Below, in pieces: positions 1 through 64,000 of a stretch of 64,000 nucleotides of DNA (position 1 is the stretch's first letter; each line of letters starts with the position of its first letter). The DNA lies in NCBI GenBank assembly GCA_052388515.1, contig JBQTHZ010000010.1:565-64564 (forward strand), given 5' to 3'. This DNA comes from Chloroflexota bacterium. GTDB taxonomy: Bacteria; Chloroflexota; Limnocylindria; QHBO01. Position numbers and translations under genes: made by a program. The notes beneath the pieces are model-generated. The model was given only the letters and a program-made list of their open reading frames with translations, was not told the DNA's origin and ran no database searches.

Positions 1-2
1 AC

Positions 3-128
3 CTCTCGCCTCGCATCCTGGCCGAGACAGGGAGCGCCATCACCAGCTTCGGGACCGACGAGGCCGGCGAGCTCTACGTGACCGATCTCGCCGGCGGCTT
101 CCTTGCGCGGATCGTGGCTGGCGGCTGA
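3..128 (+). CDS. partial CDS (3' end) of a beta-propeller sugar dehydrogenase-like protein (C-terminal ...GELYVTDLAGGFLARIVAGG*)
   Basis: An open frame runs from the window start to a TGA at 126-128. The C-terminal motif (LYVTD..G.I.RI) resembles soluble PQQ-dependent glucose/sorbosone dehydrogenase C-termini. It overlaps the RadC ORF convergently, and it is too short for the ORF track. Confidence 0.3.
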   Translation, partial: LSPRILAETGSAITSFGTDEAGELYVTDLAGGFLARIVAGG

Positions 129-820
129 CCGAGCGCGCCGAGCGCGCGCAGCGAGGTCCAGCGGCCCCGACCGATCACCAGGTGATCGAGCAGCTCGATG
201 TCGAGCAGACGTCCTGCCTCTGCCAGCTCGGCGGTGATGCGCAGGTCCTCGCCGGATGGGCCAGGATCTCCCGAGGGATGGTTGTGCGCGACGATGATCG
301 CGGCCGCACCGGCCCGAACGGCGTCGTGGTACACCTCGCCGACCCTGACCGATGAGCCGGCGAGGTTGCCGCGATAGACGGTCCGCTCGGCGGTGACCAC
401 GTTCTTGGTGTCCAGCAGCAGCACCCGCAGCTCTTCACGCTCGAGCGAGCCCATCGCGTCGACCAGCGGCTCCGCGACGTCGGTCGGCGTGCGGATCAGC
501 CACGGATCGGTCGGCCACGTCCGCGCCACCCGTCGTCCCAGCTCCGCACAGGCCGAGACCCGCAGGGCCGCCACGCGCGACAGGCCGGCAACGCGCAGCT
601 CGAGCGGAACGGCGTGCGCGAGATCGGACAGCGAGCCGAAGCGGTCGAGCAGGCGACGCGCGACGCGCGACGCGGCCACGCCATCGCCGATGATGAGGGC
701 CAGCAGATCCTCGGGCGCAATGGCCTCCGGACCGTGTCGCTCGAACCGATCGGCTGGCGGCCGTGGCCGGCGGCGGTCGCGGGAGAGCGGGATCGGATCG
801 GGAATCGGCTCCTGGGTCAT
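74..820 (-). CDS. radC: RadC-family JAMM/MPN protein (UPF0758)
   Basis: The 258-aa ORF has a HNHPSG...D JAMM metal-binding motif and a helix-hairpin-helix N-terminal region (EDLLALIIGDG). The start is placed at the internal Met MTQEPIP (ATG at 818-820). Confidence 0.85.
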   Translation of the reverse strand: MTQEPIPDPIPLSRDRRRPRPPADRFERHGPEAIAPEDLLALIIGDGVAASRVARRLLDRFGSLSDLAHAVPLELRVAGLSRVAALRVSACAELGRRVARTWPTDPWLIRTPTDVAEPLVDAMGSLEREELRVLLLDTKNVVTAERTVYRGNLAGSSVRVGEVYHDAVRAGAAAIIVAHNHPSGDPGPSGEDLRITAELAEAGRLLDIELLDHLVIGRGRWTSLRALGALGQPPATIRARKPPARSVT

Positions 821-879
821 GAGCGTCGACGATAGCGATCCGCCCATCACCAGCCGCTTACCGCCGGCTTATCGGCTCC

Positions 880-1800
880 CTACACCGGGAGGCGGACAAC
901 GTCGAAGCGGACGAGGAGTGCCAGCGCGACGGAGATGCCATTGACCATCGCGTGCATGGCGATCGGTGCGAGCAGGTTGCGCGTGCGCCGGTAGATCCAC
1001 GCGAGGGCGAGGCCCAGCAGGAAGATGGGCAGCACCGCGACCACCGAGATGTGGATGACGGCGAAGACCGCCGACGAACCGATGAATGCCCAGCGTGGTC
1101 CGCCCTCGCGCATCCAGGCGTTGAACACCACGCCGCGGAAGAAGACCTCCTCCGCGATCGGGGCGAGGATGACGACGGCCAGGATCACCAGCCATGGATC
1201 GACGAGCTGGATCGCCTGCTCCGCGGCCTGTGGCTGGGGTTCGAACCCCATCTGCTCCAACACCCAGACCACGCCGGCCGAGACGAGCGTCGCGCCGAGC
1301 CAGGCGACCACCCCCCAGCCGAGGCCGGCACGAACGGCGCCGGCGGGATCATGTCCGGGGAGCGACGGCAGCGCGGCGAGCGCTCCGGGCCGGAACACCA
1401 GGAACCAGCTGACCAGCAGGAGGGCGGCCTGCGTCGCGACGAGGAGCACGGCTCCCCCGAGGAAGGTGAGCTCGCCCTCGCCAAGGAGGAGCGCTGTCGC
1501 ATCGGTGCCGAAGGGGGCCGTGAAGATGGAGGCGAGCACCAGCACCAGGAGCAGGAGAACGAGCACGCCCGGTCCACGGTATCGCTCGGGTGGCAGGAAG
1601 CGGCGCACCCGAAGCTGCCGGATGGCGATGTAGAGGAGCCCCGTCGCGAACATGGCCGCGCCGAGCAGCGCGACCCAACCTAGCAGCGCGGAATCCTCCA
1701 CGCCGACCTGGCCTTCGATGGCCAGCGCACCGGTGCCCAGCGCGCCGATTCCGAGAAGGGCCCCGCCAACCACGAGGAGCGGACCCGGCCAGCGCGGCAT
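880..1800 (-). CDS. CPBP-family (CAAX/Abi) intramembrane metalloprotease
   Basis: A multi-TM ORF with the EEVFFRG...H motifs typical of the CPBP/Abi family. The start is placed at MPRWPG (ATG 1798-1800); the upstream ORF extension is Arg/Pro-rich and unlikely to be coding. Confidence 0.75.
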   Translation of the reverse strand: MPRWPGPLLVVGGALLGIGALGTGALAIEGQVGVEDSALLGWVALLGAAMFATGLLYIAIRQLRVRRFLPPERYRGPGVLVLLLLVLVLASIFTAPFGTDATALLLGEGELTFLGGAVLLVATQAALLLVSWFLVFRPGALAALPSLPGHDPAGAVRAGLGWGVVAWLGATLVSAGVVWVLEQMGFEPQPQAAEQAIQLVDPWLVILAVVILAPIAEEVFFRGVVFNAWMREGGPRWAFIGSSAVFAVIHISVVAVLPIFLLGLALAWIYRRTRNLLAPIAMHAMVNGISVALALLVRFDVVRLPV

Positions 1801-1895
1801 CGACACGCTCCGAGGGCCAGCCGTCGGATGCGGGCCGCTGGGCAACCCGCGTTGGCGTTCGGGCCCGTCTGGGTCCACGACCGACGCGCTCGGCG

Positions 1896-2507
1896 TCAGC
1901 TGTTGGTGGCGCCGCGCAGGCGGCCGTGCTCAGCCGTGGCGTCCGTGCTCGACTCCTCGTCGGCTGACGCCTCGACCGCCCCCGCCGCGGCCACCGGGGC
2001 CCGATTTCGGCGATGAGCCCGGGATGCGTCACGTCCGAAGTCCGTGCCGCAGAATGCGCACAGCGGCCAGTTCGGCTCCGCCAGGCGGTTGCACGATGGG
2101 CAGACACGGTGCAGGCGCGTGCGGCAGTTCGGACAGACGAGCCACTCGGTGTCGACACGGTCGCGGCAGACGGGGCAGAGCTCGTTCTTCTCCACCTCGG
2201 CCAGCAGGCTCTCCTCCGCGAGCGATCGCTCGTAGACCTCGGCGAGCGTCTCGCGCGGGCGCACGATCAGGAAGAGCACGACGGCGAAGATGAAGAGCAG
2301 CGGCGTGAAGAAGATGATGAGGGCGGCGGCGAAATACGGGAGGATCGGGTTCTCGGTCCGAGCCTGCATGTCGCGAAACGCCCAGTAGGCCGTGCCGAGC
2401 CAGAGGAGGACAACGTAGATCACGATCAGCTGGCTGGCCAGCTGCACGACCGGGTTGTTCAGGAACCCCTCCCAGAACTCACCGATCGGGTCGAGAATCG
2501 CTTCCAT
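1896..2507 (-). CDS. membrane protein with C-terminal double zinc ribbon
   Basis: Two N-terminal TM helices are followed by CPVCR...CPNCR...CPSC...CAFCG cysteine pairs. No specific family recognised. Confidence 0.55.
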   Translation of the reverse strand: MEAILDPIGEFWEGFLNNPVVQLASQLIVIYVVLLWLGTAYWAFRDMQARTENPILPYFAAALIIFFTPLLFIFAVVLFLIVRPRETLAEVYERSLAEESLLAEVEKNELCPVCRDRVDTEWLVCPNCRTRLHRVCPSCNRLAEPNWPLCAFCGTDFGRDASRAHRRNRAPVAAAGAVEASADEESSTDATAEHGRLRGATNS

Positions 2508-2648
2508 CAGTCGCTGTCAGGCCTCTCCTGCGTGGATGCGCGCCGCTCGGAGCGCCGTCGGCCATGCTAGCACGCATCATGCCCGCCGACCCCTCGGCGG
2601 CTGGTGCGCCCAGCACACGGCCGCACGTTCATGTGAGCTGCGCTCGAT

Positions 2649-3215
2649 CTATCGACGAAGCGCGGCGATGTCGGCCAGCGTGGCCACCAGCAGCCGATGC
2701 TCCTCCTCCAGGACGCGTGCGGCCAGCGCCTCGGGATCGTCGTTGGGCAGCACCGGGACGCGAGACTGGGCCAGGATCGGACCCGTGTCCAGGTCTGGCG
2801 TGACCTCGTGGATCGTCACGCCGGTCTCGGCGTCACCGGCCTGGAGCACCGACCGGTGAACGGCAAGCCCCGTCATCCCGGGGCCGCCATGTGCGGGAAG
2901 CAGGCTGGGATGGATGTTGATCGTCCGGCTACCGAACGCGGTGAAGTAGGACGGCCGCAGCAGCTGGTCGTATCCCGCCAGGAGCGCGAGCTCCACGGCC
3001 GCGCCGATGAAAGCCTCGCCGATCGCGGCGTCGCGCGCCTCCGCATCGGCGAAGTCGGCGCGGCGCAGGACCCGCACCGGGACCCCGTGGCCCGCGGCAA
3101 GCTCGAGCGCGCGCGCGGCCGGTCGATTGCTGATCACGAGCGTGACCGCGAAGCCGGCCCGCAGCACCGCCTCCAGGTTCGAGCCGCGTCCCGAGACGAG
3201 GACGCCCAGCCTCAT
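2649..3215 (-). CDS. purN: phosphoribosylglycinamide formyltransferase
   Basis: 188 aa with MRLGVLVSGRGSNLEA and the SLLP..G motif of PurN. Adjacent to purM. Confidence 0.9.
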   Translation of the reverse strand: MRLGVLVSGRGSNLEAVLRAGFAVTLVISNRPAARALELAAGHGVPVRVLRRADFADAEARDAAIGEAFIGAAVELALLAGYDQLLRPSYFTAFGSRTINIHPSLLPAHGGPGMTGLAVHRSVLQAGDAETGVTIHEVTPDLDTGPILAQSRVPVLPNDDPEALAARVLEEEHRLLVATLADIAALRR

Positions 3216-4243
3216 GCGAACCGGACGCGTGCCTCGCCATCGGGCACCGGGACCACCCGTCCGATGCGATACGCCTCGCCGAGCGCGGCGATCGCGACGT
3301 CCGCGAGGTCCGCCGGCACGACGGCGGTGAGCCCGATCCCCACGTTGAACGTCCGCACCATCTCCTCGTCGGCGATGTCACCGCTCGACTGGATGAGGCT
3401 GAAGATGCGCGGAGTTGGCCACGAGCCTGTCTCGATGTCGACACCCACGCCGGCGGGCAGCGTGCGCGGCACGTTCCCTTCCCAGCCGCCGCCGGTGATG
3501 TGGGCCATCGCGTGGATGTCGTCGCCTGCGTCGCGCAGTGCCCGACGCAGGATGCGCACCTCATCGAGGTACGATCGATGCGGCTCGAGCAGCGCATCGC
3601 CGATCGTGCGGCCATTGTCCGGCATCTGCCTGCCCCAGGTCTCTTCGGGCAGGATCCGGCGCGCCAGGCTGTAGCCGTTGGTGTGCAGGCCGGAGGATGG
3701 AAGGCCGATGACCGCATCGCCGCCCCGCGCCCGCGAGCCATCGACCAGGTCAGCTCGAGCCACGACGCCGACGATGAAACCCGCGAGGTCGTAATCGGCG
3801 CCCCGGTAGAGATCCGGCATCTGAGCCGTCTCACCGCCGATCAGCGGAATGCCCGCGGCGGCGCAGGCGGCAGCCACGCCGCCGACGATCTCCTCGACGA
3901 CGTCGGCGCGCAGGTCGCCGATGGCCAGGTAGTCCAGGAAGAAGAGTGGCGTCGCTCCGCTGACGACGATGTCGTTCATGCAGGCGTTGACGAGGTCGAC
4001 GCCGATGGTGTCGTGCCGCCCGAGCGCCACCGCGACCTTGAGCTTGGTCCCGACGCCATCCGTGCTCGACACCAGGATCGGATCGGCGTGGGCTCCGGGA
4101 TCGAAACGGAAGAGGCCACCGAATCCGCCGATCTCGCCCAGCACGGCCGGCGTCGCGGTCGCCGCCGCGGCCAGTGCGATGCGCTCGACGGCGCGCGCCG
4201 CCTCCTCCACGTCCACGCCGGCCGCGCGATACGTGCGTGCCAC
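3212..4243 (-). CDS. purM: phosphoribosylformylglycinamidine cyclo-ligase (AIR synthetase)
   Basis: AIRS motifs are present (DGVGTK, GGETAQMP). A GTG start at 4241-4243 overlaps the purF stop (GTGA); the longer ORF N-terminus looks non-coding. Confidence 0.9.
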   Translation of the reverse strand: MARTYRAAGVDVEEAARAVERIALAAAATATPAVLGEIGGFGGLFRFDPGAHADPILVSSTDGVGTKLKVAVALGRHDTIGVDLVNACMNDIVVSGATPLFFLDYLAIGDLRADVVEEIVGGVAAACAAAGIPLIGGETAQMPDLYRGADYDLAGFIVGVVARADLVDGSRARGGDAVIGLPSSGLHTNGYSLARRILPEETWGRQMPDNGRTIGDALLEPHRSYLDEVRILRRALRDAGDDIHAMAHITGGGWEGNVPRTLPAGVGVDIETGSWPTPRIFSLIQSSGDIADEEMVRTFNVGIGLTAVVPADLADVAIAALGEAYRIGRVVPVPDGEARVRFA

Positions 4244-4245
4244 GC

Positions 4246-5691
4246 TCAGGTGCGCTCCAGCGCGAGCTTGTCGAGCTCGAGCGGCACATCGGTGGGGTAG
4301 ACGCCATCGAAACAGGCGGTGCATCGCGCGTCGGTCCGTCCGCCCACTGCCTCGAGCATGGCCTCCCTGCTCAGGTAGCCGAGCGAGTCGGCGCCGATCG
4401 CGGCCCGGATGCCCTCGAGCGAATGGTTCGCCGCGATGAGCTCGTCGCGGCGACCGGTGTCGACGCCCATGTAGCACGGGTGCTTCATCTGCGGCGAGTG
4501 GATCCTGACGTGAACCTCGGCCGCGCCGGCGCGCCGCAGCATCTGGACGATCGGTCCGGTCGTGGTGCCGCGCACGATCGAGTCGTCGACGACGACCACC
4601 CGCTTGCCGGAGAGCAGCTCGGGCAGCGGGTTGAACTTCATGCGCACCGCCTCGTCGCGGCTGCGCTGGGCAGGCTGGATGAAGGTGCGCCCCACGTAGC
4701 GCGACTTGATGAGGCCCTCCCGGTATGGCAGGCGCGCCTCCTCCGCGTAGCCGATGGCAGCAGGAATGGCCGAGTCCGGGACCGCGATCACAAGGTCCGC
4801 TTCCGCGGGATGCTCACGCGCCAGGCGCCGACCCATCTCGAGGCGCGCCTCGTACAGGAGCCTGCCGTCGATGACGCTGTCCGGCCTTGCGAGATAGACG
4901 AACTCGAAGACGCAGAGCTTCTCGCGATCCGGTGCCGCGCGAGCGGACCGATCCGAACGCACGCCATCATCGTCGATGGTGAGCACCTCGCCGGCATCAA
5001 CGTCACGCACGAAGCGGGCGCCCATGGCATCGAGGGCAGCCGACTCGGAGGCCACGGCCCAGCCACCGCCCGGCAGCCGTCCCAGGGCCAGCGGGCGGAA
5101 TCCGATCGGGTCGCGCGCCGCCACGAGCGCCGTCTCGGTGAGCATCGTGAATGTGAACGCGCCGATCGCGCGGTGGAAGGCGTGGTCGACGCGCTGCGCC
5201 CAGGTCCGCCCCGGCGCGTGGGCGATCAGCTTGGCCAGAACCTCGGTGTCCGATGCGGATCCGAACTCGATCCCCTGCTCGCTCAGCTCGTCCCGCAGCC
5301 AGGTCGCGTTGGTCAGGTTCCCGTTGTGCCCCAGCATGAGCTCGCCGATGTCGGCGCGCGCGTAGACCGGCTGCACGTTGGGAAGGGTGTTCGATCCCGT
5401 GGTGCTGTACCGGGTGTGGCCGATGGCCGCCTTCGGCGCGCGGCCTCCCTCGTCACGGGCCTCCAGTCGAATCAGGGTCTCTTCGTCGAAGACGCTGCTG
5501 ACGAGGCCGAGCCGCTTGTGGAGGCTGAGCTGTCCGCCATCGGTGACGGCAATGCCGGCCGACTCCTGCCCGCGATGCTGGAGCGCATGAAGGCCGAAGA
5601 ACGCCATCCGCGCCACCGGCGAGCCAGGTGCCCAGATGCCGACGACGCCACACTCCTCGCGCGGCCCGTGCGGTGCGTACGGCGCCTGCAT
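4246..5691 (-). CDS. purF: amidophosphoribosyltransferase
   Basis: An Ntn-type MxxECGVVGI N-terminus and a PRTase domain (VVVVDDSIVRGTT). The start is at the second Met (MQAPY). Confidence 0.9.
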   Translation of the reverse strand: MQAPYAPHGPREECGVVGIWAPGSPVARMAFFGLHALQHRGQESAGIAVTDGGQLSLHKRLGLVSSVFDEETLIRLEARDEGGRAPKAAIGHTRYSTTGSNTLPNVQPVYARADIGELMLGHNGNLTNATWLRDELSEQGIEFGSASDTEVLAKLIAHAPGRTWAQRVDHAFHRAIGAFTFTMLTETALVAARDPIGFRPLALGRLPGGGWAVASESAALDAMGARFVRDVDAGEVLTIDDDGVRSDRSARAAPDREKLCVFEFVYLARPDSVIDGRLLYEARLEMGRRLAREHPAEADLVIAVPDSAIPAAIGYAEEARLPYREGLIKSRYVGRTFIQPAQRSRDEAVRMKFNPLPELLSGKRVVVVDDSIVRGTTTGPIVQMLRRAGAAEVHVRIHSPQMKHPCYMGVDTGRRDELIAANHSLEGIRAAIGADSLGYLSREAMLEAVGGRTDARCTACFDGVYPTDVPLELDKLALERT

Positions 5692-5960
5692 GGGTAGCGT
5701 CTCACCGGTCCGCTGCCGCAGGCGAATGGGCGCGCGCACGGGATCGGTCAAGCGGGTCGGTGCGAGGCCGGCACCGACCCATCATAGCGAGCGGTGGCTG
5801 CCCGTTGATGCCATCGACGGCAGATCGGCATGGGTACGGGTGGAGTACTGCACCAGAGCGCATCCGCGGGATAACGGCGCCAATTGCGAGAGTGCCGCCA
5901 CGCAACGCGGGACCATCGGCCCATGGTCGATCCGGACCCTCCCCGCCATGCTTGACCGCG

Positions 5961-7595
5961 ATGCTCTTCTTCGTACGCCTCCTCGGCTTTCTCGCACCCT
6001 TCGCCGTGGCCGGCCTGGTGGTCGTGGGCCTGGCGGTGGTTGCACAGACCCAGCCGACCGATCGAGGCTCGCTTGCCTTCGTGGCCGCGAGCGCCGTCGT
6101 GGCGGGGATGACGACGATGGCCCTCCTGGCATGGAGCTATATCGGCTGGCGCCTGAATCGCATCGCGCAGGCGCTCGAGCGCACCCTCGAGACGGATGAG
6201 CCGGTTCGACTGCGCGAGGGTGGGATTCCGGGCGAGCGACGGCTGGCCCGCGCCTTCAACGCCGCCAGCGGCGCCTTCATCCAGGTCGAGGCCCGCGCCA
6301 CCCACGATCGGCTCACCGGCATTCCCAACCGCGAGACGCTCCTCGCCACCCTCGGCTCGGAAGTCGAGCGCGCCGTGCGCCATTACAAGCCCTTCAGCCT
6401 GGCGTTCATCGACATCGACCGCTTCAAGCCGATCAACGACACCTACGGCCACAACGCGGGCGACGCGGTCCTGCGCCAGGTCGCGCGCCTGATCGCGGGC
6501 GGCGTGCGCGTCAACGATGTCTTCGGTCGCTACGGCGGCGAGGAGTTCATGCTGATCCTGCCCGAGACATTGCCGGATGACGCCGTGCGGCTGGCCGAGG
6601 AGCTGCGGGCCCTGGTTCAGCAGGAACCCCTGCGCGTCGCGGACGACCAGGTCGTGAACGTCACCATCAGCATCGGCATCGCAGGCGGTCGCGGCGCCGA
6701 GCTGCAGCTGGACATGCTCGTCGACCGAGCCGATGCGGCCATGTATGCCGCCAAGTCCCTTGGAAGGAACCGCACCTACCAGTTCCGTGATCTCGACGAC
6801 GAGGCACCCGTGCCGCGGGCACCGATCTCGGCCGAACGCCGGGCACAGGCGACCGCCATCGGCCAGTGGGCGAGTGACACGGCCACGCAGGCGCTCGCAT
6901 CGGTCCTTGCCCCGCAGGCGAACCACCGCGGACGCCCATCGGACATGATCGCGGCGCTCGCGACCGGGATCGGGCTCGAGATGGGACTGCCGTCGGAGGA
7001 GATCGAGCGGATCAGGATCGCCTCGCTCCTCCACGATTTGGGCAAGATCGCGATCCCCGAGGACATCCTCGACAAGCCGACCATGCTCACCGCTGCCGAA
7101 TGGCAGGCCATCGGCGAGCATCCGCGCATCGGCCAGGTCATCCTCGAGCAGGCGTCCAACCTGCGCGAAGCCATCCCTGTCGTCCTGCATCACCACGAGC
7201 GCTTCAACGGCGGCGGATATCCGCACGGCCTCAAGGGCAACGAGATCCCGCTCGGCGCCCGGATCGTCAGCGTCGCCGATGCATACCACGCCATGGTCCA
7301 CGAACGACCGTACAGCGCTGCGCTGACCCACGAGGAGGCTTTGGAGGAGCTCAGACGGCACGCAGGCACACAGTTCGATCCGGACGTCGTCGAGGTGTTC
7401 TGCGCCACCTACGACGCCGCGGTACCGCCGGATGGGCTGGAAGAGGTGTACCGCCTCCATGAACGGGCGCGCGGTGGCCTCGCGCACCTCCACCCCAGCG
7501 GTCACCACCACCCGCACCCCGGTGACGCGACCGGGCCCGACCCCGGGACCACGCGCCCGAGACGCAGGGCCCGCGCACGCGAGGCATCCGGCTGA
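5961..7595 (+). CDS. membrane-anchored diguanylate cyclase (GGDEF) fused to HD-GYP phosphodiesterase domain
   Basis: Two N-terminal TM helices, a GGDEF domain (RYGGEEF) and an HD-GYP domain (HHERFNGGGYPHGL). The start is ATG 5961 (MLFFVRLLG); the longer ORF upstream is Arg-rich junk. Confidence 0.85.
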   Translation: MLFFVRLLGFLAPFAVAGLVVVGLAVVAQTQPTDRGSLAFVAASAVVAGMTTMALLAWSYIGWRLNRIAQALERTLETDEPVRLREGGIPGERRLARAFNAASGAFIQVEARATHDRLTGIPNRETLLATLGSEVERAVRHYKPFSLAFIDIDRFKPINDTYGHNAGDAVLRQVARLIAGGVRVNDVFGRYGGEEFMLILPETLPDDAVRLAEELRALVQQEPLRVADDQVVNVTISIGIAGGRGAELQLDMLVDRADAAMYAAKSLGRNRTYQFRDLDDEAPVPRAPISAERRAQATAIGQWASDTATQALASVLAPQANHRGRPSDMIAALATGIGLEMGLPSEEIERIRIASLLHDLGKIAIPEDILDKPTMLTAAEWQAIGEHPRIGQVILEQASNLREAIPVVLHHHERFNGGGYPHGLKGNEIPLGARIVSVADAYHAMVHERPYSAALTHEEALEELRRHAGTQFDPDVVEVFCATYDAAVPPDGLEEVYRLHERARGGLAHLHPSGHHHPHPGDATGPDPGTTRPRRRARAREASG

Positions 7596-8662
7596 TGTCG
7601 TCTCGTGCCATCATCATCCTGGCGGTCTCGGCGGTGCTCTGCGGAGCACCGTCCTCGGCATCCGCGGCCGGGCGCAATGAACTGATCGCACCGCAGGCAT
7701 CGCCGACGTCGGGCACCATCGCGTCGACCTTCTCGTTCACTGTGACCTACGTCGGTGGCTTTCCCGCGCTTTCGGTGACGGTCGATGTCGCGGGTCGTAC
7801 GCTTCCCATGCTCCTCGCGAGTGGAACCCCGAGCAACGGCACATGGAGCATCTCGACGCTGCTCCCGCAAGGCAGCTGGTCCACGACCTTCCAGGCCGTC
7901 GCAAGCCAGGGAAAGGACCCCTCGGTCAGCGGCCCCGCGGTCACCGTCGGGACGCTATCGACGTCACCATCGCCGTCGACCAGGCCGATGTCGACGAATC
8001 CGGGCGCGCCGACCAGGTCAGCGCTCCCGAAGCCGGGCGGAGCGGGAGGCGGCTCGGATGGCCCGGGTGGCTCTGGGAGTCCGGCGTCGCCGGCCGCCCC
8101 GGCAGCGACCGACCAGCCCGCCGCCTTCTCCCAAAGCTCCAGTGAGCAACCGGGAGCGCCGCGCGCGAGCCTCACCCCGCTGCTCCCGACGCCGGTGCCG
8201 AGCGCGGCCGGCGCGGCCGGTCCGGTTCCATCCGGCGGCACCGCGGTGGACGAATCGCCCGGAGCCCGAGGGTCGATGATCGTGCCCGACGTGGGAGGAT
8301 CGCCCGTCCTGGCTCCGCGGCGAGCGGACGCCACGCCCGCCGTCGGCACAGCCCCGATCCCGTCCGAGAACGCTGTCGGGCCACTGGAACTCGCCGTTGG
8401 GCTCGGCGGCGCCGGGGTGCTCGTCCTCTTCGGATGGTTCGCTGTGCTGTCCGGCCGGCGACGCAGAGCGGCCACGGAGCCTTCGCGGGCTGGCGATGAG
8501 GTCGGGACGCCAGGCGGCACTGCCGATGAGCAGGTGACGGCGACCCTGTACCGCCGGACCCTGCGACGCTCGAAGATCCGATTCGACGAGGACCCGACCC
8601 GGGTTGGCGAGCGGGCGGCCGATCCGGTTCGGCGCTCGACCCGCAGGTCGCCTCCGACCTAG
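7595..8662 (+). CDS. secreted Pro/Ser/Ala-rich protein with C-terminal TM anchor
   Basis: Signal peptide MSSRAIIILAVSAVLCGAPSSASAAG, then a low-complexity P/S/A region and a C-terminal hydrophobic segment followed by RRRR. The start overlaps the upstream stop (TGATG). Confidence 0.5.
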   Translation: MSSRAIIILAVSAVLCGAPSSASAAGRNELIAPQASPTSGTIASTFSFTVTYVGGFPALSVTVDVAGRTLPMLLASGTPSNGTWSISTLLPQGSWSTTFQAVASQGKDPSVSGPAVTVGTLSTSPSPSTRPMSTNPGAPTRSALPKPGGAGGGSDGPGGSGSPASPAAPAATDQPAAFSQSSSEQPGAPRASLTPLLPTPVPSAAGAAGPVPSGGTAVDESPGARGSMIVPDVGGSPVLAPRRADATPAVGTAPIPSENAVGPLELAVGLGGAGVLVLFGWFAVLSGRRRRAATEPSRAGDEVGTPGGTADEQVTATLYRRTLRRSKIRFDEDPTRVGERAADPVRRSTRRSPPT

Positions 8663-10875
8663 AAGCCGGCCCGCCAGGCCTCGGCCAGCCGCGCGAGCGG
8701 AATCGTCAGCCGCGCATCGCCGAACCGCACATCGAGCACCGCACCACCGGTCACGCCCAGCCGCGCCGCGGGCACGCCCGCCTCGTCCGCCGTGCGCCGC
8801 AGGTCGGTGGCGCGGTCCTGCGGAACCGCAACGAGGATCCTGGCCGCTCGTTCACCGAAGGCGGCCGACGTCTCCTGGGCGGAGTCCACCACCACCTCCA
8901 CGCTCGCGCCGCTGCCGGCCTGGATCGCCATCCGCGCCAGTGCAACGCCCACGCCCCCAACGGAGCAGTCGTGCGCGGCGGTGACGAGCCCGTCGCGCGC
9001 GAGCGACGGCAGCAGCGCGATCACCCGCGCGCAAGCCCCCAGGGCGAGCGTCGGGACGCCGCTGCGAAGCCCGCGGCGCCATGCCAGCTCCGAGCCAGCC
9101 AGCGCGTTCGCATCGGTCCCGGGCTCGCCGAGCAGCCAGATCTCCTCGCCGGACGTCCATGCCATGCGCAGCGCGTTGCTTCGCTCCTCGAGCAGGCCGA
9201 TGGTGCCGATGACCGGCGTCGGGAGGATGGGACCATCCGGTGTCTCGTTGTAGAGGCTCACGTTGCCGGATACCACGGGAACGCCCAGCGCGCGGCAGGC
9301 ATCGGCGATACCGTCGATGGCCTGCTCGAGCTGCCAGGCGCCCAGGTCGGTCTCCGGCGAGCCGAAGTTCAGGCAATCCGTGATGCCGATCGGCGTTGCC
9401 CCCATGCACGCCACGTTGACTGCGCCCTCCACCACCGCCGAGATGCCTGCAAGGTACGGGTCGCGTGCGCCGATGCGGGCCGGCCCGGGGCCGTCGATCG
9501 CGAGCGCGAGCGCCCTGCGCGTGCCCTTCACGCGGAGCAGGGCGGCATCGCCGGCGCCCGGACCGACCAGGGTATTGGTGCCGTTCATGTGGTCATAGCG
9601 GCGCCAGACCGGCTTGCGATCGCGCGCATTCGGGGAGCCCAGCAACTCGAGCAGCGTCGCCTCCGTCGGGACCTCGGCGGCGAGCTCCTCGAGGCCGGCG
9701 GCATCCAACGAGCCGGGGGAGCCGGATACCGCGTAGCGTGGCGCGTCGTCCGCCAGCGCGCGGCCAGGCACCTCGCACACCAGCTCGCCGCCGGCTCGAC
9801 AGCGGACGACGGGCTCGCCCAGCACGGTGCCGATCTGCGCGGCCGCCAGCTCGTAGTGGTCGAAGATCGCCCGCACCGCGGGAACAGCTTCGGGCCGCAC
9901 GACGATGAGCATGCGCTCCTGGGACTCGGAGAGCATGACCTCGTATGGGGTCAACCCGCCCTCGCGTCGAGGGACGGCATCGAGGTCGACCTCGGCGCCG
10001 ACGCCGCCCCGAGCGGTCAGCTCAGCCAGCGCGCACGTCAGGCCCGCGGCGCCGAGATCCTGCATGGCAACCACGCCATCCAGCCGCGCGAGTTGCAGGC
10101 ATGCCTCCATGAGCAGCTTCTCGAGGAACGGGTTGCCGACCTGCACCGCCGGTCGGCGTGCGTCGCGATCCTCCCCCAGCGTCGCCGACGCGAACGAGGC
10201 GCCCTGGATCCCGTCCCGGCCGGTCGCGGCCCCCACCAGCAGCAGGACGTTCCCGACGCCGGCCGCTCGCGCCAGAACGATCTCGTCGTGGCTCGCGATC
10301 CCCACGCACATCGCGTTCACGAGCGGGTTGCCGGAGTAGGACGTGTCGAACGTGATCTCGCCGCCGACATCGGGGATGCCGATGCAGTTGCCATACCCCG
10401 CGATCCCGCCGATGACACCGTCGAACAGGTAGCGGTTGCGAGCGGCCACGTCGGCATCGGTCTCGCCATCGGCTTCCAGGGGGCCGAAGCGCAGGCTGTT
10501 CAGGAGCGCGATCGGTCGGGCGCCCATCGTGAAGATGTCGCGGATGATGCCGCCGACGCCGGTCGCGGCGCCCTGGTATGGCTCGACCGCGCTGGGATGG
10601 TTGTGCGACTCGACCTTGAAGACGACCGCCAACCCGTCACCGATGTCGATCGCTCCGGCGTTCTCACCCGGGCCGACCAGCACGCGCTCACCGGTGGACG
10701 GCAGCCGCCCGAGCAGAGGGCGCGAATGCTTGTACGCACAGTGCTCGGACCACATCGCGCCGAACATCCCGAGCTCCACCGCGTTCGGGACACGGCCGAG
10801 CGCTTCGACGACGAGGTCGTACTCCGTCTCGGTCAGGCCGTGCCGCTGCTCGGCCGGTGGTGGCGCGATGCTCAT
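8659..10875 (-). CDS. purL: phosphoribosylformylglycinamidine synthase subunit PurL
   Basis: Full-length small-type PurL (FGAM synthase II), ~738 aa, with N-terminal LTETEYDLVVEALGR...SEHCAYKHS. The start is at MSIAPPP (ATG 10873-10875). Confidence 0.95.
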   Translation of the reverse strand: MSIAPPPAEQRHGLTETEYDLVVEALGRVPNAVELGMFGAMWSEHCAYKHSRPLLGRLPSTGERVLVGPGENAGAIDIGDGLAVVFKVESHNHPSAVEPYQGAATGVGGIIRDIFTMGARPIALLNSLRFGPLEADGETDADVAARNRYLFDGVIGGIAGYGNCIGIPDVGGEITFDTSYSGNPLVNAMCVGIASHDEIVLARAAGVGNVLLLVGAATGRDGIQGASFASATLGEDRDARRPAVQVGNPFLEKLLMEACLQLARLDGVVAMQDLGAAGLTCALAELTARGGVGAEVDLDAVPRREGGLTPYEVMLSESQERMLIVVRPEAVPAVRAIFDHYELAAAQIGTVLGEPVVRCRAGGELVCEVPGRALADDAPRYAVSGSPGSLDAAGLEELAAEVPTEATLLELLGSPNARDRKPVWRRYDHMNGTNTLVGPGAGDAALLRVKGTRRALALAIDGPGPARIGARDPYLAGISAVVEGAVNVACMGATPIGITDCLNFGSPETDLGAWQLEQAIDGIADACRALGVPVVSGNVSLYNETPDGPILPTPVIGTIGLLEERSNALRMAWTSGEEIWLLGEPGTDANALAGSELAWRRGLRSGVPTLALGACARVIALLPSLARDGLVTAAHDCSVGGVGVALARMAIQAGSGASVEVVVDSAQETSAAFGERAARILVAVPQDRATDLRRTADEAGVPAARLGVTGGAVLDVRFGDARLTIPLARLAEAWRAGF

Positions 10876-10888
10876 GTGAGCCGGCCGG

Positions 10889-11584
10889 CTATCGTCCGGG
10901 TCCACCCAGGGGCTGGTCGCGTCCCAGCTCGAGCAGGACGGCACCCATCGCCGCCGCCGCGGATCCAAGGAACAGCAGCAGCTCGCCGATCCCCGCGACG
11001 CCGAAGCCGATCCGGTCGAGCGCGATCCCGAAGGCGATGAGCACGATCACCAGGGTGACCAACCGGAGGTGCGTGAAGGCAGGCACGCTTCCCGAGAAGA
11101 AGACCGTCACCGCGATCCCGATGAGCGCCAGCAACAGGATGAGGTCAACCGGATTCAGGAACCCATCGAACAGGCCGATGACCACGCCGAGCGCGGCGAC
11201 CGCCGCCCCGACACCGATCAGCCACGCCGACAAGGTGAGCGGCATCGTGACCGGCAGCCTCACCGGCGCGGGTGAATGATCTCGGCCGGGTCGACGCGGC
11301 GTCGTGGGCGTCGGACGTGGAGGCATCGCGGACTCGGCCGCCGGATTCGGTGGTGGAGCTGCCTCTTCGACACGCGTCGGCTCCTCGAAGCGATCCTCAT
11401 GAGCGTCAGCTGGCGACGCCTCGCTCGGCAGGCGCGCTCCGGGCTGGTCGGGCGCCTGGTCCGGCCACGCGGGCGCCGGAGGGATCTCGGTCTCGGTGGC
11501 CTGGTCGATCGGCTGCCCGCAGGTCGGGCAGAAGACAGCGGAGTCCTCGACCTCGGTCCCGCAGTTCGGGCAGTAGCGGGCCAT
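10889..11584 (-). CDS. zinc-ribbon membrane protein (N-terminal CPNCG...CPTCG ribbon, Pro-rich linker, 4 TM)
   Basis: 231 aa starting MARYCPNCGTEVEDSAVFCPTCG. The stop of the upstream gene is 2 nt before this start. The long ORF extension upstream is in-frame junk over the neighbouring gene. Confidence 0.6.
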   Translation of the reverse strand: MARYCPNCGTEVEDSAVFCPTCGQPIDQATETEIPPAPAWPDQAPDQPGARLPSEASPADAHEDRFEEPTRVEEAAPPPNPAAESAMPPRPTPTTPRRPGRDHSPAPVRLPVTMPLTLSAWLIGVGAAVAALGVVIGLFDGFLNPVDLILLLALIGIAVTVFFSGSVPAFTHLRLVTLVIVLIAFGIALDRIGFGVAGIGELLLFLGSAAAAMGAVLLELGRDQPLGGPGR

Positions 11585-11586
11585 GA

Positions 11587-12837
11587 TCAGCTCCGCCCGA
11601 ATCGCGTCAGAGTGCCGATCAGCACGATCAGCGAGGCGAGCAGGAAGATGATCCCGGCAGGCGTCAGGACGCGGAGCATCCCGACAAGGTCGCCGCTCCA
11701 GTTGCCAGCGAGCTCGACCACGATGAAGAGCACGATGAGACCCACGCTCCACAGCAGCGTGATGCCGAGGCCGAGCGTCTGCAGCGGACCCGGCACGGCA
11801 CGCATGAACCCGGCGAGCGCGAGAACGAGGAGGAGCACGCCCAGGAGCGGGACGGGACCGGCGAGTCCGAAGTAGGCCTGATCGGCGAGGCCGGCGCCGA
11901 CATCGGGGTAGCCGGACCAGAAGGCCAGGCCGTAGCCGTCGGAGCCCATGGCCCGGTCGAAGAGCGACCCCGACCCATACAGGAACGGAAGCAGGTAGCC
12001 CGTGGCGATGCCCACCAGGCCGATGAGCAGGACGACCGGTCCAAGGATGGCACCACGACGCTCGACACCCGCCGACTCCGCGCCCGGTTCGGCTGCCACC
12101 GCCGGCGGCACATATCCAGCCGCCGTGCCGCGAAGGTTCGCGCCACAGTTCTGGCAGAAGGCAACGCCGGCTCGATTGTGCGTGCCGCAGCGCGGACAGG
12201 CCATCGTGCCCTCGGGCGTCCCCGGGCGATCGAGGGTGCTGGCGACGCCGGCCGCGACCAGCCGCTGGCCGCAGTTGCGGCAGAACGCGAGGCCGGGGCG
12301 ATTCTCGGTCCCGCAGCGCGGGCATTGCGTGCTCTCGCCGATGCCGCCCTCGCTTGCCGGGACCGCGTGAGCCGCCGTCGCGGATGGAGCTGCTGCCGCA
12401 GCTGCCGCGACGTCGACATCGGCATCGGGTGGCGGGGTGAGCGGAGCCGGATAGGCCTCCACCTCGCTGGGAGGCGGCTCGGCTGCGTCCGATTCCGTCG
12501 AGGCCGTCGGTGTCGGCTCGAGGATCGGCTCATCGCCGCGCTCCGGCGCGGCTGTCGGCCAGTCGTCTGCGTCGCTGGACCCCGCGGCAGGGGGCTCGGT
12601 CGGCCATGGCTCGCGCTCCGAGCTGTCGGCCGGAGGAGCTGGCGATGCATCCTGGCTCGGCCAGCTCTCGATCTCGCCTGTTGCCATCACCGGCTCTTCC
12701 GGATCATCCACGGTCGGCGCATCCCAGCTGGCCGGCTCCGGCGGCTCGAGAGCGTCGGGTCGTATCGGGTCGGCCGATGCCGGCGACGCGTCCTCCGCGT
12801 CCCGCGGGTCGCGGCGATCGCGCTCGTGGTGATCCAC
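11587..12837 (-). CDS. zinc-ribbon membrane protein (acidic Pro-rich N-terminus, two CPRCGT..N..FC.NCG ribbons, multi-TM C-terminus)
   Basis: 416 aa with two tandem zinc ribbons, then ~5 TM helices. The exact start is uncertain (12837, or the internal Met MATGEIE). Confidence 0.6.
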   Translation of the reverse strand: MDHHERDRRDPRDAEDASPASADPIRPDALEPPEPASWDAPTVDDPEEPVMATGEIESWPSQDASPAPPADSSEREPWPTEPPAAGSSDADDWPTAAPERGDEPILEPTPTASTESDAAEPPPSEVEAYPAPLTPPPDADVDVAAAAAAAPSATAAHAVPASEGGIGESTQCPRCGTENRPGLAFCRNCGQRLVAAGVASTLDRPGTPEGTMACPRCGTHNRAGVAFCQNCGANLRGTAAGYVPPAVAAEPGAESAGVERRGAILGPVVLLIGLVGIATGYLLPFLYGSGSLFDRAMGSDGYGLAFWSGYPDVGAGLADQAYFGLAGPVPLLGVLLLVLALAGFMRAVPGPLQTLGLGITLLWSVGLIVLFIVVELAGNWSGDLVGMLRVLTPAGIIFLLASLIVLIGTLTRFGRS

Positions 12838-12867
12838 TCGTTCGCCTCCTGCGGCAGGTCTGGACGG

Positions 12868-13623
12868 TCAGCCCGATGATAGCCGACGTTCTACGGCCGC
12901 CGGCTGCTCCTGCAGCCAGCGTTCCAGCGAGCGGAAGAGCCGCAGGCCATCGGTTCCACCGACGGCCGCTTCGGAGGCGCGCTCAGGGTGCGGCATGAGG
13001 CCGAGCACATTGCCTCGCTCGTTGACGATCCCGGCGATTCCGCGGTCTGATCCATTGGGGTTCGACCCTGGTGTCATCTGCCCATCACGGTTGCTGTAGC
13101 GCAGCACGACCCGTTCTTCCCGCTCGAGGGCGTCGAGCGTCGCGGCATCCGCGACGTAGCGACCCTCGCCATGACTGATCGGAAGGCTGATGACGTCGCC
13201 GTCCGCCAGGTCACCCAGCCACGGTGACGCCATCCTCGGATGCTCGACCCGAAGCGACTGCCAGTCGCACCGGAACTCCAGGTGATCGTTGCGCATCAGG
13301 GCCCCCGGCAGCATGCCGGCCTCTGTCAGAACCTGGAACCCGTTGCACGAGCCGATCACCGGCCCACCGGCGGCAGCAAAGGCCTCGACCGAGCGCATGA
13401 TCGGCGAAAAGCGCGCGATGGCGCCCGTTCGCAGGTGATCGCCGTGCGCGAAGCCGCCGGGCAGCACGACCGCGTCCGGCGCGTCCAGGGCTTCATCGGC
13501 ATGCCAGACGAGACGTGTCTCCCAGCCGAGCACGGACTCGATGACGTGGACGAAATCACGCTCTGACCAGGTCCCGGGAAAGACCGCCACCGCCACGCGC
13601 GGCCTGCGAAACGTGTGCGTCAC
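12868..13623 (-). CDS. purQ: phosphoribosylformylglycinamidine synthase subunit PurQ (glutaminase)
   Basis: Class I glutamine amidotransferase signature GSCNGFQ and the ...GLMPHPER C-terminal motif. The start overlaps the purS stop (ATGA). Confidence 0.9.
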   Translation of the reverse strand: MTHTFRRPRVAVAVFPGTWSERDFVHVIESVLGWETRLVWHADEALDAPDAVVLPGGFAHGDHLRTGAIARFSPIMRSVEAFAAAGGPVIGSCNGFQVLTEAGMLPGALMRNDHLEFRCDWQSLRVEHPRMASPWLGDLADGDVISLPISHGEGRYVADAATLDALEREERVVLRYSNRDGQMTPGSNPNGSDRGIAGIVNERGNVLGLMPHPERASEAAVGGTDGLRLFRSLERWLQEQPAAVERRLSSG

Positions 13624-13901
13624 GGGTTCGGACCCTCGGCGTCCTGCTGCTCATCGGCTCGCAGCTCCCAGCTGGCCGTCTCCATGACCGGATTGGCGAG
13701 CAACCGCCGGCACATCTCGTCGACCGCGGCCTCGGCTGCCTCGTGGTCGTCGGCATCGAATGCGATCCGGATCAGCTTGCCGCTGCGCACCTCGCTCACC
13801 GTCGCGTAGCCCAGTGATCGCAGCGCCGAGCTGATCGTCTGCCCTTCGGGATCAGCGATCCCCGAACGAAGCGCCACGTGGACCTCTGCCAGCCAGCGCA
13901 T
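13620..13901 (-). CDS. purS: phosphoribosylformylglycinamidine synthase subunit PurS
   Basis: A ~93-aa protein (MRWLAEVHVALRSGIADPEGQT...) sitting in the canonical purS-purQ arrangement. The ORF upstream of the Met is non-coding. Confidence 0.85.
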   Translation of the reverse strand: MRWLAEVHVALRSGIADPEGQTISSALRSLGYATVSEVRSGKLIRIAFDADDHEAAEAAVDEMCRRLLANPVMETASWELRADEQQDAEGPNP

Positions 13902-13971
13902 CAGCTCGCGTGCCGCACCGGCGATGTGCGGTGCAGAGCCAGCAAACGCCGGCCGGCAACGCGGCTCGTCC

Positions 13972-14868
13972 TCAGTGCCACGGGCGCCCGGTGAGCCGCT
14001 CGAAGGCCGCGACGTACCGATCACGAGTGCCCCGGATGACGTCGTCAGGAAGCAGTGGCGCCGGTGGCTCCTTGTTCCATCCCGCGTCGGAAACGAAGTC
14101 ACGCACGAATTGCTTGTCGAAGCTCTGCGGGCTCGACCCCGGCGCATACTGCTCGGCGTCCCAGAAGCGAGACGAATCCGGGGTCAGCACCTCGTCGATG
14201 ACCGCCAGCGCGCCGTCGATGAAGCCGAACTCGAACTTCGTGTCCGCCAGGATCAGCCCGACCGCCTCCGCGCGTCGGGCGCCCTCGACGTAGAGCGCAA
14301 TCGATCGTTCCTCGAGCTGGCTCGCCAGGTCCGCGCCGACCAGGCCCGCGAGCTGCTCGCGGCTGATGTTCTCGTCGTGCCCGATCTCCGCCTTCGTCGA
14401 TGGCGTGAAGATCGGCTCCGGCAGACGGTCCGCCTCCCTCAGACCCTCCGGCAGTCGATGGCCGCACACGGATCGGCTGCGCTGGTACTCGGCCCAGCCT
14501 GAGCCAGCCAGGTAGCCGCGCACGACGCACTCCGCATCCACCCGGTCAGCCCGGCGCACGAGCATCGAGCGCGGGGCCAGCTCGCGGGTGCGCGCCGGCT
14601 CCGGCAGGCGTTCGCGGTCGGCACTGACGAAGTGAGAGCGGCCAAGCCCTGCGAGCTGCTCGAACCACCAGGCCGACAGGCGGGTCAGGACGGCGCCCTT
14701 GTCGGGAATCGGCTGCTCGAACACGACGTCGAAGGCAGAGATGCGGTCGGTGGCGACGAGCAGAAGATGGCGGTCGTCGACCTCGTACGTCTCCCGCACC
14801 TTGCCGCGGTGCACCAGTGGCATCGATGCGATCTCGCTGCGCAGCAGCGTCTTCGATGCGGTCATTCG
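13972..14868 (-). CDS. purC: phosphoribosylaminoimidazole-succinocarboxamide synthase (SAICAR synthetase)
   Basis: A ~298-aa protein beginning MTASKTLLRSEIASMPLVHRGKVRETYEV, the long actinobacterial-type PurC. The huge upstream ORF extension is Arg/Gly-rich junk. Confidence 0.9.
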   Translation of the reverse strand, partial: RMTASKTLLRSEIASMPLVHRGKVRETYEVDDRHLLLVATDRISAFDVVFEQPIPDKGAVLTRLSAWWFEQLAGLGRSHFVSADRERLPEPARTRELAPRSMLVRRADRVDAECVVRGYLAGSGWAEYQRSRSVCGHRLPEGLREADRLPEPIFTPSTKAEIGHDENISREQLAGLVGADLASQLEERSIALYVEGARRAEAVGLILADTKFEFGFIDGALAVIDEVLTPDSSRFWDAEQYAPGSSPQSFDKQFVRDFVSDAGWNKEPPAPLLPDDVIRGTRDRYVAAFERLTGRPWH

Positions 14869-15359
14869 TCCTCCTCTTGGCTCTTGTCGTCGATTGGCTC
14901 CGGCCCGCGGTGAGTCCGGATGTTGAGTCGGCGCTTCGCGATTCGTTCGAGTCGCTGAAAGACCTCCAGCGCCACGATCACCAGCACGGTGCTGACGCCG
15001 GCGATGACGAGGAGTCCAGCTCCGGCCGCCATGCCCACGGCCGCAACCGCCCAGAGCGACGCCGCCGTCGTCAGGCCGCGCACGGTGCCGCCGTAATGAA
15101 GGATGGCGCCACCGCCGAGGAAACCGATGCCCGACACGATCTGGGCTGCAATCCGAGTCGGATCCGATCCTGGGCCGGTCAATCCATATGCGCTGATGAC
15201 GGTGAAGATGGCCGCGCCGAGCGACACGAGCGCATGGGTCCGAAAGCCTGCCGGCATGCGCTGCAGCTCTCGTTCCCACCCGATCACGGCGCCGAGCACG
15301 AGCGCCACCACGAGACGGGCGGTGAGCTCGATCTGCGTCTCGAGGCTCAGGGTTTCCAC
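14862..15359 (-). CDS. MgtC/SapB family membrane protein
   Basis: 165 aa with the conserved MgtC N-terminal domain (LGAVIGWERE...GFRTHALVSLGAA). Confidence 0.75.
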   Translation of the reverse strand: METLSLETQIELTARLVVALVLGAVIGWERELQRMPAGFRTHALVSLGAAIFTVISAYGLTGPGSDPTRIAAQIVSGIGFLGGGAILHYGGTVRGLTTAASLWAVAAVGMAAGAGLLVIAGVSTVLVIVALEVFQRLERIAKRRLNIRTHRGPEPIDDKSQEEDE

Positions 15360-16246
15360 GGCGACTCAGGTCCTTCCGGATGCATCGGTCGCGAGGAGTC
15401 GCGACCACGTGGCGGCCGACCACGCATGGAGCGCTCCGCCGGCCAGGACCAGGCAGAGCCAGGTCGCCACGAAGCCTACCAGCAGCAGCCCGATGGCGAC
15501 CTCGATCTCTCCGCCACCATCCAACCGAACTCCGATCGGCGCCCACAGGACGGCGAGCAGCAGGGTTGAGAAGCCGAGGAAAGCGAGCTGGATCGCGCAC
15601 GCGGCGATCGCATGGATCGTCGACGACGCACCGAGCGTCACGGATGGCGCCGATCGCAGCACCCTCGAAAGGCCACCTCGACCTCGCAGGACGAGCCGAC
15701 CGGCCACGGCCGCGAGCGCGCCACCGGCCACCACCGTCACGCCCAGGAGGGCCAGGTATGGCGTGAGACTCGTGAGCGTGCGCAGGACTGGCCCACTGGC
15801 CGGGTCGGGTGCGTTGAACTCGCGCGGGGCGATCACGGCCGCAGCCAGCAGGACCACCAGCATCGCGAACACCGCGGGCAGCGCCGCGACGAGATAGACG
15901 GCCAGCAGACGAGCGGCGTCGGAGCTGGCCGACGCACGGCGCTCGAGCTGGGCGATGAGGATGGCGTTCGCGATCGCCGTCAGCGTGAACGCCGCAAGGA
16001 CGATGGTCACGATCACGGCGCCCATGAGGACCGCGTTCCAGGGCCAGGCGCCGGACGTCACGGTGCGGGCGCCAAGGAAGGTCAGCTCGGCCACCGATGG
16101 TGGTCTGGCGACCGCCACCAGGAACGGCAGCCATCCGACGCAGGATAGCCACGCAAGCGCCCCCGGCACCCACAGCTCCGGCCGGGCCGATACGAACCGC
16201 GCCGACTCGACCGCGGCTTCACGCCAGCGACGCAATGCGCACGCCT

Positions 16247-17554
<1,308 letters not shown>

Positions 17555-17601
17555 GGGCTGAATGGTACGTGGCGCGGCGCTTCCGCGGCCGGCCGCGTCG
17601 C

Positions 17602-18090
17602 CTACGTGAGTCGCGGGTCGATCCGCAGCTCGGCCTGCTGCGCCTGCTCAGTTCGGAACGCTGACACGTGATCGGCGATCGTCGAATCCGAGAGGGCAAG
17701 AATGCGTGCCGCGAGGTGCGCGGCATTCTTCGCCCCTGCGCTTCCGATGGCGACGGTCGCGACCGGAACGCCGGGCGGCATCTGGACGACGGCGTAGAGC
17801 GCGTCGGCCCCGCCCAGCGAGCCACCGTCAAGCGGGATTCCGATCACCGGCTTCGCGGTCAGGCTGGCCAGCACCCCGGGCAGGTGAGCGGCCAGCCCGG
17901 CTGCCCCGATGAACAGCTGCACGCCGGATCCTTCGGCACCGGCGACGTAGGCGTGCAGCGCATCGGCCTGGCGGTGGGCACTGATGACCGATGCCTCCCA
18001 GCTGATGCCATACCTGTCGAGCAGATCGAAGCAGCCCTTCAGGGTCGGCAGATCAGAGCGGGAGCCGCAGACGACGGCGACGGTCGGCAT
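17602..18090 (-). CDS. purE: 5-(carboxyamino)imidazole ribonucleotide mutase
   Basis: 162 aa PurE fold (VAVVCGSRSD...AHRQAD..., GVPVATVAIG). No purK is adjacent. Confidence 0.9.
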   Translation of the reverse strand: MPTVAVVCGSRSDLPTLKGCFDLLDRYGISWEASVISAHRQADALHAYVAGAEGSGVQLFIGAAGLAAHLPGVLASLTAKPVIGIPLDGGSLGGADALYAVVQMPPGVPVATVAIGSAGAKNAAHLAARILALSDSTIADHVSAFRTEQAQQAELRIDPRLT

Positions 18091-18165
18091 TGGTGGATAG
18101 GATAGTCGCCGTCCTTGCCGCCATCTTCCCGGTGCCGAACAGCGACCACCGTCTCGTCTGGATTC

Positions 18166-19479
18166 TCACCCGGCCTCGTGGCTGGACTGCGTGCTGCTGT
18201 TGATCTCTGATTCGCGTGCCCCGATATCGGTCCGATAGCGGCCACCCTCCAGGGTGACCGACGCCACCGCACGATAGGCCGCCTCGCGGGCATCCTCGAA
18301 CGACGGCCCGTGGCCGACCATGGTCAGGACGCGGCCGCCGGTCGTCTCGTGGCGCCCGTCGGCCAGCCGGGCCGTGCCGGCATGGAAGCAGAGCAGGTCA
18401 CCGTCATCGGACGGCGACGACGGCTCGGCACCTTCGAGCAGGCGCCCGGTCAACGGGGCGTCGGGGTATCCCTCGGACGCGACGACCACGCCCACCGCCG
18501 CGCCGCCGCGCATGGCGATCGAGCCTTCCATGAGCCCGCGGTCGGCGGTGGCACATCCGATGAGGGCGCTCGCCAGGTCACCGTCGAGCATCGGCATCAG
18601 CACCTGTGCCTCGGGGTCTCCGAAGCGGGCGTTGAACTCGAGGACCATCGGTCCGTCATCGGTCAACATGAGCCCCGCGTAGAGGACGCCGCGATACGAG
18701 AATCCGTCGCGCGCCATGCGCCATGCGATCGGCTCGAAGACGTCGGCCGCCACCTGCTCGAGCGCCGCCCGCCCGAATGACGGCACCGGGGCGTAGGCAC
18801 CCATGCCGCCGGTGTTCGGCCCCGTGTCGCCATCGCCCAGGCGCTTGTAGTCACGGGCCACCGCCAGCGGGACGACCGCTTCGTCGCTGACCAGGGCGAA
18901 GGCGCTCACCTCCGCACCCGACAATCGCTCCTCGAGGACGACGCGGGCGCCGGGAGCCACGCTCTCGAACAGCTCGCGCACCGCCGTCGCCGCTTCATCC
19001 ACGCTCTCCGGCACCACCACTCCCTTGCCCGCCGCCAGCCAGTCGGCCTTGACCACCGGCGGCCGTTCGGCGGCACGAACGTGCGCGAGCGCCGCATCGG
19101 GGTCCGTGAAGCTCTGCGCCGTCGCGGTCGGGACGCCGGCTCGCCGCATCTGCTCCTTTGCGAAGGCCTTGCTCGACTCCAGGCGGGCTGCCGCCCTGGT
19201 TGGTCCGAAGGTGGGGATCCTGGTCGAAGCCAGCTCATCGGCAAGGCCCGCGGCCAGGGGCGTTTCCGGACCGATGACAACAAGTCCGTAGCGCTCACGA
19301 GCGGCGTGACGCGCGACCGCCGCGACGTCGCGGATGTCCAAATCGGGCACCGATTCGCCAACCGCCAGCGTGCCGCCGTTGCCCGGCGCGATCCGAACGA
19401 GACGCACGCCCTCGTCGCGCGCCAGCCGCCACGCAAGCGCGTGCTCCCGTCCGCCGGACCCGATCACCAGTGCATCCAT
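18166..19479 (-). CDS. purD: phosphoribosylamine--glycine ligase
   Basis: 437 aa with the MDALVIGSGGREHALAWRL N-terminus and an ATP-grasp domain. Confidence 0.9.
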   Translation of the reverse strand: MDALVIGSGGREHALAWRLARDEGVRLVRIAPGNGGTLAVGESVPDLDIRDVAAVARHAARERYGLVVIGPETPLAAGLADELASTRIPTFGPTRAAARLESSKAFAKEQMRRAGVPTATAQSFTDPDAALAHVRAAERPPVVKADWLAAGKGVVVPESVDEAATAVRELFESVAPGARVVLEERLSGAEVSAFALVSDEAVVPLAVARDYKRLGDGDTGPNTGGMGAYAPVPSFGRAALEQVAADVFEPIAWRMARDGFSYRGVLYAGLMLTDDGPMVLEFNARFGDPEAQVLMPMLDGDLASALIGCATADRGLMEGSIAMRGGAAVGVVVASEGYPDAPLTGRLLEGAEPSSPSDDGDLLCFHAGTARLADGRHETTGGRVLTMVGHGPSFEDAREAAYRAVASVTLEGGRYRTDIGARESEINSSTQSSHEAG

Positions 19480-19549
19480 CAGGCGCCGAGTCTAGGCGGA
19501 CATCTCGTGGCCGGGACCCGACGATTGCACCCTCGCCCCGGAGGCGGCG

Positions 19550-19676
19550 TTGCTGCGTCGGCAACTATCGGCCAATGAGCGCCCCTGGGAGCCGGCTCAG
19601 CCGTCGTCGCTTGCCACCACGGCAACGCACGACCGAAGTCCGGTTGCTCCGTCGCCGTTAGTTGCCGCTCCAGCAA
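19550..19676. repeat. array of three TTGC-N7-GCAA palindromic elements (19550-19564, 19611-19625, 19662-19676), spacings 61 and 51 bp
   Basis: TTGCTGCGTCGGCAA, TTGCCACCACGGCAA and TTGCCGCTCCAGCAA in the purD / UPF0182 intergenic region. The flanks (cgtTTGC...GCAAc) are similar to the other arrays. Confidence 0.7.
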
Positions 19677-19710
19677 ACGACTGATGCGCGGGACGCCGGC
19701 GGGGCTGACG

Positions 19711-22701
19711 CTACTCCCCGGTCAGGTCAGCAAGGGACTCGAGCACGGCTTCCAGCTCGTCGATCCGTTCCTGGTAGGTGCCGAGGTCACCCGCATCGAG
19801 CGCCGCCTGCGCCTCGCCGTAGAGGCGCTGGGCCTCGGCAACCAGGTCGGCCACGTTGGACGGCAGCTCTCCCGGTGACTCGTCCGGTGCGCCGGGCGAG
19901 GGTGACGGAGCCGGTGACTCGCCGGGATCGGTCGGCTCCGGGACCTCCGGGGGAGGTGGCTCGGCCTCGCCGAGGAGCTGGCGAAGGCCCTCCTCCACCG
20001 TCTCCGCGAACGCGACGCGTCGCTGGTCGGCCATGATCACCCGCACGAACTCGGGGAACGGGGCGCCCTCCGCCTGGAGGAAGATCGGCTCGACATAGAG
20101 GAGCCCGTCCTCGCCGATCGGCAGGACCAGCAGGTTGCCGCGCACGACCCGTGAGCCGGCGCTCGACCACAGGGTGAACTGCTCGCTGATGGCATCGTCT
20201 GCGCCGATGCGCCCCTCGATCTGCACCGGGCCCTGCGTCGAGGTGCCGGTCGGGAACTGGAACGCGATGCGCTCGCCGTAGACGCCGGGGTCCATGCGGG
20301 CCGCGACCCAGGCGATCATGTTCGGACGGTCCTCGGGGACCATTGGCTGGATGAGGACGAACTCGGCCTCGTCCTCGCCCGGGATGCGCATGATCACGTA
20401 GTAGGGCTCCATCGGCTGCCCGTTGCCGGCCACCACGTCCTCGGGGATCGCCCAGCGATCGTCCTCGTTGTAGAAGGTCGTGGCGCCGTTCTCGGTCGCC
20501 GGCAGGTGGTAGAGCCGGTAGGCCTCGTTCTGCGCGACGAAGAGGTCCTCGGGGTATCGCAGGTGCGCCTGCAGGCCCTCCGGCATCGCGGAGAGCGGCT
20601 CGAACAGGTCCGGGAAGATGCGGGCGTAGGCGGCCACGATCGGGTCGTCCGGATCGGCCAGGAAGAAGCGGACCGTGCCGTCATAGGCATCGACCACCAC
20701 CTTCACGCTGTTCCGCACGTAGTTCGCGCCGGCGAAGCGGCTGGTCGACGGGAGGGGCTGCGCATTCGGATAGCGGTTGCTGACGGTGTAGGCGTCCCAG
20801 ACCCAGAGCAGCCGGTCGTCGGCGCTGACGATGTACGGATCTCCGTCGTACGCCAGGAACGGGGCGATCTCGGGCACGCGCTCACCGATGGCGCGCCGGA
20901 ATAGCACCTGCGACTCATCGGTCAGCTGGTTGCTGATCAGCATGTTGAAGTCGCCGAAGCGAAGCGCGAAGAGCGCGCGCGCCAGGGGATTTCCGATCCC
21001 CACGCCGGTCGAGCCGTTCCAGACCGTCTCGGCCCCGGCCTCGCCGCCCTCGCTTCCGTCGGTATCGAGCGGATAGTCGAACTCCGCGGTCGTGGTCCCG
21101 GTGACGATGTAGGTGTCGGTCTCCTCGCCGAAGTAGATGCGAGGCTGGTCCAGCGGCAGCTGCGGATCGCGGTTGATGCCGCTGACCAGGTAGTCCGGGG
21201 TGCCCTGGTCCGTGACCGCGTCGACCGGCACGGCGGTGATGCCGTAGCCATGGGTGTAGACGAGGCGCTCGTTCGTCCAGGTGCGGCTCTCGCCGAAGCG
21301 TTCGACGTCCAGCTCACGCGCGCTCAGCATGATCTGGCGCTGTTCGTCCCCGATCTCGTAGCGGTCGATGTCGACGTCGGAGAAGGTGTAGTAGCGACGC
21401 AGGATCTGCTGCTGGCCGAAGGTCGTCAACAGGGGCCGGTAGTCCCACAGCCGCAGGTTGTCGATGGTGGCCGCATCGTCCACGAAGACCTCGCGGGTCA
21501 GATCCTGCTCGCCGGTGAAGCGCCGCTGCTCGATCGCGTCGAGGTCGAAGGCGCGCCGCGTCGAGGTGATGTGGTCGACGATGTACTCGCGCTCGACGTT
21601 GAGCTCGTTCGGGTTGACCTGCACCGTCTGCACGAAGCTCGGGTAGAGGCCGCCGACCAGGATCGACAGCACGATCCAGGCGCCGGCCGCCAGGCCGAGC
21701 AGCCACAGGGTGCGGAACCAGGTGTTGAGCAGCAGGACGGCGGCGGCAGCGAGGGCGACGACGGTCAGGATCACCGAAGCAGGGAGCTGCGCGTTGACGT
21801 CGGTGTAGAGCGCTGCCTGCACGCTCCCGCTCAGCCCGCGCGTGGAGTAGGTGAGCTCGGCGATATCGAGCTGGTAGCCCCCGGCGATCACGGCGAGCAG
21901 CAAGGCGCCGATGACCGACAGGTGCGCCCGCACCGGCGCGCTGAGGCGGAACTGCCACCGCAGTGCCCGCGCCGCGTAGGCGCCAAGTGTCAGCAGCCCG
22001 ATGACGATGAGGGTCGTCGATCCCCATCCGAGCAGGAATCGCCAGAACGGCAGGTCGAACACGTAGAAGCCGACGTCGCGGCCCAGCGTCGGATCGGTGA
22101 CGCCCCACTCGCCGCCATTCAGGAAGAGCAGCACGAGCTCCCAGTTGCCGCTCCACGCAGCGGCGGAGCCGAGCGACAGGAGGACCGCCACGGCCGTGAG
22201 CCCAATGGCGATCGCGCGAGACGCATCCGGCATCTCGATCCCACCCAACTCCCGCACCGGCGACTGCGGCGCGATGCGGCTCGCCAGCCAGATGCTGAGC
22301 AACGCCGGCACGAGCATGGCGACGAAGCCGATCGCGAACAGCGCCACCTGCGACCAGAGCCGCGTCTGGAGCACGTCGCGTCGACCGAGCGCGTCGTACC
22401 ACATGACGTCGCTGATCAGGTTGACGACACCACCGAGCAGACCGAGCACGACGAGCAGGGCCAGGATTCCGCCACCGATCAGCAGGTATCGGCGCCATGG
22501 CACGTCACCGCCCGCGATCGGTGGGAAGGTGGGCCCGTCACCGCCACCGTTCGTTCGACGTTGCCCTCGCTCCTTGTCGATCGGCGTCACGTTGCGCTCG
22601 CGACCTGCACGACGCTCGAAGGGACGGCCTTCCCGGCGAGCATCCGCCTCTTCCTGGCGGCGCTGAAGGTCCTCGAGCAGCTTGTCGAACCAGCTTGACA
22701 T
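19711..22701 (-). CDS. UPF0182 family large membrane protein
   Basis: ~996 aa with N-terminal TM helices and the conserved GRDVGFYVFDLPFWRF and YY.F.DVDIDRY blocks typical of UPF0182. The start is placed at MSSWFDKLL (ATG 22699-22701). Confidence 0.8.
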   Translation of the reverse strand: MSSWFDKLLEDLQRRQEEADARREGRPFERRAGRERNVTPIDKERGQRRTNGGGDGPTFPPIAGGDVPWRRYLLIGGGILALLVVLGLLGGVVNLISDVMWYDALGRRDVLQTRLWSQVALFAIGFVAMLVPALLSIWLASRIAPQSPVRELGGIEMPDASRAIAIGLTAVAVLLSLGSAAAWSGNWELVLLFLNGGEWGVTDPTLGRDVGFYVFDLPFWRFLLGWGSTTLIVIGLLTLGAYAARALRWQFRLSAPVRAHLSVIGALLLAVIAGGYQLDIAELTYSTRGLSGSVQAALYTDVNAQLPASVILTVVALAAAAVLLLNTWFRTLWLLGLAAGAWIVLSILVGGLYPSFVQTVQVNPNELNVEREYIVDHITSTRRAFDLDAIEQRRFTGEQDLTREVFVDDAATIDNLRLWDYRPLLTTFGQQQILRRYYTFSDVDIDRYEIGDEQRQIMLSARELDVERFGESRTWTNERLVYTHGYGITAVPVDAVTDQGTPDYLVSGINRDPQLPLDQPRIYFGEETDTYIVTGTTTAEFDYPLDTDGSEGGEAGAETVWNGSTGVGIGNPLARALFALRFGDFNMLISNQLTDESQVLFRRAIGERVPEIAPFLAYDGDPYIVSADDRLLWVWDAYTVSNRYPNAQPLPSTSRFAGANYVRNSVKVVVDAYDGTVRFFLADPDDPIVAAYARIFPDLFEPLSAMPEGLQAHLRYPEDLFVAQNEAYRLYHLPATENGATTFYNEDDRWAIPEDVVAGNGQPMEPYYVIMRIPGEDEAEFVLIQPMVPEDRPNMIAWVAARMDPGVYGERIAFQFPTGTSTQGPVQIEGRIGADDAISEQFTLWSSAGSRVVRGNLLVLPIGEDGLLYVEPIFLQAEGAPFPEFVRVIMADQRRVAFAETVEEGLRQLLGEAEPPPPEVPEPTDPGESPAPSPSPGAPDESPGELPSNVADLVAEAQRLYGEAQAALDAGDLGTYQERIDELEAVLESLADLTGE

Positions 22702-22938
22702 GTGCGGGCATGCTACCGGGTCCCGCCTGGGTCCGCGCCGCAGCGCTGATGTGCCGTCAGGATCGGGTCGGCCAGGCTCGATCTTCGCCGGGCCAGCAAT
22801 TCCCGGCAGAGGTGGCCTCCAGCACGGCCACACGAGAGCTCGCGAGGTCCTTGCTCACGGTGTCGTCCGACTGCGCGCGTACCTTTCCGGATTGAGCGCT
22901 CGGTGAGTCCTTCAGGAGCAGGGCGCGCGGATCCGCGC

Positions 22939-24657
22939 TCACTCCCACTCGATGGTGGCGGGTGGCTTGGAGCTGATGTCGTAGACGACGCGGTTGACGC
23001 CGGGCACCTCGTTCACGATCCGCGATGAGATCTTCGCGAGCACGTCGTACGGGAGCCGCGCCCAGTCCGCGGTCATGCCGTCATCGGAGGTGACCGCGCG
23101 GATGGCGACCACGTTGGCGTACGTGCGTCCGTCGCCCATCACGCCGACCGAGCGCACCGGGGTGAGGATGGCGAACGACTGCCACAGAGACCGATACAGC
23201 CCGGCTGCCTTGATCTCGTCGATTACGATCCAGTCGGCCTCGCGCAGGGTGTCGAGCCGCTCCGCCGTCACTTCGCCGATGATCCGGATGGCGAGCCCGG
23301 GCCCCGGGAACGGCTGGCGCTGGACCATCGCCTCCGGCAGCCCGAGCTGCACGCCGACCCGGCGGACCTCATCCTTGAACAGGTGGCGCAGCGGCTCGAT
23401 GAGCTTGAAGCGCAGGTCGGGCGGCAGCCCGCCGACGTTGTGATGGGTCTTGATCTTCTGCGCCGCCTTCGTCTCGGCCGTGGTCGACTCGATGACGTCG
23501 GGGTAGAGCGTCCCCTGCGTCAGGAAGTCGATCTGCCCCAGCTTCGCGGCCTCCTCCTCGAAGACGCGGATGAACTCGTCGCCGATGATCCGCCGCTTCT
23601 CCTCCGGGTCCTCGACGGCCGCCAGCCGCGCCAGGAACCGATCCCGAGCATCGACCATCACCAGGTTCATGCCGAGGTCCCGCTCGAAGGTGACGCGCAG
23701 CAGCTCCGATTCGCGCTTTCGCATCAGCCCATGGTCGACGTAGATGCAGGTCAGCTGGTCGCCGATGGCACGATGCACCAGCGTCGCCGCCACCGCCGAG
23801 TCCACGCCGCCCGAGAGCGCGCAGATGACGTGGCCGGCACCGACCCGCTCCCGGATCTCGGCAACGGTGGTCTCGACGAGGTTGGCCGCCGTCCAGTTCG
23901 GTCGCGCCCCCGCCACGCCGACGACGAAGTTGCGCAGGACGTCACGTCCGATCGGCGTGTGCACGACCTCGGGGTGGAACTGGATGCCGTACAGGTTGCG
24001 GGCGGGATCGGCGAGGCCGGCGTACGGAGTTGCATCGGTCTGTGCCGTCGCGCGGAAGCCCTCAGGCGGTCGGAGGATGGCGTCGCCGTGGCTCATCCAC
24101 ACCGGCTGCTCGCGCTCGATGCCGGCAAACAGCCCATCGGGCTCGTTGATCGCCACCGTCGCCGGGCCGTACTCGCGCTTCGCCGATGGCACCACCTCGC
24201 CGCCCAGCTCGTGGGCCATCAGCTGAAGTCCGTAGCAGATTCCCAGCACCGGGATGCGGCCGGACCAGACGGCCGGATCCGCCTTCGGAGCACCGTCGTC
24301 ATAGACCGATGACGGACCACCCGACAGGATCACCGCCTTGACGCCTCGCCGCTCGAGCTCCGTCATCGCCGTGTCGTGCGGGAGGAGCTCGGAGTACACG
24401 TTGAGCTCGCGCACGCGCCGAGCAATCAGCTGGGCGAACTGGCTGCCGAAGTCGAGCACCACGACCGTGTCGGGCGGTTCGGCTGCCTCGGTCTCGATGC
24501 GCTGCGGTGGCGCGGCGTGGAGCGCCTGTTCGAGGTAGGCCTCGACCTCGGCATCGTCCGGGGCGAGGACGCGATGGCCCGCATTCGCCGCCTCGCCGTG
24601 GACCGTGCGCCCTCGGCCAGGCCGGCGCTGATCGTGCGTGTCGGATTCGTCGGCCAC
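22939..24657 (-). CDS. guaA: GMP synthase (glutamine-hydrolysing)
   Basis: GATase ([25 protein letters not shown]), PP-loop ATPase (SGGVDS) and C-terminal dimerisation domain. The ORF has a ~60-aa N-terminal extension, so the start is uncertain. Confidence 0.9.
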
Positions 24658-24761
24658 TGGTCTCAGTGTATCGGCCTCAGCCGACTGCGGAGCACGCGTT
24701 CCGCTCGGCGCGAGTCACGGCGCGAGCGCGACCAACGCCGCACCCAACGCGGCCGGCCCCC

Positions 24762-24900
24762 TTGCACCCCAGCGCAAGCATCTACGAGGATGCGGCCCCA
24801 ATCACGGCAGTCTGCTCGAGCTGGCGCCACCGCTTGCGGCTCGGGGCAAATTCAGGTCGTGATGAGCCCGAACCCCGTCGTTGGTTGCTTCTCGGCACAA
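24762..24900. repeat. degenerate copies of the same element (TTGC-N8-GCAA at 24762-24777 and 24834-24849; TTGCTTCTCGGCACAA at 24885) spaced 72 and 51 bp
   Basis: In the intergenic region between guaA start and the AAA ATPase gene end. Arms are conserved but the spacer is 8 nt. Weaker than the other arrays. Confidence 0.35.
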
Positions 24901-24922
24901 TCAGCGGAAACGCGTGGTCCGC

Positions 24923-26143
24923 TCAGCCGTCGAGCCATTCGCGAGGGTGGGCGAGGAGAAAGTCCTCGATCGGGATGCCGCCGGCGCCGACCACCAGGGA
25001 GCGCGCGCCGCGGTGCGCGTGCGTGAAGGCGATCAAGCCGCGGCTGGCTCGAGCATGGCCGCTGCGCACCTCGATCGCCGTCGGCTGATCGTGTGCCCGC
25101 ATCAGCTTTCCGGGCCGGATGACCCAGTCGACCTCGTCGTTGCCGTCGCGCCACCAGGTCAGCTCGTCGGGATCGGCGTGCGCCCAGAGATGGGCACCGA
25201 TGGCGGTCTCCACCAGGCGCGACCACGCCTCGTGATCGGCCTTCGTGCGCGCGAGGGTGGTCCGGGCGGTGGCGGTCATGAGCGCCGTGTTGAGCGCCAG
25301 GAGCTTCGGGCTCGACGCGCGGCGGCGGACGGCCGAGCCAGAGTACTTGCCGATGCCGGTCACCATGCCGGCGCCACCCAGCAGCTCGAGGTAGTGGGCG
25401 AGCGTGACGGTGTTGCCCGCGTCGGTCAGGGTCCCGAGCATCTTCGTATAGGACAGGACCTGACCCGAGTACGAGCAGGCCAGGCGGAAGAGCTGCCTCA
25501 GCAGTGCGGGCTTCTCGACGCGGTTCAGCATCAGGATGTCGCGCGACAGGTTCGTCTCGACGATCGAGTCGAGGATGTACTCCTCCCATCGGTCATGGCT
25601 CTTGATCAGGCGAGCAGCGCCGGGGTACCCGCCATAGAACAGGTAGGTGTCGAGATCCCAGCTGAAGGCGTCGCGCATCTCTGCGAAGGTCCAGTGCGTG
25701 ACGCGCACGATCTCGAAGCGGCCGGCCAGGCTGTCCGACAGGCCCTGCCGGACGAGCAGCGGCGCCGATCCCAGGAGCATCACCCGCAGTGGAATGCCTG
25801 ATGACGTGTCCTCGTCCCAGAGCTGCTTGACGACATCGGACCAGTCGCGGATCTTCTGGACCTCGTCGAGCACCAGCAACCCCCCTGCGCGTCCGCCCAT
25901 CGATGCCTGTCGGCGGCCGATCGTCCACTGCGTGTAGATCCAGCCGATGTCCTCCGGATCCGGCGCATCCGCGGACGCGAAATGGCCGGGAATGCCGATG
26001 GCGTCCATGACCTGCCGCGCGACCGTGGTCTTACCCACCTGTCGCGGGCCAGCGAGCACCTGGATGAACTGGCGCGGCTCGTGCGCGCGCTCCAGGATGG
26101 TCTCGAAGATCGGGCGCCTGTAGACTTGCGGCTTGCGGCTCAT
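24923..26143 (-). CDS. AAA-type ATP-binding protein (AAA_14 + DUF4143 architecture)
   Basis: A Walker A motif (GPRQVGKTT), a DExx-like LVLDEVQ box and a C-terminal domain resembling DUF4143. Confidence 0.8.
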   Translation of the reverse strand: MSRKPQVYRRPIFETILERAHEPRQFIQVLAGPRQVGKTTVARQVMDAIGIPGHFASADAPDPEDIGWIYTQWTIGRRQASMGGRAGGLLVLDEVQKIRDWSDVVKQLWDEDTSSGIPLRVMLLGSAPLLVRQGLSDSLAGRFEIVRVTHWTFAEMRDAFSWDLDTYLFYGGYPGAARLIKSHDRWEEYILDSIVETNLSRDILMLNRVEKPALLRQLFRLACSYSGQVLSYTKMLGTLTDAGNTVTLAHYLELLGGAGMVTGIGKYSGSAVRRRASSPKLLALNTALMTATARTTLARTKADHEAWSRLVETAIGAHLWAHADPDELTWWRDGNDEVDWVIRPGKLMRAHDQPTAIEVRSGHARASRGLIAFTHAHRGARSLVVGAGGIPIEDFLLAHPREWLDG

Positions 26144-26155
26144 GCACTCATTCGG

Positions 26156-26194
26156 CTGAGTGGAATTACTCAGTGTTGTGAGTAAGTTTACTCA
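26156..26194. promoter_or_regulatory. two adjacent TGAGT-N6-ACTCA palindromes (26157-26172, 26179-26194) in the promoter region of the AAA ATPase gene
   Basis: CTGAGTggaattACTCAG and TGAGTaagtttACTCA, 22 bp centre to centre, in a locally AT-richer stretch immediately upstream of ATG 26143 (minus strand). Candidate operator pair. Confidence 0.45.
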
Positions 26195-26255
26195 CTCGAT
26201 GCGAGCGGACGCGCTCGAGCGCGTCACCAGCGGCGCATCGCTCACTCGTCCCAGA

Positions 26256-26579
26256 TCACGCGCCGAGCCGGACGGCGGTGCCGGACGCGGTCACCATGAG
26301 CATGCTGCCACCCTGGCCGACCGTCTCGTAGTCGAGGTCGATGCCCACGACGGCATCGGCTCCACGCGTCGTGCCCTCGGCAGTGAGCTCGTCCATGGCG
26401 ATCTCCCGCGCCCGGCGCAGCTCCTCTTCGTAGGCGCCCGACCGTCCGCCGACGATGTCCCGCACGCCCGCGAACAGGTCGCGGACGATGTTCGCGCCGA
26501 GAATCGCCTCGCCGGTGACGACCCCCAGGTATTCAGTGATCGCTCGCCCGTCCACGCTCGGCGTGGTGGTCAGGATCAT
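26256..26579 (-). CDS. YbjQ/UPF0145 family heavy-metal-binding-like protein
   Basis: 107 aa and highly conserved throughout ([38 protein letters not shown]). Confidence 0.8.
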
Positions 26580-26959
26580 GATCGGTCCTCCAGCATGTAG
26601 AACTCACTGAACTCGCGACAGCGGCCGTCCGGCGCGAACTGCAGGAGGTAGGCGTTGTGATAGGTCCGTTGCGGATCGGCCTCGGTCGCCTCGTAGCGGC
26701 TGAACCCGATGGCTACGGCTCGATCGCCTTCCACTGCGTACGGCTCGTAGCGCGCTTCCCAGGTGCCCGGCGCATCGCGTTCCTCGAGCCATGACTCGGC
26801 GATGGCGGCGTTGCCGGTGGCAGTCTGCTTCGGGTCGCTGTACGGCCGATACCGATAGACGGCTTCCTCGGTGAACAGCGCCTTGATGAGCTCCGGATCA
26901 TTGGCTGCCCATGCCTCGACGTATCGGTCCAGCCAGGTCTGCACGTCAGATCGTTCCAT
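26576..26959 (-). CDS. SnoaL-like / NTF2-fold protein
   Basis: 127 aa with the [23 protein letters not shown] pattern typical of SnoaL-like/DUF4440 proteins. Confidence 0.6.
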
Positions 26960-26976
26960 GCGTCGATGCTACGCCG

Positions 26977-28017
26977 TCAGGCGTACAACGTGGCGAGCCG
27001 GTGCGCCTCCTCGTCCAGTTCGTGCCGCTCTGACGGCGTGAGGTCGCGGAGCGGCGCGAGTTGGATCTCGGAATGCTCGAAGCGCCACGTGCCGGCCACC
27101 TGCCCGTCAACCAGGAAGGTGTTGTGCGAATGCGGCGTCTTCGTGTTGAAGATGAGCGGCCGATACTCCTCGGGGAGCACCTGCGTTCGGCGAGCGTGGA
27201 CCAGGAGCATCGCGTCCCACACCGCCAGGAAGCGGGGTGGTGCGGGCGTCTCAGGATCCGGCAGCGGAGCACCCGGCAGATCGACCAGCGTCTTGCCGGC
27301 TTCGTCGTGCAGCGCGCGCAGCTCCATGCCATCGGCAACATGCTTCATCTGGCCAACGTTGAGTCCCATCCAGCTGGCGACGTCCCTGAGTGGCGCCGGG
27401 CCGAACGCGCCGAGGTAGCGGCGGATGAGATGCTCGATCCCGTCGTCCTCGCTGACCTCAACCGGAGGAATCCATTGATCGGCGGGGCCGTAGAGGTCCG
27501 CCCGGCGTTGCTCCCATGTCCCCGATGGTGGAACCCGGACCATATCGACCCACAGCCCAGCCCAGTTGGCCGAGCGCGGCGGGAAGCCGCGTGCCACCAA
27601 ACGTTGCGTCAGCTCATTCATGCGCAGCGGCCCGCTCGCGAGCTCGTCGCGGACGGCAACGGCGACGGCCTCCATGTCGGTGGTGCGGACGTCGCGCTGA
27701 ACCCTTGTGTACCACTCGCGGTTGACGCGCCGGATCCCGGCCATCATCGGCCAATAGTCGGCGGCCGAAACGGTATGGATGGTCGCCCGCATCATCGTCG
27801 CCTGGATGGCCCGTCGCTCCTCGAGAGCCTGCGTCAGCATCGGCCTGTCGAAGTCATGCATGCGCGACCACAGGCCGATGTAGCCCGCCGGGGCGTACTG
27901 CATCTGGATCCCGCCCATCTGCTCCATGACCTCGGTCAGGCTCAGTGCCGATCGCTCCAGGAGGGATTGGCGCGCGAGGAGCGCGCGGTTCAACGCGCGG
28001 GTTGTCACCGGCTTCAT
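26977..28017 (-). CDS. AlkZ/YcaQ-like winged-helix DNA glycosylase family protein (paralog 1)
   Basis: N-terminal MKPVTTRALNRALLARQSLL... is co-linear with the second copy at 37940. The family resemblance (HTH_42 / interstrand-crosslink glycosylase AlkZ/YcaQ) rests on length (~345 aa) and the conserved N-terminal block. The upstream 31-aa ORF extension is ignored. Confidence 0.7.
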   Translation of the reverse strand: MKPVTTRALNRALLARQSLLERSALSLTEVMEQMGGIQMQYAPAGYIGLWSRMHDFDRPMLTQALEERRAIQATMMRATIHTVSAADYWPMMAGIRRVNREWYTRVQRDVRTTDMEAVAVAVRDELASGPLRMNELTQRLVARGFPPRSANWAGLWVDMVRVPPSGTWEQRRADLYGPADQWIPPVEVSEDDGIEHLIRRYLGAFGPAPLRDVASWMGLNVGQMKHVADGMELRALHDEAGKTLVDLPGAPLPDPETPAPPRFLAVWDAMLLVHARRTQVLPEEYRPLIFNTKTPHSHNTFLVDGQVAGTWRFEHSEIQLAPLRDLTPSERHELDEEAHRLATLYA

Positions 28018-28049
28018 CGATGGCCGATGGTAGCCCTCGGATTCCGCCG

Positions 28050-28236
28050 TTGCCGAAGGAGCAACTAACGACAATGGAAGCGCCCTTGACTCGGCGGGCG
28101 TTGCTCGCATCGCAACATGCGACGGTCAAGCGCCGGTTCCGAGCGCCAACTCCGACAATAGTTGCCGGGCTGGCAAACGGCCGGGACCAGTGACGACGAA
28201 CAGCGCCAACTCCGTCGTTCGTTGCCGCGCCGGCAA
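28050..28236. repeat. array of four TTGC-N7-GCAA palindromic elements (28050-28064, 28101-28115, 28162-28176, 28222-28236), spacings 51, 61, 60 bp
   Basis: TTGCCGAAGGAGCAA, TTGCTCGCATCGCAA, TTGCCGGGCTGGCAA and TTGCCGCGCCGGCAA in the intergenic region between guaB3-like stop and AlkZ-like paralog 1 start. The last two units are ~45-bp direct repeats (agcgccaactccg...gttgccg.gc.ggcaa). Confidence 0.7.
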
Positions 28237-28267
28237 GCGCGTCGGAGACCGGGAGCGCGCGGAGCGG

Positions 28268-29431
28268 CTATTCGCTGCCGGCGAGCTGCCAGGACTTGCC
28301 CTCGGTGGCGATCGACGGCGCGATCACCATTTCCACCGCGTGCATCTCGCGAATGGTGCGCACCCCGAGCGCGGCCATCGACTGGCGCAGCGCGCCGACC
28401 AGGTTCTGGGTGCCGTGGGTCGTCTCCGACGGGCCGAACAGGATCTGCTGGAGCGGCAGACGTTCGCCGATGCGAATACGCGTCCCTCGCGGCAGCGTGG
28501 GCGAGGGAGCGGCCATGCCCCAGTTGAATCCGCGGCCGGGCGCCTCGATGGCCCCCGCAAGTGGTGAGCCGAGCATGACCGCATCGGCTCCCGAGGCGAT
28601 CGCCTTGGCAATGTCGCCGCCGGTCTTCATGCCGCCATCGGTGACGACGGGGACGTAGCGGCCGGTCTCGCGCTCGTATCGATCACGGGCCGCGGCCACC
28701 TCGAGGGTGGCAGACACCTGGGGAACGCCGATGCCGAGCACCTCGCGCGTCGTGCATGCGGCACCCGGCCCGACCCCCACGAAGATACCCGCTGCGCCCT
28801 GGTGCATGAGCTGGTAGGCGGCCTCACCGCTGACCGTGTTCCCTACGAGCACCGGCAGCTGGAGGCCGCCGGTCAGATCGGCAAGCGAGAGCACGCGCGT
28901 CGAGGTCGAGATGTGTCGAGCGGACGACACCTGCGACTGGACGAGCAGCAGATCGGCGCCGGCTTCCGCCGCCAGCTCGGCATGATGCCACGCCGCGGCG
29001 GGGGTCGTCGCCACCGCGGCGATCGACCCCTGTGCCTTGATGCGGGTGATGATCGCCGTGATGAGCTCGTCGCGCACCGGTTGCTCGTAGGCCTGCGCGA
29101 GGATGTGGGCCGCGGCCTGCCCGCTCTCGGCGGCCGCGACCCGCTCGATGAGCGAGTTGGCGTCCTCGTAGCGTGTGTAGATTCCCTCCAGGTTGACGAC
29201 CGCCAGCCCACCGTGCCGGCTCATGCGCACCGCGAAGTCCGCATCGGCGACGGCATCCATGGCCGCCGCGAGGAACGGGATCTCGAGTCGAAAGCCGCCG
29301 ATCTCGACGCCAACGTCGACCTCGGCCGGATCCGCAGTCACAGCACCCGGAACGAGCGCCACTTCGTCGAAGCCGTAGGCACGTCGCAAACGGGCTCCGG
29401 TCACGTCGCGGACGGGTGCCTGGTCGATCAA
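28268..29431 (-). CDS. IMP dehydrogenase family protein lacking the CBS subdomain (GuaB3-like)
   Basis: 387 aa IMPDH-like TIM barrel (GVDVGVEIGGFRLEIPFLAAAMD...GIGVPQ..) without the CBS pair. This resembles actinobacterial GuaB3-type paralogs. Confidence 0.8.
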   Translation of the reverse strand: MIDQAPVRDVTGARLRRAYGFDEVALVPGAVTADPAEVDVGVEIGGFRLEIPFLAAAMDAVADADFAVRMSRHGGLAVVNLEGIYTRYEDANSLIERVAAAESGQAAAHILAQAYEQPVRDELITAIITRIKAQGSIAAVATTPAAAWHHAELAAEAGADLLLVQSQVSSARHISTSTRVLSLADLTGGLQLPVLVGNTVSGEAAYQLMHQGAAGIFVGVGPGAACTTREVLGIGVPQVSATLEVAAARDRYERETGRYVPVVTDGGMKTGGDIAKAIASGADAVMLGSPLAGAIEAPGRGFNWGMAAPSPTLPRGTRIRIGERLPLQQILFGPSETTHGTQNLVGALRQSMAALGVRTIREMHAVEMVIAPSIATEGKSWQLAGSE

Positions 29432-29450
29432 CGGGACCTCCTCGGATAGG

Positions 29451-29480
29451 AAAAGGCCCGCGCGGCAGAGCGGCGCGGGC
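29451..29480 (-). terminator. rho-independent terminator (minus strand): GCCCGCGC-9nt-GCGCGGGC followed by UUUU
   Basis: On the minus strand the 8-bp GC stem-loop is followed by a T4 tract. It sits downstream of the photolyase remnant / small membrane protein genes and upstream of the guaB3-like start. Confidence 0.6.
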
Positions 29481-29572
29481 GGCGTTCGGCGTGGGTCGCG
29501 ATGACGGCGCGGATCGGATGCACGATTGGTGATCGCTGCGGCTTTGGCGAAGTATACGGCCGCGAACCTGGC

Positions 29573-29809
29573 TCATCGCGACGAAATGGCCCGGTAGCGT
29601 GCCAGCGTGCGCTGACGCGCATCGGCGTGGTCGAGGATGGGCGCTGGATAGTCACGCGGCGGCTCGGGTGCCCGCCACGGCTCGTGGATGTGCTCGTCCG
29701 GCAGATGCGCGAGCTCCGGCACCCATCGGCGCACGTAGGCCCCACGTGGATCGAACTTCCGTGAGGCGCAGATCGCGTCGAAACCAGGCGATCGCGCGGC
29801 GCGGCGCAT
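29573..29809 (-). pseudogene. remnant of a deoxyribodipyrimidine photolyase gene (C-terminal ~65 codons only)
   Basis: The translation ...KFDPRGAYVRRWVPELAHLPDEHIHEPWRAPEP..DYPAPILDHADARQRTLARYRA matches the extreme C-terminus of CPD photolyases/cryptochromes (KFDP.G.YIR.WLPEL...HEPW...DYP.PIV.H). No N-terminal photolyase or FAD domains are present upstream. Confidence 0.6.
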
Positions 29810-29852
29810 CGGTCACGCGCGCGCCCGCGATCGGATCACGAGTCGTGGATCC

Positions 29853-30116
29853 TCAGCGTTGGGAGGGGCGTACCAGGCGCAGCATGAGCGCAAGATTGAT
29901 GATCGTGGGAGCCCACAGGCCGACGAAGATCGCTCCGTGCTTGTGCCCACGCAGGTAGAGGCCGATGGCCGCCGCGATCGAGACGCCCGTCGCGGCGATG
30001 TACGCGTCGGTCGGGATCTGCTCGGCCAGTTGCTCGGCCTGCCGCATGCCGGGTGCATGGCGCTCGCCGCCGAGCAGCGCGTCGAAATCGGTCCTGTCGG
30101 TGATGGTCTGGGTCAT
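29853..30116 (-). CDS. small hypothetical membrane protein (87 aa)
   Basis: Two predicted TM helices (GVSIAAAIGLYL, IFVGLWAPTIINLALML) with a start at ATG 30114-30116. The long ORF extension upstream is Arg-rich junk. Confidence 0.4.
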   Translation of the reverse strand: MTQTITDRTDFDALLGGERHAPGMRQAEQLAEQIPTDAYIAATGVSIAAAIGLYLRGHKHGAIFVGLWAPTIINLALMLRLVRPSQR

Positions 30117-30184
30117 GGTGCGGAGCCTCGTGGGGTTTGACATCCCCCGAGTCGCACGTCGCGTGCCGGGTTGCCGATCACCGA

Positions 30185-31303
30185 TCACCGAGGGGCGGGA
30201 CGCGGCTCCCCTACGGTAGCGTCCGTCGACGACTGGTCGTCGAGCGAGCGGCGGATGCTGTCGCGGATCTCTTCGGCGCGCGACCGTGCCGGCATCGGCT
30301 CGGGCATCTCCATCGGCGCATCCGTCGGCGTCGGCGCGGGCTCGTCGGAGACGTGGCGTGGCGCCGAGCGCACCGCGCGACGCACGGCCAGCTCGCGGTC
30401 CTCGACGATTCGCTCCGCGATGCGGCGGACCTCGGTCGTGAGCCACAGGTAGGCGGTCGAATCGAGCGTGTAGTCGGCCTCCGCGAACGCGTGGATGCGG
30501 CCATCGCGCTGGAGCGAGCTGATCTGCTCGAACTGGGCCAGCGACCCGCGCTGGTAGACGCCGAATGCCAGTCCACCGTTGGCTCGCACGACCGACCACG
30601 CAGGGACATCGGACGGGCCGTCGGCGATGTAGATCATGTGCTCGAATGGCACACGACGAAGATCCGCCGAGAGTGCCGAGTTGACGTGGATCTCGGGCCG
30701 CTTGTTCGTGCCCTTGTTGATTTCGAACAACGCGCGCGTCTTGCTGGTGTTGTCGATCTGGTATCCGAGGGCCGTGATCTCGCTGCTCGGAAAGAGCTGC
30801 CGCTGCTCGGGCCTGACGTAGCCAGGCGGGTGGTGCGCCTCGATGAACTCGCACGCCCACACGTCCTCCACGTATCGGCGAATGGCGCTGCCCTCGATCA
30901 TGGGCCGCAGGCCGGTGCTGACCACGTAGTGCTCGAGCGTGACGTCCGCGCGCTGGAAGGCGGGCTCCTCCTGGACCGAATCGCGCAGCCTGGCAAGAAA
31001 GTCGGGCATCCCGGGGTGATAGGTCAGCTCGGCGCCGAGCTCGAGCAGCGTCGCATTCGACAGCCCCTTGAACACGCCTGCGCGGACGTACTCGAGGATG
31101 TGGTTGAGATACAGCGAGTCATCGGCGACACGCCGGGCGCCGTGGGCCAGGTAGAAGTCACCGAGCGCGTCGACCTCGTCCCAGAACGCACGTTCGTCCA
31201 CCCCGTAGCGCGCGAACAGCGGCGACTGCATGTTGCCCGGGATGAGCGTCTTGTCGAAGTCCCAGACGACGGCAATCACCGTCTGGCTGAAGGGTCCTGC
31301 CAT
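30185..31303 (-). CDS. HAD-superfamily hydrolase
   Basis: HAD motif I (VVWDFDKTL), motif III/IV (IYIADGPSDV) and a long cap region. The start is placed at MAGPFSQ (ATG 31301-31303). The C-terminal ~60 aa are low complexity. Confidence 0.7.
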   Translation of the reverse strand: MAGPFSQTVIAVVWDFDKTLIPGNMQSPLFARYGVDERAFWDEVDALGDFYLAHGARRVADDSLYLNHILEYVRAGVFKGLSNATLLELGAELTYHPGMPDFLARLRDSVQEEPAFQRADVTLEHYVVSTGLRPMIEGSAIRRYVEDVWACEFIEAHHPPGYVRPEQRQLFPSSEITALGYQIDNTSKTRALFEINKGTNKRPEIHVNSALSADLRRVPFEHMIYIADGPSDVPAWSVVRANGGLAFGVYQRGSLAQFEQISSLQRDGRIHAFAEADYTLDSTAYLWLTTEVRRIAERIVEDRELAVRRAVRSAPRHVSDEPAPTPTDAPMEMPEPMPARSRAEEIRDSIRRSLDDQSSTDATVGEPRPAPR

Positions 31304-31438
31304 GCGACTCGATGTGCGGGCTGTCAACGGAGCGTGCAGTCTAGCCGTGCTCGTCAACGCTGCCTCATGGCCCAATGGTCCCGTGGAGGACGACAGCCTT
31401 GCCGACGAGAACTCCTCCGCGGATTCGTGGCCGGTCAT

Positions 31439-32344
31439 TCAGCCGGCGGCAAGCTCCACGCCTGCGGCGAGCGCATCCGCGCGAAGCTCCGCGAGAGGCT
31501 CATCCGAGTCGGCGGATGCCTGGAGGAGGCCGATGACGCGCGATACCCCCAGTTCGGAATAGTCGGCCAGGAGGCCCTGACGTGCCGAGCCCGGCTCGCG
31601 CCAGTCGGGCATCCCCCACCAGGCATGGACCGATACGGCAAGACTGTCCGGGTCTCGCCCGATCTCCTCGCAGCGGGCACGGATGGTGGGCAGCGCCTCC
31701 CGCACCTCGTCCGGCGCGAGGCCGTCGAGGTTCAGCTCATCGGCGTAGCGTGCGGCGAGCCGCCACGTCACGTTCGGCCCATTGCCGCCGACCATGATCG
31801 GCATGCCGCTCTCCTGGATCGGCTTCGGCAGGTTGCGAGCATCCTTCACGCTGTGATTCTCACCGTCGTAGGTGGCGTGCGTCGTGCGGCCCGGCTCGAG
31901 CATGCGTGTCACGACCTCGAGCGCGTCGTGCAGCATGCCAAGGCGCTCGTTCGTCTCCGGAAAGCCATACCCATAGGCGAGCCACTCTTCCTCCTTCCAG
32001 CCGGCACCGATCCCGAGCTCGAATCGCCCACCGGAGATCGTATCGAGGGTCGAGGCCATTTTGGCCGTCAGCGCAGGGTTGCGGAAGCCATTGCAGATGA
32101 CGATCTGACCCAGCCGAACGCGTTCGGTGAGCGCCGCCACGGCGGCGAGCGACGTGAATGACTCGAAGGTCAGCTCGTCGGTCGGCTTCGGCACGGTGTG
32201 GAAGTGATCGAACAGCCAGACCGACTCGAACCCGAGCCGATCGGCAAGCTGCGCGACCTCGACCGTGCGTGCCCACGCGCGCTGCGGCTCCCAGCCATCG
32301 TACTCACCCGTCCATCCCTGCGGAGCGATGACTCCCAGCTTCAT
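31439..32344 (-). CDS. LLM-class flavin/F420-dependent oxidoreductase (luciferase-like monooxygenase family)
   Basis: 301 aa TIM barrel with a luciferase-like pattern (GFESVWLFDHF, ...LGIGAGW). The subfamily and cofactor are not assignable from sequence alone. Confidence 0.8.
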   Translation of the reverse strand: MKLGVIAPQGWTGEYDGWEPQRAWARTVEVAQLADRLGFESVWLFDHFHTVPKPTDELTFESFTSLAAVAALTERVRLGQIVICNGFRNPALTAKMASTLDTISGGRFELGIGAGWKEEEWLAYGYGFPETNERLGMLHDALEVVTRMLEPGRTTHATYDGENHSVKDARNLPKPIQESGMPIMVGGNGPNVTWRLAARYADELNLDGLAPDEVREALPTIRARCEEIGRDPDSLAVSVHAWWGMPDWREPGSARQGLLADYSELGVSRVIGLLQASADSDEPLAELRADALAAGVELAAG

Positions 32345-32386
32345 GCTTCGTTCTCCCTGCGGAACCGGATCGCCCGCGGTCCCGAC

Positions 32387-33691
32387 TCAACGGACGATCA
32401 TCTGGGCACGTTCCGGGCCAACGCTGACGTGGGAGATCGGCACGGCGGCGAGCTCCTCCAGCCGCTCGACGTACGCACGCGCCGGTGCCGGCAGGTCGGA
32501 CCAGGAGCGGCAGGCGGTCGTATCGGCCTGCCATCCTGGAAGCTCTTCGTACACCGCTTCCAGCCGCTCGTAGACCGACGTCGACGCGGGAACGGTGGTC
32601 ATCTCGCGGCCATCCACCGGATCTCGATAGGCGTATCCGACACGGATGCGATCGAAGCCGTCGAGAACATCGAGCTTGGTGAGCGCGATGCTCGAGTATC
32701 CGGCCAGCCGCACACTGAATCGGACGGCCACGGCGTCGTACCAGCCACATCGTCGCGCCCGGCCCGTCGATGTGCCGTACTCCTCGCCGCGCTCGCGGAG
32801 TGCCTCGCCCTCGGCATCGGTGAGCTCCGTCGGGAGTGGCCCGGCGCCGACGGCCGTCGTGTACGCCTTGGCGACGCCGAGGACCTGGTCGATCGCCACC
32901 GCGGGCAGGCCGGCGCCGAGGCTCGCGCCGCCCGGGATCGGCGACGAGCTGGTCACGTAGGGGTAGATGCCCCAATCGAGGTCACGCATCGTGCCGAGCT
33001 GGCCCTCGAGCAGGACGCGGTCGCCACGATCCACTGCCGCGTTCACGAGGGCCTGTCCGTCCACGACATGTCCGGCGAGGCGTTCGCCCGCGCCGAGATA
33101 GTCGTCCATGATGCGTCCCTCGTCCGTCGCAGCCGCGATCTCATCGGCCAGCTCATCGGCAGCGGCCGGGTAGCCGGCGACCACGCGCCGGATGCGGGGC
33201 AGCGTTTCGGCAAGGCGGGCACGGAAGCCGTCGGGCTCGACCAGGTCGATGACCCGGATCCCGCGCCGGGCGACCTTGTCGACATAGGCTGGCCCGATGC
33301 CGCGCGACGTCGTTCCCAGCTTTGCAGCGCCGCGCTCACGCTCCTCGAGCTGATCGAGAAGGACGTGGTAGGGCATGACGAGGTGGGCTCGATCGCTGAT
33401 GTACAGGTTTTCGCAGGCGAACCCCGCTGCCACGAGGCCGTCGAGCTCGCTGACCAGCGCTGGCGGATTGATGACCACGCCGTTGCCGAGGAGGTTGCGC
33501 GTGCGGGCGTAGAAGATGCCCGACGGGATCAGGTGAAGCTTGAAGTGCCCGTGCGGGTTGACCACGGTGTGCCCGGCGTTGTTGCCACCACCGTAGCGGA
33601 TGACGAGGTCGGCCTCCTCTGCCAGGTAGTCGACCACTCTGCCCTTTCCCTCATCGCCCCATTGGGCGCCGACAACGGCGGTGACGGACAT
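32387..33691 (-). CDS. purA: adenylosuccinate synthetase
   Basis: 434 aa beginning MSVTAVVGAQWGDEGKGRVVD... with GGGNNAGHTV, the canonical PurA signature. Confidence 0.95.
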   Translation of the reverse strand: MSVTAVVGAQWGDEGKGRVVDYLAEEADLVIRYGGGNNAGHTVVNPHGHFKLHLIPSGIFYARTRNLLGNGVVINPPALVSELDGLVAAGFACENLYISDRAHLVMPYHVLLDQLEERERGAAKLGTTSRGIGPAYVDKVARRGIRVIDLVEPDGFRARLAETLPRIRRVVAGYPAAADELADEIAAATDEGRIMDDYLGAGERLAGHVVDGQALVNAAVDRGDRVLLEGQLGTMRDLDWGIYPYVTSSSPIPGGASLGAGLPAVAIDQVLGVAKAYTTAVGAGPLPTELTDAEGEALRERGEEYGTSTGRARRCGWYDAVAVRFSVRLAGYSSIALTKLDVLDGFDRIRVGYAYRDPVDGREMTTVPASTSVYERLEAVYEELPGWQADTTACRSWSDLPAPARAYVERLEELAAVPISHVSVGPERAQMIVR

Positions 33692-33927
33692 GGCGTGACG
33701 ACGGCGACCTCAAGGTGCGTGGGACGCGGCCATCCTACCGCCGTCCGGATGGCTGCCCGCGCCGGATTCGACCGATATCTCGGTCTCGGCCAGGCGTTGT
33801 GGCTGCTCACGCGCGGCCATCACCCTGGGTGCCGTCCGGGATTTCGGTCACTCCCGGCCCGGGCGGCTGGCTTGGGCGGGCGTTGGCCGATCCATCGGAT
33901 CCGGCCGCGCTCACGCGCGCGCAGAGC

Positions 33928-34401
33928 TCAGGCCCGAGCTCGCACCTTGTCAAAACAGTTCGAGCAGTAGACCGGTCGATCGTTGCGTGGCAGGAACGGC
34001 ACGAGAGCCTGTCCTCCGCACTCCGCGCAGACGGCAGCGTGCATCTCCCGCTCGCCTCCGCCATTTCCACCTCCGCTCCCGATGCCCAGGGCGCGGTTCT
34101 GCTTTGCGATCGCCCGGCAGCTCTGGCAGCGCTGTGGCTCGTTCACCAGGCCCTTGCTGGCGTAGAACTCCTGCTCGCCCGCTGAGAACACGAAGTCCAT
34201 GCCGCAGTCGCGACAGCGGATGGTCTTGTCGGCGTACACCCTTTCCAGTGCCTCCTGCTCTCGCACGCCCGGTCCGAATTGGACGGTCGCGGTCTGCGAG
34301 AGGGCCGTGATCTGCGTGGCAGCGAGGCGCGGATCGAGCAAACTCGGGCCAGACGTTGAGGACCGGTCGTTCCTAGCGCCCGAGTGTACACGGCTGTACA
34401 A
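33928..34401 (-). CDS. zinc-binding protein with two CxxC...CxxC zf-trcl-like repeats
   Basis: Repeats RCRDCGMDFVFSAGEQEFYASKGLVNEPQRCQSCR and CAECGG..(n)..YCSNCF. The true start is probably internal to the 157-aa ORF. Confidence 0.5.
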   Translation of the reverse strand: MYSRVHSGARNDRSSTSGPSLLDPRLAATQITALSQTATVQFGPGVREQEALERVYADKTIRCRDCGMDFVFSAGEQEFYASKGLVNEPQRCQSCRAIAKQNRALGIGSGGGNGGGEREMHAAVCAECGGQALVPFLPRNDRPVYCSNCFDKVRARA

Positions 34402-34436
34402 GCCCTTTCGACGCTCGACCGCTTGCTCGTTCGAAG

Positions 34437-35804
34437 TCAGTAGGCGGAGATCTCTTCCCGCGCAGCGACGGTGTAGAAGCGGGTGTTCGCCTTGCGGAAC
34501 TGGAGTGGCACCTCGCCGATGGGCCCGTTGCGGTGCTTGGCCACCTTCGCTTTGACGAGCTCGACCTCGGCATCCGGGTTCTGCTCACCATCGCGGTACA
34601 GGAAGATCACGACGTCCGAGTCCTGCTCGATGCTGCCTGACTCGCGGAGGTCGCTCAGCCGGGGCTCGGCGGTGCCGCGCTGCTCGACGCCGCGCGAGAG
34701 CTGCGAGAGGGCGACCACCGGGACCTTGAGCTCACGGGCGAGCTGCTTGAGCCCACGACTGATCTCGGAAACCTCTTGGACGCGGTTCGAATCCTTGTTC
34801 GAGATCGATGCCTGCATCAGCTGGAGATAGTCGACGATGACGAGGTCGAGTCCGTGCTGCTCGGCCTCGAGCCGACGCGCCTTGGTACGCAGCTCCATGA
34901 CCGAGAGCGCGGGCGAGTCATCGATCCACATCGGCGCACTGGCCATGTCGTTCATGACCTGGGCGATCTTGCTCCAATCGGTCTCGTCCACGAAGCCGGT
35001 CTGGAGCGGGCGCGGGTTGATACCGGTCTCCGCGCTGAGCAGGCGCAGGGCAAGCTGCTCTCGGCTCATCTCGAGGCTGAAAACGGCAACCTTCTTGCGC
35101 TCGCGGACCGCGGCATGTTGGGCGATGTTGAGCGCCATCGAGGTCTTTCCGACCGAAGGACGGGCGGCCAGGATGATGAGGTCTGACGGCTGGAGGCCGC
35201 CGAGCAGCGCGTCGAGCTGGCCGAGGCCGGTTGGCACCCCGAGGATCTGGCCGCGGTGCTCGTGGAGATACTCGAGGCGATCGTACGCCTGGCCGAGAAG
35301 GATCGAGAGCGACTCGAAGCCGCCGTCGCTCCTGCGCTGGCTGATCTCGAACAGGATCGACTCGGCGCGGTCAATCGCCACCTCGGCGTCGTTGGCCTCC
35401 TCGTAGCCGACCGCCGCGATCTTGCCGGCGGCGCCGATGAGGTTGCGCAGGACCGCCTTGCGCTCGACGATGCGGCCATAGTGCTCGGCGTGAACGGCAG
35501 TGGGCACCGCGTTCATCAGCGACGTCAGATACGCGGGTCCGCCCACCGCCTCCAGCCGGTCGCGTCGGCGCAGCTCATCACCGAGGGTCACGAGGTCGAT
35601 CGGCTCGCGCTGACCGTGCAGGGCGAGCATGGCCTCGTAGACGTCCGAGTGTTGAGCGCGATAGAAGTCCGCAGGCTTCAGGAAGTCGCCGACCTTGAGG
35701 ATGGCGTCCGCGTCGATGAGGATCGAGCCCAGCACGCTCTGCTCGGCCTCGACCGCCTGCGGCGCCAGCCTGTCGATGTCGCTGCGGGCCGTGGTGAGGG
35801 TCAT
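34437..35804 (-). CDS. dnaB: replicative DNA helicase DnaB
   Basis: ~455 aa with the N-terminal DnaB domain (AVEAEQSVLGSILID) and RecA-like Walker A/B motifs (GARPSVGKT, DLVIVDYLQLM). No intein. The start is placed at MTLTTARSD. Confidence 0.9.
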   Translation of the reverse strand: MTLTTARSDIDRLAPQAVEAEQSVLGSILIDADAILKVGDFLKPADFYRAQHSDVYEAMLALHGQREPIDLVTLGDELRRRDRLEAVGGPAYLTSLMNAVPTAVHAEHYGRIVERKAVLRNLIGAAGKIAAVGYEEANDAEVAIDRAESILFEISQRRSDGGFESLSILLGQAYDRLEYLHEHRGQILGVPTGLGQLDALLGGLQPSDLIILAARPSVGKTSMALNIAQHAAVRERKKVAVFSLEMSREQLALRLLSAETGINPRPLQTGFVDETDWSKIAQVMNDMASAPMWIDDSPALSVMELRTKARRLEAEQHGLDLVIVDYLQLMQASISNKDSNRVQEVSEISRGLKQLARELKVPVVALSQLSRGVEQRGTAEPRLSDLRESGSIEQDSDVVIFLYRDGEQNPDAEVELVKAKVAKHRNGPIGEVPLQFRKANTRFYTVAAREEISAY

Positions 35805-36202
35805 GACAGGCGAGACACGGGCACGGCGAGGCGGACTCCGATCGGTGGGTGAGGATTGCGCCCGGCCGGTCCGGGATGAATGAGGACCGTCGAGCACCGG
35901 GCGCATGGCCATCGTCGCAGCCGAGGCAAGTGGCTTTCCCACCGAACGATGCCGGATGGGTCGTCCGTTGGTGGATATCGCCCCTGCCGATGTGGAAAAC
36001 AGGGTCTCATCGTGCGCGACGTGGACATGACTCGAACGTATGCTCGGTTCGTGACAACCGTCTGTCGCAATCGGCACATCGTCAGGTCAACGGGCATGCA
36101 CCCGCACAGCGTGGCGCGGCGTCTGTTGCATGCATCGGCTCATCTGTTCGCCTCGAGGGCGACCCGACGCGCATGCATCGCCATCGGCCGGCGCCCGAGG
36201 GG

Positions 36203-36649
36203 TCAGGATTCGGCGACGACGCTCACGCTCAGGACAGCCTCCACGCCCGGCATCAGGCGCACGTCGATCTTGTAGTCACCGAGGGCCTTGATCGGCTCGC
36301 GCAGATGGAGCGCATGCCGATCCAGGGCGATGCCCTCGCGATTCACGAGCTCTCCGATCTGGTGCCCGGTCACGGCGCCGAAGAGGCGTCCGCGCTCGCC
36401 GGCCTTGACCGGTACCTCGAGCTTGAGCTCGCTGATCTTCGCGGCGGTCGCCTCGGCCTCGGCGCGCACGCCGCGGTCTCGCTCCTCGCGCTGATCCTTG
36501 TGGCGCTCCCAGTTCGCGATGGCTCCCCTGTCGGCGATCACAGCGGCACTGCTGGGCAGCAGGAAGTTTCGAGCGTAGCCGTCCTTGACGTCCTTCAGGT
36601 CTCCCTCGCGGCCGAGGCCCTTCACGTCGCGCTTCAGAATGACTCTCAT
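36203..36649 (-). CDS. rplI: 50S ribosomal protein L9
   Basis: 148 aa beginning MRVILKRDVKGLGREGDLKDVKDGYARNFLLP, the classical bL9 N-terminus. It lies immediately upstream of dnaB, as in many bacteria. Confidence 0.9.
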   Translation of the reverse strand: MRVILKRDVKGLGREGDLKDVKDGYARNFLLPSSAAVIADRGAIANWERHKDQREERDRGVRAEAEATAAKISELKLEVPVKAGERGRLFGAVTGHQIGELVNREGIALDRHALHLREPIKALGDYKIDVRLMPGVEAVLSVSVVAES

Positions 36650-37140
36650 TCGAGCTCCTTCGGTGCGGAGTGGTGGTGAGCGGTTCGTCGTCGCCGCCAC
36701 GTGGCGAGGGCCCGCTTCAGCTCGTCAGGATCGCGCAGACGACCGTAACGGTCCAGCAGCTCCGGCAGGTCGTCCCTGATCCGATCGAATCGGTCGCCCA
36801 TCAGGACGCGGAGGCGCGCAACGTCCCGATCCAGGTCGGCCGTACCGTTGCGGGCGCGTGCCGAGTGCTCGGCGCGCACTTCCGGCGGTGCGTTCTGGAT
36901 GAAGAGATCGAGCACCAGCAGCAGCACGGTGAGGTCGTCCGCCTGGCCGAGAATCGGTATCACGTCCGGGATCAGGTCGACCGGCAGCACCACGTAGGCG
37001 AGGGCGGCCGCCAGCATGCCCTTGAGACCGATGGGCGTACGCGGATCGCGAACGAGCCCCCACACCATGCGGGCATAGGTCGGGAGCTTGACGACGAGGC
37101 GCGCCATGCGCAGGTAGCGCGACGACGAGGACAGATTCAC
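36646..37140 (-). CDS. DUF1232 (YkvA-like) membrane protein
   Basis: The core LAAALAYVVLPVDLIPDVIPILGQADDLTVLLLVL is diagnostic of DUF1232. The gene is divergent from lexA. Confidence 0.6.
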   Translation of the reverse strand: MNLSSSSRYLRMARLVVKLPTYARMVWGLVRDPRTPIGLKGMLAAALAYVVLPVDLIPDVIPILGQADDLTVLLLVLDLFIQNAPPEVRAEHSARARNGTADLDRDVARLRVLMGDRFDRIRDDLPELLDRYGRLRDPDELKRALATWRRRRTAHHHSAPKELE

Positions 37141-37212
37141 TGGACAACTCCGGGTGTGGTCCGGGCGGGTGGAAATGATAACAGGGCAGGCGGTTGGCTT
37201 CGGTTTGACATT

Positions 37213-37226
37213 AGAACATGCGTTCT
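37213..37226. promoter_or_regulatory. LexA (Cheo/SOS) box AGAACATGCGTTCT upstream of lexA
   Basis: GAAC-N4-GTTC palindrome 50 nt upstream of the lexA ATG, in the divergent intergenic region shared with the DUF1232 gene. Confidence 0.75.
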
Positions 37227-37275
37227 GCTACGGTGCTGTCCAATCCGATGAACGCACCGATGTGCGGAGGACACC

Positions 37276-37929
37276 TTGACCAGGCACGATGCAGAGCGAC
37301 GACAGCGCATCCTCGACTGTATTGCGCAGACCGTGGAGGAACGCGGATACCCACCGTCGGTCCGCGAGATCGCCGATGCCGTCGGCCTCGCGTCGACGAG
37401 CGCTGTCCATCATCACCTGCTCGCCCTCGAGCGCGACGGTCTGCTCGAGCGCGGGACCCACTCCTCCAGGGCGTTGCGCCTGACCGCGCCGCGGCCGCAG
37501 GCGGCCGATCCGGCGAAGGTGACGCCGTTCCGGATGCCCGTCGAGCGTGACACCCTCACGCTGCCGGTGATGGGCGAGATCGCCGCCGGTCAGCCGATCG
37601 AGGCCTACGCAGATGCTTCCGAGACGCTCGCCGTCCCACGCTCGATGGAGGCGCGCGAGGACTCCTATGTCTTGCGGGTCCGCGGCAAGAGCATGATCGA
37701 TGCGCTCATCGACGACGGTGACTTCGTCATCGTCCAGCCGCAGGCCACTGCCCGCGACGGCGACATCGTCGTCGCCCTGCTCGAGGACAACGGCGTCACG
37801 CTCAAGCGCTACTTCATGGAGAAGGACCGCATCCGGCTTCAGCCGGCGAACGCCGAGATGGAGCCAATCTACGCCACCGAGGTCCAGATCCAGGGCAAGG
37901 TGGTCGGCGTCATCCGCCGCCTCGCCTGA
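37276..37929 (+). CDS. lexA: LexA repressor
   Basis: 217 aa with an N-terminal wHTH (SVREIADAVGLASTSAVHHHLLALERDGLLER), the AG cleavage site and an S24 peptidase domain (RVRGKSM...K). Confidence 0.9.
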   Translation: MTRHDAERRQRILDCIAQTVEERGYPPSVREIADAVGLASTSAVHHHLLALERDGLLERGTHSSRALRLTAPRPQAADPAKVTPFRMPVERDTLTLPVMGEIAAGQPIEAYADASETLAVPRSMEAREDSYVLRVRGKSMIDALIDDGDFVIVQPQATARDGDIVVALLEDNGVTLKRYFMEKDRIRLQPANAEMEPIYATEVQIQGKVVGVIRRLA

Positions 37930-37939
37930 TCAAAGCTGC

Positions 37940-39121
37940 ATGGCGCCCATCACGGCGCGCGAGCTGAATCGCGCCACGCTGGCGCGCCAGGGCCTGCTCG
38001 AGCCGATGGCCACGGTGACCGCCGGTGAGGCGGTCAGGCGGTTTGGATCATTACAGGCCCAGCATCCGGAATGGCCGCCCGTGGCGCTGGCATCGCGCGC
38101 TGCTGATGCGGCGACCTGCGATCTCACGGGCGGATTGACCCGCCGCGAGATCGTACGCAGCTCGCTGATGCGGAACACGATCCACGTCATCGCCACCGGC
38201 GACCTGTGGCCCATGTTCGCGGTGTGCCAGCCTCTTCGCCTCAACCAGTGGCGGCTGCTCATGAAGGCCGATCCCATCGACTCCACGCTCGGCAGGCAGA
38301 TGGCGGCCGCGCACCCCGCCGCCATCGCCGCGCTCCGCGAGCAACCTCGATCGTCGCTCGAGATCGACCGCCTCATGGGGGAGGAGCTCGGTCCTGGCAC
38401 CACGTCCGTTTCGCGACCGGCTCGGCGCGAGCCGGAGGCGCGCGTGGTGGTTCGGGCGGCCTGGCGCCACTTCTCCGCATTCGTACCGCTCGTGCACGTG
38501 CCGCACGACGGAGAAGGCTACGGCCGATCCAGGTACGCACTCGCCGCCGATTGGATCGGAGAGCAGCGGCCACCGGTGGATGAGGCAGGAGCACGCGCGC
38601 ACGTGGCTCGGCGGTACCTGGCCGCGTTCGGTCCTGCCAGCGTCGACGACCTCGTCGCGTACGTGGGGCGCGGCAAGGGCGGCATCGGGCCGTGGCGGCA
38701 CGCGGTTGCGTCGCTCGCGGGCGAGCTGATCGAGCTCCGCGACGAAGCGGGACGCACGCTGTACGACATCGGTGACGCTCCGCGCCCCGACGCGGATGTT
38801 CCGGTTCCGCCGCGCCTGCTGGCTCGTTGGGACAGCCTCCTGTTGTCGCATGCCCCGAAGCATCGAGGCCGGATCATCGCCGACACGCACCGGCCGGCCG
38901 TATTCAGCAAGAATGCAGACGTGCTTCCGACGTTCCTGGTGGATGGAGTGGTCGCCGGCACATGGGAGCTGTCAAGGGCCCCCGATCGCATCGCGATCGA
39001 ACTGCGACCGTTTGCCCGCCTCGCCCGCCCTGAGCGGTTCGCTCTCGAGTCGGAGGCGCAACGGGTCCTGGAGCTGCTTGCGCGCCACGCGTCGACACGT
39101 CAGATCGCGTTCGCACGCTGA
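37940..39121 (+). CDS. AlkZ/YcaQ-like winged-helix DNA glycosylase family protein (paralog 2), in the lexA operon
   Basis: 393 aa beginning MAPITARELNRATLARQGLLEP, paralogous to the 26977-28017 gene. It starts 10 nt after the lexA stop and ends 20 nt before dinB. Confidence 0.7.
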   Translation: MAPITARELNRATLARQGLLEPMATVTAGEAVRRFGSLQAQHPEWPPVALASRAADAATCDLTGGLTRREIVRSSLMRNTIHVIATGDLWPMFAVCQPLRLNQWRLLMKADPIDSTLGRQMAAAHPAAIAALREQPRSSLEIDRLMGEELGPGTTSVSRPARREPEARVVVRAAWRHFSAFVPLVHVPHDGEGYGRSRYALAADWIGEQRPPVDEAGARAHVARRYLAAFGPASVDDLVAYVGRGKGGIGPWRHAVASLAGELIELRDEAGRTLYDIGDAPRPDADVPVPPRLLARWDSLLLSHAPKHRGRIIADTHRPAVFSKNADVLPTFLVDGVVAGTWELSRAPDRIAIELRPFARLARPERFALESEAQRVLELLARHASTRQIAFAR

Positions 39122-39141
39122 CGGCTCGGCAGGACCGGACG

Positions 39142-40422
39142 ATGGTACGACGCCGACCGGACGCGCACCATGGCCAAGCGATGCGCACGATCATCCACGC
39201 CGATCTCGATGCCTTCTATGCCAGCGTCGAAGTGCTGGATGACCCTTCACTGAGGGGGAAACCCGTCATCGTCGGCGGCCGGCCCGACGAACGCGGGGTG
39301 GTGAGCGCGGCATCGTACGAGGCGCGCCGATACGGCGTTCAGTCCGCGATGCCGTTGCGCACCGCGGGACGGCGCTGCCCGCACGGCGTCTTTCTTCCGG
39401 GCCGGCCCGATCGATACCGCGAGGTGTCACGGCAGGTCATGGCCGTCGTTACCTCCTACACCCCGCTGGTCGAGCCGATCAGCCTGGACGAGGCATTCCT
39501 CGACGTGACCGCCAGCGCTGCGGCGTTCGGTGACGGACCGACCATTGCGCGCCGGATCAAGGAGCGCGTTCGCGACGAGATCGGGCTGGTGGTATCGGTC
39601 GGTGTCGCCACGAACAAGCTGTGCGCCAAGGTCGCCTCCGACCTGCGGAAGCCCGATGCGCTCGTGATCGTGGCGCCCGGCGACGAGGCCGGCTTCCTCG
39701 CACCGCTTCCCATCCGGCGACTCTGGGGTGTCGGGCCACAGGCACAGCAGGCGCTCGGCGACTATGGCGTCTCGACCATCGGCCAGCTGGCAGCCCTGGA
39801 CCCGGCCACGCTCGAGCGTCGCTTTGGACGGCACGGCGCCGCCCTGGCATCTCGGGCTCGCGGCATCGACACGGCCCGGGTGGAGCCGCTGCAGACGCCG
39901 AAGAGCGTCGGACACGAGCACACATACGACGTTGACAGCGCTGATGCCGGCCGGCTCGAGGCAACCCTTCTCGACCTCGCTGAATCGGTCGCCAGCCGCC
40001 TGCGGCGCCATGACCTCGCGGCCGGTGCCGTGCAGCTGAAGCTCCGCTACGAGGGGTTCGAGACGCTGACTCGCCAGGCACCGCTGCCCTACCAGACCCG
40101 CGACACCGACCCACTGTTCGACACGGGCGTCGCGCTGCTGCGTCGCACGCTGGTCGCGGGTCGCGGCGTGCGGCTGATCGGCCTCACGGCGATCTCGCTC
40201 TCCGCCGCGCAGCAGCTCACCCTGTTCGGCGCGCCCGAACGCGAGGACCGCCTGGCGCGCTCCATCGATGCCGTGCGGGAACGATTCGGCGACGGCGCCA
40301 TCACGCGCGCCCGACTGCTCGCCGAACGACCGCACCGACGCTTCGACTTCGGCGAGCGACCGCGAGTGAGCGCCGATGCGTCTGACGCGGGGGTTGACGA
40401 ACCGAACAGGCGTTCGGTATAG
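39142..40422 (+). CDS. dinB: DNA polymerase IV (Y-family translesion polymerase)
   Basis: IIHADLDAFYASVEVLDDPSLRGKPVIVGG and the YEAR.YGV.SAMP motifs of DinB. The alternative start is ATG 39181. The 3' end overlaps the SOS promoter of the downstream gene. Confidence 0.85.
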   Translation: MVRRRPDAHHGQAMRTIIHADLDAFYASVEVLDDPSLRGKPVIVGGRPDERGVVSAASYEARRYGVQSAMPLRTAGRRCPHGVFLPGRPDRYREVSRQVMAVVTSYTPLVEPISLDEAFLDVTASAAAFGDGPTIARRIKERVRDEIGLVVSVGVATNKLCAKVASDLRKPDALVIVAPGDEAGFLAPLPIRRLWGVGPQAQQALGDYGVSTIGQLAALDPATLERRFGRHGAALASRARGIDTARVEPLQTPKSVGHEHTYDVDSADAGRLEATLLDLAESVASRLRRHDLAAGAVQLKLRYEGFETLTRQAPLPYQTRDTDPLFDTGVALLRRTLVAGRGVRLIGLTAISLSAAQQLTLFGAPEREDRLARSIDAVRERFGDGAITRARLLAERPHRRFDFGERPRVSADASDAGVDEPNRRSV

Positions 40423-40450
40423 TCTCCGTCTGAATCGAACGCCTGTTCGA
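40394..40450 (+). promoter_or_regulatory. SOS promoter: -35 TTGACG (40394-40399), 18-nt spacer, -10 TATAGT (40418-40423) with two perfect LexA boxes CGAACAGGCGTTCG (40403-40416) and TCGAACGCCTGTTCGA (40435-40450)
   Basis: Box 1 lies in the spacer and box 2 just after the predicted TSS. The two boxes are reverse complements of each other. An AGGAGCA RBS precedes the downstream ATG at 40488. Confidence 0.75.
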
Positions 40451-40487
40451 GTGCCCGAGCAGGTTCCCCGCACCCAGGAGCAGACAC

Positions 40488-40751
40488 ATGGCACTCGTAC
40501 AGATCTCCCCCATCGAAGCGCACGTCCGCTGGGATCGGCACGCCAAGCGCCCGTCCGAGGTGCGCTGGAACGGTCATCATCTCCGCGTCGTGCAGCTCGA
40601 CGCAGTCCGCGACGAGCGATCCGCCTATCCGGCCGAGCGCGGCCCCCGCGTGACGTTCGTCCTGCGCACCACCGACGGTGGCCGGGCCTCCGTGGTCTAC
40701 GACGGCCGACGCAGGCGCTGGTTCCTGGAGGCAGTCGAGCGCGCCGCCTGA
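40488..40751 (+). CDS. small SOS-regulated protein of unknown function (87 aa, Arg-rich, no TM)
   Basis: Good RBS (AGGAGCA, 7-nt spacing) and a promoter with a double LexA operator. Followed by a perfect 8-bp hairpin terminator. No family recognised. Confidence 0.6.
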   Translation: MALVQISPIEAHVRWDRHAKRPSEVRWNGHHLRVVQLDAVRDERSAYPAERGPRVTFVLRTTDGGRASVVYDGRRRRWFLEAVERAA

Positions 40752-40774
40752 TCCGGCCCGCGACGCGCTTACAA

Positions 40775-40796
40775 TCGGCCCGGCGTCGTCCGGGCC
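40775..40796 (+). terminator. stem-loop CGGCCCGG-cgtcgt-CCGGGCCG after the small SOS ORF
   Basis: A perfect 8-bp GC stem 24 nt after the stop. No strong U-tract follows, as is common in high-GC genomes. Confidence 0.5.
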
Positions 40797-40839
40797 GATT
40801 CGCGCATCCGGCGGCCACCGCACCGAGGAACCGCCGCCG

Positions 40840-41478
40840 ATGGATACGCGCATCCCCGAGATGACCGTTCGCACGCTGGTCGAGCGCCTGGCGACCAGTG
40901 ATCCGGCACCGGGCGGGGGCAGCGCGGCCGCCGTGGCCGGCGCGATGGGGGCAGCGCTCGTCCAGATGGTCGTCGAGCTCACCATCGGCAGGCCCGCAGC
41001 GGAAGGTCATGAGGAGACGCTGGCGCAGATCCGGACGGCCGCCGCGGCATGGCAGTCGGAGCTGATCAACCTCGCGGAGCTCGACGCGAACGCCTATGAC
41101 GCGGTGGTCCGCGCCCGGCGGCTGCCGCGGGACTCCGAGCTCGCGCGAAACGCCCGGAGCGTCCAGGTCGATGGCGCTGTGCGCGAGGCGACACGAATTC
41201 CACTCGCCACCGCCCAGGCGGCCTCGGCGGTGCTCGATCTCGCCGAGCAGGCCGCGCCGATCGGCAACCGTCATGCAATCAGCGACGTGGGTGTGGCCGG
41301 GCTGCTTGCCGTATCTGCGCTGCGCGGAGCCGCGCTGAACGTCCAGATCAACCTGCCCTATCTCACCTCTGACGAGGGCCTGCGCAACGAAGCGGCCGCC
41401 GAGATCGGCAGCCTCCTTGCGAACGCGGACGAGCGAGACATGGCGGTCCGACGCGCAGTCGCGGAGCGTTTTCGGTGA
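40840..41478 (+). CDS. formiminotetrahydrofolate cyclodeaminase / methenyl-THF cyclohydrolase domain protein (FTCD_C family)
   Basis: ~212 aa with TLVERLATSDPAPGGGSAAAVAGAMGAALVQMV, the hallmark start of the FTCD C-terminal cyclodeaminase domain. GAGGAA RBS. The stop overlaps the folD GTG start. Confidence 0.75.
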   Translation: MDTRIPEMTVRTLVERLATSDPAPGGGSAAAVAGAMGAALVQMVVELTIGRPAAEGHEETLAQIRTAAAAWQSELINLAELDANAYDAVVRARRLPRDSELARNARSVQVDGAVREATRIPLATAQAASAVLDLAEQAAPIGNRHAISDVGVAGLLAVSALRGAALNVQINLPYLTSDEGLRNEAAAEIGSLLANADERDMAVRRAVAERFR

Positions 41479-42326
41479 CCGCTCGCCGGCTGGACGGGCG
41501 GGACCTCGCCTCCCATCTGCGGCGTGACCTTGAGCACCGCGTCGAGCGGCTGACGGATGGTGACCCCGACGCTTCGCCACGGCTCGCCATCCTCCGATCC
41601 GGATCGAGCGAAGCGGCGGCGCTCTATGCCGCCAGCCTGGAACGTGTCGCGCGGAGCGTTGGCGTGGCGCCGCTGCTCATGGCCGACGCTGCGGAATCGT
41701 TGCTGAAGGTCATCGGTCGCCTCAACGAGGATCCGCACGTGGCCGGCATCGTCGTCGCCCAGCCCCTCTCCGACGCGGCGCACGGCCGGCGCCTGGTCGA
41801 GCAGATCGACCCGGCGAAAGACGTCGACGGTGCGACGCCGACGAACGCGGGGTGGTTGGCGCGCGGGGAGCCGGCCTTCGTGCCGGCGACGGCGCTGGCC
41901 GTGATCGCCATCCTGGAGGCCTACGGCATCCCGCTCAGCGGCCGGCGCGCGGTGATCATCGGCCGCTCGGCGGTGGTCGGACGACCGGTTGCGTCATTGC
42001 TGGTCGCTCGCGACGCAACCGTGGTGATCTGTCACCGCTCGACGCGAAACCTCGCCCGCGAGACGCGGCGTGCCGAGATCCTGGTCGCCGCGGCCGGCGT
42101 CCCGGGCCTCGTGCGACCAGAGATGGTGAACCGTTCGTCAGTGATCATCGACTGTGGAATCAATGCCGTCGAGGCAGGGATCGTGGGAGACGTCGACTTC
42201 GCCACGGTTGCGCCGGTGGTTCGGGCCATCAGCCCGGTGCCGGGTGGAGTCGGCCCGGTGACTCCGATGATGGTCCTGCGTCAGACGGTGGAGTCTGCCG
42301 AACGAGCTGCGTCAGCGCGCCAGTAG
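41475..42326 (+). CDS. folD: bifunctional methylenetetrahydrofolate dehydrogenase / methenyl-THF cyclohydrolase
   Basis: 283 aa with a GTG start, Rossmann GRS.VVGRPVA and a PGGVGPVT C-terminal motif. Confidence 0.9.
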   Translation: MTARRLDGRDLASHLRRDLEHRVERLTDGDPDASPRLAILRSGSSEAAALYAASLERVARSVGVAPLLMADAAESLLKVIGRLNEDPHVAGIVVAQPLSDAAHGRRLVEQIDPAKDVDGATPTNAGWLARGEPAFVPATALAVIAILEAYGIPLSGRRAVIIGRSAVVGRPVASLLVARDATVVICHRSTRNLARETRRAEILVAAAGVPGLVRPEMVNRSSVIIDCGINAVEAGIVGDVDFATVAPVVRAISPVPGGVGPVTPMMVLRQTVESAERAASARQ

Positions 42327-42603
42327 GGATCGTTCAGCACGCCTCGCGCGTACGGGGAGAGCTCGGCCAGCGTCATGACGCTCGAATCATCGCGCGAACC
42401 TCGACGTGCATACAGCGACCGCAGCAGGCAGAGCCGCTCGAATCGTTGACGGTGTTCGTACGTGGCGGGCGTGTTCATCTCTGCATATTCCCCTGCACGA
42501 CTGGCATCGCCTATCTGGCCGGTTACGGCGCCCAGGTCGGCGTCCGGACAAGCGTCCTGGATGCCCCGCTGGCCCATGTCGGCAAGATGTCATGGCATGG
42601 GTC

Positions 42604-42629
42604 AAATGACGGACGCGCTGACGTCATTT
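42604..42629. promoter_or_regulatory. inverted repeat AAATGACG-N10-CGTCATTT upstream of the 42793 gene
   Basis: An 8-bp perfect arm palindrome in a lower-GC stretch ~165 nt upstream of the ATG. Candidate operator. Confidence 0.3.
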
Positions 42630-42792
42630 GGCGGATGACAATGACCACCTCGCCAAGGCCCATCGTGGGCAACAACGTGACACGACCGAGCGATGTTCGC
42701 ACTCCATCGGCCCGGTCTCGACGTCAACGGCACTCGGCTGCCCGCCGATCGCCCCGAGACGGTCGGCTCAGCCAATCGAAGAGGAGACCCAC

Positions 42793-43770
42793 ATGACTGA
42801 CCGGGAATTCGTCATTGAGCTTGAGGACGAGGCCGAAGGCCACTCCGGCCGAGGCATCGTCGAGACCGACGACGCCGCATGGCTGGAGCAGAAGCTCCGA
42901 AGCGACAGCGGCACCAAGCGGCTGCGCGTACTGCCCGACGATCGCGATGACACCGAGGGCCACGTCAGCGACATCCTCGTTCAGGTCATCCTCGAGGACG
43001 AGGACGACACCGAGGGCCACGCGATCGCGATCCACTTCCCGTCGCGTGCGGAGGCCGACGCCTTCCGCAGGCGCCTTCTGGTGACGGGCGTGCTCGTCGG
43101 CACGGTGGCGCTCGGCGCGGCTGGTGGCGTGGGGCTGTCGGCACTGCAGACCGGCGGAGATGCCACCGGGGCGAACGCCGCGGCGATCCAGGCCGACGCG
43201 AACTACCAGGCGGCTGCCGCCGCCGAGGCGGAGCGTCAGGGGGCGGCCGGCGCGGCGCTTCAGGCACAGGCCAATTATGAGGACGCCTCCGCGGCCGTCG
43301 CGGAGCGCCAGGCAGGTTCCGGTGCTGCGGCTCAGACCGGACCGCTGGACGCCCACGAGGCGCCGGCGTTCGAGGGCACGAACCTCAGCGCTGCCGACCA
43401 GGCATACGCCGATCGGCTCAGCGGACAGGCTGCAGGGACCCAGGTCGGACCGCTGGACGCCCACGAGGCGCCGGCGTTTCAGCAGTCGGCATCCTCGACG
43501 GATGCCGATCGCGACATCGGCATCATGGACGGCTCCGGTGCGAATGCGGCGACGCAGGTCGGACCGATGGACGCCCACGAGGCCCCCGCGTTTCAGCAGT
43601 CGGCAACCTCGACGGATGCCGATCGCGACATCGGCATCATGGACAGCTCCGGTGCGGATGCGGCGACGCAGGTCGGACCGATGGACGCCCACGAGGCGCC
43701 CGCCTTCCAGTCATCGACCACCGACGACGGCGAGAAGGTGCGCGGTACCGGTGGCCCGACGCCGCGGTGA
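42793..43770 (+). CDS. hypothetical membrane-anchored protein with DDTEGH pair and four tandem ~40-aa repeats (QVGP[LM]DAHEAPAFQQS..TDADRDIGIMD)
   Basis: GAGGAG RBS. An acidic N-domain with two DDTEGH motifs, then one TM segment, then 4 near-identical repeats encoded by ~120-bp DNA tandem repeats. Confidence 0.55.
   Translation: MTDREFVIELEDEAEGHSGRGIVETDDAAWLEQKLRSDSGTKRLRVLPDDRDDTEGHVSDILVQVILEDEDDTEGHAIAIHFPSRAEADAFRRRLLVTGVLVGTVALGAAGGVGLSALQTGGDATGANAAAIQADANYQAAAAAEAERQGAAGAALQAQANYEDASAAVAERQAGSGAAAQTGPLDAHEAPAFEGTNLSAADQAYADRLSGQAAGTQVGPLDAHEAPAFQQSASSTDADRDIGIMDGSGANAATQVGPMDAHEAPAFQQSATSTDADRDIGIMDSSGADAATQVGPMDAHEAPAFQSSTTDDGEKVRGTGGPTPR
43330..43730 (+). repeat. ~120-bp tandem DNA repeats (3-4 copies) inside the 42793-43770 CDS
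   Basis: Near-identical units ...gcgacgcaggtcggaccgatggacgcccacgaggcScccgcSttYcag... Boundaries are approximate. Confidence 0.6.
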
Positions 43771-43843
43771 TGGCGCCGTGATGGACAGAGCGAACCGGAG
43801 GCCGGTCATTCCGGCCTCGGGTTCACCTATCTAGGAATGTCGT

Positions 43844-44838
43844 CTAGGGATTTGTCGCCAGCATCTCCTCGATCGGCACGGATCCATCGATGAAGCCGAG
43901 GCGAACCATCGTCTCGTAGCCCACTGCCCACGTCTCCTCGTCGATGGCACCATCGGCGAATCCATCGCCCTCCCAGAGCGCCACGGTGGCATCCAGGACG
44001 GAGCGCGCCACCTCGGGATCTTCGGCGATGGTCGGAACCGATGCCTCCGCCGCGGTGAAGCCGAGATCCGGATCGGCGATGACCGCCGCCTGCGCGGCCG
44101 CGGTTGCCTCGACGAATGCCCGGACCAGCTCAGGGTCCGCGGCCAGCAGGTCGTCACCCACGATCATCCCCGGCCCCGGGAGCGGAGCCACCTCGTCCAC
44201 GGTGAGGAGACCAACCTCCGTCCCGCGCGCCTGCAGCCGCAGGGGCTCATTGTTCCGGAATCCGGTGATCAGGCGGACGTCACCATTCGAGAGGCCGTCG
44301 ACCTGGTTGAACTGCGGGTACTCGCGGATCTCGACGTCATCCTCGCTCAGTCCGCCGGCCTCGAGCAGCGCGAGCAGCGCGTGCCAGGACGACCCGAACT
44401 TCCCCGGCGTGCCGATCGACATGCCGGCCAGGCCAGCCGGATCGGTCGGAATATCCGCGGCCTCGCCGATGACCGCGACGGGGAAACTCTGGTACAGCGT
44501 CGAGACATAGCGGATCGGGATGCCGGATGTCCGCGCGATCATCACATCGGTCGCATCGGCAACACCGAACTCGGCCTGGCCATCGGCGACGAGACGCTGG
44601 ACGTCCGGCGCCGGATGATGCTCGATGCTGACATCGAGACCAGCATCGGCGTAGAACCCCTCGCGCTGGGCGACGTAGAACGGCGCGAACTGGACGTCCG
44701 GGCGATACCCGAGAGCGAGCGTGACGGTCCGGAGCTCGTCGGAGACGCCGGCGGAGCCGGGCGACTGGCCGCAGGCGGCCAGGAGAAGGGCGAGGGACGC
44801 GATGAGGATGCGCGACGGAGGCATCGGTCTTCCTTTCA
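43844..44838 (-). CDS. ABC transporter substrate-binding lipoprotein (NMT1/THI5-like; SsuA/TauA/ThiY-type)
   Basis: Lipobox LLLAACGQ and a class-II SBP fold resembling sulfonate/nitrate/HMP binders. The start is either ATG 44838 or 44823 (an AAGGAAG RBS favours 44823). Confidence 0.8.
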
Positions 44839-45576
44839 TTGGCTGAGGACGCGCCGTTCGACGAAGACGACCAGCCCGTAGAAAGCGAGGCCGACGATCG
44901 CGAGCATGGCGAGCGCGACGAACATGAGTGGGGTGTCGAAGAGCCCCTGGTTGGCGATGTTGATGAGCACGCCGAGCCCGATCGAGGCACCCGCCCATTC
45001 GGCGACCACCGCGCCGATGACGGCCAGCGTCACGCCGACGCGCAGGCCGCCGAAGATGACCGGGAGGGCGGACGGGATCTCCAGCACACGGGTGCGCTGC
45101 GGTGTCGTGGCGCCCAGGCTGCGAAGCATCTCGGTCAGCAACGGGTCGGTGGAGCGGATCCCGACCATGGTGGCGATGGCGATCGGGAAGAAGACGATGA
45201 GCGCACAGATGACGACGCGCGCCAGCAACCCGCCGCCGAACCAGATGTCGAGGAGCGGCGCCAGCGCCAGGATCGGGACCGCCTGCGCGGCCACGATGTA
45301 GGGCGACAGGACCCGCTCGATGAGCACGCTCTTGCCGAGCGCGATCCCTGTCAGCACGGCCGTCGTGGCGCCGACCGCGAAGCCGAGCACGATCTCGAGC
45401 AGTGTCACGACGGTGTGCTCCCACAGGATGCCGGAGCCGATCGCGCGCCAGGCGCGCTCGCCGACGACCTCTGGCGCGGGCAGGATGTACTCCGGGTACC
45501 CGCCGATGACAGTCGCCAGCTTCCAGATCACGATGAACGCCCCAAGGCTGAGCAGCGCGGCGGCGATGCGTTTCAC
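44836..45576 (-). CDS. ABC transporter permease (binding-protein-dependent, SsuC/TauC-like)
   Basis: ~246 aa with 6 TM and an EAA-like loop (LRSLGATTPQRTRVLEIP). A GTG start overlaps the ATPase stop (GTGA). The longer ORF N-terminus is junk. Confidence 0.85.
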   Translation of the reverse strand: MKRIAAALLSLGAFIVIWKLATVIGGYPEYILPAPEVVGERAWRAIGSGILWEHTVVTLLEIVLGFAVGATTAVLTGIALGKSVLIERVLSPYIVAAQAVPILALAPLLDIWFGGGLLARVVICALIVFFPIAIATMVGIRSTDPLLTEMLRSLGATTPQRTRVLEIPSALPVIFGGLRVGVTLAVIGAVVAEWAGASIGLGVLINIANQGLFDTPLMFVALAMLAIVGLAFYGLVVFVERRVLSQ

Positions 45577-46400
45577 GCGGCCCCCTCCTGCTCCGCCCAC
45601 GGCCGCAGCTCGAGCGCGTGCACCGAGAGGAGCGCATCCCGCACCTCGGCGGCCAGCTCGGCAGCGCGTGGGTGACCCAGTAATTCGGTGGGTCGCGGGC
45701 GAGGCAGATCCACGTCCACGATGCGCGCCACGCGGCCCGGCCGCGGTGTCATGACGACCACCCGGTCGCCGAGGGCGATCGCCTCGCTGACGCTGTGGGT
45801 GACGAGGACCACCGTCCGGCGCTGGTCCAGCCACAGCCGCTGCAGCTCGCCGTCGAACGTCTCCCTGGTCAGGGCGTCGAGCGCGCTGAACGGCTCGTCG
45901 AGCAGGAGCACTGGCGGGTCGCCGATGAGCGCCCGGGCCAGCGCGGCGCGCTGCGCCATTCCACCCGAGAGCTCCCGCGGCAACAGGCTCGCGGCACCCG
46001 CGAGGCCGAGCCGGTCGAGGGCGCGTGCCGCGCGCTTGCGCCGCTCGCCCGACGGAGCGCCGGACAGCTCGAGCGGAAGGGCGACATTCTCGAGCGTCGA
46101 GCGCCACGGCACCAGCCTCGGCTGCTGGAAGGCGAGTCCGACCCTCCCGTCACCTGGCAGCGGTGCTCGCCCATCCACCGAGACGGCACCCGTCGTCGGC
46201 GAGAGCAGGCCGGCCACGAGCCTCAGCAGGGTGCTCTTGCCGCATCCGTTCGGCCCGATGATGACCGTGAATGAGCCGGCCTCGATCTCCAGGCTGCAGC
46301 CGGACAGGGCCTCGACGCCGCCGCCCCGCGCGCCGAAGCGCACGCCGACGTCGTCGATCCTGACGTCGAGGCCGGCGAGTGCGGTCGGCTGCAAGCTCAT
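45573..46400 (-). CDS. ABC transporter ATP-binding protein
   Basis: Walker A GPNGCGKST, signature LSGGMAQR and Walker B LLLDEP. Confidence 0.9.
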   Translation of the reverse strand: MSLQPTALAGLDVRIDDVGVRFGARGGGVEALSGCSLEIEAGSFTVIIGPNGCGKSTLLRLVAGLLSPTTGAVSVDGRAPLPGDGRVGLAFQQPRLVPWRSTLENVALPLELSGAPSGERRKRAARALDRLGLAGAASLLPRELSGGMAQRAALARALIGDPPVLLLDEPFSALDALTRETFDGELQRLWLDQRRTVVLVTHSVSEAIALGDRVVVMTPRPGRVARIVDVDLPRPRPTELLGHPRAAELAAEVRDALLSVHALELRPWAEQEGAA

Positions 46401-46996
46401 CGTGCTCCCGTGCTGGCGTTGTCATCGCGCACGGGGCATCGCCACCGCCTCCGCCGAGGCGCGGCGGAGTGCGTGGCCGTCTTCTCCCTTCCGGACTGTG
46501 ACCGTCGGCCCTGTCTACCCCGGCGCTGCGCCGGGGGTCAGGTCAGCCGCATCAATGCCTGATCGATGCGGTTCGCGGGCTGGCTCGGTCTCGAGCCGAC
46601 CGCCGGTGGGGACTTTCACCCCGCCCCGAAGACGATGGATGGTTCGATTGGCCCGATCGTGGCACGCGCCGCGGTGGCGGTCAACTCCCTGCCGCCGTTC
46701 GTCGTGCATCAGTTTGGGGTACGACGCCCGACCGCCACAACCACCGGAACACGAGCGAGGCTGCTGCGACGCCGAGTGCGGTCGGGGTGCTCGGGACCGG
46801 CAGTACCTCGCGTTCCATCGAGGCCACAGCGCCGGAGGTCGATGGGAGGCGCGACTCTCGCGATTCACGACCACGGCACGCGCCTGACCTGCGCCCGGGG
46901 GCGGGGGCTTACGCGTGGTGGTTTCGCCAGACCGCGAGAATCGCGCCCGAGACGGACCTCGGGCGTCCAGGTCTACATAGATCGCGACGCGGACGG

Positions 46997-47650
46997 TCAG
47001 GCCATCGAAGAGTGTCGGCGACGGCGTCTGCCCCACCACCATCGGCCGACGAAGAGCACGACCAACCCGATGACGACGGCGTAGATCACGTACTCGTATG
47101 GCTTCATGGCCGCTGAGATCTCGGGATAGTTGTCGCCGACAACAAGGCCGGCATAGATGAGGGCCGCGTTCCATGGCAGGGATCCGAGGGTGCTGAAGAG
47201 GACGAACCGCCCCAGCGGCATGCGGGCGATGCCGGCTGGATAGCTGACGAAGGTGCGCACCAGCGGCACCATGCGGCCGAGGAAGACTGCCCACGATCCC
47301 CAGCGCTCGAACCATCGGTCCGCCAGGTCGAGGTCGGACGCGCCGATGCCGACGTAGCGGCCGTATCGGTCCAAAATCGGTCGGCCGCCCCAGGCGCCGA
47401 TCGCGTAGCCCACCAGCGCGCCGACGATGCTTCCCACCGTCGCGAGCGTCACCGCCAGCGGGATGTTCCACGGGAGACCGGTCAACGGCTCGACGACGGA
47501 TGGATCAGCGACCGATTGGCTCACCTTCCAGCCGGCCATCGGCAGGATCACCTCGGACGGGATGGGTGCCACGATCGTCTCGAGCGCAACGGCCGCGGCT
47601 ACGCCCACGTACCCGACCGCGTCGTACATCTGGAGGATGAACGGGATCAC
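46997..47650 (-). CDS. DedA/VTT-domain family membrane protein
   Basis: 217 aa with the conserved DedA region (E.IV.PIPSEVILPMAG...FLGRM.P.VRTFVS.PAG). Confidence 0.8.
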   Translation of the reverse strand: MIPFILQMYDAVGYVGVAAAVALETIVAPIPSEVILPMAGWKVSQSVADPSVVEPLTGLPWNIPLAVTLATVGSIVGALVGYAIGAWGGRPILDRYGRYVGIGASDLDLADRWFERWGSWAVFLGRMVPLVRTFVSYPAGIARMPLGRFVLFSTLGSLPWNAALIYAGLVVGDNYPEISAAMKPYEYVIYAVVIGLVVLFVGRWWWGRRRRRHSSMA

Positions 47651-47677
47651 CTCGTGGTCGATGAAGTCGAGCAGTGC

Positions 47678-48484
47678 TCAGCCCTCGGTCGACGTGCGGC
47701 GCGGAACGGCCACCCGCCGGCCCCGGGGATGGGTCGCGGCCTCAGCCAGCTCTCGCGCGCGTGCCCGCTCGTCGACGCCGAGGACGTGGACCGCCACCAG
47801 GATGGCCAGCAGGGAGCCGCCGGCCATCCACCCGCCGAGCACGTCCATCGGGTAGTGCGCACCGAGGTAGATTCGGGTGGCACTGATCGCCCCGATGGCG
47901 ATGGCGGCAACCACGTACGCGACCATGCCCTGGCGGTGGTCGTGGGCGAGTCGCGCCACGCAGAACGCAGCGATGCCGTACAGGACGGTCGCACGCAGTG
48001 CGTGCCCGGCCGGGAAGTCGGCGATGTCGTCGAGGCCGACGTCGTTGACGTTGAAGATGGCGCTGACGAGCCCCGGCAGGCTGATCGCCTCGGACGAGGT
48101 GAAGTACTTGAGCGCCCACTCCATCGGGAAGCAGAGCGTGCCGAGGGCGAGAAGGAGCGCGAGGTCGCGGCGCCCGTTCGCCAGGGCGAGGAGCCCCAGG
48201 GCCGCGAACACGAGCGCCACGAACCATCCGCTGCCCAGCGCGCTGATGCCGATGATCATGAGCTCGACCGGAGGAAGGTTGGCCTCGACCCATCCATGCA
48301 CCGCCGGGACGAGGGTCGACATCATCCACTCCTCCGGAGCCGTGTAGATCGTGGTCCGCTTGAGCATGATGAGCCAGAAGAGGCCGGGCAGCGCGATCAC
48401 GGCCAGCAGGAATGCGGCGGCGGGGCTCGGGACGGCGCCACCAAGGCGGTACGCTGCCTCGTCGCTGACCACGAGGCGGCTCAT
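47678..48484 (-). CDS. PAP2-family phosphatase (phosphatidic acid phosphatase type 2 fold)
   Basis: PAP2 motifs are present: KYFTSS..(KxxxxxxRP-like), DFPAGHA (PSGH) and SRIYLGAHYPMDV (SRxxxxxHxxxD). The start is at MSRLVV (ATG 48482-48484). Confidence 0.75.
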   Translation of the reverse strand: MSRLVVSDEAAYRLGGAVPSPAAAFLLAVIALPGLFWLIMLKRTTIYTAPEEWMMSTLVPAVHGWVEANLPPVELMIIGISALGSGWFVALVFAALGLLALANGRRDLALLLALGTLCFPMEWALKYFTSSEAISLPGLVSAIFNVNDVGLDDIADFPAGHALRATVLYGIAAFCVARLAHDHRQGMVAYVVAAIAIGAISATRIYLGAHYPMDVLGGWMAGGSLLAILVAVHVLGVDERARARELAEAATHPRGRRVAVPRRTSTEG

Positions 48485-48525
48485 GGGATCCGGCAGCCGT
48501 CGCACGGTGCGTAGTATAGGGATCG

Positions 48526-50055
48526 ATGCCGCCCCTTCCGCTGTCCGGCCGGGACCTGACCATCGAGAACGTGATCGAGGTGGCGCGCGGGCGACGAGCT
48601 GTTTCCCTCGACCCTGACGCCGCTCACCGAATGCGCGAATCGCGCCAGGTCATCGAGCGCCTCGTTGCCGACGGCGCCACCGTGTATGGCGTCACCACAG
48701 GCTTCGGGGACCTCGCCGACGTGCGGATCGAGCCCGCGCAGACAGCCGAGCTGCAGCGCAACCTGGTGCGGTCGCATGCCGCCGGCGTCGGAGATCCGCT
48801 GCCGGACGACGTGGTGCGTGCGATGCTGGTCCTGCGCGCCAACACGCTCGCGGTCGGGCTGTCCGGCGTGCGCGTCGAGGTGGCCGAGCTCTTGGCAGGG
48901 ATGCTCAACGCGGCCATCCATCCGGTGGTTCCTTCGCGTGGCAGCCTGGGAGCATCGGGTGACCTGGCACCGCTTGCCCACCTTGCCCTCGTCCTCATCG
49001 GCGAAGGAGAGGCAACCGTCGACGGCGCCGGACCGGGCTCGGGAGCCGATGCCCTCGCGCGGGCGAGCCTTGCGCCACTCGCGCTCCAGGCCAAGGAGGG
49101 CCTGGCCCTGCTGAACGGCACGCAGCTCATGGCCGGCATCGGCGCGCTGGCGCACCACGACGCGCTCCGCCTGGCGATCACGGCCGACGTGGTCGGTGCC
49201 ATGAGCCTCGAAGCCATGCTCGGGACGGGCGCGGCCTTCGCAGCATCACTGGTTGCCGCGCGGCCACATCCTGGCCAGGTCGCCTCGGCGGCACACCTTC
49301 GAGCGCTTCTCGCTCAGAGCGAGATCGGCGACTCACACGCCGAGAGCGACCACCGCGTGCAGGACGCGTACAGCCTGCGCTGCATGCCGCAGGTTCACGG
49401 CGCGGCGCGTGACGCGCTGCGCGAGCTCGAGCGCGTGCTGAACGTCGAGATCAACGCGGCCACCGACAACCCGCTCGTGTTCCCGAGTGGCGAGGTGATC
49501 AGTGGCGGCAACTTCCACGGTGAGCCGCTCGCGCTCGCCCTCGACTACGCGACGCTCGCCGTCGCGGAGGTGGCGTCGATCTCCGAACGACGCACGGCTC
49601 GACTGGTGGATGCGCATCTCTCCGGCCTGCCAGCGTTCCTGGCCGAGGATCCCGGCGTCGAGAGCGGGCTGATGATCGCGCACTACACCGCGGCGGCGCT
49701 TGTGAACGAGCTCCAGACGCTCGCGCATCCGTCATCGGTGGACACGATCCCCACCAGCGCAAACCAGGAGGACCACGTCAGCATGGGTGCCACCTCGGCG
49801 CTCCACCTGCGCGACGCCATCGACCGGGCCGAGCAGGTGCTGGCCATCGAGGCGCTCTGCGCCGCCCAGGGCCTCGACTTCCGTGCGCCGCTCCGGCCCG
49901 GCAACGGCGTCGCCCGCGCGCATGCCATCGTCAGATCCCGTGTCCCGCACCTTGACGCCGACCGATCGCCGGCGCCGGACATCGGGCTCGTACGGGACCT
50001 GGTCCACTCCGGCGAGCTGCTGGCGAACGGTGCAACGCAGGAAGCCCATGCCTGA
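48526..50055 (+). CDS. hutH: histidine ammonia-lyase
   Basis: 509 aa with the MIO-forming GSLGASGDLAPLAH motif (Ala-Ser-Gly). Confidence 0.9.
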   Translation: MPPLPLSGRDLTIENVIEVARGRRAVSLDPDAAHRMRESRQVIERLVADGATVYGVTTGFGDLADVRIEPAQTAELQRNLVRSHAAGVGDPLPDDVVRAMLVLRANTLAVGLSGVRVEVAELLAGMLNAAIHPVVPSRGSLGASGDLAPLAHLALVLIGEGEATVDGAGPGSGADALARASLAPLALQAKEGLALLNGTQLMAGIGALAHHDALRLAITADVVGAMSLEAMLGTGAAFAASLVAARPHPGQVASAAHLRALLAQSEIGDSHAESDHRVQDAYSLRCMPQVHGAARDALRELERVLNVEINAATDNPLVFPSGEVISGGNFHGEPLALALDYATLAVAEVASISERRTARLVDAHLSGLPAFLAEDPGVESGLMIAHYTAAALVNELQTLAHPSSVDTIPTSANQEDHVSMGATSALHLRDAIDRAEQVLAIEALCAAQGLDFRAPLRPGNGVARAHAIVRSRVPHLDADRSPAPDIGLVRDLVHSGELLANGATQEAHA

Positions 50056-50803
50056 GATGACCTTCGAGCTCGTCGACGAGGTTACCTTCGACGACATCCC
50101 GGACCCCGCCCAGCCTCGTGCGCGCTGCCGGACCTGCGACTACTGGGAACGGATCGATGGCGGCCGTGATGCCCCCGAGGACGATGCTCGTGATGCGAAC
50201 GCGCAGGCAACCCTCAAGCGCCATCGGCTCCTGGCCGGGGCAGAGGTCTCCGGCTCGTACGCCATGGTCGCCTACCGCACCGATGCGGTGCAGCGCACGG
50301 CCATCGGCTATGCGCAGTTCGGACCGCTCAGCGCCTACCCAAGAGCCCAGTCGATCCGGGACCGCTACCCACAGCTCCCCGAATCACCTGCCCCCTGGGT
50401 GATCACCTGCCTCCAGGTCAGCGGCGAGGTCGACGACCGGTCAACGATCGGGATCGAGCTCCTGGAGGCCGTGTGCAACGAGCTCGACGGACGCGGCATC
50501 ACCGCCGTCGAGGCATATCCGGAACGCGTCGACGACGCGTGGCGTCCGTCCCCCGGCCCGGCAACGGTCTACGAGGCTTCCGCCTTCGAGCGGGCCGCCG
50601 GCGACGAGCGCTTTCCGGTCTACCGGCGTGAGCTCACCGGCGAGACCGATGCGGACGCGTGGTCCGGCCTCCTCCGCGCCAGCCGGCCGGACGACGAAGA
50701 TGATGATTGGCCGCTGCCGATGCCACCGAAGCGCGATCCCGATGATCTCTTTCGCCTCCCGCCCGAGAAGCCGAAGCGACCGAATCCGTTCGGCGACGAC
50801 TGA
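50048..50803 (+). CDS. hypothetical protein, possibly GNAT-fold
   Basis: Starts at ATG 50048 (MPEMTFELVD), overlapping the hutH stop. The core ...YAMVAYRTD..IGYAQFGP...ITCLQVSGEVDDRSTIGIELLEAVCNELDGRGITAVEAY is compatible with an acetyltransferase-like fold. Acidic/Pro-rich tail. Confidence 0.45.
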   Translation: MPEMTFELVDEVTFDDIPDPAQPRARCRTCDYWERIDGGRDAPEDDARDANAQATLKRHRLLAGAEVSGSYAMVAYRTDAVQRTAIGYAQFGPLSAYPRAQSIRDRYPQLPESPAPWVITCLQVSGEVDDRSTIGIELLEAVCNELDGRGITAVEAYPERVDDAWRPSPGPATVYEASAFERAAGDERFPVYRRELTGETDADAWSGLLRASRPDDEDDDWPLPMPPKRDPDDLFRLPPEKPKRPNPFGDD

Positions 50804-50854
50804 GCCTGCAGCAATCGCGCGCCGTATCATCCCGGCTTGACATAGGAGGAGCGC

Positions 50855-52534
50855 ATGACGAGCGTCGCCGCCGAGAGCGGTCCCCGAACCGTGCGAGCAC
50901 CGCGCGGCGTCGAGCTCTCCTGCAAGGGCTGGCAGCAGGAAGCCGCCCTGCGGATGCTCATGAACAACCTCGACCCAGACGTGGCCGAGGATCCGGACCA
51001 CCTCGTCGTGTACGGGGGGACGGGGCGGGCGGCTCGCTCGTGGGACGCCTTCGACGCCATCGTCGGCGAGCTTCGGCGTCTCGAGAACGACGAGACCCTG
51101 CTGGTCGGATCCGGCAAGCCGGTCGGCGTCTTCCGGACCACGACGGATGCGCCACGCGTCCTCATCGCCAACGCGAACCTCGTGCCGCACTGGGCGACCT
51201 GGGAGCAGTTCCGCGAGCTCGAACGCGCCGGTCTGACGATGTACGGACAGATGACTGCCGGCTCATGGATCTACATCGCCACCCAGGGAATCATCCAGGG
51301 CACCTACGAGACGTTCGGCGAGGTCGCACGCCAGCACTTCGGGGGGTCGCTGCGCGCGACTGCCACGCTCACAGCGGGACTTGGCGGAATGGGCGGCGCG
51401 CAGCCGTTGGCCGTCACCATGAACGAGGGCGCGTGCCTCGTCATCGAGGTCGATGAGGCACGCGCTCGGCGACGCCTCGACGCCGGCTACGTGGACGAGC
51501 TTACCGGCGACATCGACGAAGCCACCGCGCTCGTTGACCGATGGCGTGGCGCCGGCGACGCCCGCAGCGTCGCGCTGATCGGCAACGCCGCCGATCTGCT
51601 CCCGGTGCTGGTGGCGCGGGGCTGGCGACCGGACGTGGTGACGGACCAGACGAGCGCGCACGACCCGTTGGGCGGCTACGTGCCGGGGAGCATCGGTCTC
51701 GGTCAGGCGCTCGCCATGCGTGATGCTGATCCCGACGAGTACGTCCGCCGCGCGAAGTCCTCGATGGCCGACCACGTGCGCGCCATGCTCGCCTTCCGGG
51801 AGGCGGGCGCCATCACCTTCGACTATGGCAACAACATCCGCGCGCACGCCAGGGAGGCCGGCGTGGAGAACGCCTTCGACTTCCCCGGCTTCGTGCCGGC
51901 ATTCATTCGCCCACTCTTCTGCGAAGGGCGCGGACCGTTCCGGGTGGCTGCCCTATCCGGCGACCCGGGCGACATCGCGCGCATCGATCGCGCGTTGGCC
52001 GAGCTCTTCCCGGCCGATGAGGGCCTCCAGCGCTGGCTGCACCTGGCGGCCGAGAAGGTGCCGGTCCAGGGTCTGCCGGCGCGGATCTGCTGGCTCGGCT
52101 ATGGCGAGCGGGCGAAGGCCGGCGCCGCCATCAACGCGCTGGTGGCGTCCGGCGAGGTGACCGCACCGATCGTCATCGGCCGCGACCATCTCGACGCAGG
52201 CTCCGTTGCCTCGCCGTATCGCGAGACGGAAGCCATGCGGGACGGGTCCGACGCGATCGCCGACTGGCCGATCCTCAACGCGCTCGTCAACACGGCAGCT
52301 GGCGCCACCTGGGTCAGCTTCCACCATGGCGGCGGCGTGGGGATCGGCTACTCGCTGCATGCCGGCATGGTGGTCGTCGCCGACGGGACTCCCGAGGCAG
52401 GCGCGCGCCTCGAGCGTGTCCTCACCTCCGATCCCGGGATGGGCGTCATCCGCCACGCCGATGCCGGCTACGAACGTGCCATCGAGGTGGCCGCCGAGCG
52501 GGGTGTGCGGATCCCGATGCAGCGCGGGGACTGA
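50855..52534 (+). CDS. hutU: urocanate hydratase
   Basis: 559 aa and highly conserved ([44 protein letters not shown]). Confidence 0.9.
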
Positions 52535-52540
52535 TCGCCG

Positions 52541-53734
52541 GTGGCGCGACGCGCGGCGAATGAGCCGCTGCCCGGAGCCCCGGACCCGTGGGCGGCGTCC
52601 GAGCCGCCGGCCTTCCGCGGCCGTCCGCCCTACCTGATGAGCGAGATGATCGCCGCGGAGCCGGCGCTCGCCGGGCGCCTCATGCTTCGGCTGGCGGAGG
52701 ACGACGCCGTCGAACAGCTGGTCCGCGCCATCCACGAAGCAGCGTCCGCCGGGCGTCCGATGCAGGCAACTGGCTGCGGCACCTCCGAGCACGCCGCCAT
52801 GGGAATCGCGGTCATGCTCTCCGAGGCGCTCGGCCTTCCAGCGGGCCACGAGGTGCGCTCGATTCCGGCACTCGAGGCGCTGTCACGGCCGCTCGCCGAT
52901 GGGCTGCTGATCGGCGTCTCGCACGAGGGCGGCACCGAGACCACCAACGCGGCGCTGCGGGCGGCGCAGGACGCCGGTGCTCGCACGGCACTGATCACCG
53001 TGAGCGGCGATTCTCCCGGAGCCGAGATCGCCGATCTCGTGGTTCGAACCGAGGAGCAGGATCAGAGCTGGTGCCACACCGTCGGCTACCTGTCGCCGCT
53101 CCTGGTGGGGGTGACGCTCGCCGCGCGACTGGCGCGTGCTGGGATCGATGCCCTGGCGATCCGCGCGCTCCTCGACGTGGCCAACGACCCGCATGCCGCG
53201 GCTGCAACCGCCTCAGAGTTGGCGGGCAGCGATCGGCTCATCGTCGCCGCTGCCGGTGCCGACTTCATCTCGGCGCGCGAGCTTGCGCTCAAGGTGGCGG
53301 AGGGCGCGCGGATGCCGGCCATGGCCCTCGAGCTCGAGACGGTGATGCACGGGCACCTCGCGGCCGCCACGCGTTGGACAGGGCTCGTGCTCCTGCTCAC
53401 GCAGCCCGAGCAGCCGGATGGACCGATTCGTCAACGGGGCACCCGGCTCCTCGCTGCCGCGAGCGCGCTGAAGGTTCCGGCCGCCGCCATCCTCTCGGCC
53501 GAGATCGCGACATCCATTGCGGCCGAGGGCACGCCCGCCGGGAGGATCGTCCTGCCGAAGGTGGGAAGGATCAAGGGCGTCGCCGGCTCGCTCCTCGGAT
53601 CCGCGCTCGCTCTCCAGCTGCTGACCGAGCGCCTCGCGCGCGCGCGCGGCGTGAACCCCGATACGCTCGGCCGCGAGGATCGCGCGCAGGCCGCCGCACA
53701 CGAGGAACCGGCACGCAGTGCGTCGCTCCCGTGA
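52541..53734 (+). CDS. SIS-domain sugar-phosphate isomerase/aminotransferase-like protein (GlmS C-terminal-like, no glutaminase domain)
   Basis: SIS signature ATGCGTSEHAA, then a second SIS-like half. The start may be the internal Met MSEMIAAEP (52637). Confidence 0.6.
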   Translation: MARRAANEPLPGAPDPWAASEPPAFRGRPPYLMSEMIAAEPALAGRLMLRLAEDDAVEQLVRAIHEAASAGRPMQATGCGTSEHAAMGIAVMLSEALGLPAGHEVRSIPALEALSRPLADGLLIGVSHEGGTETTNAALRAAQDAGARTALITVSGDSPGAEIADLVVRTEEQDQSWCHTVGYLSPLLVGVTLAARLARAGIDALAIRALLDVANDPHAAAATASELAGSDRLIVAAAGADFISARELALKVAEGARMPAMALELETVMHGHLAAATRWTGLVLLLTQPEQPDGPIRQRGTRLLAAASALKVPAAAILSAEIATSIAAEGTPAGRIVLPKVGRIKGVAGSLLGSALALQLLTERLARARGVNPDTLGREDRAQAAAHEEPARSASLP

Positions 53735-53768
53735 AGTCGCTCACGAGCCCAGCGCACGCGGCGCGCCG

Positions 53769-54851
53769 TCAACCGCGCAGGAGCCTGAAAAGGCGGACGT
53801 AGAAGCGCAGGTTGTGCAGCGTCGCGAGGCGCTCCGCCGACAGGTCGCCGACCTTGAACAGGTGATGGAGGTAGGCAGCCGAGTGGCGTGAGCAGACGAG
53901 GCAGTCACACCCCTCCTCGACCGGCTCGTGGTCGGTCCGGTATTGGGGGTCATGGATGCGGACCGCGCGGTAGAAGTGATCGCCGGGGGACGGCCGTCGA
54001 TCCATCCAGCCCTCTCGGAAGGCGTACAGCCGTCCGTGGCGCCCGTCGCGGGTCGGGAGGGCGCAGTCGAAGATCGAGTAGCCCAGCGAGAAGGCGTTGA
54101 CGACGTGATCGGGCCGACCGATCCCGAGCGCGTGCTTGGGAGCATCGGGTGGCAGCGACTCGGCCACCCAGCGCAATGGATCGGACAGGAGGGAGCCATC
54201 GGCCTCGAGCGGCCAGCCGCCGAAGCCGTACCCGTCGAAACCGATTTCGGCCAGGGCACGCGCGCACTGCCGCCGCAGTGCCTCGGATCCACCACCCTGG
54301 ACGACGGCGACGATCCGCGGCGGGTCAGGGTCGCGACGCTCCGCGAGCTGGCGATCAAACGCTTCGCGGCAGCGCATCGCCCACCGGACCGTCCGCTCGA
54401 CCGAACGCTCCTGCTCGGACTCGGGAGCGTCCGCATCGGTGCAGTCGTCCAGGCAGACCGCGATGTCGCTGCCGAGCTGGAACTGGAGCCCGATGATCCG
54501 TTCGGGACTCAGGTTCCACTTCTGGCCCGTGGACGGCTCCCGGAAGATGACCTCGTTGTCGCGGATCACGCCGCGGTTCGGGTCCTGGCGGATGAGGCTC
54601 CACACCTGGAATCCGCCGGAGTCGCTCAGGATCGGTCCATTCCAGTCCATGAACCGATGGATCCCGCCGGCGGCCTGCACCACTCGCGCGCCCGGACGCC
54701 GGAGGAGGTGGAAGGCGTTCACGACCACGCCCTCGATGCCGATCCCGCGCAGATCCTCAGCGCTCACACCACGCACGCCGGCCCGCGTCGCATCGGGCAG
54801 GAAGGTGGGCACCGGCAGCGTGCCGCGCCGCGTGACGATCGGCTCAGCCAT
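53769..54851 (-). CDS. tgt: queuine tRNA-ribosyltransferase family protein
   Basis: TGT fold (LPDATRAGV..., DSGGFQV, VQGGG, zinc site CDCLVCSRHSAAYLHHL). Somewhat shorter N-terminus than E. coli Tgt. Confidence 0.85.
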   Translation of the reverse strand: MAEPIVTRRGTLPVPTFLPDATRAGVRGVSAEDLRGIGIEGVVVNAFHLLRRPGARVVQAAGGIHRFMDWNGPILSDSGGFQVWSLIRQDPNRGVIRDNEVIFREPSTGQKWNLSPERIIGLQFQLGSDIAVCLDDCTDADAPESEQERSVERTVRWAMRCREAFDRQLAERRDPDPPRIVAVVQGGGSEALRRQCARALAEIGFDGYGFGGWPLEADGSLLSDPLRWVAESLPPDAPKHALGIGRPDHVVNAFSLGYSIFDCALPTRDGRHGRLYAFREGWMDRRPSPGDHFYRAVRIHDPQYRTDHEPVEEGCDCLVCSRHSAAYLHHLFKVGDLSAERLATLHNLRFYVRLFRLLRG

Positions 54852-55638
54852 GCAGCGTCAGCACGAAGACGAGCTCATTCGGGACCGATGCCTCCGCCAC
54901 CTCACGGACCCGTCCGACATCCGCACCCAGCCGCTCCAACCGCTCGCGGTACGTGCGCTCCATCCCACTTCCTCGCCCGCCGAGGGATCGTTTCGGGAAG
55001 CTGACCACCGCGTGCCTGACACGGAGCGCGCCGAGCATGCGCGCCGCGGCCGCCCGGTCCTGGCGATCGATCGTCGTCACGAGCTTGAGCAGGAGGGCGA
55101 CATCCGCGGCGTCTGTCGGAGTCGTCCCCACCACGTCGCGGACGTCGACCCGATGCGGCTGTCCCACCAGTTCGAGAAAGGATGAGACCGTGCCCAGGGG
55201 CCTCCGGTCGACATCGGACGCAAGGTAGTTGGCGTCGGGACCGATCCCCATCCACGGCAGGCTGAGCGGGTTGAGCCCACAGCCGAGGTCCATGAGGCTA
55301 CCCGGCTCGCCCGTCAGCGACCAGATGCCGTCGTAGAAGGCGTCCAGGTGCTCGACGCGCTCGCGTGTCGATGCGTGAGCGCGAAGTGCATCGGCGCAGG
55401 CCCGCCGAAATGCTGGGTCGGCAAGATCGCCGGACCACGCGGCGGCGAGCGCATCCGGCTGCGCCGTGCCGCGAAAGGCGCCCACCGCCTGGTGCAGCCG
55501 GCGCTTCACTCGCTTCACCGCTTCGTCGGTGCTGCGGGCGTTGGGCAGCTCCTCCCCGGCCAGGCGGGCCACCAACGAGCGATCGACATCGCGGTAGCGC
55601 GATGAGCGGAGCACGCGCTCCACGATCTCCGCGCTCAT
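54844..55638 (-). CDS. 16S rRNA (guanine1405-N7)-methyltransferase family protein (ArmA/Rmt/Kgm/FmrO family)
   Basis: Co-linear with ArmA over the full length. Blocks match: IVERVLRSSRYRDVD (ArmA VVKKILESKKYENLD), KRRLHQAVGAF (KKKLHQIWGSY), HASTRERVEHLDAFY (HSSTNERVATLNDFY), LMDLGCGLNPLSL (ILDFGCGFNPLAL) and VVSFPKRSLGGRGSGM (VISFPIKSLSGKEKGM). The start ATGA overlaps the rsmI stop. The stop overlaps tgt by 8 nt. Confidence 0.8.
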   Translation of the reverse strand: MSAEIVERVLRSSRYRDVDRSLVARLAGEELPNARSTDEAVKRVKRRLHQAVGAFRGTAQPDALAAAWSGDLADPAFRRACADALRAHASTRERVEHLDAFYDGIWSLTGEPGSLMDLGCGLNPLSLPWMGIGPDANYLASDVDRRPLGTVSSFLELVGQPHRVDVRDVVGTTPTDAADVALLLKLVTTIDRQDRAAAARMLGALRVRHAVVSFPKRSLGGRGSGMERTYRERLERLGADVGRVREVAEASVPNELVFVLTLHG

Positions 55639-56465
55639 CGGTCTCGAAGCCGCAGCACGAGCGCATACGCGTCGCGCTTCGAGAGGCCATGGCGCTGCCT
55701 CAGCAGCTCCTGGACGGCACGCGCGGACGTATCGGCCTCGAGCAGGAGCACGGCATCAGCCGTGGCATCCTCGGTCACGCCCGATCGTTCGACCGCGCCG
55801 CCGATGAGGAGCGTGCACTCGCCGCGCACCGGTCCCTCAGCCTCCAGCTCGGAGATCAGCTCGGAGAGCGGTCCGCGCTGGTATCGCTCGTGCGGCTTGG
55901 TGATGCTGCGCGCCAGGCAGGCATCCCGGTCGCCGAGCGTGGCGAGCGCGTCGCGAAGCGCATCGGTCAGGCGCCCTGGAGCTTCGAAGCCGATCAACGT
56001 TGCCTCGTCGCCGCGCACGTGCTCGAAGATCGCGCGCCGGGCAGCCGCCGTGCGCGGCAGGAAGCCGAGGAAGCGGAATGGGTGAGGCGGCAATCCCGAC
56101 GCTGCGAGTGCCGTGGTCACTGCCGATGCGCCGGGCAGGCTGGTGACCCTGACCCGTGCCTCGATCGTCGCGCGTACGAGACGATATCCGGGATCGCTGA
56201 TGAGCGGCGTGCCCGCGTCACTGACGAGGGCCACGTCGGCTCCGGCTTTCAGCGTCGCAAGGAGCTCCGGAGTGCGCGACTTCTCGTTGTGATCGTGATA
56301 GCTGACGGCCCGCGTCTCGATGCCGTGGTGCCGTGCCAGTGTCGCGAAGTGGCGCGTGTCCTCCGCCGCGACGACCTCCACGGCTCGCAGCGTCTCAAGC
56401 GCCCGGGCGCTCAGGTCGTCCGGGTTGCCGATCGGTACCGCGACGATGAACAGGGTGCCGTTCAT
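55635..56465 (-). CDS. rsmI: 16S rRNA (cytidine1402-2'-O)-methyltransferase
   Basis: Tetrapyrrole-methylase fold (LFIVAVPIGNPDDLSARALETLRAVEVVAAEDTR). The start is at MNGTLF (ATG 56463-56465). Confidence 0.85.
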   Translation of the reverse strand: MNGTLFIVAVPIGNPDDLSARALETLRAVEVVAAEDTRHFATLARHHGIETRAVSYHDHNEKSRTPELLATLKAGADVALVSDAGTPLISDPGYRLVRATIEARVRVTSLPGASAVTTALAASGLPPHPFRFLGFLPRTAAARRAIFEHVRGDEATLIGFEAPGRLTDALRDALATLGDRDACLARSITKPHERYQRGPLSELISELEAEGPVRGECTLLIGGAVERSGVTEDATADAVLLLEADTSARAVQELLRQRHGLSKRDAYALVLRLRDR

Positions 56466-56848
56466 GCATCGTCTCGCACGTACACCGCGCCCGCCCACTC
56501 GACGCAGCTCAGTCGACGGAGCGCCAGCGTCCAGCTCGGTTCCGGATCTCCCGGCGCCTGCTGCACCACGAGAAGGAGGTGATCGTCGCGACGAACAATC
56601 GCCGATGCGTTGAGGATGGTGGTGACCGGCATCTCGCTCGGAGCGTAGCAGGGCCTCACGGGCCGTTCATTGCCGGCGCGGGTGCACATTGCCGAACTGC
56701 GGTCGTGACTCGAACAATGCTCGCGCTGGTGAGCGTTGCCGGCCCCTCACGCCGGTGACGGAACGTCCTTGAGCGTGACGGGCGACCCATTGGGTCTGAT
56801 TCTCTGTCCAGTGCTCACTGAAGTGATCATTGTTCCAACCAGTCGCAC

Positions 56849-57871
56849 GTGGGGCACGCAAGGCTCGTTCCGGCGATCATCGTCGATCGTCGCCGCCTGG
56901 CGCCGCCCGGCACAAAGGCCGCCGGCTCAACGACCCAACTCGCTACGATCAACCGCGTGCCGGGATTGATCGAGTGCGTGCCGAACTTCAGCGAGGGGCG
57001 CCGCGACGAGGTCGTCGAGCAGATCGTGCGCGCGATCGGCCAGATCGAGGGCGTGACGGTTCTCGATCACACCCGTGACGAGACCCACAACCGCAGCGTC
57101 GTCACGTTCGCCGGCAGCGCCGAGCCGGTCGTCCGGGCGGCGACGGCGGCGGTCGGCCGGGCGCTCGAGCTGATCGACATGGAGCAGCACCTGGGCGCGC
57201 ATCCTCGCATCGGCGCCGTGGACGTCATCCCCTTCGTCCCGCTGGGCACCACCCGGATCGAAGAGTGCGTTGACCTGGCGCGCAGGTTCGGCGAGCAGAT
57301 CGCGACGCGCTTCGAGATCCCCGTCTACCTGTATGGCGATGCGGCACTGCGCCCGGATCGCCGGCGGCTGGCCGACGTCCGACGCGGCCAGTACGAGGTG
57401 ATCCGCGATGAGATCGGCACGAACCCGATGCGAGCTCCAGACTTCGGCCCGCTCAAGACGCACCCTCGTGGCGGTGCCGTGGCGGTCGGAGCGCGGAAGC
57501 CGCTGATTGCCTTCAACATCAACCTGCGCACCGATGAGCTCGCCACCGCCATCAAGATCGCGAGCGCGATCCGGGAGAGCTCGGGCGGCATGCCGGCGGT
57601 CCAGGCCATGGGAGTCCTGCTCGAGAACCCTGGCGTGCGCCCCATGGCGCAGGTCAGCACCAACCTGGTGGACTGGGAGCGCACCGGCATCGCTTCCGTC
57701 GTGCGCGAGGTACGGCGGCTCGCACAGGAGGCCGGAACGGATGTTGACCATTGCGAGCTCATCGGTCTGGCCCCGACCGGCGCGCTGCTCGAGGTGGCGG
57801 CCGACACCCTGGGGCTGGCCGACTTCAGCGCGGACCAGGCGCTCGAGCTGCGCCTCGCTCGCGACCGTTAG
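56849..57871 (+). CDS. glutamate formimidoyltransferase (formiminotransferase domain, FTCD N-terminal type)
   Basis: LIECVPNFSEGRRDEVVEQIV is the hallmark N-terminus of the formiminotransferase domain. The true start is probably a GTG/TTG shortly before this motif rather than ATG 56849. Confidence 0.8.
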   Translation: MGHARLVPAIIVDRRRLAPPGTKAAGSTTQLATINRVPGLIECVPNFSEGRRDEVVEQIVRAIGQIEGVTVLDHTRDETHNRSVVTFAGSAEPVVRAATAAVGRALELIDMEQHLGAHPRIGAVDVIPFVPLGTTRIEECVDLARRFGEQIATRFEIPVYLYGDAALRPDRRRLADVRRGQYEVIRDEIGTNPMRAPDFGPLKTHPRGGAVAVGARKPLIAFNINLRTDELATAIKIASAIRESSGGMPAVQAMGVLLENPGVRPMAQVSTNLVDWERTGIASVVREVRRLAQEAGTDVDHCELIGLAPTGALLEVAADTLGLADFSADQALELRLARDR

Positions 57872-58158
57872 CCTGCGGTGCCAGCCGGCACCGGAATCCG
57901 CGCGATCTGGCAGATGCCTTGCAAGGCTCATCAAGGGAGACCTGGTAACACAGCCACAGCGAGAGACGTCGACACACCGATGATGCCCAGCACACGGCCA
58001 GCCGCACGCAGCCGCCCGAACCGAGTCCTCGTTGCCCTTGCGGCCGCATGGATGGTCCTGTCCCTGGCCATCGGAGGCGCCGTTCAGGCCGACGCGAGCC
58101 CCGAGGTTCGCCCAGGTCCCGCCGTCGCAGGGTCGAGCCAGGACTGACGACCGGCCGC

Positions 58159-58184
58159 TCGGCGTCGAGGCGCTAGACTCGACG
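58159..58184 (+). promoter_or_regulatory. inverted repeat GGCGTCGAG-N8-CTCGACGCC immediately 5' of argS start codon
   Basis: A 9-bp perfect arm hairpin ending 5 nt before the argS ATG. It may be a terminator for upstream transcription or an RBS-occluding structure. Confidence 0.35.
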
Positions 58185-58188
58185 CCCC

Positions 58189-59841
58189 ATGAGCCTTCGA
58201 GCCGATCTCACCCGTGCCATCGTCGAGGCGCGTGACCGCGCCATCGAGGGCGGCGAGCTGACGGTCGCCGAGGGCGCGCAGCTCCCCGCTGTTGGCCTCG
58301 AGCGTCCCGCCAAGCCGGAACACGGCGACTGGGCGAGCAACGTGGCCATGCAGCTCGCCCCCCTCGTCCGCGCCGCGCCAATCCGCATCGCCGAGACGAT
58401 CGTCGCGCGCCTCGATCAGCCAGCGTCCATCGCGAAGGTTTCGATTGCGCCGCCGGGATTTGTCAACCTTCACCTGGACGCTGGATGGGTGGCAGCACAG
58501 GCAGGCCCGATCCGCGCGGCCGGATCGACCTACGGCCACAACACCGTTGATGAGCCGCGCCGCATCAACGTCGAGTTCGTCAGTGCCAATCCAACCGGCC
58601 CCCTCCATGTCGGCAATGCTCGCGGGGCGTTCGTTGGTGACGTGCTGTCTCGGGTCCTTGGCGCGGTCGGCCACCATGTCGAGCGGGAGTACTACTTCAA
58701 TGATTTCGGGGCCCAGGTCATCAACCTGGGCCACTCCGTCCTCGCGCGTCGAGATGCGACGGAGCTTCCCGATGACGGCTATCGAGGCGAGTACGTGGAG
58801 GCACTTGCCGCGGAGCTTCCCGACGACGTCGCCGCACGGGCTGCGGAGCAGCCCGGCGAGGCCGGACGGGTCGTCGGCGCGTGGGCCACCGAGCGCGTGC
58901 GTGCCGGCATCGAGGCCAGTCTTGCGCGACTGGGCGTCGAGTTCGACGTGTGGAAAGAGGAGTCGTCGCTGCACGACGGCGGATGGGTGGAGCGGGCAGT
59001 GGGGCAGCTGCGCGCCAGCGGCCACGTGTTCGAGGATGATGGCGCGACCTGGTTCAGGTCCACAGCCTTCGGCGACGACAAGGACCGCGTGATCTATCGG
59101 TCCAATGGTCTGCCCACCTACTTTGCGTCCGATATCGGCTATGTCACCGAGAAGCTCAGCCGTGGCTTCCACGAGCTCATCTACATCTGGGGCGCCGATC
59201 ACCACGGCACGGTCGCCCGCGTCCGCAACGCAGCCGAGGCGATGGGCTTCGACCGCGAGGCGGTGCGGATGTTGCTGATCGCCTGGGTCCGATTCGTCCG
59301 CGACGGCGTCGAGATCCCGATGAGCAAGCGGTCCGGCGAGTTCATCACCCTCGACGACGTGCTCAACGAGGTCGGCGTCGACGCGGCGCGCTGGTACTTC
59401 AGCTCGCGCGCGTACACGACCGGCATCGACTTCGACCTGGAGCTGGCGAAGAAGCAGAGCAACGAGAACCCCGTCTACTACGTGCAGTACGCGCACGCGC
59501 GGGCCTCGTCGATCCTCCGTCACGCCGCCGATGCCGGAGTCACGCCCGACGCCTCGCGCACTGCCGAGCTGCTCCGGCATCCGGCCGAACAGGCGCTCCT
59601 GCGCCAGCTGCTCGACTTCCCCGATGCGCTGGCCACCGCCGCCGAGCGTCGCGAGACCCACGAGGTGCCACGCTTCTGCTACGAGCTGGCGAGCGCCTTC
59701 TCCGCGTTCTATCGCGATTGCAAGGTGCTCACCGAGGATGAGCCGCTCTCGGCTGCGCGACTGGCGCTGGTGCACGCCACCCGTTCGGTCCTCGCCAACG
59801 GCCTTGATCTTCTTGGGATCTCAGCCCCGGACTCCATGTAA
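58189..59841 (+). CDS. argS: arginine--tRNA ligase
   Basis: 550 aa with an N-terminal Arg-tRNA-binding domain, class I HIGH-like PTGPLHVGNARG and a C-terminal DALR anticodon-binding domain. Confidence 0.9.
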   Translation: MSLRADLTRAIVEARDRAIEGGELTVAEGAQLPAVGLERPAKPEHGDWASNVAMQLAPLVRAAPIRIAETIVARLDQPASIAKVSIAPPGFVNLHLDAGWVAAQAGPIRAAGSTYGHNTVDEPRRINVEFVSANPTGPLHVGNARGAFVGDVLSRVLGAVGHHVEREYYFNDFGAQVINLGHSVLARRDATELPDDGYRGEYVEALAAELPDDVAARAAEQPGEAGRVVGAWATERVRAGIEASLARLGVEFDVWKEESSLHDGGWVERAVGQLRASGHVFEDDGATWFRSTAFGDDKDRVIYRSNGLPTYFASDIGYVTEKLSRGFHELIYIWGADHHGTVARVRNAAEAMGFDREAVRMLLIAWVRFVRDGVEIPMSKRSGEFITLDDVLNEVGVDAARWYFSSRAYTTGIDFDLELAKKQSNENPVYYVQYAHARASSILRHAADAGVTPDASRTAELLRHPAEQALLRQLLDFPDALATAAERRETHEVPRFCYELASAFSAFYRDCKVLTEDEPLSAARLALVHATRSVLANGLDLLGISAPDSM

Positions 59842-59882
59842 CTTCGGCCGTCATCGCAATCGAACGAGTCGCGCGCAATGAC

Positions 59883-61217
59883 TCAGTCCGCGGCGTTCAC
59901 CGTCTGAGCCAGCAGCTCATCGGTCGAAGCGTGAGCGACGAGGATCTCGCCATTGGGCAGCTCCGTGACGGAGGCCGGAAAGTCCAGCCCGTCCACCACG
60001 GTTCCGTAGGCGGCAAGGAACTCGTTCGCGTCGGCCGGGGAGTCCCAGGCCAGTCGCCAAGCCACGGCGAATGCGTCGTCCGGGCCGGTCACGATCACCG
60101 CCCGATCGCCGCCCCACCCGTCACTCGCCTCCTGGGCATCGAGCAGCGACACGCCGAAGTACTCGAGCATGATGTTGATGGTGGCCTCCCCGATCGGCGT
60201 GGCGTCGACCTCCTCCCATCCATCGCCAAGCGCAGCTGCGAGGTCCGGCAGCTGGACGGTATCAGGCGTCTCACGGGACTCCCACGCCTCGAGGTCGATG
60301 ATCTGCTCGGTCGATGCAGGCGGGTCGTCGTACGCGGCGTCGATCTCGGCGAAGTCTGGATTGGTCGGGTCGCCACCGGCCAGCGCGGTGCTCCAGGTCA
60401 GCCCGGCATCGTAGGGAAAGGCAAGCTGCGCGACCATCCATGACGGGATGCCGCTGGTGTCCGGGATCTCGACGCTCTCGAAGTACTCGAGAATCTCGCC
60501 CTGGCTCAGGTGCTGAAGCATCCAGGACAGCATGGTCACGGTCGCGTCTCCCTCGATGAGCGCGACCCGCGCAAGGCCTCGGTCATCCTCGCCGTCGGCG
60601 TCCGTCTCGAGTGAGTCGAGCCCGAAGGCGGCGTCCTGGAGGGCATGCGTGTACTCGTGGGCATAGGTGATGCGTGCCTCGACGTCGAGCCCGGCGTCGG
60701 AGACGATGACCATCCGCTTCTCGATGTCATCGTAGAAGCCGAGCACCTGGTCACCGAGCAGCTCGAGCTGGAGCTCGGCGATGTCCTGGTCCGCCGCGAG
60801 CAGGCCCAGCGCGCGCAACGCGATGTTGTCCCGCTCGCGCTCCTCGAGCGGATACTCCTCGTCGAACAGCTCCAGCAGCTCTTCGGCGAGCTCCTCGCGG
60901 CTGATGATCTCGGCGGGTCCGATGTCGGCCTCTGCCAGGCCTCGGATCGCCGTCACCTGCTGCTCGATCTCGTCGAGGATGGCCTGCGCCTCGGCCGCAC
61001 CCGGGATCGACGCCTCCGGGCTGGCACTGCCAGCCACTGATGCCTCGGCGCTGGGACTGGCGCCGGACGGGGCCGACGGTCGACTCGTCGGAATTGCCTC
61101 AGGGCCGAGGCCGATCTCGGCGCCGCCGGCGCGCAGGCCGAGGATTGCGACCGCCGCGACCAGGAGGATGGAGACCAGGAGGAGGACGAGTCGGTGGGCA
61201 GCAGCCATCGACGCCAT
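59883..61217 (-). CDS. hypothetical secreted/membrane-anchored protein with HExxH motif (HEYTHALQD), putative zinc metallopeptidase-like
   Basis: N-terminal TM/signal anchor, then a Ser/Ala/Pro linker and an acidic globular domain with a single HExxH motif. Confidence 0.5.
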   Translation of the reverse strand: MASMAAAHRLVLLLVSILLVAAVAILGLRAGGAEIGLGPEAIPTSRPSAPSGASPSAEASVAGSASPEASIPGAAEAQAILDEIEQQVTAIRGLAEADIGPAEIISREELAEELLELFDEEYPLEERERDNIALRALGLLAADQDIAELQLELLGDQVLGFYDDIEKRMVIVSDAGLDVEARITYAHEYTHALQDAAFGLDSLETDADGEDDRGLARVALIEGDATVTMLSWMLQHLSQGEILEYFESVEIPDTSGIPSWMVAQLAFPYDAGLTWSTALAGGDPTNPDFAEIDAAYDDPPASTEQIIDLEAWESRETPDTVQLPDLAAALGDGWEEVDATPIGEATINIMLEYFGVSLLDAQEASDGWGGDRAVIVTGPDDAFAVAWRLAWDSPADANEFLAAYGTVVDGLDFPASVTELPNGEILVAHASTDELLAQTVNAAD

Positions 61218-61445
61218 TCTACGCAGCCGTCGGGTCCCGACCCGGGCAACGTTCAGGTTTCTTAAGGTGCGGCAAGCCCACGGTTTAGATCGGGCCCCTA
61301 GTGTTCAAGCTGCGAGTTGGAGATCCCTAGGGTTTCTACCTCCACCCTCCCTCCTTCGAGCCCCGGTGTCATTGGGCGGGCACCGGGGCTCGTGCTATGT
61401 CCCGGACCGCCACCATGCGCGCAAGCCCGCCTTCACCGCGCCGTT

Positions 61446-61606
61446 TTGCTGGCCCAGCAACTAATGCGTTTGCTGGCCCAGCAACTAATGGTGGACTTCG
61501 GGCCACGAACCGGGCTTCCGTCGTCGCCTGTTGCTGGCCCACCAACTCAGAACCAGCGAGGCCGCCGAACGGGTGTCTCCACTGCAGATAGTTGCTCCCC
61601 CAGCAA
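61446..61606. repeat. array of four TTGC-N7-GCAA palindromic elements (61446-61460, 61470-61484, 61531-61545, 61592-61606), spacings 24, 61, 61 bp
   Basis: TTGCTGGCCCAGCAA x2 (a near-perfect 24-bp tandem duplication cgtttTGCTGGCCCAGCAActaatg), TTGCTGGCCCACCAA and TTGCTCCCCCAGCAA. All lie in the divergent intergenic region upstream of the MBL hydrolase gene. Confidence 0.7.
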
Positions 61607-61673
61607 GGAATACGATCAGGCGCGATGCGATGAGGCGAGGCCGCAGCCACGCACGCGCTCCATCGGCGCTACC

Positions 61674-62327
61674 ATGCGCGCACCGATGGAAATCACCTGG
61701 TACGGGCGCGCCTGCTTCCGGCTGAAGGGCAAGGACGCCACCGTCATCACCGATCCATGCCCACCGTCCACCGGTTTCGTGGCCGGCAAGCATGACGTCG
61801 AGCTGCTCACGATCAGTCACGCCCATCCCGATCACTCCTACACCCGATCGATCACCGCCGGCCTGACGCTGACGCGACCCGGCGAGTACGAGTTCAGCGA
61901 CCTCCTCGTCACCGGCATCCGCACATTTCACGACGGCGAGGCCGGCGACGCACGCGGCGAGAACATGGTCTTCGCCGTCGAGGTCGACGGAGTGCACATC
62001 TGTCACCTCGGGGATCTCGGGCATCTCCTGACCGATGAGCAGCTCACCGAGCTTGGCCCCGTGGACGTGCTCCTCGTCCCGGTCGGGGGCGAGACCACGC
62101 TCACGCCTGCAGAAGCCGCCGAGGTCGTCGCGCAGATCGGTCCGAAGATCGTGATCCCGATGCACTTCGCGGTGGACGGAGCCTCCAGGGACCTGCTCGG
62201 ACCGGAGAAGTTCCTTCACGAGATGGCCGCCGAGCCCATTCGCCAGCCGAAGGCGCAGGTGACGGTCAGCTCCCTGCCTGACGAGACCCAGGTCGTCGTC
62301 CTCGAGGCCCGCGGCCGCACCTCCTGA
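61674..62327 (+). CDS. MBL-fold metallo-hydrolase (UlaG-like / Zn-dependent hydrolase)
   Basis: ITDPCPP..., the HAHPDH metal-binding motif, and ...VLLVPVGG, ...IPMHF. The start is ATG 61674 (MRAPMEITWYG) or 61686. Confidence 0.75.
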   Translation: MRAPMEITWYGRACFRLKGKDATVITDPCPPSTGFVAGKHDVELLTISHAHPDHSYTRSITAGLTLTRPGEYEFSDLLVTGIRTFHDGEAGDARGENMVFAVEVDGVHICHLGDLGHLLTDEQLTELGPVDVLLVPVGGETTLTPAEAAEVVAQIGPKIVIPMHFAVDGASRDLLGPEKFLHEMAAEPIRQPKAQVTVSSLPDETQVVVLEARGRTS

Positions 62328-62580
62328 GATCGGCGGGCCAACCGCCGATCGGCAGTCGCCATTGGTACTGGGACCAGCGTTGCCTGAGCGCACCGGGAAT
62401 TCGCGCACCGTCCTCCCCGGACCTCAGCGGACGCCACAAAACTCCCAAAACTTCCCTATTACCAAAGTACCGGTCGCTCCCTATACTCGCCGAGCCGATG
62501 AGCGTTGGGACTCATTTCATAGCCCAGACGATCGGTAGCAGGGGTGCTGGATTTCATCCAGGGGAAGGAACGGATTTATC

Positions 62581-63654
62581 GTGAGACTCAATCGTAGGAG
62601 CAGGGGGTCGCGGTTGCTCGTGCTGACGAGCTCGATGACGCTTCTGCTCTCCAGCGTGTACTTCGCCGCGATCCCGGTGCTCGCGGCGCACACCATCACC
62701 ATCAACGACTACGACGAGACCGCGCACGAGTGCGGCAACGACGGCGGCTTCAAGATCGAGGCCGAATGGGTCCAGGATGGTGAGCACACCTACCACCTTC
62801 GCGACGGCGCCGACAACCTCCTCTTCAGCGTGAAGATCGACGCCACGTTCGATGACGAGAACGAGTTCAAGGAGTTCGACTACTCGAACGCGAACCCGGT
62901 TCCCGAATACGTCGTCGTGTTCGGCGCCGGCCAGGAGAAGGAGTATCCGGGTGGCGCGAGCGGCAACAATCTCACGACCCTGACGGGCCAGGAGATCAGC
63001 CACATCTCGTTCTGTGGCGAGGAAGAGGTGACGGCGACCGCGACGGCAACGGCGACCGCGACGGCGACCGCGACGGCAACGGCAACCGCGACCGCAACGC
63101 CGCGCGAGGAGGAAGAGGACGACGCCGCGCTGAACATCCGCAAGGTGGATGAGGACGGCAACCGACTCGAGGGCGCCGTCTTCACCGTCGAGGGGATGGA
63201 CGGCACGTTCACCACCAACGACCGTGGCTTCTTCTGCATCACCGGTCTCGAGAACGACTCGGAGTGGCTGGTGACCGAGATCGAGGCGCCCGAAGGCTAC
63301 GAGATTGCCGACGAGCCGTCTCAGATGGTCGAAGTCGATGACGACGGCGACTGCAGCAGCCCGGACGCGGTGTTCGTGAACACCCTTGCCGAGGAGGAGC
63401 CGGAGGAGCCGGAGCAGCCGGAGGAGCCGGGCGGGACGACGGAGCCGAACCAGAGCGGCCCATCGCCGACGCCCCGCGAGGACACTGCCGGTGGCAACCC
63501 GACCCCGAAGCCGCGCCGCGGCGCCCTGCCCGACACGGCGATCTCGGAAGGCTCGTCCGCTCCGATTCCTGCCGGGGTGGCTGCCCTGGTGGCCCTTGCA
63601 TCCCTCAGCGTCCTGGCCGGAGTCCGGTTCGCGGAGGTCCGCTCGCGCCGGTAG
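62581..63654 (+). CDS. cell-surface protein with SpaA/prealbumin-like fold domain, (Thr-Ala)n and (Glu-Pro)n low-complexity linkers and C-terminal sorting-signal-like LPDTA + TM + basic tail
   Basis: GTG start with a GGAAGGA RBS and a signal peptide. The central domain LNIRKVDEDGNRLEGAVFTVEG...GFFCITGLENDSEWLVTEIEAPEGYEI is typical of SpaA-like isopeptide/adhesin B domains. The C-terminus RRGALPDTAISEG...AGVAALVALASLSVLAGVRFAEVRSRR looks like a sortase-type sorting signal. Confidence 0.7.
   Translation: MRLNRRSRGSRLLVLTSSMTLLLSSVYFAAIPVLAAHTITINDYDETAHECGNDGGFKIEAEWVQDGEHTYHLRDGADNLLFSVKIDATFDDENEFKEFDYSNANPVPEYVVVFGAGQEKEYPGGASGNNLTTLTGQEISHISFCGEEEVTATATATATATATATATATATATPREEEEDDAALNIRKVDEDGNRLEGAVFTVEGMDGTFTTNDRGFFCITGLENDSEWLVTEIEAPEGYEIADEPSQMVEVDDDGDCSSPDAVFVNTLAEEEPEEPEQPEEPGGTTEPNQSGPSPTPREDTAGGNPTPKPRRGALPDTAISEGSSAPIPAGVAALVALASLSVLAGVRFAEVRSRR
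63031..63096 (+). repeat. simple sequence repeat (ACGGCGACCGCG)n encoding (Thr-Ala)11
   Basis: ~5.5 copies of a 12-nt unit with minor A/G variation, in-frame inside the surface-protein gene. Confidence 0.8.
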
Positions 63655-63673
63655 ACGGCGACGAGCCAACGCT

Positions 63674-63705
63674 GTCACGGCCCCGGATCAGCCTGGGGCC
63701 GTGAC
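63674..63705 (+). terminator. stem-loop GTCACGGCCCC-10nt-GGGGCCGTGAC downstream of the surface-protein gene
   Basis: An 11-bp perfect stem 20 nt after the stop codon. Confidence 0.5.
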
Positions 63706-63808
63706 CCAGACGCCGGAGGCGTCGGTCGTCAGGATCGGCGCCTCGGAAACCCAGGGTGGCGCAAGCGCACGTTTCTTGGCCCATTGATCCAGCCCCCCTG
63801 GCAGGGAC

Positions 63809-63840
63809 GGGGTAGAGGTTCGCCTCTACCCCGTCTTCTG
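63809..63840 (+). terminator. stem-loop GGGGTAGAGG-ttcg-CCTCTACCCC followed by GUCUUCUG
   Basis: A 10-bp perfect stem with a tetraloop and a U-rich tail. This is the second hairpin after the surface-protein gene. Confidence 0.5.
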
Positions 63841-64000
63841 ATGCCACCCGTGGCGTCGTAGCCGCTAGGGCCGGGTGCGTCTCGGCCGCTCCGTTGGCTG
63901 TGGCTTCGAGGACTGCTCCGGGTTCGCGGTGTGCGCCGGCTTCGGCGTTCGGTCCGGCTTCGCTGATGGGTGGGGCTTCGGCGTTCGGTCCGAGCGCGGC

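Follow-up and report, generated by a model that had tools for sequence, protein, structure and literature searches.

Class D sortases act on LPXTA signals, and in Bacillus anthracis, SrtC cleaves the LPNTA motif after the threonine and links the product to DAP (PMC8225981). Domains of the PF17802 type, in turn, constitute an isopeptide family with a Lys/Glu/Asp-Asn triad, and disulfides next to the isopeptide bonds have been reported to be common in Chloroflexota (PMC12617251). Here we describe a locus that brings together an LPXTA-like C-terminal tail and a SpaA/CnaB domain in a single 357-aa protein, encoded in a 64,000-nt stretch of DNA that was analysed as a whole and is hereinafter called the window. 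Judging from its sequence, the product is a secreted cell-surface protein, and the gene is real but fairly ordinary.

Limnocylindria (Ellin6529, RIF-CHLX, 'Eulabeiota') are abundant but uncultured inhabitants of soil and freshwater, and to our knowledge their cell surface remains essentially unknown. The lineage has been reported to be devoid of outer-membrane genes but to possess genes for peptidoglycan synthesis (bioRxiv 10.1101/2021.08.23.457424). The source genome is assigned here to Candidatus Limnocylindria by sequence comparison; the genes flanking the surface-protein gene are 80-91% identical to those of named Candidatus Limnocylindria metagenome-assembled genomes (MAGs), and the GC content of the window (69.2%) matches the class mean (68.9%; PMC10608941). 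No exact copy of the protein itself is on record in public assemblies, and the best match found among the GTDB representatives is 47% identical.

Genomic context and evolution of the locus

Synteny of the locus extends to about 15 Limnocylindria MAG loci, in which it lies between argS/DUF8575/Lactamase_B_3 and an aminotransferase gene (Table 1). Immediately 3' of the stop codon of the upstream Lactamase_B_3 gene is a terminator-like hairpin that apparently divides the Lactamase_B_3 and surface-protein transcription units. On the other side, the order in the relatives is an anti-sigma-like gene, an ECF sigma factor and the aminotransferase; in many loci, the non-syntenic L004 among them, the ECF sigma/anti-sigma pair is located downstream in convergent orientation. 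The pair was considered as a functional partner of the surface protein and rejected. As several syntenic loci lack it and the sigma factor of L004 is only 31% identical, we take it to be a neighbour only.

Table 1. Features of the surface-protein locus and its flanks (positions in the window).
Feature	Position	Strand	Evidence or remarks
Hairpin, perfect 9-bp stem/5-nt loop, GATCGGCGG-GCCAA-CCGCCGATC	62328..62350	+	Inverted-repeat scan
Sigma-70-like promoter, TTACCA-17-TATACT	62459..62487	+	Motif scan: 1 found vs 0.1 expected
Palindrome CTGGAT-TTC-ATCCAG, directly 5' of ribosome-binding site	62547..62561	+	Arms kept in closest orthologues only
Shine-Dalgarno-like GGGAAGGAA	62562..62570	+	Ends ~10-11 nt before GTG; kept in L002/L001
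Coding sequence, 357 aa	62581..63654	+	GTG start, TAG stop; GC3 0.88; 50 homologues
Signal peptide, aa 1-35	62581..62685	+	Read from sequence; predicted helix 9-34
Orphan N-terminal all-beta domain, aa 36-147	62686..63021	+	Two conserved Cys (HEC51, SFC145)
(Thr-Ala)11.5 in-frame simple-sequence repeat, interdomain linker, length-polymorphic	63031..63099	+	TRF; comparison with L032/P0001
SpaA/CnaB-type (prealbumin-like) domain, aa 181-270	63121..63390	+	Pfam, AF2, Foldseek, PDB phmmer, CnaB2 alignment
Triad: Lys188; Glu233; Asn267	63142-63144; 63277-63279; 63379-63381	+	Invariant alignment columns
Acidic Pro-rich stalk, aa 271-315, with Glu-Pro repeat (63391-63429)	63391..63525	+	Sequence, TRF, alignment
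LPDTA sorting motif, aa 316-320	63526..63540	+	Sequence; family consensus
Hydrophobic helix, aa 331-348, and basic tail RFAEVRSRR, aa 349-357	63571..63651	+	Predicted helix 332-356
Hairpin, 11-bp perfect stem, terminator-like, without T-run; between convergent genes	63674..63705	.	Inverted-repeat scan
Hairpin, 13-bp perfect stem, TTCG loop; between convergent genes	63806..63835	.	Inverted-repeat scan
Convergent anti-sigma-like gene, 3' end, Pro/Lys-rich tail, cut at window edge	63865..64000	-	

The preliminary description of this DNA had pointed to a less GC-rich upstream region with a palindrome and read them as consistent with a regulated, possibly horizontally influenced locus. The compositional dip is genuine: the 240 bp upstream of the gene have a GC content of 58.8%, compared to 69.2% for the window, which places them at the 0.2th percentile among 240-nt windows, and positions 62421-62660 (55.8%) are the lowest-GC 240-nt stretch of the entire 64 kb. 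The dip is restricted to non-coding sequence, namely, the promoter and the 5' UTR, and to the amino-acid choice of the N-domain (GC2 0.36). At third codon positions, the gene has a GC content of 0.88, the mean over genes being 0.83 +/- 0.04. Given this native codon usage, nothing suggests horizontal transfer, and a horizontally acquired island was rejected on the grounds of codon usage and synteny.

The palindrome is likewise present, but conservation of its arms in the same position is confined to the closest orthologues (L001/L008, L032 and L002, the last with a loop shorter by one nt). Given that there are 43 pairs of inverted repeats with 6-nt arms within the same 1.7 kb, such a palindrome is unremarkable by itself and argues at best weakly for regulation. 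The boxes of the sigma-70-like promoter, located ~94 nt upstream of the GTG start, align in the orthologous loci L002 and L001 (TTACGA/GTACCA ... TATACT/TATGCT). A riboswitch or structured leader in the 5' UTR was rejected, as this region yielded no Rfam match and folded no better than shuffled sequence (z = +0.99).

The gene is a mosaic in which N-domains have been swapped between conserved ends. For instance, the signal peptide is 51%, 63% and 43% conserved in P0003, P0007 and P0010, respectively, which are homologues with a different N-domain. Furthermore, the SpaA domain is duplicated in a 95%-identical strain. Overall, the locus is a conserved chromosomal site at which exchange between lineages affects the N-terminal domain as well as the numbers of SpaA domains and of adjacent anchored proteins.

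Domain organization of the surface protein

From the N- to the C-terminus, the protein consists of a signal peptide, an orphan beta-sandwich, a (Thr-Ala)11.5 linker, one SpaA/CnaB domain, a Glu/Pro stalk, the LPDTA motif, a membrane helix and RSRR. The signal peptide has an Arg-rich n-region, a long hydrophobic core and a cleavage-type end, VLA-A. For the domain that follows (aa 36-147), no known relatives were detected. It is presumed to be the tip or ligand-binding domain, but given the lack of a known relative, calling the product an adhesin remains a guess.

The Thr-Ala simple-sequence repeat (TATATATATATATATATATATAT, (TA)11 plus T, aa 151-173) was resolved by TRF as period 12 x 5.0, 6 x 10.5, 18 x 3.7 or 30 x 2.1. 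As had been anticipated, its length is not invariant: the 92%-identical relative L032/P0001 has 5.5 rather than 11.5 units, corresponding to a clean 36-nt in-frame indel (a deletion in L032/P0001), and in other homologues Thr-Pro runs occupy the linker position. A role as a phase-variable on/off switch was rejected, as the 6/12/18-nt units lie within the ORF and the observed 36-nt indel is in frame; because the units are multiples of three, the repeat alters only the length of the linker.

The assignment of the central domain to the SpaA/prealbumin fold in the preliminary description is borne out by a match to PF17802 (aa 184-256, E=6e-14, 52.4 bits versus a cut-off of 23.1). The AF2 model has pLDDT >90 across aa 181-270, and its Foldseek matches include 6fwv, BcpA (3kpt) and FbaB CnaB2 (2x5p). 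The domain displays the CnaB-type residue pattern, namely, Lys in the first strand, a catalytic Glu, and Asn/Asp in the last strand. The isopeptide triad, for which a check had been proposed, is present as Lys188-Glu233-Asn267 and is invariant in 20 homologues. In the BLAST alignment with CnaB2/SpyCatcher, K188 and E233 are opposite the isopeptide residues Lys31 and Glu77, respectively, but Asn267 is two residues off Asp117, so that the role of Asn267 rests on its invariance and the family pattern. Lys188 and Asn267 are expected to become joined by an isopeptide bond, with Glu233 as the catalyst. Cys219 and Cys258 of the same domain are invariant as well.

The stalk starts with the Glu-Pro repeat noted previously (EEEPEEPEQPEEP, aa 271-283; TRF period 9 x 4.2 at 63393-63430) and includes a semi-conserved GGNPTPKP box, which precedes the sorting motif by 6-13 residues (by about 5-14 in the family).

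C-terminal sorting signal

The C-terminus conforms to the tripartite LPXTG-type layout of motif, hydrophobic segment and basic tail located ~30-45 residues from the end, in agreement with the preliminary description: LPDTA is followed by a 10-aa spacer, an 18-aa hydrophobic segment (AGVAALVALASLSVLAGV) and RFAEVRSRR, and this sorting-type signal is conserved. The consensus of 78 unique tails is [L50 V21 T12 Q12]-P-[D73 N26]-T99-[A88 S9], the 88-100% conservation of P, T and A being that of non-redundant tails picked by a regular expression. Position 1 is loose (L/V/T/Q); LPDTG occurs in one family member and LPNTA in several. In all 78 tails, the motif lies 34-46 residues from the C-terminus, and 2-5 Arg/Lys are found among the last 10 residues; the most hydrophobic 15-residue stretch begins on average ~11 residues past the motif, a long spacing by the standards of sortase signals. 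The passengers that carry the signal are unrelated, and include SpaA proteins, 1000-1600-aa CLIPPER proteins, P0047 (without a SpaA domain) and a streptogrisin-like protease.

Comparison of 56 tails with the curated models yielded weak matches. The most frequent one was to the NCBIfam model LPXTG_anchor (TIGR01167; 8 of the 56 tails at E<=1, best E=2.8e-4), with no match to the family tails shown above its cut-off of 15.9 bits, and other weak NCBIfam matches were to the LPxTATN, LAXTG and NPXTG models. Sorting_LPXTATN (NF058670) weakly matched three tails (best E=0.14), not including that of the window protein, and MYXO-CTERM also three (E>=0.067), whereas the PEP-CTERM, PGF-CTERM and GlyGly-CTERM models matched none of the 56. 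For the window protein's own tail, a threshold as permissive as E<=10 gave no match to the curated sorting-signal models, and the entire protein had no match to LPXTG_anchor. The LPDTA tail appears to be a lineage-wide variant of the Gram-positive wall-attachment signal, with sortase signals as the nearest curated models.

Probable processing and surface attachment

Neither the window nor ~440 kb of related Limnocylindria loci yielded a sortase when their six-frame ORFs were scanned with an HMM built from 57 sortases (positive control 1.6e-76, best other hit E=0.16), and a search of these sequences for the TLxTC pattern was likewise negative. A database search, performed with a plasmid-encoded sortase from high-GC Streptomyces and then with a profile of its 27 distant matches, returned 7847 sortases; no Limnocylindria-named one was among the matches listed (56, and the best 120 of the 7847), and the named sortases among these listed matches are from Actinobacteria or Acidobacteria. 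Two matches on long contigs have genomic contexts different from that of the window; one of these, L029, shows the actinobacterial crgA-sortase-pknB arrangement. We found no paper linking Limnocylindria with a sortase.

Nevertheless, we consider it probable that the protein is a Sec-exported stalk-and-tip surface protein of monoderm Limnocylindria, the tail of which is most likely cut by a sortase and joined to the wall. A possible, albeit unlikely, alternative is that the xPDTA tail is a lineage-specific signal for a non-sortase enzyme, analogous to exosortase, archaeosortase, rhombosortase or CPBP-type myxosortase, with attachment to a lipid or another envelope polymer. No sortase adjoins any of the ~25 loci, even though several hold 2-4 tandem anchored proteins, but as the genes of housekeeping sortases usually lie apart from those of their substrates, the missing linkage says little. 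All tails score below every curated sorting-signal cut-off, yet the weak matches are mostly to sortase signals; GVDTG_CTERM, a recently curated NCBIfam model of the xxDTG type on which we found no relevant literature, weakly matches two tails. The extra semi-conserved GG(N/T)(P/G)TPxP box before the motif and the variable position 1 could also speak for a different enzyme, against which stand features that are exactly sortase-like, namely, the invariance of Pro and Thr, a small residue following Thr and LPDTG/LPNTA in some tails. Finally, the window encodes a 9-TM Rce1/CPBP protease (883-1929), but its gene is 60 kb away from that of the surface protein and the family is ubiquitous; in the related loci, neither a polytopic membrane protein nor any other unknown family is found repeatedly beside these genes.

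It seems improbable that the C-terminus is an uncleaved membrane anchor, the helix tethering the protein and LPDTA being a mere part of the Pro/Thr-rich stalk. The region before the motif is indeed generally rich in Pro and Thr, the tail of the window protein matches no curated model, and the searches of the window, the related loci and the database sortases identified no processing enzyme. However, the residues P, T and A are highly conserved, with the caveat that the tails were regex-selected, and the motif is held at a set distance from the C-terminus on unrelated passengers while the flanking linker is free to vary, as expected for an enzyme recognition site rather than a passive stalk. 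It is highly improbable that the protein is a pilin polymerised in a sortase-assembled pilus, like SpaA or BcpA, because, despite the SpaA fold, structural matches (Foldseek/PDB phmmer) to the pilins BcpA, RrgB and SpaA and a homologue annotated as 'SpaA isopeptide-forming pilin-related', it has no YPK(N) pilin motif and a single CnaB domain, no class C sortase is encoded in the locus or the orthologous loci, and a variable tip domain with a stalk suits a monomeric fibrillar surface protein better.

In the favoured sortase-dependent scenario, the gene would be transcribed from its own sigma-70-like promoter within the most AT-rich stretch of the window, and the product would be exported by Sec and displayed on the surface of the monoderm cell. 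The disulfide-clamped orphan beta-sandwich would be located at the tip, where it might bind a ligand, followed by a flexible Thr-Ala linker whose length would drift among strains via in-frame repeat slippage. The CnaB/SpaA domain is predicted to lock itself through the isopeptide bond, and the Glu/Pro-rich segment would span the wall. LPDTA, the spacer, the membrane helix and the basic tail may hold the precursor in the membrane until a sortase-type transpeptidase, the gene of which would lie elsewhere in the genome, cuts it, most likely after Thr319. Attachment of the cut protein to peptidoglycan would follow, in the way in which class D sortases process LPXTA/LPNTA signals.

More speculatively, the tails might represent a class-wide Limnocylindria 'PDTA-CTERM' system ([L/V/T/Q]-P-[D/N]-T-A plus a GGxPTPxP box) without a curated model, served by a divergent sortase or a different enzyme, with the locus acting as a hotspot of tip-domain recombination; we regard this as doubtful. 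The C-terminal signal could nonetheless serve to list the surface proteome across the whole class, and the compact CnaB domain, combining an isopeptide triad with a Cys pair, offers a handle on the Limnocylindria surface. The locus also provides a natural case of tip-domain cassette exchange over a conserved stalk and anchor. Should a sortase be confirmed in this class, Gram-positive wall anchoring, in an LPXTA-like form, would extend to another monoderm lineage, although the locus does not overturn current ideas.

Comparison with known systems

With the substrates of class D sortases (BasH and BasI of B. anthracis, processed by SrtC, and the 'LPXTA carbohydrases' of Bacillus cellulosilyticus), the protein shares Pro at position 2, Thr at position 4 and Ala at position 5 of the motif, the hydrophobic helix and basic tail that follow it, and a monoderm host with peptidoglycan; some Limnocylindria homologues carry exactly LPNTA. 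The differences are that the host belongs to an uncultured Chloroflexota-related class rather than Bacillota, position 3 is fixed as Asp/Asn whereas position 1 is L/V/T/Q, the spacer is longer, a GGxPTP box precedes the motif, and no sortase was found in the window and ~440 kb of related loci. The matches to the class D LPxTATN model are weak and limited to the three tails mentioned above, that of the window protein not among them.

Like the fibrillar adhesins and MSCRAMM-like proteins of Gram-positives, the protein has a signal peptide, a variable N-domain, low-complexity linkers, stalk domains repeated in variable number and a C-terminal wall-sorting signal. It is, however, very short (357 aa), and no relative with a known function was detected for its tip domain, so that adhesion is an analogy only. 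The closest resemblance of the central part is to the CnaB-type domains (PF17802, Cna B repeats, FbaB CnaB2, which is the parent of SpyCatcher/SpyTag, and the B. anthracis TIE protein 6fwv), with a Pfam score exceeding the cut-off, a prealbumin-like fold modelled with confidence, and Lys/Glu/Asn conserved at the expected strands. Compared to these, the domain is present in one copy in the window protein and in two in some strains, and it possesses the additional invariant Cys219/Cys258 pair.

Architecture of the surface-protein gene

The surface-protein ORF is a genuine gene with an architecture of a known kind, comprising a signal peptide, tip domain, linker, CnaB stalk and LPXTG-like sorting signal, and its host is a poorly known monoderm lineage, reported to be without outer-membrane genes and to carry peptidoglycan synthesis genes (bioRxiv 10.1101/2021.08.23.457424). 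All elements named in the preliminary description are present: the SpaA/prealbumin-fold domain (Pfam SpaA, 52.4 bits, E=6e-14; cut-off, 23.1 bits), the in-frame Thr-Ala repeat, the Glu-Pro repeat, and LPDTA followed by a hydrophobic segment and RSRR. The SpaA domain, taken as residues 181-270, is modelled with pLDDT >90 and matches the B. anthracis TIE protein, BcpA and FbaB CnaB2. Inspection for the suggested Lys/Asn/Glu triad identified Lys188, Glu233 and Asn267; these three residues, together with Cys219 and Cys258, are invariant in an alignment of 20 homologues. Lys188 and Glu233 align with Lys31 and Glu77 of CnaB2; Asn267 is offset by 2 residues from CnaB2 Asp117 (BLAST alignment) and lies within VFVN, the last-strand motif usual in this family, for which Lys/Glu/Asp-Asn-type triads have been tabulated (PMC12617251).

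Features of the surface-protein gene, the window and related loci
Feature	Position	Details
CPBP (Rce1-like) intramembrane protease	883-1929 (-)	9 TM; PF02517, E=1.3e-23
GGDEF plus HD-domain protein	5547-7592 (+)	ordinary chromosomal gene
MgtC-family protein	14865-15365 (-)	ordinary chromosomal gene
UPF0182 membrane protein	19714-22854 (-)	1047 aa; ordinary chromosomal gene
FMN riboswitch RF00050	46475-46637 (-)	79.7 bits, E=1.8e-16; upstream of ORF 45576-46421 (-)
DUF8575 protein	59883-61217 (-)	divergent; N-terminal membrane helix; HEYTH (HExxH) zinc-protease motif
Hairpins bracketing the gene	62328-62350; 63674-63705; 63806-63835	
Sigma-70-like promoter	62459-62487	TTACCA-17-TATACT
Palindrome	62547-62561	CTGGAT-TTC-ATCCAG
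Shine-Dalgarno-like GGGAAGGAA	end ~10-11 nt 5' of start codon	
Surface-protein ORF	62581-63654 (+)	GTG start, TAG stop; 357 aa
Signal peptide	aa 1-35	Arg-rich n-region, then long hydrophobic core
Thr-Ala array	aa 151-173; nt 63031-63099	(Thr-Ala)11 + Thr; period 6, 12, 18 or 30 (Tandem Repeats Finder)
SpaA domain (Pfam)	aa 184-256	
Glu-Pro repeat EEEPEEPEQPEEP	aa 271-283	period 9 x 4.2 (Tandem Repeats Finder)
Stalk	to anchor	Glu/Pro-rich segment
C-terminus	LPDTA at aa 316-320	10-residue spacer, 18-residue hydrophobic stretch, RFAEVRSRR
Anti-sigma-like gene	63865-64000 (-)	convergent; L033 850-2390; 18/36-nt tandem repeat at 63917-63992
CLIPPER/DUF11 proteins in related loci	L003 11449-16182; L005 13304-17205; L009 10453-15333	also L020/L021/L024

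Genomic context and composition

Among 50 homologues, those with a source name are from Candidatus Limnocylindria, apart from one Zixibacteria-labelled MAG and one JGI protease annotation; a scan of GTDB representative genomes yielded 21 loci, 18 of them from Limnocylindria, Chloroflexota or unclassified MAGs. Gene order is kept in ~15 loci: argS, DUF8575 (-), Lactamase_B_3, surface protein(s), an optional anti-sigma-like/ECF sigma pair and an aminotransferase. In L033, a strain with 95% DNA identity, the pair and the aminotransferase lie just past the window edge. The flanking genes are far more conserved than the surface-protein gene: ArgS and Lactamase_B_3 are 80-84% and 91% identical, respectively, to those of MAG loci L001, L002 and L013, whereas the surface protein shares ~47% identity over its full length with the L001 and L002 orthologues.

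The DUF8575 gene is kept beside the surface-protein locus in ~15 MAG loci and is not found in L004, a non-syntenic locus. The tandem repeat of the anti-sigma-like gene falls in its Pro/Lys-rich C-terminal tail, and in relatives the ECF sigma factor comes after this gene; the pair also adjoins a related anchored protein in L004 and is absent from several syntenic loci. The CPBP protease, 60 kb from the surface-protein gene, belongs to a very common family that includes known C-terminal sorting proteases, e.g. myxosortase.

The GC content of the window, 69.2%, agrees with the class mean of 68.9% (PMC10608941). The 240 nt upstream of the gene are indeed less GC-rich (58.8%), as previously described, and no 240-nt stretch of the full 64 kb has a lower GC content than 62421-62660. 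The proposed horizontal influence is not supported: the gene bears no compositional sign of foreign origin (GC3 0.88 versus 0.83 +/- 0.04 for window genes), and the lower GC of the N-domain reflects amino-acid content, since it arises from GC2 (0.36). The promoter boxes align with equivalents in orthologous loci. The palindrome from which regulation had been proposed is present, but 6-nt-arm inverted repeats are common here (43 pairs in 1.7 kb), its arms recur in the closest relatives only, and the upstream region gave neither an Rfam match nor unusual RNA folding. The GTAC tetramer, often GGTAC(C/T), is 4-10x commoner upstream of surface-protein genes (window 62328-62580 and upstream regions of L002, L003, L005, L009, L020, L021 and L022) than in the loci overall, an excess of which the lower GC of these regions may be the sole cause.

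Variation of the locus

To judge from domain-wise sequence identity, the gene is a mosaic. Compared with the window protein, the homologue P0003 has a SpaA domain of 96% and an anchor of 93% identity, versus only 16% for the N-domain, which is thus non-homologous. The Thr-Ala repeat varies in length, as anticipated: L032/P0001, a 92%-identical relative, carries a clean 36-nt deletion with nearly identical flanks (5.5 versus 11.5 units), and Thr-Pro runs occupy this position in other homologues. Because the unit lengths are multiples of three, phase variation is ruled out and the difference represents linker-length polymorphism. Two tandem SpaA domains are found in L033, P0002 and P0005. The L033 contig (1-631) opens with the last part of a SpaA domain and continues directly into a second, indicating that the domain is tandemly duplicated in comparison with the window; the contig breaks just past the repeat-rich region. 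Each locus encodes one to four anchored proteins. In several lineages, giant CLIPPER/DUF11 proteins (1000-1600 aa) with an xP(D/N)TA tail are encoded directly 3' of the SpaA protein, so that the site acts as a variable surface-protein island.

A lineage-wide C-terminal signal

The xP(D/N)TA-type signal is lineage-wide. Tails were taken from homologues and all long ORFs of the fetched loci, and the 78 unique ones read L (50%), V (21%), T (12%) or Q (12%), then P, D (73%) or N (26%), T (99%), and A (88%) or S (9%), these percentages being choices among the D/N/E/G, T/G/S and A/G/S/L that the selecting regex permitted at positions 3-5. The distance from motif to C-terminus is 34-46 residues, the final ten residues carry 2-5 Arg/Lys, and a semi-conserved GG(N/T)(P/G)TPxP box stands 5-14 residues upstream; LPDTG occurs in one member and LPNTA in several. 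The passengers are unrelated to one another, including SpaA proteins, among which six or more kinds of N-terminal domain occur, the CLIPPER/DUF11 proteins, P0047, which is without a SpaA domain, and a streptogrisin-like protease.

The window tail matched no NCBIfam model. Among 56 tails, eight matched LPXTG_anchor (best E=2.8e-4, under the cut-off in the cases displayed), and weak matches were obtained to the curated LPxTATN signal (NF058670 sorting_LPXTATN; three tails), MYXO-CTERM (three) and GVDTG_CTERM (NF058571, xxDTG motif; two). NF058571 and NF058670 are both recently curated sorting-signal models, to which the tail matches are sub-threshold; no literature was found for GVDTG-CTERM in the library searched. 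By these matches, sortase signals are the closest known counterparts, but the tail belongs to no curated model. Its processing by a non-sortase sorting enzyme is conceivable but unlikely.

Anchoring mechanism

An HMM built from 57 sortases, which recovered its positive control at 1.6e-76, detected none in the window and ~440 kb of related loci (best E=0.16), in agreement with motif searches. This absence says little, because genes for housekeeping sortases usually lie apart from those of their substrates and only ~1-3% of any one genome was covered. In the protein database, named matches among the best 120 of 7847 were from Actinobacteria or Acidobacteria. Two matches on long contigs lie in other genomic contexts; the L029 match has the actinobacterial crgA-sortase-pknB arrangement. 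That the C-terminus is a passive membrane anchor, left uncleaved, seems somewhat more doubtful than the non-sortase enzyme, and a role of the protein as a pilin subunit is very improbable.

The locus gives no hint of new biology, and its interest is modest: it represents a known system in a lineage-specific form and offers a clear case of tip-domain exchange. The likeliest mechanism is sortase-type cleavage, probably after Thr319, with attachment to peptidoglycan, by analogy with class D LPXTA signals, which offer a precedent for both steps (PMC8225981).
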